This document shows positions 1-64,000 of a stretch of DNA of 64,000 nucleotides, piece by piece. This DNA is from Lingula anatina (Eukaryota > Animalia > Brachiopoda): positions 6,138,001 to 6,202,000 of the forward strand of contig CM120642.1 of assembly GCA_051362555.1 (NCBI GenBank), written 5' to 3'. Positions within the stretch are counted from its first letter, which is position 1. Every line of letters starts with the position of its first letter. The notes beneath the pieces are model-generated. The model worked only from the letters and a program-made list of their open reading frames with translations. It was not told where the DNA came from and did no database searches. Both the position numbers and the translations under genes were made by a program.

Positions 1-1957
1 TTTTTTCTTTTTTTTTACGAGAGTTTAATTGATGTTAACCATGTTTTATAACCTTCCTCAAAGCAATCCTCCATTATTTTATAGGCCTACCGTTTTACCA
101 CATACCGTTTTACCACATTGACATAGAACCACGATCAAACCTTTATTCAGAGGTGACCTTTGCTAAGTCAGAGAAGCGGTCAATTATACCCTCTCCCCCA
201 CCAACGGATCTGAGTTTATGAACACCAATAACACTTATGACTCTACACTCAACGGAAAAAGTTTTATCATTATTTTATTAACCTGCATTAAGTACAATGG
301 AAAAACCTTTTCAGATAAAATCGGTCGAATTCGAAGTTCTCAGATTTTTCGTGCTGACATGCAAGCCACATTGTCTGTTTTCACGCATGACATTGCGTGC
401 GTTTTACACCTTTTTATTATAGATCATGCACCGAAATTGCCCATTGTTACTTGCAGATGAACTTGTCGATCTTCTAGTCGGGCTGTAACTGATAAAGGGA
501 CAGAAATAAAGTTTTTTATACTTTAACTAATTGTTCAAGGGGCAGGTTATGGGATTTTTCACGGAAATAATGCAAGTTTCCCTAAAAATGGCTGATCATG
601 GCTATAACTGTTAAAGATTACTCATTTATGATTTTTAATGTATCACAATTTTCCCAATTTGTTTTAGAATTCCAAATGTTTTAGAGTCATAAGTCGGGTT
701 CCGTCTCTGTAAAACATGGGGTGCGGGTCAAGTGCGAACTCGGTTCAAGCCACGCCAGCACTGGTCATCGTAGGGGGAGAGGAACAGATTGGAGAAGACT
801 GGACACGGTCCACCAAGATAGAGGTTTACAGGTTGCTGGGGTAAGTATAATTCTTTAAATTATAAGCATGGGGACCACAGAAAACGCACTGGAGATGAAT
901 ACACATTATACATATTTGCCATCCTATAAAACTGTCAGAAAATATCGCAACTTCAAATACATTTTCGGTGATAAAATATGTACGTTTTCTGAACCAGATA
1001 TAAAGGTATAGACACGAAACAAATTTGGATATGAAGTAAACGTTGGAGTAAAAAAAAAATACCCATGTTAAGTAACGGGAAATCATAGTTTTCATATCGA
1101 GTCTTGATCTAAAAAATAACGATGACTATAACTTTTTTATTCTAACTGCGAAATTATTAACTTTTTACAGCTGCACGTTTTTGAAATCGTTTGATCTTCC
1201 CGGCAAGAACGGACATAATTTGATTGGTGGCTACTCGGTATCTGGACATAGCAGCAAGCCGCTGATTTTTATAACAGGTAATGTAAAGAAAATAATCCTT
1301 ATAAGCTATGGAATTCCAGGCTACCGTTTTTCTCCACACAGTGATAAACTCGTATCAGTGTAATTTTGCATCCATGTTTCGCGCGATTTCTTTTAATACC
1401 ACGGGCAAGTTCAAGGGCTGTTTTTTCGATACTCTGTTTCGATATATAAAGAATTTACGAAATACAAAGAAATATGTCTGCTGTCTTTAGAAAGTTCTCT
1501 TGAAAAAAGGGGCTTCTTCACTACCGCATTCTCTGCCATTGCTACTGTAGTGAGTTTCGCCCTGCAGTCACAATAGCCCCAAACAAAATTTCGTGCTTGA
1601 CGTGTGTTTGCCGTACCAACTGAATTCTTATTACATTTTCATTAATCAGGACGACCGTCCACTATGCAACAATATCTGGCTTTATATTCATTTAGCATGG
1701 GGGATGTGAGAGACATGTTTTTAACCGCGTCAAACAAAGTTATGATAAATAAATAAAGTGAAAACTATCAGCAAAAGTTTAGTATTTTAGGAAATCTTTA
1801 CAGCACATGACGGAAGAGACGGGAGACATAATGTCAATAGTATCACCCTGGGTTAAATAAACGTATTTTTCTAAACTATATATTACCGCATTTGAACTTC
1901 TCGTTTAGAATTTTTCGTTAAAACTAATACCGCCCCCTTTTTTTTATCTCACTACAG

Positions 1958-2655
1958 GAGGCTACTATAAAGAAGACAAGGAACCAACACAGGAATTCTG
2001 GAAGATAAATCTCTCCCAGTCTCCAAATGAAAGCTACATGGAACAGCTGCCAGACATGCCTGTGGCCATGAAGGATCACAAGTCCTGTATTCTGACTTCT
2101 GACAACGAGGCATTCCTTTACATAGTCGGCAACAAAAATGTCAGTCTACGTTTTAATTTTTCCAGCGAAACTTGGGAGCATCTTCCCAAGTTACCCGAGG
2201 AAATGGCAATCATTCAAGGTCTCCATTATGTAGGAGGCATATTGTACTGTATGGGTGGAGGCTCCATGTACTCCCACAAGCCATCAGAGGGGATAAAGGG
2301 ATCATGGAACATGTGCATAGATGATAACAGTTTCCCACATGGACTTACAGCAGATGCTGCAGGAAAAATATACACTTTTGCTACTGGAAAATCTCTCCAC
2401 GAGTTTGAGCCCCAGTCTCGACTTCTCTCCAAAGTCTGCGATATTAATCCACTGGACATACAGGGTCATGGGGCAATGGTGGGATTTGGGGACAGGACCA
2501 ATTCATACCTGTATTTCACTGGAGAACATAAAAAAGACACGAAAGTGGATGTGAACAGGGTGATAGAGTTTGATTTAGAAATGCATAGAGCTGTAGTCGC
2601 TGGATATCTTAAACATAAGAACCATGGACATGTTGGGTTAATTGTTCTTATGTAG
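1958..2655 (+). CDS. Terminal coding exon of a divergent kelch-repeat (beta-propeller) protein gene; upstream exons not identified in this window
   Basis: Polypyrimidine acceptor tttttttttatctcactacAG ends at 1957. Phase-1 frame reads (G)GYYKEDKEPTQEFWKINL..YMEQLPDMPVAMKDHKSC..LYIVG..WEHLPKLP..LYCMGG..HGHVGLIVLM*, with kelch-like GG, W and P-M-P motifs. AATAAA sites follow near 2908 and 3012. Confidence 0.75.
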
Positions 2656-3745
2656 ACAATGCCTTGTTTTATACAAGAGGATTGTGACTAAGCTTGAGAA
2701 AATTGTTGTATTTTGCCAACATGTTTAAGAACCTTTGTGAAAATGGTTTCATACTTCAGAAGCTGAATGGAACTAGAATAACTTTCTTCTGAACACAAAC
2801 AGATAGTATTACACTAACTGAAGTTTTTTCTTTAACTTTTTATGAATGGATGTCATTTTAACAATCATTTCACTTTATCTTTTCGTTTTGAAAATCTTTT
2901 TTGTTTCAATAAATTTACTTATAATATTGTAAACATAATGAAAACCACAAAAACTGACATGAAAATGAATTTCATTCTTTAAGAACAAAAGATTTCTCTT
3001 CACTGTACTGTAATAAATATGTATAATTTTCCTCCATAGATCATGTACAATAAATATGATTCATTCAACAGCACTTCCTGTGCTAATTCAAAACTTGTGA
3101 TGGTTCATTTATAATTCACAATGTTGTTATCCTTATGGATAAAAAATGACACAATCAATAACACTGAAAATATGCAGCAACAAAGTTTCCATTTACCTTC
3201 ATAAATGCTGTCTATTTGTCATTGTTTACCTACTGAAAGCAAATGCTGCCTCCCTGTCTCAACGATTCTTCAAAATTCGCTTTAGATTCTTCGCTTTTTC
3301 AAACAAGCACCTGTAAAATCCGCATTAATGTCTCCAAGTGCATGTATACATGTACACTAAGTGATAAGCATACCATCTGCTGAGATGATTTACATCGAGT
3401 CAACCTCTAACACATCTTAGACCCATGATGAAAGCACAGCTCCCATGCCAAATGCCAGTAAAATAGAGGTCATAATATTTTGTGCATTTGTTCTGGTTAC
3501 TGGTCAGTGTTTCTGCTTTAGCCCAAAAGATTCCTAGACCTTTGGAGATTTAAATTCTTGGCCAAGACTGCTCCCAATTCCCATATACCTCTGGCATTTC
3601 TTGAAACCATTTACATGAACAACTTCCATCTCTCATATTGTAAAAACTATGGTGATGGCAACCATACAATTTTTTAAAATTTAGTTGTCATTTTATATAA
3701 TCCAACTCCAGTATTTCCTGGAGGACCTCCACAGATCAATGCCTG

Positions 3746-4571
3746 CTATACGTGCACCATTCCATACAAAAATCTGAACACAGGGTTAAGAAATTTAGGC
3801 TTGAAAGATTTTAAATTACTCTCAAATCATATCATTATCTATGATTTTATACTCCTTGTTTAGTTAATGCCTAATGTTCAATAGAAAGTTCTTATCTTAA
3901 AAAAACTGTACACTGTTAACATTTTCTGTTATATATATATAACTTTAAATTTAGGACACTTTAGGGAACATGAAATACAAACATTTTGTTTTTTACTCAC
4001 CCAATTAATAATTGAAAAGGATACGTCCAAAATAAAATATATGTCTGGAAGGAAAATCTGTCAAGGAAAACAGAAGAGAAGTCAATATTAACAAGGTTAC
4101 CTATATTTTCTTTCTGCTATATATTCATTGTACAGATTGTGTTAATCCCCATACATATCTCCAGTAATCTAGGATGCAAGTTACATTTGTAGGTTAACAA
4201 TGAAAATTTTTGAAAGCAAAAAAAAAGAAAATAGTGTAAAATAAGTATAATATTATCCATGTTAACAAGGATACAAATAAACCTCCTAGTAATCCTCCTG
4301 TAAAGAAACCTATTCTGGATCTGAAATATCTGTGCCACTGGGATCCTGCCTTCATCAACAGCATCACCTAATAAAAGAGAAAAGACTATATTCTGTATCA
4401 AATATCAAAATCAAATGTAGCAATGACAGCTAAAACTATATTCTGTATCAAAATCAAATACAACTGTAAGAAACCTTAACAACATTAAATGACCCCACCC
4501 TTTTTTTTTTTGGGGGGGGGGGGATGTCTTTAATCTTTCTATTTTTTTGAAATTATAAATTTCAATTTTTC

Positions 4572-4605
<34 letters not shown>

Positions 4606-5179
4606 TTTACAATCCTTGCTATAATATGCTACGCTAGGCAGTTATTAGGGACAATGTTCAAATTCTATTTAAAAACAAAAATATTATGTGCAAAGAAACA
4701 TACTGATAAAATGAATGCAGTAACAAAGTAAAAAATAAATCCAAACAATCCAGTCAGTCCCAGTATCCCTGCAGTAGACCCAGACAGCGCAGACATCGAT
4801 GTTCTACAGTAATCCAAAACAGCTGCATTCTGACGCATGGACACCTCACTGTAGGCTGTTGGTTCTTTTAATGAAAACAGAAATAAATGTTATGGGCATT
4901 GAAGAGTGATCTCAACTTGTTGAAAAATATTATTATCACACAAGACGTACAAAGGAACCGGCGGCAAGGAGTTTTATGGTGCTCGACTACCTACATATAT
5001 GGCATGGCAAATTCCTTGATTATCTTGCAATAAATTTAGAAATCAAGATTATCAAGTGTACGTCGTTGGCAGATATGTGCCTTTTATTGTAAATGCCCTG
5101 TTTTTATCAAATCAGGGCAGAGTTAATTACCTTTTCTTGTGGACCGTCTCGGTGTTTTCACTGCCATGGTGGTCGCCAT
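3746..5179 (-). CDS. EMC6: ER membrane protein complex subunit 6 (EMC6/TMEM93); five coding exons 5179-5131, 4864-4704, 4367-4275, 4044-4025, 3773-3746; 116 aa
   Basis: Spliced translation [116 protein letters not shown] matches EMC6 motifs ([43 protein letters not shown]). All introns are GT-AG, and the exon lengths 49+161+93+20+28=351 nt keep frame. Confidence 0.96.
3774..4024 (-). other. EMC6: U12-type (minor spliceosome) GT-AG intron, EMC6 intron 4
   Basis: 5' splice site GTATCCTTTT; branch-like TTTCTTAAC (3793-3785) about 12 nt from the 3' AG; no extended polypyrimidine tract. Confidence 0.88.
4045..4274 (-). other. EMC6: U12-type (minor spliceosome) GT-AG intron, EMC6 intron 3
   Basis: 5' splice site GTATCCTT; U12 branch-like TTTTCCTTGAC (4070-4060) about 16 nt from the 3' AG. 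Confidence 0.88.
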
Positions 5180-5428
5180 TTTTATAAGATGCGGAGTGAA
5201 TAGATTGGAATCTATTCATTTTGAAATTTTACAACGTATAACTTAAAGTTTTGATAAAATTTAATGTTAGATCGATTAATTTATAACACACAGTAAATAT
5301 AAATATTTCAGGAAGTAGAAGAAAAAACCAAAACATTCAGCTGCGGAATTGCTCTTGCGCAGGACACCTGCGCAGAACTCAAAGTGAGCCAGGGGGGCAA
5401 AAAAGTTTATGAAGTATTTTATTCAGTT
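5174..5428. promoter_or_regulatory. Putative bidirectional promoter between EMC6 (-) and the KLHL5-like gene (+)
   Basis: YY1-like AAAATGGCG overlapping the EMC6 ATG (5174-5182, - strand); palindrome TGCGCAGG-ACA-CCTGCGCA (5356-5374) with NRF1-like half sites; initiator-like TCAGTT at 5423-5428 on +. Confidence 0.5.
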
Positions 5429-5491
5429 GCTGTTCATTGAGAAAGCCCTGTAAAGAAAGCGTAAAGTAGAGTGTAGGCTACACACAAGAAG
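5425..5491 (+). other. Candidate non-coding first exon of the KLHL5-like gene
   Basis: Starts at the Inr-like TCAGTT and ends at a strong donor AAG|GTAAGG (5492). Confidence 0.45.
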
Positions 5492-7355
5492 GTAAGGACA
5501 CTTAACGAGGGCACTGACAATGAACATCCAGTGGTGAAATCGAAAGCACAATCGCTGTGAGAAATTAGTTGAGAGTGGTCGTTGGATCATGATTGTGCTT
5601 GGAGTATGCTGCACAGCAACTGTTTTAGAAGAAAGCAACAAAAAGACGACATTCATTCAAGCCAGTGCTTGTAATAAAGTTTCCAAATTAACGGGCAATG
5701 TTTAACATGTTGCACAATTGCTGTAAATATCCACATTATAGTGCATGTCATTCATTATGTTTAGACAAAAACTTTATGATATAGTTGTAATAAGGAGAGC
5801 TTGAACTGAAGCTGAGTGACTGTGGGGGGCGTCTAAACTCGAGCCCTTTTCACATTCCATTATATCTTAGCGATATAGCATTGCCATTACATGTTGAAAT
5901 GTTCTACCATAAAATTATGCTACAGAGGAGTTTGCTTCCTTTCACAAATTAGCTTTCTGACGTTTAGGAGAAAGTTAATCAGTTGAGCTTGTTATGCACA
6001 GCCTGACAGGGGTGGGGTTAGGTTTACTATCCAATATGATAGCCAGCCTTTTACGTTGTCAGTTTCTGAACAGTATACATTGTAAATAAAAGAAGTTAGT
6101 GCACAAGTTGGGTGAGTGATTACATATGATAAATATGTATTGTCTCTGAAAAGTTAACATGCAGCAAAGGTATACAGGTTTAAAACTGTGTTGTGAAACT
6201 TAATCATTTTGTGATAACACTCATTTCAAGTCATTAGCTTGTTAAAAACTAGTCAACAGTCATGTCTTGTTATATGTCATTCTTTGTATTAAGGTATATG
6301 GAATGCAGTGGGGTGAGTAATAATGAAGTGTTAAAGGTAACACTTAAGGTCTCTGACATGTTAACCTGGTGTCGATGAGTCATTTTAGACTTAATCGGAA
6401 ATTTGTGTGTGTGGAAAAGATGCACAAAATTAAGAAAGTACCTACAGGACTTAATGTCAAAAACATATCAAAAACAATTTGAATTGATTAATTGCACATG
6501 TTAATTTTTTCATAGTTTTTGACATTGTGACGGTGAGTGGACCCTTGGGATGCCTTTAACACAATGTTAGATGAAATGAATATGTGTATGTGCCATTCCC
6601 AAAAGGTCCTTTTGTAGTCAACCTTTTTTGCCGAGAGGGCCATTTGAAGTAATATGGTACTCTAAGTAATATATCAAGTTTTTTTATAGGTTTTGTTTTT
6701 GCAACGATCCTTATCTTTTGGTTATATATTTTTGAAAGGTTTCTTTAAGTGAAACAACATGATAATTATAAGATAATTTATTGTGAAACCAGCTTTCATT
6801 AAGAGTAGCATTAGTGATTTGGCAAAACTGGAAACCAGGCCAAGTGTGACAACTGTTTTCACCATGTGATAAAAATATATTTCAGCTGTCAAAATAGGAG
6901 GAAATACCATTAAATTGAAAAAAAAAATCACTTGAGCAAAAGCTGTTTGAAATCATACTTGTAAATGAATACCTTTTTTTAATGAATGACAAGCTTACCA
7001 TAAGAAAAGAAATTTATCTTTATTAGTAAAAGATCCCCATCATGTCAAAGGAGAAGATCACACTTTTTCCATTCATGATATCATCTAGTTCTATCTGTAC
7101 ACTTATAAGTAAGTTATGACTTTATGGCCAATAAGAATATCTGTTTTTGAAAAATAATTCCTATTCGGTAAGACTTTTTTGGTATAGACTTTAAAGCTCA
7201 ACATGGAAATCTGTATCTGTGCACTTATCTTATTACTGTATCTCATAGCTATATATAATCATATTACTGTGAAGTTATGTCAATTATGCATGATTTAACT
7301 TTGGTTGGTTTTTAGATAATTGTTTTTCTTGATCAATTAACTTTTTGTCTTACAG

Positions 7356-7454
7356 GCTCGCAGCTGAGATTCGATCACTGTTGCAGTTGAAGCTATGTCA
7401 GTCATCTTACTTAGGCATCACGCATGCAGTGAGCAGTCATAATTCTTCCTGGCG
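7356..7454 (+). other. Candidate 99-nt 5'UTR exon of the KLHL5-like gene, containing a 15-codon uORF
   Basis: Acceptor ctttttgtcttacAG| and consensus donor GCG|GTAAGT; contains ATG TCA GTC ATC...TCA TAA. Confidence 0.55.
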
Positions 7455-10400
7455 GTAAGTCTTTTATGAACTTTCTATGCCTGATTCTGGCCTCAGGGTT
7501 ATGGTACGGAATTGACCTTTTTGGACAAAATTTATGTGGCTCATTTTTGCCATTTTGTCCATGATTTTGCTGATGTGTAGATTAAGTCAGAAAGTGATAT
7601 AAGATTTAAAGATGATGGTCTGTCAGAAAATCTTTGCCAGCTGATGGTAGGTGACATCTTTGATAAACTTATATGGCACAACTCTGACACAGACTGCTGC
7701 TGTTGGATACATCTCTGTTTTTGTAAGAAACCGTTTTCACCACTTTAATACCAATTTTGATGACATGCATGTTTGGTGAAAATAACAAGGTGATGGTATA
7801 TTTTTAATGTTGGAGTGATGGCAGTGATGTTTATTACTGGGTTTAAGTGTAAGTGTTGTTAGTGTACACACCCTTGAAGCTACAGTGAGAACAGGTGTTG
7901 CAAGTAATACGCCAGGTCTTATCTACACCAGGTAACACCAGGCTGTTTTGATGCTTGCAGGTAACCCATTTTTCTCTGTAATGTTGGACATTAAGATTTT
8001 TTGTTGAGGACTGCATTTTGAACTGTGTCTGCAATTGTATATGATATATTAAATTACTGACATAATCATATTGTTGATGAATCATTTCTAATTAATCTGG
8101 ATATATCCATAACATTATTAATGACAAGCAGTGCTGTTTTTTTATATCCCGACCTTCCATTATTCCATATTGCTTTTCATGTCACCTTTCTCAGGAGCAA
8201 GGTGTTAAGAAACAAAATTGAGCATCAAAATTGTGAATTATAGTGGATGTATCGTGGTATGTCCCAAGATAAGGCAACTCCCAAGATTTGCCCAACATAA
8301 GATCAGTTGACAGCTTACTGTGTGTACTACTTCTTTCTCTAGATATATCATATTTGACTCTCCAGATGGTGTAACCTAATTATTTCATGTAATTTGATCT
8401 TTATAAGGGTAAGCAAGACAAAGGCATTGTTTGATAGTGCACTTGAGCTTGATGGCTTTTTCTAAGTGAACATGATCTATAAAATATGAAAATATCACAG
8501 CATTTTATATCTACAGTGCTCATTTGTTAACCTTACATAAGGCTAGGCTGTGTGACTCAGCTAAGAGAAGAGAGTCCAGTAGCCTTACTCCAGGATGTGT
8601 AAATCAAATGCAAATTTTCTGTTGCAACTTTCTCATTCTTTTGTGCCAGATACGGATCTGCAAGGAAGGTTAATGTGTGGAAATTACATTCTGTTGCCAT
8701 TGTGAAGAAGAGAATTAGATTATTCTGTTGATTTTTTACTTTCTTTTGTAATCCCCAGTGAGTTTTTTTTTGCATTTCTCTGTGATCAGCAAGGATTCTG
8801 CAAACTTCACTTGAAAGGATCCATCTGCATGCTCACTTGCTGTATCATCACTTCAAATATTGGCTTGGAAAATTAGGTGCATTTTTTTCTTTAATATACT
8901 AGTACTCACACGCATATTTTAAAAAGTAAATATTGCAGTATTTTGAGAATTGCATCCAAGCTAAATGTGTGTGATAGTGATTTACATGTGGTTCTCCAAG
9001 TTGAATTTACTGGATGGTTCTTTATATATAAATATATTTAATGAATTGAAATCATAATTAAATTGTTTTGATATTAAATTGTCCTGTTCCATTTCCTTAA
9101 TACCACAGCACTGGCAAAATCTGTACCAAAGGCACCAATTTGGAAAAAACTAAGGCAGTCCCATTCGACACATATATATTTAATGACAAGTATCTAAGAA
9201 CCCAGTAGTGTCTGTAATACATTTCCTTTAGAATTGCTTATCACCTTCTTCCAGTTAACTGAATAGAGATCAATAAAGTTTAACTATCAAGATTTTCTAC
9301 TATGAAAAGATTTAATTGTCTATAAAATGCCAGGTCCCGTTTGGCTGTGCTATGGACACAGAGTGGCCCATGAGACTCAATTTATGTTCTCAATTGGTCA
9401 GTCTTTGTGGAATATGATGAAGATGTGATATTTTTCAACTTCGTCTCATTTGAATTATTTCTTTCAATATATATACTAAGCAGATATCCTGATGCAAATG
9501 TCTGCTTCTGATTTTTAAAAATCAGGTTATATGCTATTTATCAGTGATAAAATAAATGAAAAAGAATCAACAGCCAGAATGCATAAAACCGGTTAGCAAC
9601 CCTAATAGTGACATTCTCATTTACTGTCATTGAAGGTCATATCTGATTGACCTGAAATCCCTTAGTGCCAAAAGACACTTTCCTCTTACTAAGAGATAAG
9701 CCTTTAGTTAATTGCCTTTCAGCCACAGTATTTGCTATTAATTGTGTTTCCTTCATGATTCATTTGTGCGCAAATTATAGGTTTTTACATATGATTTTGA
9801 ATTTGCACCAGTTTCAACATTAGCAACAGCTTTCCCTTACTGCATTATCATTTTATTATATATTTTGCATTTAACAATAGGTTGCCTTTTTTTTTTTTTT
9901 TTCGAATTGAATGCTTTCACTTCTCTCCTATGTTGCCTAGACATTAATTTTTTCAACACACTTAGCAAAATGAGAATACTCCAGGAAATCCTAGACTTAA
10001 TGCATCCCCTCTCTGGGAGTTTCCTGTTTCCAGCTCAATTTGAACACTCCATTAACTTCAGTGTATCTTTACTTAAAGTATAATGAAGTGAATCATATGT
10101 AATTTTCCTCTCTGTATGTCTGTGTACATATGAACCACTGTGACAGGATAATGATCCTGAAGAATTAGTGGACGTATATTTTGAATATTGACCAGTGTGG
10201 AATAAGTAGATGCACTTCTGAACCTAGGGTCTTTGGTAAAGGTCGACTGAACATACTAGTTGTTAACTAATGGGATTTGAAGAGCATTCTGAGGAGCATC
10301 CAAAGGTGGGTGAAACTATCTTTTTTATTGGGGACTAGAGAAACATACTTTGTTGTTGAAATCTGAGTTTAGCTGTTTGTTATAGGCGACTCTTGAAGAA

Positions 10401-11982
10401 GGAAGTATACTTAACAAATGATAACGAATTCAAATTCCAATATCACGTACTGTACTAGTGTTATGTAAACAGAATAAGCCCAGATGTGGTGACATGCTCA
10501 TCAGTAAAGGTGTGACTGATTTGAAATTCAGATTTTATGTAAAAGCTAGAGCATAATAGTAAGACTTTACATGAATATCTCAGTCCTACTGAAATGTCCA
10601 TTGAAGACTGAGGTAGGGATAGCTATATAATGTGATGATATCAATAACTGAAGTCGTGTAAACAAAGTTGCTCATTGAAGATATATTAAAGATTATTGGT
10701 TTGATTGTATACTTTCATTAAGATATAACATATCTCCGTGATACCAGATAAAATATTTTACTGTGATCTTAGAGCGAGTGATGGAGCCATTTCACAGATG
10801 TGTCTGCATGTGTGCATCTGTTAATGCATGTTCTCACTGACACGCTTAAAAGCATACAGTCTAGACCTGTGCAACTTCTGTAAGGAAACCAGGCTGAAAA
10901 AAAGCCCGTCAGTGCTATACTGATAACACCAGTGCTTCATAGACTACGGTAATTGCTTAGTATTTTTATCCACCTCACAGTTTTTCCTTATTCAATATTT
11001 TCATTTTTTTTTTCGAAATTTACCATTTTCAAACACTCACAGAAATAAACTTCATGACATGAAGCCAATTAGCTTTTTAAAACTTAGGAATCAACATAAC
11101 AGTTAGGTATTACCAACAAAGCATTTATATTTGGCAAAAATTATCAATTCAAAGTTGTTCAAATTTCTAGAGTGATTACTGTAATAGAGCTGCCTGCCTG
11201 ACATCAGTGGCTTATGATTAGGGTTATTAGGAGTCTCTCGGGATACCAATCTAAGAAGGTCTATCACATGGTCATTGAATACTACTTTAGAACGCAGTAT
11301 GGACACTAAACAGTGGGTTTTACAGCCATGTCATTTGAGAGTACTTGGAGTTAACAAACACCATTACTTTTCCACAGTACAGCCCCCTCCCCCTCACATA
11401 CACACACACGCACACACAGATATCTAGCACTCTCAGTATATTTTTTCCGTGAAGTATTCCATCTGAAATCTATTGGTATTGGTTTATTGGTACCTTTTTT
11501 TTTTGCTTTCCCTTTCCCACCCCCTTTTTAGACTTATTTTTACCTGTACTGAATTGCCTGAGTCATACAATATTGCAATTAGATTAGTGAGACAAAATTA
11601 ATATAAGAATTTAATTGGGTTATTCCTGACCCAACTAATATGGTAACAAAGGCCAAACATTCATGCACAAATCTAGGCCAACAGAATGTGCTCTCTGATG
11701 GCAAGACCCTAATAAATTTCTTTTTACTCTGTGAGATATATTCTGAATTGAATGTGTGATGAATGCAATTTAGATTGGTTACCTTGTAATAGGTTTGCTG
11801 TAGGTCATGTAACACTGTCAGATGGGATATTAGCTCACTAGGTTGCATATGGTTATCACTTGAAATTCCATTTGTATAAATGTGAATCTTATAAATGATT
11901 ATTGGTGTTATGGGAAAGGACAAAAACCAAGTTGCCTTGGATTACTGTCAGTGCTATAGTGCTTCAAGACTGCAAATGGTAA

Positions 11983-14002
11983 TTAGTACCACCAGCGTGT
12001 ACGCTGGCGGTACTCATGGTTTTAGTCCCGACCCGTCTCGTCCGGCTCCGCCGGCTCCGTAAGCTCCGCCGGCTCCGCGTACTGGCGCCGGATACAAGTC
12101 ACCGTTACCGCTTCTCCTCCTAGACCGCAAGGACCCCTGTCCCCATCTCTTGGATTTAGGTCACATATAACCTCAACTTGAACCCCCAGGTTTTTTTGTC
12201 TCAGTCGGTACATTGACCTGGGCGTGACGCTCCTTGAAATGCACCCTTGTCAAAATTTTTGAAAATTCAATGCCAATTATCTACCCTACGGAAGGAATTA
12301 TGGGAAAATTTTCTACAGACGGCTTTCCAAAAGTCATATGTGTAGATTTCAAATATGCCCTTGGATTTGACCTTTGACCTTTATTTCAAGGTCAAATGGG
12401 CCAAAATTTTCAAAAAAATGAAATTTTTTACGAAAAAAAATATTATTTGCACTGTTATTCAGACACTACACAGACTTAACCAATAATTATATTGGAAAGT
12501 GTTACCCTTTGGGTCATCTTTCATCTCTGTGAATTTGGGGTCAATCGGTGCATTTTCACAGGAGTAGCGGCCATAAAATACCGAAAATGAAAACTGTCTC
12601 TAATTCGGGAACCGTTAATGCTAGCGACCCGTTCTTTTTTGCATTTTGTAGAGCATGTAAAGCCCAACACTGAGAGTGGTCTCCGTTTTTTTGTATTTCA
12701 TACGGTTTTCGTGTTATGCTGTATTAAAAAGTACTTTGTGGTGGCACATTTTTGTAACTCAGAATTGTAACATTTAGTCCCTTATATCTCCAAAACTGGC
12801 AGAGATAGGTCAATAGTTATTATTTAAGTTGAATAGGAAGTCATTTACTTGCAATCTAGATGTGAGCTTGAAATTGACCTTTGACCTACTTTTCACCATG
12901 AACTGAACTTTGCAAATTTTTGTTCCCTTTTATCTCCAAAACTGGCAGAGATAGGTCAATAGTTACTATTGAACTTGAATAGGAAGTCACATACTGGCAA
13001 TTTAACAGTGACCTTAAAATTGACCTTTGACCTACTTTTCACCATGAATTGAACTTTGCCAATTTTTGTTCCCTTTAATCTCCAAAACTGGCAGAGATAG
13101 GTCCATAGTCACTATTAAACTTGAATAGGAAGTCACATACTGGCAATTAATCAGTGACCTTAAAATTGACCTTTGACCTACTTTTCACCATGAATTGAAC
13201 TTTGCCAATTTTTGTTCCCTTTAATCTCCAAAACTGGCAGAGATAGGTCCATAGTTACTATTGAACTTAAATAGGAAGTCATGAACTGGCAATTTACTGT
13301 GACCTTTAAATTGACCTTTGACCTTCCTTTTACTATGAACTGAACTTAGCAAATTTTCGTTCACCTTTATCTTCAAAACTGACAGATAGGTCCATAGTTA
13401 CTATTGAACTTGAATAGGAAGTAATACACTAGCAATCTGTGACCTTGAAATTGACCTTTGACCTACTTTTTATGATGAACTGCTTTTTGCATGTTTTCTG
13501 GCCTTTAAATCTGCAAAATTGGCAAAGAAATGTCCATGGTTGCTATTGAACTTGAATAGAAATTCATATACTATGATATTGAAATTGACCTTTGACCTAC
13601 TTTTTCACCATGAACTGAGCTTTGCATATTTTCTTGCCTCTCATATCTTTAAATCTAGCAGAGATGTGCCCATTGTTTCCCCTAGGTTTTCTCTTTTGTC
13701 AGCATATATGCACCATTGACAACACATTTCAAGGAAAACCAATAGGCCTTTTGTCTAGAGAATACAGTAGTGAGCAAGGGTAGGAAAATGCAAGTCAATT
13801 TGAAAATCTGCTTGATTGTATCATTTTTAGTTATATTTTTTGCATATTTTGAGAACTCTTGTTGATTGCATCTTATAGAGCTTGTCAAACACCAGACTGG
13901 TGATGGTGTCCCTTTTAGGAGGGGGGGGGTCCATACGAATGCGCTTACTCCAGCTGGTGGTACAATATCTGGAGGCGGTATCGCCTCTCTGATCCTCTAG
14001 TT
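11983..14002 (+). mobile_element. Non-autonomous Helentron/HINE (DINE-1-like) element carrying an internal 146-bp tandem array
   Basis: 5' inverted repeat AGTACCACCAGCGT-gt-ACGCTGGCGGTACT (11985-12014), a following GGCTCCG/CCG microrepeat, central tandem repeats, 3' subterminal repeat GCTGGTGGTAC (13953-13963), a short hairpin GAGGCG-GTAT-CGCCTC and a CTAGTT end. Confidence 0.72.
12775..13660 (+). repeat. Tandem satellite-like array, about 146-bp unit, about 6 copies
   Basis: TCTCCAAAACTGGCAGAGATAGGTC recurs at 12787, 12933, 13079 and 13225, with a variant at 13370 and degenerate copies after; AAATTGACCTTTGACCT is present in each unit. Confidence 0.92.
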
Positions 14003-15153
14003 GAAATCATGAAATTACTTTGAATATAATATGTATTTTGAATCATGACCAGTTTTTCCCCTTCTTTTTCCTTTTTTCTGTATTCAGATGTTCCTTTGTG
14101 TTGTGCTATTATGTTACTGTATCAGTGTATGCAGTGCAGTTGGCCTTTAGTTGTATAGGGGGCAGCACCTCACACTGTTGTATATCTGGTTACTGTCTGT
14201 CTGTATGGATCTGAAACTTTTTGGCTTGAGCCCATCCTGCACATTCGGAACATTAGATCTTTCTTTTTGAGGTGCTATTTTCACATGATTATTATTCTAG
14301 GGAAATTGATTTAATTAATTTTGTTTGACTTTAATAGGTGATAACTTAATTTTCAAGAATAGAGGAGAAAAAAAGAAAAACTACAAAAATGCCTTGAAGT
14401 GTTCATATGGGCATGCACAGTTTTGGACAATAACCAGCAATATGTCAGAAATTTTGTAAAACAAGAAACAACAACAGGGGATTGAACAAGTTGTATTTGG
14501 ATATTGTCTTGGATACCCATAGCTTGGGAGAAAAATGATACTTCTATTTATCACATAGAAGATGTCTGAGAGTTTTGTTTCTAGAAAAAAAGTGATTGTC
14601 TGTTGGAGATGGCTACACAAAGTCTAGTCAGTCGATAAGATGGCTCACGTCTTCTGTGTGATAGCTTAAAACTTTCTCTGCATACAGTTCACATCATCAG
14701 GCCCTTTTTATGTGATAGCATGGTAAAATATCTGTAAGCAAATCTGGGGTATTGTTGGAATGATTTGAGATGAAAAGACGTAGTTGGGGAAAGAGTTCAA
14801 GAAGTATCTATAGCCTACAGGACAGTTGAAACCTCACTTCTTTGGCATGGTTACAGGTTTTCAGATATGCGATCTTTCATTTTGTAATATCTATAAAAGG
14901 GGTTGCTGTTGCTTTTGCTCTGGCATTTCTATCGCTTGTGGGGCAAAGCTTCGAGTTGCTACCATTTGCATAGAATTTTTTTCATCTCGGCCTGTTTGTA
15001 TGACATGTTTGTCCAGTGGCACTGAAGTCAGTTGACAACATTGCTTACAAAACAAAACTACTCCCAAAGAAAACAGTGAGAGAAGTCTGTGGATACATTG
15101 AGCACATATCTAACAAGAAAATAAGTTTTTTATACTTCGCAATCTGCAGTAGG

Positions 15154-15275
15154 ATGTATCACAGACAGCAGCAGCAGCAGCGGCGGAACTCTGGGGCCTC
15201 CCTGGCAGGGGCGAGGGTGGCCGCGGGGATCTTTGACCACTGGAGGATGTTTGAGGCGAGCCAGGAAGAGGACAG
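15154..15275 (+). CDS. KLHL5: KLHL5-like alternative first coding exon A (MYHRQQQQQRRNSGASLAGARVAAGIFDHWRMFEASQEEDR)
   Basis: GC-rich patch; tandem acceptor CAG-TAG (15147-15152) just before ATG 15154; donor AG|GTAGGG in phase 2, matching the acceptor at 45551. Confidence 0.65.
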
Positions 15276-18200
15276 GTAGGGAGGAAGGGACAGACTCTCA
15301 CTAATTTTTTTTTTTACCGAATGATAATCACACTTAACTTTGGTAACAAAATTGATTCAAAATAATTTATTATCCATACATTAAGATCCGTATGTTATAA
15401 ATGTGATTCTTTCCACTCATATTTATATAAACATTCTGGATCATTGTCCAGGATGTAGGGGCAAATAAATACATATAAGGAATGTAAAGATGTGAATCCA
15501 TACAGATAAGGACTTAGGACTGGGCTGTAAATTCAATGGACTGCGGCTCTACAAAAAAATAAAATAAAATAAAATAAAATAAATAAAAAATAATAATAAT
15601 ACTATAAAAAAAATAGTTGAACATGGTTCTCTGAGACTATTGAGATTTGGATTCCAAACCACAACTTTTGAAGTTTTCTTGGTTTTTCTGCATTTTTATA
15701 ACGACTTTTTATCAGTAAATAAAGCATCACCATCAGTATTACATTTTGATTGGTAAGACAAATCCAGATCAATCTTTTTAGTATATTTTAGGAGTAGGTT
15801 TTTTTAAAAAAAGAACCTGACCACATAGAAGGCAAATCAATCCTGAAAGCTGGATTGAAACCTAATGGAATAATGTACGCATAGACAGGATTACTTGTCC
15901 ATTTGTCTATTATTTTATTACCAGTAGGATGCCCAGAAGCTTGACATTATAATCGATAGAATCAGAAGACTTGGGTTAGATTTACCAGAGTACTAAACGA
16001 TACTTTCACAAACAGTATTGATTCTAAGTCATCTTTTAGGAAGGGGTGTGAAGTTATCGTTATTTTTTGAAAGCTTTTTTATTGCTAGTGTCATTATTTT
16101 ATAAACTGTATTGATTCAGACAGGAAGCAGTGTGAAAATTATGTTTTTTAGAAAGCTTTTGGGGTGATGTCATAAAATGTTCTGTGGCCAGAGGTTTTTT
16201 GGAAGGAGTTGTGTCACTGAAGGGTGCCAAATTCTCGGTGTTTAAAAGCTCTCTTTTGTTTCAATGACGTAGATGTGCATTAAGCCATTGAAGATGGCTT
16301 TAAGCAACATTGTTTCTGGAAAATTGGGCAAAGAAGAGAAAATAAAAGAATATGGATAGATATAGTGGAGTAGGATGATGGCAAGTGAAGTGAAATACAT
16401 GATTCAGGAAAGAAGTGTTTTTTTTTAGCATTTTTTCATGTATTTCATGTTTTTTTTCTTTTCTTATATAGAAATAAGGTAAACACTCATTTAACTTTTC
16501 ACCATTTTTTCCTTTCTTCCTCAGTCAGTCATTGGTATCAACTATTTTTTCGCTTCACTTCTTGTGTCCCCAGACGATATGTGGTCTTGACAGCCAAAAT
16601 GTTGATGCTTTGGCTTTGTTACCAGAAATTTCTTTGAGGGGAAAGTAGAACTGCGTCCCAAAAGACTGCTCTAAGGAATCATGATGAACTACTTACTGTG
16701 TGGCAGAAAAATCAATTTTCTCCTGGGGATTGATGTACGGGTTTCTTCAATAACCAAGAATAAGTTATGGTAATGGAAAAAACATACATTGTTATTGCTT
16801 ATTGTATCATTGTGATAGCCTTAATAAAGGGCCTTTCTTGTAGATTTCTTTGCCAGCAATTAAAAATGGACAAAGAACTTATTTCGGGAATGAATCAGGA
16901 TGTTGGGGACTCACAAGGGAAAGGGGGAATGGGGAAATTTTCGCGTGAAATGCACCAACTCTTGGGAACTCGAAGTCAGCTTCAGGAGTCTGCACGCGAG
17001 CAAGGAGAACAAAGAAGCTTTCTGTCATGATATTACTCCATCCGTAAGGCTCATTGGATCTCACTTTTGGTGTTCCCAGTATCCCCAAGGACCGAGGCTA
17101 AGCTGATTAGCTCGGGGAAACTGGTGAACTTTAATTGAATAGTGTTGAATAAAATATGTTGGCAATTGTCAGAATTGAACCCAAATTTAATTTGCACAAA
17201 TTTCCAAACCTTAGCTTAGGACAATTGATTGAGAGATGCCTTTTTTTACTGAGGCCTGTGGTGTTTCTCTGAGAGTAGTGGAAAGCTGGTGGGAATCGGA
17301 TTTTAACTACTCTGGCTTGCTTCTTTAATGGGTGGGCAGGCATTAGTCAGGCGGGGCACAGGAGGAAATTGAGGAGAAAAATTCCCACAGAATTCACACC
17401 GGGCTGAAGCAGACTAGATGATGGGTGTAGTTGCCTCGTGTGTGGTAGAATTCTGATGTGGTCTTGTTTTGATTACGCGGGGAAATTCTCTCAGAAGATG
17501 ATGGGGAATTTGGATTGTGGACTGTTGAGGTGCACCAAGTGAGTTTAATTGTTTTCTGATTGAAGTTGCTTGATTTTGATATCAATGAGGTTCAATTCTA
17601 AAATTATTGTTTGTTTTTAATGAAATGTTTGCCCACTTGCATCAGTTCATCTTCAGTTTTTGGAATAAATTACTGGGCTTGCATGGTTGGGGTACCTGAT
17701 TTTCTGTTTTATATTGATCTATTTATTTTTTGCTGTTTATGTAATTGCCAATGTTTTGTCTCATTTGACGGTAGTAACCAGAAAGGTTATTCCCCTGGTC
17801 CTACTTTGGTATTTGTAATGAAGTAGCAAATGTTTAACTTAATTTTATTGAAAATTATAATTGTTGAAATACTGTGATTATCATTTTAGTGATTTCATAC
17901 CTGGCAACTTGAAAACTTCTATTTTTTTTTTTAAGAAGTAGAACTAATTGGCAAAATGTTCCATTTAAAATTTTTTCAAATCTGGAAGGATTTCACATGA
18001 TAATTCTCATTTTTTCTTGAATTTTTCTTTTGACTTACCTTTGACAATTCCTTGATTTATTATAATTGTTATTGATGAATCTCAGACATTTTTGAAATTG
18101 GGGAATGCCTTGTTTGCTGATACCTTTTGCTAATCTGTGTTATGAAGGTGTTAAAATTTGGTTGTAGTTCTGCTTTAATCCAAAAGGGGGCAGCACTTGC

Positions 18201-21200
18201 AATTGTTCCTATACATGAATGAGATCAGGTGAAAAAGATAAGAGTTCTTTGTTTATTTGAACTTATTGGTCCTTTTTTGTTCAAAAATTTGTTTTATAGC
18301 TGCAATATAAAACTTAATCATTAAAAAATATGTGCAGTCATTTTGTGATTGTTATACTGTCATGAAGCAAAAAAAATTTATATGTGTAATCAAATATTTG
18401 TAGTTAATTGTTAAGAAGTAAGAAATAAGGGGTAATACACACTGTTCAGTAAAGATAGTTTGGGCATAGGCTACTACTTCCTGCCAGAAGGCAGCAGGGT
18501 CATGACATAGTTGTGCAAAAATAGTAGCTGGACAAAAATGTGTACAGGCAGTAGATATCCAGAGAAATATCTGTTAATTTATATGTGGCAAGGAATGAAG
18601 GATATGTACATCATTATCACAGACAGATCACCCAGACAGAATAATAGCACTCGTAATAGACCATTAGGGCTCTGATAACTTGTTCTAGTCCTGCAGGTTT
18701 AACGGCCCACTGTCAAAACTGTTTTTGATGCATTGAGATCTAGTAGTCTCGGTTTGTGAAGTATTATGCAGAGGTAGTTCAAAGACAACACATTCAAGAG
18801 CACCAAAAAGAATTTTAAAAAGAGAGGGAGCACTCCTTGGTGATTTATGTGAAGGAAAAAAAACTAGATTCCTTAAAACTGCCTTAAATTATACTTGATA
18901 AATTTATTGGGGTTGTCCCAAGTTAGGCATTTTCAGGGTTGCACTCTTGTAGATATTTCTTCTTATTTATACACATTTGCCTGGTATTTTATGCTTTTTT
19001 TCCACACAATGCATTTGATACCTTTACTAATTACCGATAAAAGAAAAATTACTTGGGATCAGTGGCAGCTGATCAACGAAGTTTTTCTGGTATTACTTAC
19101 TCGCTGCCTTGCATAACCTTGTGGGTCTTCTAATAAGGCAGTAAATATATGTTGTGTGTATGCCATGACAAATTATGGAGCATGTGAACTTATGAAAGAT
19201 TTCACTGGCAATTATGGTTTGGTTTGATCATTATGTAGTTTAAATCCAGAGCTATAAATAAGATCATGACATCTTGGTTATTTCAGTCTTGGATTTCACA
19301 TTACCATGCTGTGTAGAGGGGTTCAGTCATGTAATACAGACACTGATTAATAAAAAATACCTGATGCTTCTGCTTTTTTTATGGATCAGTATTAAATGTT
19401 GATTTACTTTTTCTTTTTTTGCACAGAGATTGTTTAAATTAAATGATATTAATCAGCTTTTGTAACCCTGCATTAATATTCTCATGCCCTCTAGATTTCA
19501 TCCACAATATTTCACCATAATTTTTTCACAGATGTATATTATGTTTATTATTGAAATTCCATAGCACAAATTCTCCCTCTCTCTCTCTCTCTCTACTTTG
19601 CATGTGAAATGATATCCATTGGGATCTAGAACACTTGGACGAGGAAATTATTTCATCTTTGTATCATTTGCTGTGTGCTTCCGACATCCTGATCAGCTGA
19701 ATCAAGTGAACAGAAAGCTTGGCTGGCATACAACTACATTTACAAGTGCTTTCAAGCACCTCTTCCTGTGATGTATCCTGAATGTAGGCTTGAAGTATCA
19801 ACCCTTTGTCTGATGTAAAAGACTTAAAAAATACCAGATGGGTCTCAGTCAAATCATTACTCTTCATCATATTTTGACTTTGTTCTGCCTAGAATCATTA
19901 ATTTTTGTGTGAAAATGGTACCAGAAGTGACGGGCTGAAAGGCAAAGGTGTTTGAGATGAAATTAATCATCTAATCATCTTTTATTATCTTCCATATGTA
20001 TCTGCCACAAATGTCACCTTGGAAAAAAAAAAGAAGAAAAAAAAAAGACAGTGGCAGAGGGACGGAGCAACAAACAAACGGCATATCAAAACATCTTGTT
20101 TATTTTATTTTATTGACTTGTATTTTATGAACCCCTATTTCAACGTGAAAAAACAAGTAATCAAACATTTTTAGGAGATCATGGAATAAGTTGCAAGTTA
20201 ACTTCAATTCAGATCTTGAGGTTTATTATTTCTCAAAACTCTAGACACTGTCTCAAAGAAGTCATCTTTGAATGAACCAAGTGCCCGCATGATGTTGACA
20301 TAAACAGCAGCGATTTGAAGTATTCAGTGGATTTTACACTGCATTAGGGCAATAGGTCTAGTACCACAACTATGGTGCTGGAACAAAAAGAATGTGTTGA
20401 ATATCTGGATTACATGAACAAGCATTATGATTTTTATGAGTGATTGACTTTGGTTCATCATCTGCTTTAAAGATGTCAATGTCAGTGCAGGCATCTTTCA
20501 GTCAAATCCAAATGGAATCTCTCATTCGGCCTAGGTGTGTTCAGACATATTTAGACCTCAACCAATTTAGAGCCAAAACATGTCATCTGTTGACCTTGTC
20601 CAACTTAGATTGAAACTTTTGGTATTTTAGGATCAATCTGCAGTAGTCAATCAAAATTTAAAAAAATAAAAAAAAAATTGTCTGAGACATTTGCCATTAC
20701 TTTCTTTATAAATAGAAAATAGGCACAAATTTCAATGAAGTGGATTAATAAGATTATTCAGTTATTGATCTTGTGTAAAAAGTAGACATGAAATTTTGGT
20801 TTTTAAGTCGAGACCACATTCTTGTCTGAAGTTCCTTTGTGGAAGTTCCCCTAGTACAAGCTAATATAGACATCATAGACTGCCAGATTGGCTTTAAACA
20901 GTTATGTTTGTCAGATATTGAAGGCTACAATAGTTGGGCTGTATGTCTGTGGCGCCAGACTTGAGAGAAGATCTGGTTTTGTAAGTGATAGAGAGGTGTG
21001 ATTACCTGCCGTGCTAAGGTTACATGGGCGTACAGGGCGGGCAGGTACACGTAAGAGGAGAGGTTCTTTTGATGTGAAATAGATATATATACTTCTATGT
21101 GTGGGTTGAGGAGGATGTAAACATACTTATACCTTTCGTTTGATGTTGGAGGTAAAATTACATCATGGCTGTGTTTTAAGAGGCCTGTCGTAGTCAATTC

Positions 21201-24200
21201 TATTTCTTTCCATCCTGGAAAAAAATGATAAAAAGAGGTACATAGTTTATCTTGATGCAATTTTCTGCTTGTCTGAGTGATTTGATTATTATAGTGCTTC
21301 AGTCTGAAGGAAAGATATTGTTATTGTTGACTTGGAGTGATGTCTGCCTCGATAATAATACCTATCTGTACAAGTGCCTACCCATTTAGTCGTCAAAGCT
21401 CTTCAGCCATTTGAGACTGTCACCTCTTACTTGTGGTTTCATTTAACACGAACTTTCCTGCCGGAGATTAAAATCACTGCACCACAAAAACCACAGTTTA
21501 GGGGTGTTTCTCGTGATTTGAGCTGATATTCAAGGCAAAAAGCACAGACTGACACTGATCTTATGCCACAGTTTTGCGACTTTGTTGTGCCGAACATGAC
21601 ATTGGATGCCTGAAGATCCGACTAAGTTGCTGTGACAGACGCTTAATGATACTCTCATGTTTTTGAGATTTAATGCTTAATGATTCTCTCATGTTTTAAG
21701 GTTTTGTTTTGGGTGCAAATGTCTGCATCAGAAAAAGGCAGGAATATTATTTATGCACCTTTTATACAGAATAGATTGCAGGAGAGGCTGAAAAGCTAAA
21801 GAGGTTATCTGAAACAGGAGTTTCTTTGTATTTTGATGAGACTGGCAGCGCATTAATGAATTCATATGTGCTCTGATAGCATGGTAACAATTAAGTTTTT
21901 TTTTCATTTGTAAAAAAGTAAAGCAAGCAAACAAATAGAGAAAGAAATGCACAAGTCGAAGACTGAAAGAAGGTATGAGTAACATTAAAAAGCTGCTTAC
22001 AAGAGAAAAATGTGACCAGCAATTTACACAGATTTTTTTTATAATCAATAATGTTTATATGCTATGAAATAGACTTGATAGGTCTTTGAAGTTGGATCAT
22101 TTTTACTTTGAGACAGTGAAATGAGAAAAAAGTCAATTCCCTTTTTCATGGAAGTCGATCTCTTTTATGAAAAAAAAGGTGTGGCATTGAAAACATAACA
22201 GTTCAGTTTTTCCAAGCCTAATGGTGTAAATTGTCTCATAAGAATTCCCCTTTGTATGCTAAAAGTCCCAGTATCAATCTCTCATTATATATTGATAAAC
22301 TCTACTTTTTTTAGTACATCCTCTTTTGTGTAATATGGAGTGGACTGCTGGTAGTTTCTCCTATGTTTTATGGTGGGGGGAGGGGGGGGGGTGAAATAAA
22401 ATATAGGGTTGGATGGATGTGAAAGCTCTCTATTTGGACCTTTGAGGTCCTGACAGTAATACATAATTTGTATATTAAAAGGAAGAAAAAACATTCAGAA
22501 TGCTTTGACTGTGGTGGAATTGAAATACTAGTACTAGTATATGTAAATGGGGAAACTACACAGGCAGGACTGAAGGGTAGGGAAGGGAAGGGGGTGGGGG
22601 GGGGGGGGAGTTGAAATTGTTTGTTTTGATAGACAAACTCAGTTCAAACCAACTATTATCTTTGCTTCAGTTGTTTGGCAAAAAATAAATAAATAAATAG
22701 ATAAAAAAAAACTTAATAAAAAAACAGTCAAGTCTAAGTGGAATGGAGATGAAATATGTATCAGGCAAACAACAGGGGAAATGACAGTGCAAACATTACT
22801 TTATTTAAAAGTTTATTGATCATACAAGCTTTCCACTTACTTTATGATGCCACTGTTGGAAAGCCAATATTTTCACAAAAAAGTTGAGTAACATGATCAA
22901 TGATTTAACATTGGATGAGATATCTAGATTATGTTGTGAAAAACTGCAGATTAATCCAGATAAATGACAGATGACTTTGTTACATATTTACTAATGGTAG
23001 CTGGTATTTTGCGAATAATATAGCTAATAGATAATTATTCCTCCGTAAGTTTGTTTTTTTATTTAGTGCCATTTTGATTTGGCTGAATATGAAAGAGGGG
23101 GGGGGGGGGTCACTTTCTGGGGACTTGAAATGAATAAAATGATAAAATTGATAGTAATTTGTGTTGATTACTTACATTTTTTGTGTTGATTACTTCTGGG
23201 GTTGTTAACCAGAGAAGTGGGGGTTATAGGTGTGGTCACTAGTGGAAGCATAGTCCTTGTTGTAATGCACATAACAGCAGAGTGTGATAAACGCAAATGA
23301 TGTCAGTTATCGTTATATATCGTCGACCATTTCTTTGCTCACCTTTTCATTCGCAGGTAAGGTTTCCAATAGGTTTTTAATTTAGGGGTAATTTTTGAGT
23401 CAAGCTAATAAATGTGGGGGCCAATTCTAAGATTACTATGAGTCACAATAATAGATATTTGTCATTTACATTAAATTATGCCATTTCAAATGTCTCATAA
23501 ATGTAATCCATGGTGGTATATGATATGCAACAAATGCTACAAATCAGATAAAACGACTTTTGTAAATTACATCCGCTCTCTCATCCATCCATCATTTAAA
23601 TTATTGCCATCATTATCTTCTCTATTATGGATTAGCTAATTATAGGGGCAAATCTTTTTATAAGGGCCCTCTCTGTAATCACTATCCACATGGGAGCCAC
23701 ATCATTATCATCATCATCACCATGTTATCTCACATTCCCATCTGTATCTCCCCCAGGAGAATATTGGACCAGTGCTCAGATTGTTAAATAGGTGTCACTT
23801 TACCAGAGTACAGTTTAAGCAGGTCAGAAAAGTTCTCCCCCTTCACTCAGGCACAAGTCAGCAAAGAGGAGGCATTGTATATAAGCAAGGGGGAGAGGGC
23901 GAAAGAGAAAGGTTCCTTTATTTCCTCATCAAGAATATTGAAGTCTGTACTGCAAGGTGTTACATCTGAGGCTCAGAGATACTGTTGTTGATATAAACAT
24001 TCAGGACTTTTCTCAAGTTGAAGATCATTCCATTCAGGGTCTGGTGCACTTGCTGAAGCTTAGTGTCCTATCTCCTTATAAACATTCCATCGGTTACCAG
24101 CTCCCAGTCCTGGGGCAATTTGACCATTTGATATCTGTAGACAAAGACAGAAAAGGACAGAGATAGTGACACCTTGGAGGGGAAAGGAGATTATATCTGG

Positions 24201-25752
24201 TCATACTAGATGGAGCCGCAGGCTATGGTGCCAGGGTACGGAACAGCTAAATGTTATTGTGAAAAGTAGGGGAAACTTAAGAGAAGATTCAGTTATATTA
24301 CCTTGGTGACAGTTATATTACTTTGGTGGGTATTGTATCAGTGATACAGACAAGCTGGGTGAAGCTTTGAATGAACTGCCTTCAGTTATTTTGTTAGATG
24401 AGAGGAGCTCTGCAGAATTAAGTAAAAAATAGCAAAAAAGTGATTTTTGCCACACTTGCCACAATCAGTACAGGGAAGACAACCAAATCATCAAAGGCAT
24501 AAATCCTAGAATTCACTTTGAAAGATAATGCCCATATATACCTGCAGGCAGGGATATTATAATTACCCTGAAAAAATTAGTCCCATAAATTGATCATCAA
24601 AGATAATTGAGGAATTTATTGGCTCTGCGAACAACTGCTGTGTCATAAAGCGGAGGTGCATGCCTTTCAGTGTGGGAACTCAGTGGAATGACAGCATGAG
24701 CTCTGACATCTCGAGTAAGATTGAGTAATAAGGTCATGTCGCTGACTTCGACTGCGCTGACAGCCACTGGGAAGGAGTAGGACTAGATCTTCACAGCCAC
24801 CTCTGTTGTGGACTATATAGTAATACTGGTGTCAAATCTGGGCTGTTATTGTCAGTTGGTGGTTTATGCCATCCACATCATGGTAATGACCTGCCTGAGG
24901 GGATGATACAGTGTGATGAGCACTGTTTTACTCACAGTGACACAATATTTGAAGTAGAAGTGCCACTGTGTTGATCAGTCATACTCTTAGCATTTGACTA
25001 CTCCCGAATAATTGCACTCTACCCTATTGTACTGAGCAGAGGTGTGTGAAAAATTGACAGCAAGGCTCATTAATGTAGACAGACATACAACTCTAGAGCA
25101 TGGGATTTTTGTGGGTTATAAATTAGGTGAAGTTGGAGGGTCTGGGATAATAACATATCGCAAGTTGGATGATTTTTCTCATAACCAGCCACGCCACAGA
25201 ATCTTGCCAATTTTTTTAATTTATAAGTGTACAATCTAGCACTTGTACTGTTGACAGGAAAATATAGCTGCAGTGGTGGCAGCTCCCAGAGTTGTACAGG
25301 AAATATACAGCTGATTAGTGTTGCCGAGGGCACAGTGACCACGTTGTAGTATTACTGTAGGTGGATTCACCACGGGACAGTGCTGCTGCAGGGAGTTTGA
25401 CGCTGACGGATTGCTCTGTCTGTTCAAGTGGAACCGGGCGATGTAAGAAGGTACTGTGAACAGGAATGACTTGGTGAGTAGGATGTATTAGATCCCTTGC
25501 TCTCCGCGGGAGCCCTATTGAAGGGAGGAATATGATGGAGAAGAGGTAACGCTCAGGAGGAAGCAAGCTGACACTTAGGGCCACAGAAAAGTGGGCTAAA
25601 CTTTCAAAAGCTGATAAAACTAGTGTGGAAATAGGATTGAAGTACAAAGGGAAACACCAACCAGGCATGCTCCCTTTATAGAAACTTCTCTCTCTGTCAA
25701 TTCGTGAGAACAGGATATTTTTTCTTTACATTCCGTCATATGATTTATATGT

Positions 25753-25892
25753 ATGTCTGTATGTATGCCTTCTAAAAAGACCACGCTGCTGGCTGCAGCT
25801 AAGGCTGCCACAGTGGAGAAGAGACAGCCAGCCAGCTACGAGGGGGACGGGAAACCAAGGAGAATGACACTGAACCCTGGGGACGGGATTAG
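25753..25892 (+). CDS. KLHL5: KLHL5-like candidate alternative first coding exon B (MSVCMPSKKTTLLAAAKAATVEKRQPASYEGDGKPRRMTLNPGDGIR)
   Basis: GC-rich ORF ending at donor AG|GTGAGC in phase 2 (140 nt), in frame with exon 45551. Confidence 0.55.
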
Positions 25893-27477
25893 GTGAGCAC
25901 AACACGCTAGTGGAGATATGTATATACCCTAGGGCCCGAATTATAATGTAAATAATATACGATGAAAAAATAACAGAAATTTACAGTATTCAGGTGATAT
26001 ATAATATAAAACCATAGCAATTGACAGAAACATAGCTTTTGAAACACAATTTAAAAGGTAAATTTTTCCTAAAGTGATGAAACCTGCAAACAAAGGGGAC
26101 CAACAATATAGAAAGGAAACATATTATCCATTTGTACACTTAGTTGTCACCCTTTGATCAGGTAATACAGGCCCTGGCTACTACCATATTGATGAAATAG
26201 TTGATTTTAGTGCCGTCTGGCTCTGGTATAATGACACCCTGGGGAAGATGATACAGGTTAAATAGGTTCAAGAGATCTACCCTATGGGGATTTAGGATAT
26301 TGAGGTGGGCAATGAATAGTATGCCAAAAGGTCCAAAGATATGTGGGACTAGCGGGTGATGACCTCTTTTGACATTTGTGAATTATTTTTAATCTGCAGG
26401 TATTCAATTTAGTTTGATATTAGTTTGACTTAAATATTTTGGTGATAGATGTATATCTTTGCTGTCAGTGAATTTCGTTTGAAGTTAAAGTGCTTGGACC
26501 TGCAAGCAAATGATAGATTAAAAGCATATACTAGTATGTGAGAGAGTTTCCAACAGATGACTGCTTGAGAAAAAAAATCTGAAATTAAAACCCTGTATTC
26601 ATTGAGTTAAGCATCTGATATATTCTTAGCAGAAATGTTTAATTTGCTGTTTTTGTGATCAGTCTGGGTGATAAGGCTGAGAACAGGTATTGAATTATCA
26701 CCTTGTTTTGATGGACGGCAGATAAAGAATTGGACAGCCGGTATAATACTGCAATTGCCTCGTATATTTGAACACCTCTTTTTTAAAATTTTTGACTTTT
26801 TGTCAATTTTAGACACTCACAGCAATGTACTCTTTGTAGTGAAGCCAACTAACTTTTGGAAAACTTTGAGTTGGCTAAAGTATCATTGACAGTATGGTTT
26901 TTGAAAAATAATTTATTTGTGTTGTTTGGATTTATAGAGGAATAACCATAGCATGGTGTGAGGATACAAATTATACTAAGGTACTGATAATGAAGAGACA
27001 GGGGGTGCTTTGCACAAATAAAAATCGGATACTTTTGAAATGGATGTTTGAGATGAACTGGAGGGGAAATATTTGCCCAGTTGTCTGCATTGTTATTTGT
27101 TGTGGTAAGCAAGGTGTAGTACATAATTTGTAAGATCTCTTTTTTTTTGTTTACCCTTTTTGTTTGCATTTATATACATGCAAATAAAAACAGGAATGTT
27201 ATGTTTTGTATGTACATACTTGTATATATGCAGGGGAAAGATGTAATATAGTCTCGACATATCTTTTTCACCATGAAAAACACAGCTAATTGACATCGGC
27301 TATATAGAATGCATGCTATGTCACATGATATGATGTTAAGACATATTCTCCTCCATTAAACAAATTGCGGGCTGCACCTGAGGAAATTAACTGCTAGTTC
27401 TGCCAGCCCTGACATTATGTATTAGGTTCTGGTTGAGTAGAAGGTCACATTCTAGTGCTGTGTATGTATGTATGTGT

Positions 27478-27745
27478 GCCTCAGCAGAGCACCCCGTGTT
27501 TCACAGGTCACTGGGAACTAGATTCTCAACTCACCTCTGTTTCTCTGAATCTTGAAACAGAAGAGGCTTGTTGATATAGTAGAGACTAGATTCCAGCGGC
27601 CTCTGAAACTCGGGGTGATGTGATGCCTCTAATGTATTATTGCTCTTTGATCAAACAAAGTAGTTTGTGTTGTGAGGCTGCCACACCAGTGATAGATACA
27701 AGTTTCCAGTGACCTCTGAAACACAGGGTGTTGTGAGCCTCAGCT
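27478..27745. repeat. Three related segments of about 40-50 bp, the first inverted relative to the other two
   Basis: CACCCCGTGTTTCACAGGTCACTGGGAACT (27490) is a near reverse complement of AGTTTCCAGTGACCTCTGAAACACAGGGTG (about 27701) and of TTCCAGCGGCCTCTGAAACTCGGGGTG (27591). Confidence 0.7.
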
Positions 27746-28656
27746 GTGTTGTTCTAGGGAGATGTAGCAGAACAGTTTGTGATGTGAAGTCGGCTAAGGA
27801 TGTCAACTCCTATTACCAGATGTACGCCCTGAGTCCACTTTCAGCTTCAAGTGCAATTTAACGCAGGGCGTAATTTGGCTGTGCAGGAAAGAATGTGGTC
27901 ATAATTTGGTGGTCTTTGTTGAGGTTGCCCTATTCAAGGAATATTTTTATGTAGAATTTTCAAGTTTTTTTGTACAGCAAGGTGTAGCATGTTAGAATGC
28001 AGGGGGTTTGCTAGATTCTTTCTCTCAAGCATTGTTCTTACCTCTAGAGTAGATTTGCCTTTTGATGAAAAAATAAATTTTGTCTTGATTATTTGCCTTT
28101 ATATTTTAAAGAAACAAACTTGTAATAATATTTTTCATATTTTCAGTGGTTTTGCTGATTGTTTGAATTCCAAATGTCAGAGATTCCTAAATTCACCATT
28201 AATTTCAAAAACGGAAAATTCAAATTAAACCTTATGGTATTGATTCAAATCTTGTTCAATTTATCTGGATTCATCAGTTTCAGCTTTCTGTAATTCCGAA
28301 AAGTGTTATTTAATGGGCCCAAAAAACATTTTCTCTTTGTGCTGGCTTTTATTAAGGGCAGATCTGAAGGAGCTTAGCACCTTCTGGTGATGGAGTTTGT
28401 CAGCCACAGGAATAGCATTACAACCAAGATACTCACACACACACTGGTTCAGTAGAGGTAAAATGATCAGTAAAAGATAAATGGCAGTAAATATGTTGAG
28501 GTAACAGCTAGAGTAGATTAGTTTTATGCACAGAAAGAAATCTCATTTCTTGGCTGAATGCAGGAGGTCTGGGGTCAGTGACTGGCTATGGCAGGGAGCA
28601 GGTAGACCCGGGTGTGAATGCAGCTGGTCGGACATTAGGAGTGGGAAAAAAATGCA

Positions 28657-28931
28657 TGGGCAGGTTTTACAGAAAATATTTCTTTCTGAAAATTGGTCTT
28701 AATATAACCATTAGACCTAAATTTAGTCTACTTTGACAATAGTACTTCAGTTAAATTAAATTAAATTCTCTTTTTTTATTTCAAGAAAAACGTCATGGCA
28801 GACAGTTTTGTAACAATATTAAAAAGGACTATGATGTTATCTTGGCTTAAAATAGACCAATTACTTTTAAATTCTTTTCTCAATTTTAAGCCAAGATTTA
28901 GGGCTGAAGTTCTTTTGTGAAACTGGCCCCA
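28657..28931. mobile_element. MITE-like element with GGGGCCAGTTTCACAAA-type terminal inverted repeats
   Basis: Left end TGGGCAGGTTTTACAGAAAA, right end TTTTGTGAAACTGGCCCCA; related ends near 31050, 55744-55845 and 58262. Confidence 0.5.
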
Positions 28932-30341
28932 GGGACATGATGGTTCAGAGAGGGCAGGTCCCAGGTCACTGATTGGTTTGACAGCACAGCAGGTCTCACA
29001 TCATTGATAGATGTTGTAGAGGGCAGTTGTGTTTCTGATGGTAGATGCTTTGTAGTAATAACAAACCCCAAAAGCCTGTTTTGCATAGTTTTGGGTGACT
29101 AACATGTTTTCACTACACGTTTTAAACCTTGATATCTGTTTCAAATGCTCAACAAATTAAATTAAGAAAATTGCTACTGTCTGCTGAGATTGGCTCCATA
29201 GAAACTATTCATATTATTGAAAAGGATGTGTGGATACTTCTGTATGAATTTTGCCAGAAAAGTCAAGTCTTGAATGGCCATTCTTTCTGTGATGCTCACT
29301 TGTCCTGTCGTTTCTATTCAGTATTGCTGCAATATCAAATTATTCAGTATTGTAAAAACTTGAGGACTACAGTGGGCTGTGTAGATAATTACTGTTGCTA
29401 TAGCACTTCAGTTGATGTTGAGGATATGCCATATGTGTTTTTTCCACACCTGGGGTTGTATTTTGTTATAACATCAGACTGGCATGGACTTAGATATATG
29501 CTGTTTATTGATGTTGCTGTTTATTTAAAGCAGGATGGCAATATTTCAATGGGAACAAATGGCCACACCTGGACCTTTACGAAGAAAAATAATGCTGGCC
29601 GTTTAGAGTTCTTACCTGTGTGTTGTCCACCTCGTTGTTGTGGTGTCCAGTCACGTAGGGTCAGGTGCTAGTTATAAGACCAGTGTGGACAATGGGAAGT
29701 ATTTCTGTGTTAACAAAACAGATCTACGTTCATTAAATAACGCACGTATATGAACCCAGTTTACCTGGGTTATAATTACTGATATGCTGTTGTTCCTTAT
29801 GAGGTGTTTGGGTTTCAGGGTGAAGTCAAGGCTAGTTTCATGAAAGAATTTAAGTGCGAAAATTGGTTTCAACTTTAAGACCAGAGTTTGATCTTGGGTC
29901 AAAGTAGACTTAAAATTTGGACCAGTTTTTTTGGGTTACGGTTATTCTGAAGTTTCGATATTACAATCCAATTGATAAGCGTTTCCATGTGCTATTGCTT
30001 ACAAATTGTGGATTGCAGAAAGTTTCTCATTTTATTGAGGAAAAAAAATGTTTGGAATTTCAGATATATTTGTATTGTTTGAGCATGATCATGCATTTCA
30101 TCCAAAGAATATAGCCTATTACTTTATAGTACATTTATCATGGGGTTCACAGTGAGCAGCTGGCATAGCTAATCTTGAGAATAAAATATAGGACTTATAC
30201 AGCTTGAGCCATTATTTATCATCCTGTCAGTATTGAAATAGTTTCATGTTTAATTTAAAGGTGCACACATTAAACTTAAGCATTGTCAGATGTGCTTGAA
30301 CGTGATGGGGAAGTAGACAAAAAAGTTCTTGGGCTAAACTA

Positions 30342-30523
30342 AGGCCCTATTCAGAATAGGGGACTAACTAGTCCGTGGGTCAAATATGGCGACCCACTAC
30401 AAAGCTTGCCGTCTAATCTGCTAATAGACATGGAATAAATATCCCGTGGGGAAGTATTCAAGTGGGTCGCCTCAACCATATTTGACCCTCCGACTAATTA
30501 GTCCCCTATTCTGAATGGGGCCT
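30342..30523. mobile_element. Foldback MITE (PIF/Harbinger-like termini)
   Basis: Inverted arms of about 55 bp: GGCCCTATTCAGAATAGGGGGACTAACTAGTC..GGGTCAAATATGGCGACCCACT and AGTGGGTCGCC..CCATATTTGACCC..GACTAATTAGTCCCCTATTCTGAATGGGGCC. Confidence 0.75.
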
Positions 30524-30751
30524 TTTACTACTAAAATAGGATAGCCAACTGGGCAAAGATGATATTGCTGCAGATTTTGATTTGGAGCTTTTAAGAATGA
30601 TTAGGCCACAAAAAATGTATTTACGTATATACACCCACTGTGACAACAGAATAAAAACCTCTGTCATGATAGTCACAGTTTGCTGAATAACCTTAGAAAT
30701 TTGTCAAGTTACATTTTATATTCTTTATGTAATACAACTTAGTTAAGTCTT

Positions 30752-31007
30752 AGATCCCATTTCCATACCTAGACCGATCTAGCAGGATTGGCTCATCTCC
30801 TAGGGGGTTCACGCTAAATTGCTTCCATCATAAGCAGTTTTGATGTCTGGTATGCCTAGCTATTGCATCCTCCAAATGATAGTTAATTAGCAGCTTCAGT
30901 AGGTGTGCTAGATGTCAGAGCCACTTAAGCTGAATGCAAATTAGCGAGAAACCCCTCGGAGATGGGTCAGTCCTGCTAGATCGATCTAGCTATGGGAACA
31001 GGGTTTT
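30752..31007. mobile_element. Foldback MITE with long TIRs, same family as 45911-46129
   Basis: CCATACCTAGACCGATCTAGCAGGATTGGCTCATCTCC..GGGGTTCACGCTAAAT pairs with ATTAGCGAGAAACCCC..GGAGATGGGTCAGTCCTGCTAGATCGATCTAGCTATGG. Confidence 0.72.
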
Positions 31008-32793
31008 AGGAAGCTAAAATTTTAGCTCAAAAGTGCACTTAAGCCTTATTTAAAACTGGCCCCTAAGGGAACATTTAGAGAGGGAATATGTTTGATGAGT
31101 TGCAAAGGTACATTTTGTCTTACCTGAGAGAAACTACAGTATGATTATAATATGCTGTTCAACGTAACATTTTAAAAATATATCCAAAATGATTATCTTA
31201 TGATTTTGCACTCACCCAATGTTCTGTTGTAGGTTTTGGTACTTTGTATCATCTTTTTATTCTTACTACTTTCTTTAAAGAGCAGAAAATTGACTCAGTA
31301 AAGTAAGGATTATTAATGAAAAAACTTTAACCAACAGGATTTAAGAGAAGAGCTAAACCATTCTTGAGAATTTTTTGTTTTGGTATGAAAAAAGTTGGAA
31401 CAAAGTTTGGAATATCTACTGTAGATTTTTTACCATATAGAAATGCAAGTTCTCAAAATTAAAACAAATGCCATATCCTGTTTTCAACCTGATCTTTGTA
31501 AACCAATGAACTAGTTAAAAGCTGCCTCCAAACAATAACCAACTGTTAAAACGAGGAGCAAAAATGGATGAAACCCAAGTTGTGCACGTCTCCCCCTTGC
31601 TACTTGGAAGAATTATTTCTCATCAGTACACAATGTGTTATTTTTCAAATTAAAAAAAAAAGAAAAGAAAAAAGAAAGAAAAAGATTCCAGTGTTAAAAA
31701 AGTTGCTTTCTCCAGCACCTGTAGTTAATTGTTACACAGGATGTGAGGTCGCGGGGTCGCAACATAACAATTGCGCGGTACCTTAAAGTGCCTGATAAGA
31801 CTTGTCAAAATGACATTCAAATTTCAAGTAATCACACACTAGCATCTGTGTGGATTACAACCGCCCTTGCTTATTGTGCACGTTCCTTGTGATGATATCG
31901 CTGCGAGTCAAGTGAATTTTGGCTTGGAAATAAAATGGGTTTGATCAAATGGAGAAATTAGGTGTGGTTGGTTTTATAATAAGGTTCAGGGCTATGCTTT
32001 TTAAAAGGAGTTATGTTTTTTAATAGGTGCTCTTTTGCTGAAAAAGTAGTTCAAATTAAAGTTGGTTGAGCAGATGAGATCAATGTCATTAATGTGACGT
32101 AAAATTATATAGAGGAGCTATTAAAAGAGCATGATTGGGATCTGATAAAAAATATTATCTCATTATGATATAGCTCATATAACTATAAAATGAAAAAAAA
32201 ACTGACCTTTGTGATGAAACTATTGTAAACTAGCAAAGGCTATAAAGTTTGATTTAGATCTTAACAAGGAATGATAAGAACAGGAACCATTGTTCTTTGC
32301 TTCTGTGTTTTTCCTCAGTTTGTTCCAACTTTTCGTGCCATTTGGATGAATTTGAGAGGGTCTGGGTAAAGGAAGAAAAGGTCAGTTGAGGTCAGTTTTG
32401 TTTTCTATTCCCACCACTTGGGTCATTCTTACCATGCCATGCTGTGGCCTAGGTTACCTAGAACCAGGGGTCACACAGACAACGAGGTGCACTGATTTGC
32501 TGGGATTAAACTTGTTTTATTTTACAAATATTGAGGTGATATTGAGTTCTTGGTGTCAATAAGGCTTTTGATCTGTTGGATGGTGAAGAATGTTGGCAAA
32601 GTTGTACGGTTTAAATAAACAGATTTAGGAATGCGGATTTGAGTATTTTTGGATTTGTGTGGGTAACCAATGCTTTTTTTCTCGAAGCAGTCTAGCAGGA
32701 TATAATAATGTATAGAATTTGTGTAGGCAGTTTTTTAAAATTTCATCAGGAAAAAAGAGACACCAAACATTCTATGTATAAAGAATGTGACAA

Positions 32794-34757
32794 TTTTTTA
32801 TGTACAGACACAGATGTGTCTGTACATATTGCCATCACCTGCGTCTGTCGTCGCCGTCGCCGTCGCCATCGCCGTCGCTGTCGCCGTCGCCGTGCACTTT
32901 CAGCGTTAACACCATAAGTGGAAGACAGTTTTACTTTTTGGCTTTATATTTACAGAGCTGACTAATATTCATAAAACGCAGGTCAAGTTCGAAAATCAGC
33001 ATGATCGGGCCATTATTGTAGAATTTATGCTGTTTTTTTCACTTTTTAGCATATATGCAACACTGTTAACACATTTCAAAGAAAACCGATTGGCCTGTTG
33101 TCATGAAACTCACAGGAGTAATCAGTCTTACTAAAACGCAGATCAAGTTCGAAAATCGGCATGATCGGGCCACTATTTTAGTAGTTATGCTGTTTTTTCA
33201 CTTTTCAGCATATATGCAACACTGTTAACACATTTCAAGGAAAACCGATAGACCTGTTGTCATGAAACTCACAGGAGTAATCAATCTTACTAAAACGCAG
33301 GTCAAGTTCGAAAATCGGCATGATTGGGCCACTATTTTACTAGTTATGCTGTTTTTTACACTTTTCAGCCTATATGCAACACTGTAAACACAATATAAGA
33401 AAAACAGATGGGCCAATTGTCATGAAAGTCACAGGAGTGGTCAATTTTACTAAAATGCAGGTTGAGTTCGTAAATCAGCATAATCGTGCCATTATTTTAG
33501 AAGGTATGCTGTTTTTTCACATTTCTTCAGATTCAATTTTTAGGCATGTTAACAGTCTCATTATTAAACTAATAAGATACGTGAAAGTGTTTGTTTGACA
33601 TTTCCTGCATCTTTACAACATTGTTAGTTGATTATGTAAAAATGATGGTAAACTTGTTATCATGTATTGTATAATAGAGTTTCAAAAATGGAAATAAACT
33701 CATATCATTGCAATTTGTCAGATTCAATCATTCACTATGTTCAGAATCTCAGAATGGAAGAAATTGGACATTTAACACTGCTCTATTGATACTTTTCTCA
33801 TGTCATCAATTTTCTTAGTTGATCATATAAAAATGGCAGTAAACTGTTAATTTTGTTTTATGTTAAAAATTGTTAAAAATGGGGAAAAAACATTTCAGAA
33901 CAGTGCTGTCTTGTTTACATTTTGGCATTTTCAAGTTGTGACTTTGAAGTTCCATGGGCCTGAAGACCTTTGCTAGTCACATTTTCTGAATATCCATGAT
34001 ACTAATATTTTATTAGTAAAAATTGATGGTCATTATGCTGTTAAACATTATGTAACATTGCATCAAAATTTGAAAAAAAACTATTTTGGGCACTGCTCCC
34101 TAATTACCTTTTAAGAAAAACCATGTCACTTACTGTTCTCAAACTTACAGGAAAGAAACATGGGACTAAAATACAGCTTCAGTAGGCAATGCAATCTGCC
34201 AGATAAACAGTTTTTTTTGTGAAAATTTAATTTTTCACATATTGGCATTTTCAAGGTGTGACTTTGAAGTTCCACAGGCTTGAAGACCCAAGCTAGTCAC
34301 ATTTTCTGAAAATCCATGATACATATATTTTGTTATTAAAAATTGATTGTCATTTTGCTGTTAACCATTATGTAATATTGCATCAGAATAGAAGAAAACA
34401 CAATTTTGGGTGTTGCTGCCATGATGACCATTATGGGAAAACCATGTTACTTATGATTGCCAAACTTTCAAAAAAGAAATACAGGACTGAAATGCAGCCT
34501 GAGTTGGAAAAGCAGTCTAATTGACTTCTTTTTCTGGAAGTTTTACATTTTCAAAGTGTGAACTTGAACTCCCATGTGCCTGAAGCTTTATGCTTGTTTC
34601 ACATTTTACTTACATTGGTATTACCTGTTGAGCATAATTAAAATTTGATGTTGAATTTGCAGTTTAACATAATGTACTTTTGCATCAGAATTGACAGTAG
34701 CCTATTTTGTTATTTCCTGCTTTTTGTCTGTACATTTGACAGCTTTGCTGCCTTGTT
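32794..34757 (+). mobile_element. Second non-autonomous Helentron/HINE (DINE-1-like) element with a microsatellite and two internal tandem arrays
   Basis: Begins in a T-run with the inverted repeat TATGTACAGACACA-ga-TGTGTCTGTACATA; (GTCGCC)n at about 32847-32893; about 160-bp repeats (32972, 33132, 33291, 33451); about 300-320-bp repeats (about 33923, 34242, 34546); 3' subterminal TGTCTGTACAT (34725-34735) followed by a small hairpin and CTTGTT. Confidence 0.72.
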
Positions 34758-35357
34758 TTCAGAATAGTAATCTTCAAATGCTGGATAAAAAAATGGAAAC
34801 TGACGTGTTTTAAATGAATGAATAAGGTAAACCAATAATAGTCAATAAGGAAAATTGCATTTGGCCATTAAAAGGAAAAGGTATTGAAACTAGATATTTC
34901 ATGGTAATGATTTACACCCCATGCCTTTCTGGTGTCACCAGGCAACTCCAAGTAGAGAGAGAGAATGGTGTGCAACACACGGCAATATGATCTCTGTGGG
35001 CAGTGCTGCATGGGTATGGTACATACAGTCTTCATTCAAACTAAATGTTATAAAGAAAAATCATTGAAAGAACACAGGATCAGTGGGTGCATCCAGGGTT
35101 TCTAATTTGCTATAAATACAAACCTGCCTGTGCACAAATACTGCTCACGCAGTGTGGGTAATCCATAAATGTTATTGTAGAGGCATTGGACGGCTCTGGT
35201 CTATGCTATTGATAGATTGGTGTCTCTGGGCTTAGAGTATGTTATGATTGTTACAGGGAGGCATAATATTGACGGGCACTGACAGGGTGCTTGCTGGGAT
35301 GTTTATTCCACTTCACATTGATTGAAAATATTTTATTTGGCTGTTAAATAAAAATCT

Positions 35358-35572
35358 AATGAATGGGTGAGTGGATGAATAAGTACATGAATGAATGAAT
35401 GAAAATGAACTGATCAAGGAATGAAAAGATAAATAAGATGAATGAATGAATGAATAAATGAATGAAAATGAACTGATCAAGGAATGAAAAGATAAATACG
35501 ATGAATGATTGAATGAATGAGTAAATGAATGAATGAATGAAGGGAGGAAGAAATGAATGAATGAGACAGATG
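35358..35572 (+). repeat. (GAAT)n microsatellite region with an internal duplication of about 60 bp
   Basis: Runs of GAATGAAT; ATGAAAATGAACTGATCAAGGAATGAAAAGATAAATA occurs twice. Confidence 0.85.
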
Positions 35573-38500
35573 TATAAATAAAAGACAAATTTTGACTTAT
35601 GATAGCATTTTGCTTGCTAACAAAAGTACTTCATTTGGAGTCCTTTTACTTCTTATCAGTATCTCTTTCATTTGATAAACCTCGTCACTTGAGCTAATAT
35701 TAGCTAGTACGGAGTAAGCCCAAATACTTTTTATTGTCCCAATAAAGCATAATATTTACATGGTGGCACAGCAAGAGGGCAGTGTGCTTTTTACCTTGCC
35801 TGTCTCCAGCCAGACTAATTTCACACATGGTGGACATTAAATTGCTGATTTCATAAACAGAACTGTCTCATTAGTCTGCTTATTGGACTTGGAAAGAAAA
35901 CTGGGCCTAGCCTCTCTGTGTGGGCTAGGGAACACAGTGTCTGTCAGTTTAGACAAGACTTCAGTTGGTTGGTAAAAGGGTTCGCAGTTACACCAAAGAA
36001 CTTGTGACCAACTTTTTGTCTGAGATTTATTTGTTTCACAGTAACCCAAAACTGACTATCCTAGATGGCCTAAAAGAGTGAGACCATTTTGCCTAAAGTT
36101 GTAATCATAAATGCAAGCTGGACCTATTCCCGGTCCAAAAAAGTTCTCATCTGAACCTGCCGGGATGGGTGCTGTCATCACAGGGTCGTTCTGTTTGCCG
36201 TATTTGCTTTATCAGTTTTTCTTTGTCATCGGAAGGGGCGAGGCACACAGACTGTTGTCAGTCTTCCTAAGGATAACGAGTTACTTTGTCCTCTCCTCAG
36301 GTTGAACTTATTATTAATGTTTGCACAAAAAATTGCAAATAGACGATACACCTTTGAAATTGAGATGAGATTTATTCTCGAGTTCCTGTCCTGATATGGT
36401 GCTGATCATATTGGCATAGCTACAGTGACACACCTATAGAATCAATTTTTTTTGACAGATCAGTTCTGTGTCCTCCAGATTTCATTTATTTAGTTATAAA
36501 TTTATTTATTTATTATTTTATTTTTATTTCTTCATTTATTTATTAGTTTTGTTATATTTTATTTAATGCCTCATTCCAATCTGCATCATTTTCGTTTGGT
36601 TCCATTCTTTTTTCAAAACTCTGAACAGGTCCTTATTCTTCTACAGGTTCTCCCATTTAATCTTTAGTATTGGAATTCTGTTGCTTGTCCCATAAAGAGT
36701 TCTAACAACTAAAGCATACTTGTACTAATGTATTATGCAACTGCACTTGATTATTGAACATGGCCTAATCCAAAGGACAGAAAAATCTTTTCATCTCAGC
36801 CGAGGGTGAGACAGGCATTTATCCATGAAAGAAATCTTAGAAATCAAGGAATTAATTGAATAAATGCTATGCTGATTGAATCATCCATTTTTCACTTGCA
36901 TGAAGGCAGCCAGTGAAGAGTTGCCAAATATATCATGAAAAAATACTTCCTGGATCTTGTTCATTTATTGAATTTTGCTATGAGTATTTGAAAGGTGGCA
37001 TAAGTGAAAAGATAGACAACAAAAAAGTATAAAATCATGAATGAACCCATCATTTAAACCTATTTTTACCTTATTAGTCTTTGAAAGGTAACATATATTG
37101 ATTAATAAGAAAAAATGCACCTTGTGCCCATGATCAAGACCTTCATTTAAACCCATTCACCTCCTGTTTGTAAAGCAAAAACACCCAACAGATTTGACGA
37201 AATACAACAAGGAAATAAATTGTGTGTGTGTGGCAGGCCCAGGGGATGGGGCTGATTGCAGGGAGGCCTGTACCAGTTCACCTGGTATTCTATGTTCCAC
37301 GAATCCCTTGCCATTTCTTCGCAGAAATCAAGGGCTTTGTTCCCGGGCACCCTTTTTACACTGGGGTGAATGAAAGTTAATTTCCGTGGGAAATCGAGAT
37401 TGATCGCCAAGCTGTGTTCTACACTTGTTGGTCAGTAAATTGGATATTGACCACTGGTTATTGTATTAGAAAGATTCCTGAGGACGGGTAAGCTGCAAAT
37501 TATTAATTGACCATGGCTTAGTTATGTGCCTTGATTTTCACCCAGCTGGGTTAGTTTGATATTGTAATGTTGGTGTGGTATATGGCACTGTTGTTGATGG
37601 CCCTTGGCTATATTGTGATAAACAGTGGAATTTTATGAGGTTATGTGTATTTGTATGCCTGGTGCAGTAGTATAGTAAAGCCTTAATAGTAGGTGGAACC
37701 GTTGGTCTGATGCTTTCTTTTTCACATAAAATGGTGAAAAAGAGCTGTTGTTTTGGGATTTGGCAGAAACCAAGGGAATCTGTATGACATCTCTGTTAAC
37801 AGAGTTTAGACTCATTGTTTTAAGGGTAGCTACCTGTTAACTGGTGGTGGAAAAGTGGAATATTTTCCAGATTTAATTTTTTTTCTGCAGAAATAATCAA
37901 ATGCTCGTTTATATGTAAGCATTAATGAGATGGATAAAAAAATTATTGTACATAGAAATATAAAGTTTGTGACTGTCTCTGTTTGTGGCTAAGTGTTTGA
38001 AATATCTTGAAATTTCTGTTCCTGCAGGTGGACTTATTTCAAATATTTATGTACTATATTACCAGATAATGTGCCTATAAAATTGCTTTCTTTCAACTCT
38101 TTCAGCATGTTGTACCTAAGAAATATTGAAAGCATTTCATGTCTGTTGTAAACCTTGGCACACTTGGAAAAAAGGGGGAAAAAAACAAAAACGTGGAATG
38201 GCACACAAGGGAATGAGTTTTAATGCAGCAGCATACGCCATAGTAATTACAGGACTGTGGAAAAAATGGCTTCTCCTCAGTTAACTTATTGTTACAAAAA
38301 ATTAGCTTATGGTGATTGACTGGCAATTCCCAGGAGCTCCATTGTACTTCTGCAGCCCTGTGGGATTGGTTTAGAATTCATGGAGCGATGATGTCCAAGG
38401 AAGACACCTGCCTCTATCTCCCCATCTTATGATCTGAGCTTGATTATTATGCGACATGCATCTGTTATATTATGTTGTATCTATGTAGTGAAATAATTAA

Positions 38501-39854
38501 AAAGATAAGAAAGATGAAGTTAGTGGGATGAAAGTGCACATTAAAGTGAGTGATCATGAAGCAGTAAATTATCCGTATGACCAACGTTGTCATGTCTGTA
38601 AAAAGTGGGATTCAGCTTTGTAAAATCAATACCATGTGTGAGGATTTTGTGTTAGGTCGCATGCAACATTGTTTTAAGTAAAACCTTTCTTTTAATTGGT
38701 CCCAGGAAGTAGACGAGTTGATTGCAATCAGTTGCAAGGGTCACATTGCTCTTTTTGGGTTAATCCAACCACCTGTTTATTGTGTTGACCTGAGGATTAT
38801 CTGGCAGGTGGGTGCAACTGAGCTGTCAACTTTCCTGAAGAAAATCATGTATAAAAAACAATACTGAAAGTAGCCTCGGTAGTATTTATTAGGATGAGCT
38901 GTGCTTTCTTTAGCAAAAGAATCACACTTTTAGCATATAACTCAAAACCCATTGAATTCACTGCACATAAAACTTCTTTTGTTTCCCCGGATTACAAATA
39001 AAATGCATGCAGGCTGCTGGAAACACAATTCCCAAGTTATTGTGATGGAGGACAAAGACAAGGCACCTGGGAATGGAAATTAATTTGTAATATGGCCCTG
39101 TATCCATGAGGCGCTGATGTTTTTAATGGTGTGCATTAGGAACTGTGATCTGTGTGCCTGTTGACCCGAGAGGTCACCCGGTTCATACCATTACCAACAG
39201 ATTACAGCCACTAGAATAAAAAGGCAATGTTTTGCCCATTATCTTATTTGGTGGATCCTTACTGGCAATTTTATTAAATTACTTTCATGTTCAGGGTCTT
39301 TATTGCCGCTCCGGAGACAAAGATGTTATATCACAGATATACAGCATTGATTTTGCACAAGGCTAATCTGCGGCATTGGAGAGGGAAAGTCTTGAATGTA
39401 TTATGCATGAGAGAGTCTGATTCACTGGAAGAATTGAAAACCCCTGCTTGTTGGCATCTTGTTATGGAGATGACGAAGTTTTTCATTAAAGAGGCTGATT
39501 GATTAAGTCAGTAAAAGGCTTCCTTAATAGGTGAACCGGGAGAACAATGAAGACCTATCTGTAGTCGTGGTGTATTAACTGTTGGTTGTTGAGGGTTGGG
39601 AATGTGGCTGAATTGACTCACGTCTTGACCTAGAGGACGTAATTACTGTGACCTTAACTGATTAGACGTCCAATGAGAGCAGATCTTAACAGCCTGCCAG
39701 TAGCCACAGCCTCATACATACATACATACACATATATATATCTCTCCTGTTGAAGTGTGTGTTGTAAATACCTGCATTCCTTGTCAGTACCACTGGGCTT
39801 TGTTGGGATAATCCAGCACAATCCTAGCCAGGTCTGATTTGAATTGAAATCATA

Positions 39855-40321
39855 ATGAGGAAAGGCAAGTACAGGTGTTGCAGCTCGGGAAGCTGGAAGA
39901 AGCCTGAAGGGAGCTCCAGAGTGGGTTCAGCCGAGATCTACCGCTCCCCAGCAGACCTGAGAACATCAGTCATTGCAGAGGAACAGTTTCACGGTGGCAG
40001 CAGAGGTGGCAGTGGTGGTGGTGGTGGTGGCAGTCGCGACTCTTCTCCCTGCAGTCGACGTCACAGTAGTTATTACCCTCAGCCAGGTGTGACACAAGGA
40101 AGTGACACCATCACGCAGCCACAGCACACCATGACCAGTACAGAGGTTGGGAGGACATCCTCGAGTCCTCAGAGGATTGACACGAGTCCTCAGAGGATTG
40201 ACAGGGTGAATACGCCAGGGGGGTTGGGGCAGCACGATGATATGAAAAGGAAGCCTACTGGGTGCAGTGTGGATAAAAATTTATCTAAATGGCCGACTAT
40301 GACACAGCTGAAGCCTTATAT
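39855..40321 (+). CDS. KLHL5: KLHL5-like alternative first coding exon C, encoding a 155-aa Ser/Gly-rich low-complexity N-terminus
   Basis: GC-rich ORF (MRKGKYRCC..GGSRGGSGGGGGGSRDSSPCSRRHSS..). Its apparent stop lies within a consensus donor AT|GTAAGT (40322), phase 2, giving ATG in frame with exon 45551. Confidence 0.72.
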
Positions 40322-41814
40322 GTAAGTAAAGTGATGGGGAAACATTGTCTTGATTATGTACAAACATTTCTGATAGAAGTGAACTTTGTATCGTCAGGGT
40401 TGTTTTCTAGCTGGAGCTCCTTATATAATAATATTCTGTATACATAAGTATAAGCAGATCTTGATTAACCATTAACTGCTGTCTTTATAGTTATGAGCAG
40501 AGCATAAATGTTTTAGATCAATCTCTTTTTGATTGTTTTTGGTAAAACGGTAACAAATAAAAAACCTATGCACTGGCATTTTCACATATGCCCATACATG
40601 CAGCCATGCATATTATTCATGAAGCCATTTGACAGAGTTACACATATCATATAATAAGGAGTTGTGTTGTTAAGAAAAATGCAACCTTGACAAATCAAGA
40701 GGAGAACAACAACACTGTCAAAGAGACCCATTAATGTCTATTTCTTTGATGTTGTCACCGGGTGTCTACAGAGCAGGCCAGGTGCACAGACATCAGACGC
40801 CAAGTACGAGGAAACGTACAAATCTGCACACGGCCCTGTTGTCACTGCACAGCTGTCAGTAAATATACTGTGACGCAAATTAGGATATGAAAAAAGGAAA
40901 TTACAGAAACCCACCAGTTTGAAAATGACAACATTGGTCTGGGTTTAGATACATGGGGCACTTTTGAGGAGAAGAGCATGTGACCTGTTGGGGGGAGGGG
41001 GGGGGGGAGGAAGGTGTAGTCTTTGATGCATTGGTAAAAATGAGAAATGAAAGGTATATGGTCCTTAGAAAAACAGTAAATATAAATGAGATATTCATTC
41101 ATTCTTCTTTTTTCTTTTTCTTACTTGCATTAATGTCAGTGTATGATACAGAATACAGATATTCTGAGTTGGCTGATTCAATATTGAATGCGAGTCGGGG
41201 GCAGAAATGGAGAATAAAAGTAGCTTTATGGGGAATGATAGAGTTTACTACAGGGCAAATGACTGTGGAATGGCTCCATAGATAAGCTGCAGTTCTGTTG
41301 GGTGATTTTCTGCGAGTTCCAAAAGCTATTTTGCAACATCTCAGTTTCCCAGAGGGCAGCCTCCAGCATGGGGAAGTGCAAGTGCTTTGTAATCATACAC
41401 CGTGGAAAGTAGGGAAGTTATCTCAATCATTTACCTTTCGGCTGATCACTGGTTAAAGGTAAGATTCTTGTTATGGGAGACGTTTACATTGGCTGTGGAT
41501 TTTTGGGAGAGATGGGATGAAGTTACTCCAGTGACCAGTGAGGAATTGTTTGGATCAGATATTGTTACGGGTTTTTTAATGTCAGGGAGAATATTTAGAT
41601 GTGGCATATTTAGTGCTCATTGGGAGAGGATGGTTTGTATTTAGACATCAAAGCCACATTGCAGCGGCCAATTTTTTCTTGCAGTGTGTTATTTTATCAC
41701 CCTGAATGATAGAGAGTACAGAGACTTTTCTGTACCCAGCATTTTCTTCACCATCGCCTTGAGTTTCACAGTAACGAGAGAGACTTTTCTGCTCCTGTTC
41801 AGCAGTTACTCTTA

Positions 41815-42367
41815 TACCGCGTTCACACTACAGTTGCCAAAATGCGCATTTCTATAATTCGGATTTTTCGTAAGGAATCAGATTCGGTATTGCGTTCACA
41901 CTCGCTAAGCGAATCCGAATCCCACGTTGAAAATTTCAGGTTAAACTTCCTGTTTTGAACAGTCGCACATGCGCCGCACAGGAAATCTTAAAATATCAAC
42001 AAAAATTTGTGACGACAAATGCAACTCAAAAGACATTCCAGCATTCTTGAGAAGTATAAGGTGGCAAAATAAGTTTGTTTCCTTATGTTGTAGTGAGTGG
42101 TGACCGCCAAATACGTTTGGTGCAATCGCTTAAGTAATAAACCAGCGTTCATAGATACCCGCACTTATCTGCACACATGCGCAGTAAGATCTGTACAGGT
42201 GTCAATTCCTGTAAGTTATCCGGATCGCGCTTAGAAATCCACCTCGCTTGCAGGATTTTGAAAATGCGCATTTTCAAAATCCTCTTGCGTTCACACTACT
42301 GCATTTATTCGAATTGTGACCTAATTTGCAACTTATCAGGATAACTGAGCGTAGTGTGAACGGGGTA
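41815..42367. mobile_element. MITE / non-autonomous DNA transposon, about 550 bp
   Basis: TIRs TACCGCGTTCACACTAC and GTAGTGTGAACGGGGTA; internal GCGTTCACACT repeats near 41893 and 42287; CpG-richer than its flanks. Confidence 0.75.
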
Positions 42368-44025
42368 GTAATTACCCTGAACTTCAAGGGTTCTGACAAG
42401 ACTTCTCTATTTCATTCTCTTTCAGTTTATTCGGGAGCGTCATAATTTGCCTGGCTGCGCAGGATAGCCCGTCTAAGATTCTGAAACTCTTGGGTGAATT
42501 TTGGAGAACTGTTGTCTCAGAGAATACCTGAATTATATAACATCTGGGAGGTTCAATTTGTTCTGACCCATATAGCCTGGTTGTGTAAATATTCCTTGTG
42601 CCATACATGTGTTTTCACACCTCCAGCAGGTATGTGGTTCATCTGTTATGTCAGAAGGTGGTATGTGATTACGCACTATCAGTGTTTTTTTAGGCTATCA
42701 TTCTCTCCATATATATGCGGCTAGCTACTGATCTGATCCAGGAATTTTTTTCAGTGTGTGTCAGGTATTTGTGTAAAAACTGGACATACTTGCCTTTGCG
42801 TTTGCATAAACTTTTGAAAAGATGTGCTTATGACTCTTTTGTAGCAGAAATTATAGCAAGACAATAAAAAAGGAGGTGATCTACTCAAAATAAATTGCTT
42901 GCAAGCTTTGCCTGAATGGTACGAATCAGTTAAATGTAGAAACCCCCCCCCCTGCCCCCCCACGTTTTCGTGCAAGAGAACATAGGCACTTCGATGCAGA
43001 GGTATAAAAAGGTTATAAATAAGACAAAAGTGTAATGGGTTTCGCAGAAGAGGCAAGAAAGATGGACTTCGACAGGACAGTGTTCATTGAGCAGCATCTT
43101 GCACTTGAGTATGATACAAAATGGTGTTGATGCTTTTTACAGACTACATTTTCACCTTCACCAGTCGTATTGATTTTGTTATTTTCTAAGTATTCCTTTG
43201 TGGTAGTAAATACAGTATTGTTACCCAAGCAGAAGTCTTCTGTCATTACAGATGGTTCCTTTATGGCCATTATGTGCAGAATTTTGCACAGTGTATGAAT
43301 TGGGAACATTTGTCTTTTAAATGGCTCTATATTGCAGGTTTTAGGGAAACGGAGAAATCTGTTTACTTACCAGGACAATACAGGCAGTTTTGTGAATGTC
43401 CTTGGCATCCCCCCCCCCCCTTCCAATAATACTGTGAATATCAAATTAATAGTCTCTCATAATAAATTATTTTTTCAATCAAATTTTGAGGAGAGACCTT
43501 TCTTTCAAAGTGGTTCCATTGTGACAACATACCCCATAATGGTTATTCTTGGTAATGAAAAATGTCCTCTTTCAATATTGTTTCTTTTCTTTTCTCTATT
43601 AATCCCTGAAAAGGGTATTCTTATTGGGTCTTATGGGAAATTATCTTGGAGGCCATTTCCAAACTGATGAGATTTACTTGATACTTTATCCCCTTTGGGA
43701 GTAGTACTACAAGTGCCATATGTTATGATCATTTAGTTAATGAAGAGTTACTGTCCTCTATATATGTTTGATAAGGAATAGATGGGGAATGGTAATTTGT
43801 GACTATAATTGTATCTAAAGGATATGGCAGTCGGTGACCTCGGGATCGGGTCTTAATAATTGAATAGTGGGGATTCATTAAAAGTGTGGCTGTACTTTAA
43901 GGAAGAAACGTGCGTCATAGAGAGAGAAAGAGGGAGGAGGAGGGAGAATGGAAAAGGGAGTGATTAAAGGAGAGTGGTGGAAGTGAGAAAGACAAACAAT
44001 AGAAAAAAGACAGTACTAAGAAGGC

Positions 44026-44435
44026 CGGGAATGCACCCACTCTTTGAACCCAGTGGGGAATGCACCCACTCTTTGAACCCAGTGGGGAATACACCCACTC
44101 TTTGAACCCAGTGGGGAATGCATCCACTCTTTGAACCCAGTGGGGAATCCACCCATCTTTGAACCCAGTAGGGAATGCACCCACTCTTTGAACCCAGTGG
44201 GGAATGCATCCACTCTTTGAACCCAGTGGGGAAGCCACCCATCTTTGAACCCAGTAGGGAATGCACCCACTCTTTGAACCCAGTGGGGAATGCATCCACT
44301 CTTTGAACCCAGTGGGGAATACACCCATCTTTGAACCCAGTAGGGAATGCACCCACTCTTTGAACCCAGTGGGGAATACTCCCACTCTTTGAACCCAGTG
44401 GGATCCCAGTAATAACTCAGTAGGAACCCAGTGGG
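44026..44435 (+). repeat. Minisatellite, 28-29-bp unit GGGGAATGCACCCACTCTTTGAACCCAGT, about 13 copies
   Basis: Head-to-tail units at 44026, 44055, 44084 and onward with no spacers; explains the repetitive minus-strand ORFs 43915-44538. Confidence 0.95.
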
Positions 44436-45550
44436 GCATAATTGAACTGCCTGCAGGAGGCAGCCGGGGAGTGGCAGATAAATATTGCAAAAGATCAGCT
44501 GTGTTCCTGCCAGAGCAGATGCTCAGTGGGATTGTCATGGCTGCTTTCCTGAAATAGGCAAAAAAAAGTTCAATTTACAGAGCACAGTATTATTAATTAC
44601 ATGGGTCTAGAGGGAGGCATTGTGAAGCTGCCAGTCATTTTGATTTCCTTTCTGAAATTTATGGATTCTGTTATTGTCCCTGCCAGTGAAGGAAGCTGTA
44701 GCATTGTTGTGTACTATATATAAATATATATGTGTATGTACGTATTTCATGTCTGGCTTACTTAATATAGCAGACTTGAAATCTTCCATGACATCATGCT
44801 ATAACTCTATTATGTTTTTATTTATAACTGTCTTGTGGTGAAGCAGCATGTGACAAGTTTACGAAGTTTGTTGGGTGTGCTTATATAGTATATATATGTG
44901 TGGATTGTATTATGCCATAAAACCAGTATATGCTTTATTAGCTGTTATAAAGGGTAAGGGAAAGATACATCCAGTGTTAAGTGGAGAAGAAGGTAGGAGG
45001 TTCATTGTTTTAAAACATGGAAAGGTTTCTTTACTTAGAACATTGTGGTTGAAGCTAATGCATGGTGGCGAAAGGTTACATTGTTTTTAAAGTACGATAT
45101 TTAGCTAAAAATAACTGTAATACTATGGATGTGGTTGACTTTACGTGTCTGTTCATGTGATGTGAGTATGTAAGTACAAACTGTTATCTGAAAATGACCA
45201 ACCTGCAAGAAATTTGAGGCAACCAGCGCAACCCATGTGCTTTCTTTTCTTTTCCTTTTATTTTTGAACTGGGGGAAAGTTTTCACTTTCTGAGTAGAGA
45301 ATGCCATATTATCGCATGTACTTCCTTAAATTTTATTGTTAGCCATGTCTGACTTAGGATAAATAGAAGCTGAGCACAAAGTTTATTACTACCAGCAGCA
45401 ATTTTGCCAATGGCTGTCTAGAAAAAGTAGACTGGCTGACATATCTCACAAGTTGGAGAGTGATGTGCATGATTACATACAATATTGTGATATTGTTTCC
45501 ATTTCTTTTCATTTCTTTTCAATGAAAAAAAAATCTTTTGTATATTCCAG

Positions 45551-48500
45551 GTACCTGGTCCACCATACGTACGGGGGCTACCATTGTAACAGAATGGAGG
45601 ACCAGAACACAGAAGACCTGTACCGATCCATAAACCATGCGGAACGCATGATCCGCAAGGTGGAAGTCTATGCACAAAAACGTTTACTCTGTGATGTCGT
45701 CCTGCTCGTGGGAGAGCGCACCATTCCAGCTCATAGGCTCATTCTTAGTGCAGCTTCCGATTACTTCGCTGCGATGTTTACAAATGACGTCCGCGAGGCC
45801 ACACAAGAGGAGATTAGGATGAAGGACGTTGATTCTGATGCCCTAGCTGCTTTAGTACAGTACATGTATACTGGTAGGTTAACAGTACCACTTCACAATT
45901 TAAACTTTTCTAAGGGCGCATTCCCATAGATTTTAGATCGATCTATCCCCGTGGGTAATCTCACTAGATTACTGTCAGATAATCTGGCTTAAATGTCCGT
46001 CCCGCCTACTATAAGCTGTAAGGGGGTAATTAACTTTCGTACCTGCTCGGTTGACAGCTATTTAGCGTGAACCCCCAGGGAGTTAGGTCGATCTAGTTGG
46101 ATCGATCTAATCTCTGGGAATGGGGTATAAAACTGTTTTGTTTAAGAATTTAATTTTTGTGTGTTTGTTTGCACGTGATTTTGCTCATGTGGGCATGAAC
46201 AATGAAATCACTCTCTGATTTCCAGCAGATTTGATCATTCATAATTATCCTTTAAAAGTTGTACCTGAAAAAAATTTTGACATTTTTTTTTTTTCAAGTG
46301 AGCTGGGCTAATGTCAGCCATTGTGTTTTCAAAAGTAGCAACAAAAAGTTTTGTTTGAAAAGACATACTAGAATAAGCGATTATGTTTGAAATCTGTGAA
46401 CAATTGCAGTATACATTGACAAGGAAGCAGAGAATGTGCACTGTAATCAAGACAAGAAAATACCCCCGCAGCCACCAGTATGTTACTATTAGGAGAAAAA
46501 TAAGATTGTCACCAGGTTGGAACATGTGAAAGAATTCCTAGTAAAGATGATGTACATTATTAATGAGCTCTAAATGTGACACAGCATATTTCATTGAAAT
46601 GGATTATTTTTTTCACTATTATGTGGAATGGGACCTTTATTAGACAAAAAAGGGATTGCAACCAAGATGAATGTTGCATTTGATAGAAATTCAAATAAAG
46701 ATGGTGTAATGCAATATTAATTTGCTATAAAATGACATTGTATTGAAGTAGATTTTTTCTCTCAATGTTGCTTAGAAGGGGACCTAATTAAGTCTAATGA
46801 AACAACAAATAATTTGCTTAGGCATTAAACTGAAAAGATAATCAGTTGATTTTTTACCAGTTAAAGTTTTCCCCCTGAGGACATTTGTTTAATGTCACAC
46901 ATGTGTGTCACACATTGTAACGTATGCATCTACATGGATAGATGAAAATGTACAAAGGAATGCAAATATATATAAATATGAATTATGATCAAAAGTGATA
47001 TTGTATGACTCCTTGTATGAAAAAAAAAAAATACAAAACATATTTGGCGGAGCCCAAATAGCTCTACCTACTCAACACATGTGTGTGTGTGTAATGCCCA
47101 ACTTATTCTGTGTGCTTTCATCTGCCCTTCTGTAATTTTAGCCTCACTTTGGCATTATAAGTTAACTTAAGTATGAAGTGCATTTGATGTGATTGTTTCC
47201 TGAAATGACTATGAAAATTTATAAAACATAAACATAGATTGAAGCTTGTAGCCATAGGGTGTCTGTAGCTCAGCTTGAAGGTCACAGTGTATGCTGGCCT
47301 CTAGAAACATTCAGATGCAATATGATGTTGTGTATAAACTACAAATGGCCTGTTACCAGGAGTAAAATTAAGGAGCTTAACCCAGAGGCAGTTAAGACTC
47401 ATTACACAAAGCCATCGCTGTCAGAGAAAAATTACCAAGAGCACAGCCCATAAATACGGGTGACAGGGAGAAATCCACGGGGGACGGCAAAGAGCATGGG
47501 AAAGTTTTTTATTGCATTAGAATACTGTGTCTTTTAGCACCTCTCAGTGAGGCTGAGTCACTGTAAATGGCATGACATCATCCTATTAGATAATAGAAAT
47601 AATGGTCCCAGTGTATCAGAGGGATGAAGTGAACAAATCTGATTATCAATTATTTAGAACAAGCTTTTAAGAGAAGGGATTTCATTCTGTTATTATATTT
47701 TCCAAACACATTAAGTATGCATGCTCACATATGTGCGATAAAAAGAATTACGTTTGAGCTAGTATCATAAAACATTGAAGATTTGCAAATGTAAGATAGA
47801 CGCTAGCTGATTCCATTAGTTTTATGATTTTTATTGTTCATTAATGAAGTTGAGATGGATAAGAATCACCTTCTGGCATATGGAATTAAAGCTGGAGAAA
47901 AAAACAGGTGTTGGGAGACTACTAGCTGCAATCAGTGAAAAAACGTATTGTATTCTTTCCATTGATCCAAACTTGATGAAAAGATTCGGTGCCTGGTCAG
48001 TTGGGGAGAATAATGAATGCTAAAAAGGCTGAATGACTGAAAGAAACATGATAGAACTAGCTGATATTTGGTTTTCTAAATGAGGAAAACTCAGCTGTGG
48101 TTTTCTTTATGTACATAAGTGATCAATATGATGCGTACAGAAAAAGCTTTTAGTCCTTGCTATCTTGAGCTATTGATTTTCACATCTTCCCTGAGAGTTG
48201 AGACAAATTTGATAAAGGATCTTTCCCCTAGATTTAATGAAAAAGGTTCAGGAGAGCCTGAAGGGGAAGCTTGCGATGGCCATAAAAATTCTATTACCAA
48301 TGATTGTTGACACTTATATTTAACTGTTAGATTTCATACATATCCGACTTTCGCAGATTTTGATTGGGTTTTTCTTTGTCAAGCATGCCTGATTTATTCC
48401 CGTTTTCCATTCGTGACAGGAATCCTTTGAAATGCAAGTTGAGAGATTTCGACGTTTTGAATGACTGTCATCAACAGAAGAGATCTTTTTTGTCGAGATG

Positions 48501-51500
48501 AAAGCACTTCTGATGTGAAGAACGTTATTGTTAATCTTATAATACTCTGTAGTGATATTGATCCTGGGAATTATCTTCTCCCCATTAACCCAGGACCATG
48601 GCACTTTTTCCTAAATTTAGTTTCTTTTTCACAGTTTCTGAAAGGGAATCATGCTGTTTCTGTTCTTTTCCTTTTTATTATTTTTTCCTTTTATTTGCTT
48701 TTCATCTATTTTTAAGTGGTTTTGATGTGATTTGTAAGAGTTTCCAAAAGGAAATAACATTGATTCTTTTTATTTTCCATTTTTCCCTTTTCTCCTTTTT
48801 TATGTGGTTTTAAGATTTGTCAAAAAGATCATTACTCAAGATATTATTAACTTATTTGAGGATACAAACAAATCTCCATGAGCAAATGTGTGCATGAGCA
48901 GGCATGCATGTGGGTAAATGTTTTCTAGCTTAGGGACATTTTACACATTTTCCAATGCACACTTGCTCTCCTAGATTAAATTCTGCCTCAATTACCCAAA
49001 GGGAATTACAGGAACAACTGATTGAATGATAATTAAGTTTTGTCTGAAGCTGAAACCTGTTCTAATTCTGCTTTCGTCACAGTTGCCTCCAAAATCCTTC
49101 GCGAGCCAAATTAAGCAGTAGAGTTAAAAAGAAAGAGTGTTTAAACAACATTCACAAAAGTGCTGGGACTGGAGATCAGTTTGAAGAATCAAATTATAAG
49201 GTATGATTGTTTTTCCTCCACTGATATTGCACCCACAATGCTATGGTCCCGGAGTTCACTGTAGCCAGATGAGTGGTTCCTGTGATGTATTTGGGAGACT
49301 AGACAATTTGATTTGCATAGTGCTACTTGTTGGTGGAGAGAGAGGGTAGTAGTGGTTCACCATCTGCGATGGCATTTTTTCTCTGCTATAGTTAAAAGAC
49401 ATCCAGTTCCTCAGGATTGAGCAGTCCCCGAGATGGGAGATCAAAGAGAGAAATAAAAATCACTGTTCAATAGTTTTTTCGCAATATCGGTGACTTTTGT
49501 CCCACTTAGCCTTTCATTTATAAACAACGTAACCAACACTTCATCTCTTCTGTGGCAGTGGCGCAGTTATGCAGTTATCACACATAATGAAAGCACGCCA
49601 TTTTGACAGCTTTGTCACTTCTGCGGTTCTGAGCAATTCTCTTCACTAAATTAAACATCAATTTCGCCATCCATCTACACTTAACTGGAACAATTGAACT
49701 GCAATTTTAAACCATCATACAGGGACTTACTGGGAACCTACTCTGATGAAGGTTATGATGGATGACAAATAGTGCCTTTGTTGTTTTTTTCAAAAGATAT
49801 TTTCATCAAACTGGGGAAAAACAGTCAAATGTGACTTGGTCAAATTTAAATTAAAATTATCTTTATTATAATCACTATTATTAGTTTAAAAGACTCTAAT
49901 TACTATTACCATTGTGGACAAAAAAAATTTTAAGCAATTGCACCGACTGTTATATTTATGTAGAAAAAATTTTCAAAAAAATTGCTTCATTTCAATTTGC
50001 CTTAGCTAAGTTCTCTAACTCCCAAGATATCTGTAACATCCAAACTACTTCTCAGTAGTGATGCCTTTTAAAAGAGCCGACCATAAAAGATGTGAATATT
50101 TCATTAAGGAACATTATCAGATTCTCATCTTTCTGAGCAGTCTTTCCATCCATCACAATGTACCATTAATGGAGAGCTATTAAGCTTATACCAGGCAACA
50201 TAACCCTATATAGCAGCACAGATTACAGCAACGCCTTTAATCATACTTTCAAGAAGGAAAAAAAGAGAGAGAAAGAAAGAGATGAAAAAACTATACATTA
50301 CACCAGATGTGCAATTGTACCTTCATATTTCAAAAATGGGGAAATTTGCTGTAATAGCCTTTGGCAGACTGCAGTAATTTCTCTCTATTGGATTCCCTCC
50401 ATTACGGTTGGCTGCCCAGGCGACACGATCCATCAGCCGAGGCCCCGAACCTAACACATGCTCCCCGTTTTACTCTCGCCCATGTGATTTCATTCCATGT
50501 TTCACTACAGTTGACTGCAAATCACATTTTCTCTGGCATAATAATATTGGTGAGACCAACGCAATTATCCACTCCTTCTCTCCGACCCTATTAAGAGAAT
50601 TAGCTCCTGGGTTACCTGACGCCAGGCTGTGGCAAGATTTAGATTGTCTGCCATTTGCATGAAGACACTGATGTCTACTCTCTTTTCATAAGAAAAATAC
50701 AAAATAAAATGAAAAAAAAAAATTTTGATAAAAACTTAATTTCTCACATATATAATCTCTAATCCTGTGTCCTGCACAAGTTGCTTATTTGAGACTTTTT
50801 AGAAAAGAAAAAAGAGGACTAAGCATGCATTTTAGCAGGCAATTTTCTTGGTCTCTTCACACAGGCCTAGGCTAAACAATGTGTTGGCGAGTATTTGCAA
50901 ACAACTGGGAAAAATAAATAAAAGATTAAAAAAAAAAAACAAAAAAAACAATGATTAATAAGTTTGATTCACAGCCATACAATAAAACTTTGGGACAGCT
51001 CAACTCTACAGCAATTCTGCATCGTCCAGAAAAAGCAGCAGAATGCCTCTGTTACTTTTCAAAATTGGTGGAACATTAACCATCTTCAGGGTTTCCCAGT
51101 GACTTTCTCGCCAACAAGCATATCCTCTTTTTTTATACAAACCTCAAGCACCATCAGCCTTCAGTGATAAGTACGTCTTTTTCCTGTGAGTCAAGATGTC
51201 AAACATGGGCAGACAAATGAAAATATTCTCCCATACTTTGGCATGGGAATGAAAATATTTCTAGTTGCCCCACACAGGTTGTTTGAGAATGGATCTCCTC
51301 ATTTATCTGGTCAATGCCAGGCCCACACATGAATAATCAGAGGAAAAAACTCTTCAAGTAAACCGCAGAGTGCTCCTTATTTCTACCCTTTTTTCACCTA
51401 GCTAGGTGCCAGTTTAACAAATGAAATTTTGGACCAAAACTATAGCATTTTGGCTCAAGATAAATGAGTGTTTACTTCAAGAAAATACTGTGCCTGTTTT

Positions 51501-54500
51501 ATAATAAGTAGGAAATGACTTTGGTTTCATACCAATGGCTGCTTGTTTTGATTGACATCTAGAGATCTATTATGAATTAAAGTCAATTAAAATTCAGGTC
51601 TTAAAGTTAAAACTTTTAGCCAAGTTTTTTTTTTCAATCCATCTCCTGATATAATGCAGGTTTTGATATCTTTCTGATTTCAAGAATGCCTTCACAGATA
51701 GCATAGGACCATAGGGGTTGGTGGTCAGCAGCTTGCCTTCTCCAAGTAGGCGTCAACTTATAAGCTTTTACCAAATGTTAAGATCTGTACAACTTTCAAA
51801 GACGACCTTAGGAGAGGTGTTTAGCCATGGTATAATTCACTTCCCAATCTCAGTTTTACTCTGTACTTGAAAATATCATTACTGCATTTTTCTTTAGCTA
51901 AATTACATCCACATGTATTACATTTTTACAATTTACTTTTTCATTACTCTCATTTCCTTTAAACTTTGCTGAAAATCTGTTTTTCATACAAGAATAAACT
52001 TTGTTCGTTCCTTTTTTCCCCTTTCTGCTGAAACAAGTTTTCAGGAATGTCAATAACGAGGCACAGGTTTCACTGATTAATTGTCAACAAGTAGCTCAAA
52101 ATGACTTGAACCCAACCAATTTTTTCTTAAGTTCAAAATGTCCCCCTTCCTGCGATAAATACCCAAAGGAATTTTATTATTTTTGGCACCACTATGATCT
52201 GTATTTCCCTGTTCTTATTTAAGAGAAGTGGTTTAAGAGGTAATTTTTTCAACCGAAATTTGATATTCTCTTTGACAAGACATAAATACAAAAGAACATT
52301 TTTTTCACTGACAGTTTTGCATTTAATGGCCCCAAGGAATGAAACTGCTATAAAGAAGATAATTTATTTTGGGTAGGGGGTATGAGATAAGAGGAAGAAT
52401 AGCAGCAATATAACATATGTACATAAGTTACACAGAGCATTTGCATACTAGAATTAAAGACTGTGAAGACATTTTATAAAAACAATTCATTTACTAAAAC
52501 AATAACTATCATGATTTTGTGACATTCACTTGGTTCAAACCAGTATACTCATAAGTACGTCTTGTTATGCCAACAGACTGTGTTCATATTCTTCATTTAG
52601 ACAATAATAAACTCCATGTAAAACCAATCAATCAATTAAAACAAACAAGTAAGATAACTGTCATGTTTTTCTGACATTCACTTGGCACAGCCAGGTATAC
52701 CCAGCAGCTTATCTTAGAATCTAATACATTACTGCAAGCATCTCCAATCCTGAAGGAACTTGTAAGGGGGGGGGGGGCACTTTAGATGATTCTTTTAGGC
52801 AACAGGCAAGCTATTCAGTTGTCGATCTCTCAGTTAATTGTACCACTGGATGTGAAAGGGGCCTTAATGAGGGGTAATTGCTCCTGAATTTTCAGATATT
52901 TCACTCATTCCAAACATCATGTCATTTTTGAGATTTATAATGTTTAGATACTCACAGATGTATTTCTGAACTAAACCTATTCTAAATATTGTTAGTAGGA
53001 TATTATACTTTTTTTTAACATACAAGCAATAAAAACTGTTTAAATTTCATTAAAAATTACTGCAATCCCAATGGAATATTAACAATGCATCTTAATCTCA
53101 AAAGGTGTTTGCTTAAAAAATAGGGATGCCAAGATAGTAATATTTTCGTGGATGCTTTTGCCAAAGTGTAATGTCACAGGGCTAGCATTTTCTTTGAATT
53201 TCAAGAATTACCCAGATGTTGGAAAATATTCCTGAATTAGTTGCAGGGACTTGGCATGTTTGATCACTTAATGTGCTTACTTTTGATTGGCAGTTCTGTT
53301 AAAGGTAAACTAGTTTGTATAATGTCATCATTTTTTTCCCCCTCTTTACCTTGAGCATTGTCCCATTTCCGTATATTTTCCTAAACTTTACACAAGATGA
53401 ACAGCTTCTGTTGACAGAGGACGGAAATAGTTTTTCTTTGCAAAGAAAACAATGGGAAAGTCTACACAAAGATGATGGGTGGCCATACTGGTGGCTGAGA
53501 AATTGGTTAAGTAAAGATACCTTCTTAGACAGTGTTCTGCTCTCTTGAATAAAGTTACATGACAAAATGTCAGGAAATATGAGTCTTGTCTAAAATTAAT
53601 GTTTCTTTTTACTTGCAGGAAATTTGAAGGAAGCAAGCATGCTACAAAGCATTGTTTAGTCTATGCTGGAAAGATGATGAATCATGACATGGCCAGCTAA
53701 TACTAATACCCTGAATGATTATGCATATATTCTTCCAGCTCAGTAAGATGCTGAATAATCTGTTGTCATGAGTCACATGTTAAAACTTTTTCTCTTTTTG
53801 TGGCTTCCTTCTTCAGGTTTTTGAATTGCTGAAGTATAAATGTATGCATATCAACACTACTAACAGGTTGCCAACTCTTGGAAATATGAACATTTACCTG
53901 TGCTGTACATGTTATGTGCTAACTCATCCAAGAATATGCAGCACTTTGTTTCATGCAAATATGTGAAATGGTTTACATATGTGTATGCTATGTATATGCT
54001 ATTTTGATTGCATGGCACTTGTTTTCGGGGAAGTCTACAAACCCATTTTAGCTAGCCACTGTAATTTGACCACCAGCCCACACCTAGAGGGTACCATGGG
54101 TTTGGCCAGGAACCTCTACCTCAACTGCTGGATATACAAAACCCTATCACCACCATCACTGGCACTTCTCCTCATATACCACAATGGCCTTACTTTATAC
54201 TTATACTTTCAGGAAAAATTTAACTCTGAGATTAATTTGTCATGTCTTGATAGTTTTACTCTTAGGAAAGTTGAACTCCAAGATGAGTCTGCTATGTGTT
54301 GACATTTTTACTTTCAGGAAATATTGAGCTCTGTGATGAGTCTGACATGTCCTTATATTTATACTTTCTGAAGGAACAGTGCGCTGAGATGAATTTGTCA
54401 CAGCTGTACATTTTTACTTACAAAAAATACAAAGCTCAGTGACGAGTCCATCATATCATTATTTTTCTCCTTCCAGGAAGAATTGAGCTGCGAGATGAAT

Positions 54501-54683
54501 CTGTGGAGAGCCTTCTGTCCACGGCGTGTTTACTCCAGCTGTCTGAGGTGGTAGAGGCATGCTGCGGCTATCTCATGAAGCAGCTTCATCCTTCCAACTG
54601 TTTAGGAATACGGCAGTTTGCCGATGCTCAGGGATGTACAGATCTGTATAAAGTCGCCAATAACTATGTCATGGTAAGTGAAG

Positions 54684-54726
<43 letters not shown>

Positions 54727-57700
54727 ATATTTTCATTGCATTATTTGGAGGAAGATCATAAAACTGATAATGATGATAATAATAATCATAGTAATAAGAA
54801 AAATAAAGATAATAGTAATAATAGTTATTATAGTAATTATTATGTATCGAACCCATTTCTTCAGATGATCAGATGTCACAGACCATTTGGTAAGTTGAGA
54901 TTTCTGATGGGTGAAATCGTGGGAAGAGCCCAATATTTCTGTTAAAAAAGAACAGCAGTATAATTATCTCTTTATTTTCATTCTTGAAGGAAAACTTTTG
55001 TGATGTGATGCAAAATCAGGAGTTCTGCGAGCTGTCAGCAGATGAGGTGTCCAAACTCCTGACAAATGACGATCTGAACGTGCCAAATGAAGAAATGACT
55101 TTTCATGCGCTGTGCACGTGGGCAAAACACGACATGAGCACACGCAAAAAATACCTCAGTAAATTACTCGCCAATGTCAAACTGCCATTATTACCTCCAC
55201 AGGTGAGATTGTTTGGATGGTTGGTTGATGCATTGATTGATAGATGGACTGACTGACTGATTGACAGCTTGGTTTGTTAGTTCATTGGTCAGTTGGTGGA
55301 TGGAATAATTGATTAGCAGATTCACAAAGAAATCTTGCCGAGTCAGTTAAGCATGGAGCCTTAAGGTGTGAATTGATCAATGGCCAGGTTTTATAGAAAA
55401 TCTGAGTTAAAAGTAGAATCTGGTGTATGTGGTTCCTTTTAAAGATCTTTTGTTGCTTCCCTAGCTTGCCGTTTCTTTTTGATAAGTAACATTCAGAGGC
55501 ATACTTAAAACCTGAACTTGTTGGAATGAAAAATATGTCACAAAATATTCAAACCCATTCAGGATTGGTAATGTTAACAGAGGTGATATTGGGTATTTTT
55601 CTGGAATGGGTTCTGCACCTTACTGATATGTTATTTTCCTCTGTGGAATTGGATTTAGTCCTTTAGATGCATACTTACACTTAAACCTGTTCAGTAATAA
55701 AATGTGTATCTAAAGGACTAAATCCAATTCCAGTGTGCAAATAGGCTCAGTTTCACAAAATCAGCTATTTTAATTTGACAGCTTCTTTCCTTGATCCACT
55801 TTTAATTTATTTTGTGCTTTTTTATGTTTTTGTAAAACAAGCCCCAATATAATAGAATCATCCCAGTCAGTGTCTTGACAGCTTATCCCCTTCATCCCTT
55901 TTTCAGTTCATTGCGGACCACGTAGAAACTAATGCTCTATTTAAGGAAGACAGAGAATGTCAGGAACTGATAATGGAGGCCTTGAAGTACCACCTCCTCC
56001 CCGAACGCCGCCATTCCCTCCAAAGTCCTCGCACCAAGCCGCGGAAGTCCACGGTGGGCGTCCTGTATGCCGTAGGAGGGATGGACTGCACCAAAGGTGA
56101 GTGTAAGTTGAACCTTTTTATTTAGTTGCTTTAATCTTGCTTATTTCTTTAAAGGCACACAGTGAGCTTTAGACCTTTGTATATTATGTAGAGGATTGTT
56201 TATATTCATGGAAATTTTGACTCTTTGGCTTTTGATCACCCTAGGTTTGCTGTATACAAAACTGATGACACAATCACAATCTATAATCCTTTGTTTTCTT
56301 GGAGTTTCTTATTTTGGAATCACTCTTATAATGAAGATGCACACTGTTGAACACCGCTTTTGGTGATAAGAATAAGAAATACAGAAGTTAAAAAACAAAT
56401 TTATAGATAGTGATTTTCTCAACAGATTTAGATAGGGTACAGCATGTTGTGATAAAGAGAAAGTTGCTGAAGTTTCCTGGAAAATGTTCTCCTCAGCTTT
56501 AAGAAGGTCTAACATGCGTTGTTTGCCTCTGTTAACTTGATAGTTTCTTCAAACAACGGAATTATTTGCACTTCAATATATTGGTGTCTCACCAGACACT
56601 TCCTAATGGATATGAAGCTACATCCATTGCAGTGTAAATAATGCAGAGTTCAGCTGGTGTTTGAAGAAATTATTATTGTCACTTTAGATGTACAACACAG
56701 CTGATAAAATTCTTTGTTGCCTAATCTTTCTTTTTTTATGAAAATTTTTTTTTTTTAAGTAAGAACAGGCACATTTATAGCTGGGTTCTATTTTACTGGT
56801 GGTTGATATTAGATTGTGTTGAGTGATTAATTTTGTTGTCACTTAACTCTTACTTTAATCATTTATTTAACATTAGATGTCACTGATTATGAATTAGTCT
56901 GTTATTTTGCTGTTCAATTGTGGGGTAATCTCAATACATTCTGGCACTTCCATTTATTATGACAACCTCTCTAAGTTGTTTTAATAAAGCAGGTAGTTTT
57001 TAAGAGAGTAAGTCGCTATGTGTATAAAAAAAGTCACTATGTTTTTAAGAGTCACTGAAATGGAATCCCTGTGCTGGGCATTGCTAGTTAACCTGATTGA
57101 ATTTGACTGATCCAAACTTGCAAAAGGGGGGCATCCTCCCCCACCCCACCTCCTCAATAGTGTAATTACATGTTAAGACGAGTTTTAAGTGTTTTGATAC
57201 ATATATGTATGTGTTTAAAGCACAGATTTTAAAAAGGCCAAAGAATGCCTTTGGAATAACCAGAAATTTGTTCTATTCAAATCTAGTATTATCTCTGTTG
57301 ATAACCCTGCTTGGGTGGAGATCTTGGAGCTAAATTGCCTGGTTATCTGCTGATGAGGACTTACTTGGTTAACAGGAGGGCATTTTCTTCATTTCTCTCT
57401 CAGTCAGCTGAAAAGATAAACTGTTGCCACAATGAATTGTGGTTGGATAAAGACTATTTTGGATTGGAATAATTGGATCTAACTTGAGGCCGTCAGACAA
57501 TTCCCAGTTACACTGCAGACTTTTGAATTCCATGTACTTGGTCTTCTATTGAACACAAGTAGGACCAATATCTGTCCAAAGTTGTCCCTGTCTGAGCAGG
57601 CCAGAGAGGACTGATTTGCTGGTGTCGGGAGGATATAGAATGATATTCCTTTGTGATCTCCTCAATTTGTTTTGGGCACTTTGTTATCATTAAAATAAAT

Positions 57701-58998
57701 TAGATATGAATCTACAGACCAGGATATAGAAGATTTGAAGACTTTTGGGGAATCCAAATTTTGTAGTGGGATAAGGATGTTTAATGTTTAATACAACTAA
57801 AATAGAAATATAAAAGAAAAAACATCGTCGTTTGAGAGGCAGTTTAGAGGTTAAAGTGTATGCTTTTGATGGCAGATATCTGGTAAGTTTTTCAACAAAG
57901 AAAACCAAAAAATGACCAAATATTCTCATATATCATACACACACAGGTGCCACAAGCATAGAGAAATATGACTTCCGTGCCAACACCTGGACCCAAGTGG
58001 CCAACATGAATGGCCGACGTCTGCAGTTTGGGGTTGCCGTCCTGGAGGACAAGCTGTTCGTGGTGGGGGGCAGGGACGGCCTGAAGACCCTGAATACTGT
58101 GGAGTGTTATGATCCCAGGAAGAAGACGTGGAGTCTGATGCCACCTATGTCAACACACAGGCATGGACTGGGTGAGTATCTTGACTGGCCTTGTGCTGGT
58201 TTTTAAGGTGCATTTCTAGTAAAGTTAGAACCAATTGACTTTGTGTTATCTGAACAGAGCATGGGGTAGTTTCACAAGAAAACGTTATCCTGAAAATTAG
58301 TGTTTGCTTTTAGGCCAAAAAATTTGTTATTCTCAGTTTAGGATAAATCTATAATAGTCCACTAAAAATGAAATAAAATAAATGTTAGTTTGAAACATGG
58401 GCTATATCTTTCCTGTTATAAAACAGAAGCAAGATTTCAATTAATTGAACTACTACAGATTCATCTTCTGGGGCAAAGTAGACTCAGATTTCAGTCTAAA
58501 AGTTTAGACCAACTTTCACTTTGATAACCAGAATTAAACTGTGCATGTCTTTGCCTCAAGCAGAAGTCTTTCCTATTGAACCCTGGTGCACCAAGGTTCC
58601 TAATGGCTTCCAGTTAATTGGAAAGTGCACTTTGGTGAACCAGAGATAGAGCTTCGACATGCAATTGCTGGCACCATGATTAAATTGGCTTTGTTACCTG
58701 CGTGTGCAGGGCATGGCAATCGCCTCAGATTTCTCTGAAATAGTGGCATCTGGATGATTAATTGAGATATCTAAGATGAGTCCCCCCCCCCTTTTTTTCT
58801 GACAAGGAAATTGGTTTTAGATTTTAACACAGTTAATTGAATTGCTTGCTCAGTGAATTGGGTAGATAAGGTTGCTTTCATAATTTAATTTCATATTCAT
58901 GGCTTTCCTTTCTCCTGTTTTTGCTGTAACTCATTCGAAAAATGTCAGTTCTTTGGACCTGTTTGTAACAAGCTCAGTTAGCGCTAAGTTCCATTCCC

Positions 58999-59029
<31 letters not shown>

Positions 59030-61608
59030 ATGCACGCATACAATTTTCTAGAGATGAAAGTCTTCTTTATTTATATGGAAATACAGATATTTGAGTGATG
59101 TTTTTATGGTCCTTTGGTGCTTGCATTTTCTGAATTTTTTTTAAAAAGTCCACTTTCATCTCTAAATCTATTCCATATGATAATGATTTGATTTGGTATT
59201 TTTTGTCTCAGGTGTTGGGGTATTAGAGGGTCCAATGTATGCAGTAGGGGGCCATGATGGCTGGTCCTACCTGAACACAGTGGAGAGGTGGGATCCCCAG
59301 GCCAGGCAGTGGAGCTATGTGGCCCCCATGTCCACACAGAGGAGTACTGTAGGAGTCACTGTTATGTGTGGGAAGTAAGCACTATTCTGTTTGTGTTTGT
59401 GTGTGCCAGTGCCATCTGTTGGACACAGTGAAAACTATTAAGACCTCAGCAGAAAGCTGAAGCTTCTTTCAGAACTTTTATGATTTCTTTTATCAAGTAT
59501 TAGAATGTCTTAAGTCAGGGTGAAATCAAACAATTTAAGATTAAAAAAAAGAATTATATTAAAAGCATATGATAGAAATAGACTAAGAATGAAATCATTT
59601 TTCAGTTTTCAAGGATTCTAGTAAAAATGTATCTATAATCTGGTAATCCCTTGAATTTCGAAATGTCTCACTCATTTTATTGTTTCACTTTCGAAAATCT
59701 ATCATTTTAGTCACTAACAAAATGCACTTCTTGACTAGAAGCCAACTCCTTTTTCAGGACTTTCAAGTCAATGCATAAAATATTTGTTTTGGAGAATACA
59801 ATAAATACATTTTGTTCAATTGAAGCAAGTAGTTATCATATCTAATATGACAATTTTCAGATTGTATGCAGTTGGTGGCCGCGATGGCAGCTCATGTCTC
59901 AGGTCCATGGAGTGTTTTGATCCTCACACCAACAAATGGAACCTCTGCGCGCCTATGTCCAAGAGGCGTGGCGGGGTGGGTGTGGCCTCTTTTAATGGGT
60001 TTCTCTATGCAGTGGGCGGCCATGATGCTCCGGCCAGTAATCCGACTTCCAGTAGATTTGACTGTGTTGAAAGGTTAGTATAGTGTATAGTGTAAAGGGT
60101 AAGAAGATGGTACCCAGATATGCCTTATATCAGATAATTGCAAGGAACATAGTAGCTTACGCCAACTCTGAAGGATGTTATGTTGTACTTACTATGTAGA
60201 TAAGATCATATTTATTTTTATCTAATACTTTTACTGTATAAAAATGACAATGAATTATTATTATTATTATAATATAAGTCATCCAGTCATGTTTTTCATA
60301 AGTGGTAGTACTCATATTATACATGTTATATATGTTGCACTATTTTCTTACCTCCAGATATGACCCCAAGACAGACGTATGGACCACGGTGGCCCCCATC
60401 AGCTCTATGAGGGATGCTGTGGGGATGTGTGCCCTGGGGGACCGGCTGTTCTGTGTGGGTGGATATGACGGGACGCAGTACCTCGCTGATGTGGAATGCT
60501 ACGATCCAAATACCAATGAATGGACAAAGGTAGATTTTAAACAACTAGGTATCCAAATCCCTTCAACAAATCCCCTTCCAAGTTTTCCAGCCAAAATATA
60601 ATACTGCCTATGAATTTCCCCTTAGTCTCGTATATATATAATTGTTACATGAATTGTTACTGAAGATGACATGCTTCGGGGACTGATTTAATTATTGATG
60701 GATTATTCTATAACAGATGCATGCTTCTCATACATGTTCATTATTATTGAATTAATATTTGTAAATATATTTGTAAAGACTTCATTATATACAGAAAAGA
60801 TGAATTTGACACAATATATTGTGGCAAAAATTCTAGCAACCCCCCCCCCCCCCACACCAAATATATTCTGCCAAAATATTATCTGCAGTCAAAATTACTT
60901 CTTTCCTTTTTTCCTGAGCTTGCACATCTGCATAAGCATCAGGATATACATTCTACTTAAATTGTGTTATTCTTAGCCATAATATAGCAGGTGTAACATA
61001 CTGAGTGTGACCGTGATTGTTTTCTGGTGCACACAAAGTAGATTGCACAGACCCATGATGAGAAATGAGTTTCTTCACAACCTCGGCTCTCTGGGGAAAT
61101 AAATGAAAGTAAATGGTTTCCAATTTGGGAGCTGGATTTTAATTGTTACATGAAGTCTGTTGATTTATTAATGGGACTTCGATTTGATTGATGAGATGAA
61201 CATGGAAAGAAGGAAAAAAACTAAATATATGAGACTTTAGGGAAATAGGCAGAATTATGTTTTGGCTGGAAAACTTGGAAGGGGGTTTCTTGAAGAGATT
61301 TGGTACCTTATGGTGTCGGTAATATATGTAACCACATTTTGGGAGCAGTTGTTGATAAAAAAATGGGATTTTCTGAGTGTTCAGTGGGCTGATATCAGTA
61401 TTATAAAATGGGTTGTATTACTGAAATGAGTCCTTACAAGTGTTGCAGGTAATTTGTGAAAAGTGCATAGCACTAAAGCATTCACTAAGAGGGCATTCAA
61501 GTGCTTCTTTATTTGCAGTTGGCTTCCATGTCATTTCCTTGACTTGATGTGCTTCTTGCAGTATATACCTTCAGTTTTCATATTTCACCAGTAAGATGAA
61601 TCACACTG

Positions 61609-61657
<49 letters not shown>

Positions 61658-62256
61658 ATGAGAATGGGCAATGATTCAATCAAAACTCACCACACGAACC
61701 CATTAGATGGATGACTGGTAATCTCTTCTGTTAATCCTAATTTTAACGATTGAGAATTAATTGCACTTTCTCTGCTGTCTGTGTGTACGGCAGCACAGAA
61801 TTGCTGTGTTGAGTTCTGAGTGATGGATTGTCCATTTGACTGATTAGTCTCCTACTAATTTGTTCCTCAGAGATCTAGAACTTTTGTGCAAATCAGAAAT
61901 AATAAGCCTGCTCAGTTGACAGGCTTCTGATGAAGACTGGGTTAAGGTCAAGGCAGTGATGACATAGAACTGAAGAGCTCTCCAAGTTAAGAACCAGAGA
62001 CCCAGGTGTCACAAAGTGTGTTAAAACTCACATTCATGCATGGTACACCACATCTGGGTCTTTTGTTCTAGCCATCTACCATGGTTTTAAAAACATATAA
62101 ATATACTAAAAAATGACCAACATTAAATTTTACTGTTTTCGTTTTACAAAACTTGTCATTCAGTGAGATGTATCTCTATTGTTTCAGGTCTCTCCATTGT
62201 GCACGGGGCGTGCAGGTGCGTGTGTGGTTCACATACGGCACACACAGCTCATTTGA
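45551..62256 (+). CDS. KLHL5: Kelch-like protein 5 (KLHL1/4/5 family), BTB-BACK-Kelch CUL3 adaptor; shared exons 45551-45873, 54477-54673, 54990-55202, 55907-56096, 57947-58171, 59212-59374, 59861-60073, 60358-60529, 62188-62256
   Basis: BTB ([34 protein letters not shown]), BACK ([23 protein letters not shown]), linker [21 protein letters not shown] and kelch repeats ([64 protein letters not shown]) typical of KLHL5. All junctions are GT-AG with consistent phases. The 1765 shared nt give 628, 634 or 743 aa with first exon A, B or C. Confidence 0.95.
45911..46129. mobile_element. MITE inserted about 40 nt downstream of the BTB exon donor, same family as 30752-31007
   Basis: Ends CATTCCCATAGATTTTAGATCGATCTA and GGATCGATCTAATCTCTGGGAATG; shares ATTTAGCGTGAACCCC with the 30.8-kb copy (reverse complement). 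Confidence 0.65.
54195..54502 (+). repeat. Degenerate tandem array (about 53-bp unit) made of copies of the splice acceptor and start of exon 54477
   Basis: TACTTTCAG|GAAA..TGAGCT..GATGAGTCT-like units with junctions at 54212, 54265, 54317, 54373, 54423 and the real acceptor at 54476. Confidence 0.7.
54684..54843 (+). repeat. (AAT)n microsatellite, perfect then degenerate
   Basis: A perfect AAT run of about 40 nt directly after the 54674 donor, followed by degenerate ATAATA repeats. Confidence 0.9.
55644..55732. repeat. Perfect 25-bp inverted repeat (89-nt hairpin) in a KLHL5 intron
   Basis: TGGAATTGGATTTAGTCCTTTAGAT (55644-55668) and ATCTAAAGGACTAAATCCAATTCCA (55708-55732). Confidence 0.85.
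61610..61655 (+). repeat. (CA)n microsatellite
   Basis: About 23 consecutive CA units. Confidence 0.95.
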
Positions 62257-62484
62257 CAGGAGGCTTGCGGGTCACGGTACGGGGCCTCGCTGTGGCCCGC
62301 AGATGGAAAATGCAGGATCTCCCCGGCTCAGAGACGCAGCCCCCGTCTCACCCCCGCGCTACCTCTAAATTCCATATTCCTGGCCAATGAGAGTGACTCT
62401 TCTGGATCAGAGGGGGAGCTGTTCAAGAGGTCTTTACAAATTATAAAAGAAGAACAGCCCCCACCTTTGGAGACGGCACTTTGA
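62254..62484 (+). other. Candidate stop-codon readthrough cassette and 75-codon C-terminal extension of KLHL5
   Basis: TGA-C, 8-nt spacer, 13-bp stem (62265-62277 with 62290-62302); open frame 62257-62481 ending ...PPPLETAL then TGA 62482-62484. Confidence 0.55.
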
Positions 62485-64000
62485 AGAAGAAGTGTATCTT
62501 AGAGACGCTGCTCTCATTTCCACAGTGTTAACATGGCTTCCAAACTTGCACACTCAGAGGAAAATTTCCTTCGAAAAATTCTCACACAGCTTGCTATGTG
62601 ATCCAAAAGTCTTTTGCTGTAGTGGGAAGATGTTGCCAGCTTCCATTTTGATTGGCTGTGAATGGCCTTTTAGAAGTGTATCAGGCTGTCATTTATAGTG
62701 GAACTGTGCTGCCATCTATATTTGAAAACTGGTTTCACTTTACCATTAGTGTGCATTATGGTCTTTCAGAGAATTGAAGATGGCCCTGGTAAAACTGCAG
62801 TTTACATTCAGCTGTTATGTCTTATCTTTTAGTACTTTCCAACTGACATCATAGAAGGGTTCATGTTGAAGATATTTCTTTTCCGTCAAACATTGTTAAC
62901 ATCTGAAGCTGTGCTTCGTTGTTGAAGTATGCACCCATGCACCTGTTCTGAAATATGCAATCAATTTTTAAGAGTGCCTTTCTTGAATGCACGGCGTTTC
63001 CACACTCGTCTTCTCAATACTGACAGAGTCAGTTTATACACGCTTTTCTGATTGTGATCTCAATCTTAATTGTTTGAGTGATATGGTTTACAGGTGAAGA
63101 AAAGTGAAGGGGAGAGGGGAAAAATGATGCAGTGGGCAGTAATGATGAAGAATGTGATTTATATTGATATCATGTTCTAATGAGGATGAAATACTCTCTT
63201 GTTATTATATTTATTAGCGTCTGATTTTGCAGCATAATTAGATCTGTCCATGAAGCTTGGGAAGAACTAAGTACAGGAGAGCTGGTATCTTCTAAAATAT
63301 TCACATATTTTTTAAAAATCTCATAGTGAAACTCTAGTGAAAGAATATTTGTATGTATTATGAAAGATCAGTCAGACGACATTTGGCTGCATTTTGGCAA
63401 TAATTTAATGACCTTTGTTCAAGTAGTCTGCTATGGGACAGAGTAGAAAATATTTTATTTCAAACTTTGAACATAAGCCCAGCAAATCAGAGCAGTCATG
63501 ATAGTCTTATGCGTTTGATGATTGTTTGGCATATTTGTAGCATTAAATGTGCTGAAGAATCTAGACTCAGCAGCTAGTTTTTTCGTTACCCATGCTTTTT
63601 TGATTTAGCTTACTAACAATTGGTAGGGTGTAATCCACTTAAGTGAAGTAGCCAATTTTGATGTATGCCTGAATCCTTCTGTGAAGGAAAAGTTTCAAAA
63701 CATGTCATCTGTAAATACTGCAAGGTCATCCTTGCCATCTTGTTATAGTTAATATCAACAGGTTATGGCTTCTTTTGTAAATATGTATTATACTTCATCA
63801 AGCAATAAGTGGTGAAAGCAGGTGTTTTTTATTCTGGAGAATGTAAGGGAGTTTTAATTTCCAAGGTGATCTGATGAAGAGAAAAAAAATTGAAAAAGGT
63901 CAAGCAAAGGCAGCTTCAGTTAAGTAAGGGAACATTTTAGGCTCAACAGATTTAACCTAGGGAAGTATAAGATTTTGAACTTAGTACCCAAAGATGTGAC

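Follow-up and report, generated by a model that had tools for sequence, protein, structure and literature searches.

Minor (U12-type) introns have been described as clustering in genes, with the question of whether their slow excision limits expression under dispute (Moyer et al. 2020, PMC7367187). Directly adjacent minor introns have also been reported; in mouse, 12 of 722 minor introns have a minor neighbour, for example in Derl2 (Olthof et al. 2019, PMC6717393), where the exon between the two measures 94 nt, compared to 20 nt in the EMC6 gene of Lingula anatina described here. Moyer et al. reported U12 positions common to animals and plants, as is that of EMC6 intron 4 below, the comparison of human with Arabidopsis yielding only 8 of 93 human U12 introns in well-aligned regions. 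The same authors proposed that conversion runs one way, from U12 to U2, a direction which is assumed by Larue and Roy 2023 (PMC10639083), and that phase-0 U12 introns become U2-type when the preceding wobble base can become G, which strengthens U1 pairing. Their evidence consists of genome-wide phase and base biases, whereas EMC6 presents a single orthologous phase-0 intron in both states, preceded by Met or Leu in one and by Phe in the other, and adjoining a phase-2 intron (intron 4) which has hardly been converted. Exons beside minor introns are known to be skippable (Olthof et al. 2021, PMC8034651; reviewed in PMC8329584), as the EMC6 micro-exon may be; in those reports the skipping is performed by the major spliceosome when the minor spliceosome fails, whereas in EMC6 a skip ties the U12 donor of one intron to the U12 acceptor of the next, for which the minor spliceosome would be required. 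EMC6 belongs to the core of the ER membrane protein complex, which is destabilised when this subunit is lost (PMC7188443), and L. anatina is relatively enriched in minor introns according to Larue and Roy (PMC10639083).

The EMC6 gene of Lingula anatina

The window (the whole stretch of L. anatina DNA which was analysed, 64 kb in length) contains five minus-strand exons, the spliced product of which, 116 amino acids long, is identical to L. anatina EMC6 (P0001). Exon 2 matched the Pfam EMC6 family (PF07019) with 42.8 bits against a cut-off of 23.3, and human EMC6 (PDB 6ww7 chain F) was found to be an orthologue across residues 14-116 (E 1.4e-45); full-length orthology and the Pfam match identify the gene as EMC6. 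Its features are as follows.

5131 to 5179, minus strand: exon 1 (coding part), start codon at 5179; junction 4864-5131 in 32 reads
4865 to 5130, minus strand: intron 1, 266 nt, phase 1, donor GTAATT, U2-like
4704 to 4864, minus strand: exon 2, containing the Pfam EMC6 match (PF07019)
4368 to 4703, minus strand: intron 2, 336 nt, phase 0, donor GTATGT, U2-like
4275 to 4367, minus strand: exon 3, last codon Phe (TTT), giving T before the intron 3 donor
4045 to 4274, minus strand: intron 3, 230 nt, phase 0, GT-AG, U12-type signals; junction in 27 reads
4025 to 4044, minus strand: micro-exon, 20 nt, encoding residues 102-107 and two bases of Thr108
3774 to 4024, minus strand: intron 4, 251 nt, phase 2 in the Thr108 codon, GT-AG, U12-type signals; junction in 24 reads
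3746 to 3773, minus strand: last exon, coding part up to the stop codon

Read depth in the 3' UTR extends as far as bin 2984-3067. The micro-exon was mapped to the C-terminal hydrophobic helix in a single-sequence fold, which is a weak model (pLDDT 72, pTM 0.41). There was no second copy of EMC6 within the 64-kb window; the P0001 protein has two identical RefSeq accessions against this one copy, and the assembly may contain a further locus or haplotype.

Other coding stretches were also observed in the window. Those at 1909-2652, 45363-45926 and 54443-54865, all on the plus strand, are Kelch-like or carry BTB/BACK domains, with only the BTB match at 45363 passing its Pfam cut-off, and the first of them (1909-2652) is convergent on the 3' end of EMC6. 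Tandem repeats with long open frames on the minus strand occupy 43918-44574.

Junctions, inclusion and skipping in RNA reads

RNA reads were taken from four of nine listed runs, each sampled in part (about 6 or 25 in 100), and supported all four EMC6 junctions. The original prediction, made from the DNA sequence, had placed a 20-nt exon at 4044-4025 with junctions 4275/4044 and 4025/3773, and both junctions were found at exactly these positions, the first in 27 reads from three of the four runs and the second in 24 reads from all four. The exon itself was present in mRNA reads of every run as a short internal exon, and the gene feature is confirmed as a real observation.

The prediction had also suggested that EMC6 output would be very sensitive to minor-spliceosome activity, and had proposed that retention and skipping be measured. 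No retention was seen to bear out such sensitivity: depth was zero in four bins lying wholly within introns 3 and 4 in all four runs, where the depth on exons 2 and 3 was shallow (about 5-25) and three of the four libraries were poly(A)-type, so that a low level of retention is possible. An apparent exon skip of 501 nt (3773-4275) was reported in 11 reads and was mostly rejected, as 9 of the 11 carry the 20-nt exon with one synonymous change and so span both junctions; true skipping reads number at most 2, again at shallow depth. The false skips were reported by the aligner because these reads differ from the micro-exon by one synonymous base. The variants, read off by hand, each involve one synonymous base, namely Leu TTA/TTG (9 reads) and Ile ATT/ATC (3 loose read ends). 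Inclusion of the micro-exon looks constitutive or near-complete at this shallow depth.

Translation of the spliced sequence agreed with the expectation that skipping would frameshift the C-terminus, the last 15 residues being replaced by 26 unrelated ones with five charges and a stop in the last exon. Micro-exons have an upper length of about 27-30 nt, and those regulated in the manner of SRRM4 targets have a length which is a multiple of 3, tissue-specific inclusion and U2-type flanks. The EMC6 exon differs from the latter on each count, being 20 nt long, frameshifting if skipped, flanked by U12-type introns and included almost completely.

U12-type signals of introns 3 and 4

Introns 1 and 2 have ordinary, U2-like donors (GTAATT and GTATGT), in line with the prediction. 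Both introns 3 and 4 start with GTATCCTT at junctions confirmed by RNA, in agreement with the 5' splice site pattern RTATCCTT. Intron 3 has the donor GTATCCTTG and the branch site TTTTCCTTGAC, whose branch A (4061) lies 16 nt before the intron end; intron 4 has the donor GTATCCTTT and the branch site TTTCTTAAC, whose A (3786) lies 12 nt before the end. The U12 branch-site consensus resembles TTCCTTRAY and lies approximately 10-20 nt upstream of the acceptor. Against it, intron 3 (CCTTGAC) showed 0 mismatches and intron 4 (TCTTAAC) 1 mismatch, and neither donor has a G at -1 or at +5. The claim of U12-type signals on both introns is upheld in this sense, the assignment being one of consensus matching of donor and branch site.

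The number of GTATCCTT copies on both strands of the window was not above chance (2 observed, 1.95 expected from 100 order-2 Markov simulations). That both copies lie at RNA-confirmed donors is above chance, the probability being 2.9e-4 per GT site. Four other RTATCCT sites in the window were without convincing exon or branch context.

The branch A of intron 3 and the donor of intron 4 are separated by 37 nt. An AG at 4059-4060 lies immediately 3' of the intron 3 branch site, 15 nt before the intron end, and the reads use the distal AG. Within intron 4, a perfect U2 donor (GG|GTGAGT, 4000-3995, minus strand) is situated 24 nt downstream of the U12 donor and, if used, would add 8 in-frame residues to the last helix; no reads were listed for a junction at 4000, and the position is not conserved, GTRAG being present no further than 80 nt from the donor of intron 4 in only 8 of 43 survey clusters (described below) and at varying offsets.

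Conservation of the exon and of intron 4

JGI metagenome contigs were scanned for the exon pattern with an AG upstream and a GTRWSY donor downstream, a pattern which admits common U2 as well as U12 donors and which is blind to AT-AC introns, some U2 donors and lineages having lost either intron. The 20-nt exon was recovered in 86 loci from animals, land plants and one protist lineage; the EMC6 block was coded in all 86, and flanking EMC6 exons were present wherever the contig reached. At 88% identity the loci formed 43 clusters, of which 25 were animal-type, 16 plant-type and 2 protist-type. Based on the best named match (27 loci checked over all groups), the animal-type loci were mostly annelid-like, with five insect-like clusters, and the plant-type loci matched flowering-plant proteins, three clusters being more distant. 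The named protein nearest to the protist-type loci was Acanthamoeba EMC6 (55% over 67 amino acids). Nothing was found when viral contigs were scanned with the exon pattern, and a protein scan of prokaryote genomes gave 599 pattern matches, none of which was confirmed.

The intron 4 donor was GTATCC in 85 of the 86 loci and GTGTCC in the remaining one, and a U12-like branch site with at most 1 mismatch was present in all 33 clusters with a located acceptor. Intron 4 is U12-type at an identical codon and phase in animals and land plants, with the same position and signals in the protist. It had been guessed that the structure might be ancestral, and it proved to be older than guessed, the exon and a U12 intron 4 being common to plants and a protist.

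In two protist-like loci (L001, 473-492, and L079) the same exon lies between a 56-nt U2 intron 3 and a 68-nt U12-type intron 4, and the spliced C-terminus matches that of a related protein, P0159. In P0177, P0182, P0189 and P0242 the frame runs from an intron-like Gln through the micro-exon block into the last exon, suggesting genes which may have kept intron 3 and lost intron 4. The read-through proteins P0210, P0231 and P0256 hint that U2-type intron 4 donors may exist in some organisms. The GenBank models of EMC6 from Brassica carinata, Lupinus albus, Dendrobium chrysotoxum and Capsicum chinense (P0268, P0272, P0276 and P0288, respectively) read into intron 4 as 'FWT-YP', which is the expectation if the U12 donor was missed in annotation.

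In RefSeq, isoforms X1 and X2 split directly after exon 3 both in the hemichordate Saccoglossus kowalevskii and in the insect Daktulosphaira vitifoliae. When frame-shifting deletions of 1-39 nt were considered, only one of 20 nt fitted both pairs, which are annotations and not reads.

The type of intron 3 and the preceding base

Intron 3 lies at the same codon boundary wherever it was located (the donor was found in 69 of the 86 loci, the other 17 being omitted from the count). Among 28 animal loci it was U12-type in 25 and began with GTATCT in 2, so that the signal is conserved in 27 of 28, while it was U2-type in all 36 plant and all 5 protist loci. The base at -1 was G in 41/41 plant and protist loci, the codon being ATG for Met or TTG for Leu; in 28/28 animal loci it was T or C (Phe, Cys or Ile). 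Base and intron type agreed in 68 of 69 loci. The nominal Fisher P value on 37 clusters (1e-9) is overstated, as base and type are confounded with ancestry and the contrast is one of animals, plants and one protist, about three lineages. A U12-like branch site was found upstream of the micro-exon in 24/25 animal and 2/16 plant clusters; the 2 protist clusters also passed this loose test, at 31 nt. At the protein level, of 139 sequences with an animal-type tail, 125 had Phe as the residue before the micro-exon block; of 40 others, 36 had Met or Leu. Read-through past exon 3 as 'VSF/VSL' (P0064, P0015) had been considered as a sign of a U12 donor and was dropped, as GTAAGT yields the same residues.

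One insect-like locus (L021) has T at -1 yet carries a 69-nt U2-type intron 3 (donor GTAATC) beside a U12 intron 4, an apparent U12-to-U2 conversion inside animals, and this exception means that the block on conversion is not absolute. The split in intron 3 type fits, without proving, the published model of conversion through G at -1.

The direction of change was also weighed. It is unlikely, in our estimate, that intron 3 was ancestrally U2 and became U12-type on the animal stem after a change of Met to Phe, helped by the neighbouring U12 intron. Both sampled non-animal groups are U2 at this position (14/14 plant and 2/2 protist clusters with a located donor), and on parsimony one gain and one reversal are fewer steps than the minimum of three conversions otherwise needed; such a history, however, requires that a donor and a branch site be acquired in concert, and both published surveys regard conversion as almost only minor-to-major (PMC10639083, PMC7367187). 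Several plant intron 3 donors start with GTAT (GTATGT, GTATAT), like decayed U12 donors, a weak point as GTATG is also a common U2 donor.

Discussion

The EMC6 pair is well supported; its parts are known ones, combined in an arrangement which is unusual and very old. The 20-nt exon lies between two GT-AG introns with U12 signals, and it is rather probable that the minor spliceosome removes both and that they are ancient relics kept because neighbouring codons hinder their conversion. In an early eukaryote, introns 3 and 4 would both have been of U12 type. The position of intron 4 inside a conserved Thr codon (AC|N) would fix C before its donor, while intron 3 lies between codons; where Met or Leu precedes it, as in plants and the protist, the G before the donor would favour U1 pairing and conversion. 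In animals the preceding Phe would exclude G, because no Phe codon ends in G. Codon constraint may in this way have retained both introns as minor in animals and intron 4 alone in plants and the protist.

Recognition across the intron by the U11/U12 particle is an established mechanism, and each EMC6 intron is probably recognised in this way, one after the other; sequential, intron-defined removal is suggested because the donor of intron 4 follows the branch A of intron 3 after only 37 nt. As introns 3 and 4 belong to the same type, the donor of intron 3 could join the acceptor of intron 4, which would yield the frameshifted skip isoforms of the hemichordate and the insect, probably as low-level error. 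More tentatively, and at somewhat less than even confidence, the exon in animals may be a cassette whose inclusion or skipping depends on the minor spliceosome alone.

A selected regulatory switch, in which two minor introns and a skippable exon make the amount of this core EMC subunit follow the activity of the minor spliceosome, is quite unlikely. Two U12 introns have been preserved side by side in brachiopod, annelid-like and insect-like loci, annotated skip isoforms come from two distant phyla (hemichordate and insect), loss of EMC6 destabilises the complex (PMC7188443), and switches of minor introns controlled by U6atac have been described (PMC3728624), all of which would suit such a role. 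Against it, no retention was seen in Lingula and real skips account for at most 2 of the 11 apparent reads, the skip tails vary in length and hydrophobicity from species to species, plants do with a single U12 intron in EMC6, the cryptic in-frame U2 donor at 4000 is without listed reads (with GTRAG near the intron 4 donor in 8/43 clusters), and minor-intron evolution is mostly neutral according to Larue and Roy (PMC10639083). The premise that U12 introns are often rate-limiting, which the original prediction had taken as established, is also weakened by work cited in Moyer et al., in which U12 excision was too near U2 rates to be limiting for expression (PMC7367187).

It is very improbable that the major spliceosome is what actually excises one or both introns, with vestigial U12-like signals, as the GT-AG ends and pyrimidine-rich 3' ends which would allow it are set against full GTATCCTT donors without G at -1 or +5, together with branch sites spaced as in U12 introns, both in the window and in the 43 clusters, and vestigial signals would not remain so conserved. 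The best reading of the pair is one of old minor introns whose type is maintained by codon constraint, rather than of a demonstrated regulatory sensor.

The coding sequence of human EMC6 is, we assume, a single exon, and the EMC6 introns were presumably lost in vertebrates. EMC6 was absent from the human and mouse minor-intron gene tables (supplements of PMC6717393, in which DERL2 was present as a control), so that comparisons anchored on human would miss these introns, and it was not found in the supplement files of PMC10639083, PMC11347168 and PMC7367187. PMC7206144 and PMC4816184 gave nothing on mammalian EMC6 gene structure, and a mouse Emc6 allele is described with loxP sites in 'intron 2' and 'intron 3', 673 bp apart, the coding parts being unstated (PMC10492031). 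No report of U12 introns in EMC6 was found in full-text searches; the databases IAOD and MIDB and that of Larue and Roy may well list them. The adjacent minor introns around a micro-exon are real; as to their rarity, for which the prediction had given usually one U12 intron per gene, several per gene is a known tendency and adjacent pairs are known.

What is new here is the RNA confirmation, the conservation of intron 4 in plants and a protist, and the switch of intron 3 type with the -1 base. Few minor-intron positions are common to animals and plants, and that in EMC6 seems to have been overlooked because mammalian EMC6 is not a listed minor-intron gene. There is also relevance for annotation, four plant gene models reading into intron 4. 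In one small gene a phase-2 intron has stayed minor and a phase-0 intron exists in both states, so that the -1G hypothesis is testable by a one-codon change in a minigene, and the animal form, with its 20-nt exon between two minor introns, is useful for the study of cooperation between minor introns. If the proposed explanation is true, this cassette exon would be a natural substrate for two minor spliceosomes acting across 20 nt and would offer a direct test of the -1G model.

What the first reader, a model, noticed from the sequence alone, without database searches (positions are those of the whole stretch)
62254..62484. Candidate programmed UGA readthrough in the KLHL5-like gene, adding a 76-residue tail that ends in a PDZ-ligand-like motif
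Seen: the conserved protein ends ...[19 protein letters not shown] (62254-62256), followed by C. After an 8-nt spacer (CAGGAGGC), UUGCGGGUCACGG (62265-62277) can pair with CUGUGGCCCGCAG (62290-62302), a 13-bp stem including three G-U pairs around a 12-nt loop. The same frame stays open for 75 codons (QEACGSRYGASLWPADGKCRISPAQRRSPRLTPALPLNSIFLANESDSSGSEGELFKRSLQIIKEEQPPPLETAL*), with GC content well above the distal 3'UTR. Established: UGA-C is the leakiest stop context; a structure about 8 nt 3' of the stop stimulates readthrough in alphaviruses and gammaretroviruses; Drosophila kelch and headcase are known readthrough genes; x-S/T-x-L-COOH is the class I PDZ ligand pattern. Inference: a minor KLHL5 isoform could gain a disordered Ser/Pro-rich tail and a PDZ ligand that retargets this CUL3 adaptor. 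I know of no report of readthrough in the KLHL1/4/5 subfamily.
Basis: partly seen in the sequence, partly recalled or inferred. Interest (0 to 1): 0.87.

Follow-up and report, generated by a model that had tools for sequence, protein, structure and literature searches.

The report
Leaky stop extends brachiopod KLHL5
In the lamp shell Lingula, the KLHL5 gene's stop codon is followed by an RNA hairpin-forming sequence and 75 codons whose natural variants are mostly silent, so some ribosomes likely read through the stop and add a flexible tail to this ubiquitin-ligase adaptor, a trick well known in flies but, in my searches, not reported for this gene or for brachiopods.

Summary
The window holds the Lingula anatina KLHL5 gene. 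In detail: TGA-C at 62254-57, an 8-nt spacer, a 13-14-bp hairpin, then 75 open codons ending ETAL-TGA. New evidence that the tail is coding: 10 of 13 variants within the species are synonymous (4.3 expected, P=0.001). A ~10% divergent relative keeps TGA-CAG and all but one end pair of the hairpin, and shows mostly silent changes plus a 6-nt in-frame insertion. Pooled, 17 of 21 sites are silent (P=3e-6); the other frames show nothing. RNA reads show one splice joint (83 reads), no skip of the stop and no editing row. An in-frame cryptic acceptor just after the stop, used at under ~5%, is not excluded. Not shown: any protein or ribosome evidence, stem covariation, or conservation of the PDZ-like end beyond the species. 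The mechanism is known (Drosophila kelch, alphaviruses), and this scan noted similar cases in other genes (an octopus Kv-beta, a Yippee-like gene). Readthrough ~0.72; new member of a known kind.

The parts
39855..60529 (+). Upstream coding exons of KLHL5 (BTB, BACK, six kelch repeats), at about 39855-40322 (one first exon; another at 25753-25905), 45552-45881, 54476-54673, 54990-55202, 55907-56098, 57947-58173, 59212-59376, 59861-60074, 60358-60529
   Evidence: tblastn of RefSeq proteins P0005/P0124 against the window, 90-100% per match, ends approximate; Pfam BTB, BACK, Kelch_1 x6
62188..62253 (+). Coding part of the last exon, [22 protein letters not shown]; carries the last beta-strand of the kelch domain (residues 563-567 of P0123)
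   Evidence: joint 60529/62188 (GT..AG) in 83 reads of 4 RNA runs; AlphaFold model, mean pLDDT 87
62254..62257 (+). First stop TGA with C at +4 (TGA-CAG); the proposed readthrough site
   Evidence: sequence; no variant row at 62254-62264 in 4 of 4 runs, including organism B
62257..62264 (+). 8-nt spacer between stop and stem; contains an in-frame AG (62258-59) that could act as a cryptic splice acceptor
   Evidence: no joint to 62260 listed
62265..62302 (+). Predicted RNA hairpin, arms 62265-62278 and 62289-62302, 13-14 bp, -23.7 kcal/mol
   Evidence: 0 within-species variants in the arms, 1 silent variant in the loop; in organism B 1 change (terminal pair 62265) and none in 62266-62306
62257..62481 (+). 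75-codon in-frame extension, 24% Ser+Pro, mostly without predicted structure
   Evidence: 17 of 21 variant sites silent; single-sequence AlphaFold pLDDT 62, no helix or strand after residue 25; no homologue or Pfam family
62470..62481 (+). C-terminal E-T-A-L, matching the class I PDZ-ligand pattern (pattern recalled, binding untested)
   Evidence: silent variant at the Thr codon 62475; not seen in organism B
62482..62484 (+). Second in-frame stop TGA; variant density rises right after it
   Evidence: no variant row at the stop; 5 variants in 62485-62510 against 13 in the 225-nt tail

Best explanation
The Lingula KLHL5 mRNA has a UGA-C stop followed 8 nt later by a predicted hairpin and 75 in-frame codons whose variants are mostly silent, so a minority of ribosomes likely insert an amino acid at the UGA and make a longer KLHL5 with a predicted-flexible 76-residue tail. 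SHOWN: the gene structure, one splice form, transcription through the tail, the silent bias of variants in frame 0, an in-frame 6-nt insertion (read by eye), and retention of stop and stem in a divergent relative. INFERRED from known systems: the hairpin at the mRNA entry channel slows termination so that a near-cognate tRNA (Trp, Arg or Cys, recalled) wins over release factor. INFERRED, untested: both isoforms keep BTB-BACK and a complete kelch propeller, so both should bind CUL3 and substrates; the Ser/Pro-rich tail, ending ETAL, would change where the ligase sits or how stable it is, for instance by docking on a PDZ scaffold. By analogy with fly kelch, the rate may be highest in neurons.
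For: 1) Within organism A, 10 of 13 variant sites in the tail are synonymous against 4.3 expected for the same base changes (P=0.0013, pN/pS about 0.12); frames +1 and +2 give 2 and 1 of 13. Beyond the hairpin alone it is 9 of 12 (P=0.003), and after dropping the 5 weakest rows 6 of 8 (P=0.011). 2) The organism B contig (17 differences in 163 nt) keeps TGA-CAG. Its 3 listed changes in the tail are all silent third positions. Its 30-letter loose end, read by eye, re-aligns after a 6-nt in-frame insertion with 5 silent and 2 replacement changes; B alone gives 8 of 10 silent (P=0.0014), and pooled non-redundant sites 17 of 21 (6.6 expected, P=3e-6). 3) No stop-gain or frameshift is seen in the tail, while 0 of 12 listed indels in the distal UTR are multiples of three. 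4) One joint only (83 reads); stranded runs X13-X16 show essentially only + strand RNA. 5) The first 94 nt of the tail (spacer and stem) hold 1 of the 13 variants (P=0.009), consistent with extra constraint. 6) The geometry matches the 8-9-nt spacer plus 12-14-bp stem of alphaviruses and Drosophila kelch (PMC3159437, passages) and the dfr stem-loop (PMC13170385, passages).
Against: There are no ribosome-profiling, peptide or reporter data. Only one other species was seen, and only to about codon 38 of 75; 9 of its 17 differences lie near the alignment ends and were not listed, so their effect is unknown. 115 of 155 variant rows were hidden. The hairpin is not clearly more stable than shuffles on most windows, shows no compensatory change, and its arms are not significantly more conserved than coding third positions (1 of 10 against 5 of 13, P=0.14). 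The negative control was not flat: 34 listed distal-UTR variants gave 12 'silent' in frame 0 against 8.2 expected (P=0.09), and 17 of 34 at third positions. Absence of indels alone is not significant (P=0.16). No annotated relative carries a homologous tail. The finding was picked from a large scan, so the P values are not corrected for that selection, though the variant data are independent of it.
Confidence: 0.72

Rival explanations
1. The tail is coding but is reached by a rare alternative 3' splice site: the donor at 60529 joins the AG at 62258-59, which skips 24 codons including the TGA and stays in frame (…EWTK-EACGS…).
For: The AG is in frame with the phase-0 upstream exon, and its pyrimidine tract (9 of 17) is no weaker than that of a real acceptor of this gene at 57947. 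It explains the silent bias and the kept CAG equally well. The Ridgeia gene model P0281 leaves the normal protein at this same donor position and joins a long tail.
Against: No such joint is listed against 83 canonical joints (listing needs 3 reads in a run). 0 of 73 and 0 of 39 reads were only partly laid in X15 and X20. With my approximate read counts, 5% usage has P=0.04 and 10% P=0.0004, but 3% has P=0.19. The 5 RefSeq isoforms all end at HTQLI. The product would lose the last beta-strand of the kelch domain. A hairpin at exactly +9 would be a coincidence.
Confidence: 0.12
2. The tail is not translated: it is a GC-rich proximal 3'UTR, conserved for RNA structure or regulation, with an open frame and a silent bias by chance.
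For: At its own composition a 75-codon open frame has about 8% chance. The control UTR showed a mild frame-0 bias (P=0.09). The finding was selected from a large scan. There is no homologous protein anywhere.
Against: 17 of 21 silent sites, only in frame 0, and 9 of 12 outside the hairpin; an in-frame 6-nt insertion; variant density rises after the second stop. Only 4 of the 21 sites are CpG transitions, so CpG decay does not explain the pattern.
Confidence: 0.1
3. The stop is recoded some other way: A-to-I editing of UGA to UGG (Trp), or selenocysteine insertion directed by a SECIS.
For: Both would also give a coding tail. The hairpin resembles the stop-proximal element of SEPN1 (PMC3159437, passage). 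The 3'UTR runs past the window end (depth still high at 63896-64000), so a distal SECIS was not searched.
Against: No variant row at 62256 among about 51 reads in X15 and 13 in X20, though 5% editing would be missed about half the time. No Rfam SECIS hit and no SECIS-like pattern in 62100-64000. Homologues end at about this position and have no aligned Cys.
Confidence: 0.06

Closest known systems
Drosophila kelch ORF1/ORF2 UGA readthrough (bioRxiv 10.1101/2020.06.22.165522, abstract and section 14 read; PMC3159437, passages; PMC13278127, passages and supplement T3 row)
   Same: A BTB-BACK-kelch CUL3 adaptor whose UGA is followed by an 8-nt spacer and a stem of about 14 bp, giving a C-terminally extended isoform with an intact first ORF.
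   Different: A different subfamily: KLHL1/4/5 here, while kelch is KLHL2/3-like (recalled). Context is UGA-CAG against UGA-AUG. The hairpin is local, whereas the kelch stem was listed among extended 3' structures. The tail is 75 codons against about 790 (2382 nt in T3). Kelch readthrough is shown by blots and reporters and is neuron-enriched; here it is inferred from variation only.
Stem-loop-stimulated UGA-C readthrough of alphaviruses, furoviruses and coltiviruses (PMC3159437, passages)
   Same: UGA-C, a 7-9-nt spacer and a stem of about 12 or more bp.
   Different: A cellular gene; a compact 10-12-nt loop instead of about 100 nt; no covariation or reporter test here.
Drosophila drifter/vvl readthrough (PMC13170385, abstract and passages)
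   Same: A local stem-loop starting about 9 nt after the stop; distance and stability matter.
   Different: UAG stop in a POU transcription factor; experimentally dissected.
Platynereis FVa/EFLGa proneuropeptide readthrough (PMC3890597, passages)
   Same: Readthrough proposed in a lophotrochozoan, with a conserved second coding region and no alternative transcript in reads.
   Different: A neuropeptide precursor with antibody support; no stem described in the passages seen; an annelid, not a brachiopod.

Membership tests
KLHL1/4/5 subfamily of BTB-BACK-kelch proteins | BTB + BACK + six kelch repeats; groups with KLHL5 orthologues | tested here: met
   Pfam; 100% match of the queried exon to RefSeq Lingula KLHL5; lies in the lophotrochozoan clade of a 16-row tree of KLHL1/5-type proteins only, no outgroup subfamily included
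Programmed stop-codon readthrough, stem-loop type | Leaky stop and context (UGA-C), conserved | tested here: met
   TGA-CAG unchanged in 4 of 4 runs, one of them a second organism; only one other species seen
Programmed stop-codon readthrough, stem-loop type | Second ORF in frame under protein-level purifying selection | tested here: met
   17 of 21 silent, frame-specific; 6-nt insertion read by eye; control UTR P=0.09
Programmed stop-codon readthrough, stem-loop type | Stem about 8 nt 3' of the stop, supported by covariation | tested here: inconclusive
   Predicted at +9 with high pair probabilities and nearly invariant, but no compensatory change and a weak z-score
Programmed stop-codon readthrough, stem-loop type | Not explained by splicing or editing | tested here: inconclusive
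   None seen; splice use above about 5% is unlikely, lower use and low editing are not excluded
Programmed stop-codon readthrough, stem-loop type | Ribosomes or protein past the stop; reporter dependence on the stem | not testable with these tools
   No ribosome-profiling or proteomic data reachable
Selenoprotein (UGA-Sec) | SECIS in the 3'UTR and Cys-aligned homologues | tested here: not met
   No SECIS in 62100-64000, UTR beyond 64000 unseen; homologues stop here
Class I PDZ ligand | x-S/T-x-hydrophobic at a free C-terminus, conserved, binding a PDZ domain | tested here: inconclusive
   Pattern present (pattern recalled); one silent variant at the Thr; not seen in organism B; binding not tested

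The most novel reading that the evidence does not exclude
Readthrough of the KLHL5 stop is an old lophotrochozoan feature. Lingulids add a 76-residue tail and vent tubeworms an unrelated ~450-residue Ser/Pro/Cys-rich ORF2 (P0281-P0287), making KLHL1/4/5 a second, independent BTB-kelch CUL3 adaptor lineage, besides insect kelch, that uses a leaky stop to bolt a lineage-specific targeting tail onto an intact ligase. It predicts that the Ridgeia stop after VVQLPNS is followed directly, in frame, by a CAG-like codon and PHLAMSGCS.
Probability: 0.3. Interest if true: 0.78.

Novelty: new member of a known kind. Interest (0 to 1): 0.56.

Why it matters
Abundant readthrough was reported as confined to insects and crustaceans (PMC5100048, section 17 read), and lophotrochozoan cases in the papers I found are limited to one annelid neuropeptide gene. 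A brachiopod case with population-level and cross-species coding signal, in a second CUL3 adaptor family, suggests that structure-stimulated readthrough is more widely used than annotated and that current gene models miss isoforms. It also gives a short, testable cassette (stop, 8-nt spacer, 14-bp hairpin). If the tubeworm ORF2 proves to be a readthrough tail, kelch-family readthrough would have arisen at least twice. The mechanism itself is not new.

Tried and rejected
No whole genome is held for this window, so no genome-wide background of Lingula 3'UTR frames could be built. Homologue searches with the tail found nothing: near lengths 0 of 1 candidate, longer 0 of 115; the full-library phmmer gave 4 hits, of which the 3 that I read are unrelated repeat proteins; Pfam 0. 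The metagenome scan with the KLHL5 C-terminus gave 56 loci at 24-58% identity, none taken as an orthologue. The prokaryote genome scan with the tubeworm ORF gave 1 short match, taken as chance. The ESM Atlas gave no usable hit for the tubeworm tail. The tubeworm and Lingula tails do not align (E 0.36). Long Littorina and Nucella KLHL5 models are N-terminal extensions, not tails. Of 292 proteins screened for their ends, apart from P0281 only one cockroach model (P0105) and one old Lingula model in another frame (P0125) run far past the usual end; I took both as prediction artefacts. An antisense gene is rejected: reverse frames are broken by stops and stranded reads are essentially all sense. 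Long-range pairings around the stop (62243-62262 with 62377-62395) are predicted, but three of the within-species variants (62388, 62391, 62394) fall in the paired bases, so I do not rely on them. No indexed RNA holder was listed; raw RNA runs were laid instead. Fly orthologue: CG17754 (orthology and FBgn id recalled, not tested) is absent by name from the 2,851-row candidate table T3 of PMC13278127 (some rows lack symbols). Supplements of PMC5100048 (2 files searched, file 1 not searchable) and PMC3840789 (8.6 kb held) gave no hits even for kelch and are uninformative. Literature searches that found no report of KLHL1/4/5 or brachiopod readthrough: (listings and abstracts), and passages of PMC8557429. 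No complex prediction was run, since no PDZ partner is known.

Full report
IDENTITY. One kelch exon of the window matches RefSeq 'kelch-like protein 5' of the brachiopod Lingula anatina at 100% (P0005). tblastn maps the coding exons from 39855 to 62253, and Pfam gives BTB, BACK and six kelch repeats. All 5 RefSeq isoforms end at ...HIRHTQLI. Nearly all relatives with an intact end stop within a few residues of the same place, so the first stop is at the ancestral position and is not a recent nonsense mutation. RefSeq holds two near-identical copies on two scaffolds. I take them as haplotypes; if they are paralogues, some 'alleles' below are paralogue differences, which does not change the selection argument.

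OBSERVATION. The sequence is as described: TGA 62254-56, then CAG, an 8-nt spacer, a hairpin at 62265-62302, and 75 open codons ending ETAL-TGA at 62484. The hairpin is firm in the ensemble (pair probabilities 0.9-1.0 for the 12 pairs from 62266 to 62277) but not strikingly better than shuffles (z -0.8 to -2.9 on short windows, about 0 to +1 on 74-164 nt). An open frame of this length follows 49 of 3934 stop triplets in the window (1.2%) and has about 8% chance at the tail's own GC content. On sequence alone the case would be weak.

TRANSCRIPTS. Four RNA runs laid on 60300-64000 show a single joint, 60529 to 62188 (35+2+7+39 = 83 reads), coverage through the tail and the UTR, and essentially only sense RNA in the stranded runs (only 6-25% of each run was read). 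A second lay on 62186-62510 lists all 28 variant rows. None falls at 62254-62264, so there is no sign of editing at the stop among about 51 (X15) and 13 (X20) reads; low-level editing is not excluded.

SELECTION ON THE TAIL. Within organism A, 13 variant sites fall in the tail, and 10 are synonymous in the KLHL5 frame against 4.3 expected for the same base changes (P=0.0013). The other two frames give 2 and 1. Outside the hairpin the count is 9 of 12 (P=0.003), and without the five weakest rows 6 of 8 (P=0.011). The three replacements are A>T, I>V and Q>R. A contig from a second organism (X11, organism B; 17 differences in 163 nt, 8 listed) keeps TGA-CAG. It has 5 silent changes in the known coding part and 3 silent changes in the tail, with none from 62266 to 62306. 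Its alignment breaks at 62348. The 30-letter loose end, read by eye, gives L-T-P-[T-P]-T-L-P-L-S-S against L-T-P-A-L-P-L-N-S, that is a 6-nt in-frame insertion with 5 silent and 2 replacement changes. Pooled non-redundant sites give 17 silent of 21 (6.6 expected, P=3e-6; other frames 2 and 2). Twelve indels are listed in the distal UTR, none a multiple of three, and none in the tail. Five variants lie in the 26 nt after the second stop.

AGAINST. 115 of 155 rows were hidden, and 9 of organism B's 17 differences were not listed. Organism B was seen only to about codon 38, so neither the second stop nor ETAL was tested across species. The control was not flat: 34 distal-UTR variants gave 12 'silent' against 8.2 expected in frame 0 (P=0.09). 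Lack of indels alone (P=0.16) and stem-arm conservation alone (P=0.14 to 0.18) are not significant, and there is no covariation. No protein database holds the tail.

MECHANISM. The best reading is hairpin-stimulated UGA readthrough (0.72). The layout equals that described for alphaviruses and Drosophila kelch (8-9-nt spacer, 11-14-bp stem; PMC3159437, passages) and for drifter (PMC13170385, passages). The long isoform would keep BTB, BACK and the whole kelch domain and gain a largely unstructured tail (single-sequence model, pLDDT 62). That the tail retargets the ligase through a PDZ scaffold is inference only; a class I pattern arises at a few percent of random C-termini (my estimate). It was not seen in reads, and use above about 5% is unlikely on my approximate counts. 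It would also delete the last beta-strand of the kelch domain (residues 563-567), which closes the propeller in kelch proteins (recalled). I give it 0.12, a non-coding UTR 0.10, and editing or selenocysteine 0.06 (no SECIS in 62100-64000; the UTR runs beyond the window).

A LEAD ELSEWHERE. The Ridgeia piscesae model P0281 (KAK2188119.1) is an orthologue. It leaves the normal protein at the same donor position (NEWTQ) and continues for 450 residues. Four unnamed ENA proteins of 441-455 aa match that tail at 91-98%, with in-frame indels, while the close relatives P0079, P0119 and P0283 end normally at VVQLPNS. This looks like a gene predictor bridging an in-frame stop into a kelch-ORF2-type frame, but it could be a real alternative exon or a neighbouring gene. 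It is not homologous to the Lingula tail, and its DNA could not be obtained.

KNOWN AND NEW. It works like Drosophila kelch readthrough (bioRxiv 10.1101/2020.06.22.165522, abstract and one section), but in another subfamily and phylum. Abundant readthrough was reported only for Pancrustacea (PMC5100048, section 17); one annelid case is published (PMC3890597, passages). Searches found no report for KLHL1/4/5 or for brachiopods; the library lacks most subscription papers, and some supplements could not be searched. The putative fly orthologue CG17754 (orthology recalled) is not named in a 2,851-row Drosophila candidate table. Earlier notes of this scan describe similar candidates in other genes, including an octopus one; I did not test them. 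None concerns this gene or genome.

VERDICT. The feature is real, the tail is very probably coding, and readthrough is the likeliest route. It is a new member of a known kind, interest 0.56; higher if the tubeworm ORF proves to be a readthrough tail.

Noticed in passing
proteins P0281-P0287 (not in the window): The Ridgeia piscesae KLHL5 model carries a ~450-residue Ser/Pro/Cys-rich tail joined at the last-intron donor. The same ORF is called separately in 4 unnamed ENA records (91-98% identical, in-frame indels) and has no Pfam or Atlas match. It is a possible readthrough ORF2, alternative exon or neighbouring gene.
   Followed up: partly
window 62258-62260: The CAG after the stop forms an in-frame AG|G acceptor candidate; TGA-CAG contexts could lead gene predictors to bridge readthrough stops.
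   Followed up: yes
window 62252-62273: In run X15 read depth falls from about 51 to 32 right at the 5' foot of the hairpin. This may be a library bias caused by a stable structure; it is not clear in X20.
   Followed up: no
window 62438: Every read and contig covering this place in the seven organism A runs shows G (Arg) where the window has A (Gln), so the window carries a rare allele or an error.
   Followed up: partly
window 1909-2652: A 248-codon open frame that looks by eye like another kelch-type beta-propeller gene upstream of KLHL5; not searched.
   Followed up: no
window 43918-44574: A GC-richer tandem-repeat array in a KLHL5 intron, open in all three minus-strand frames.
   Followed up: no
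window 25753-25905, 39855-40322 and about 56098-56104: KLHL5 has alternative first coding exons and tandem splice donors that add two residues (RefSeq isoforms). Similar variable N-termini occur in molluscs.
   Followed up: no
RefSeq scaffolds of 250,976 and 776,954 bp: Two near-identical KLHL5 loci are annotated in Lingula, probably uncollapsed haplotypes; the window differs slightly from both proteins.
   Followed up: no
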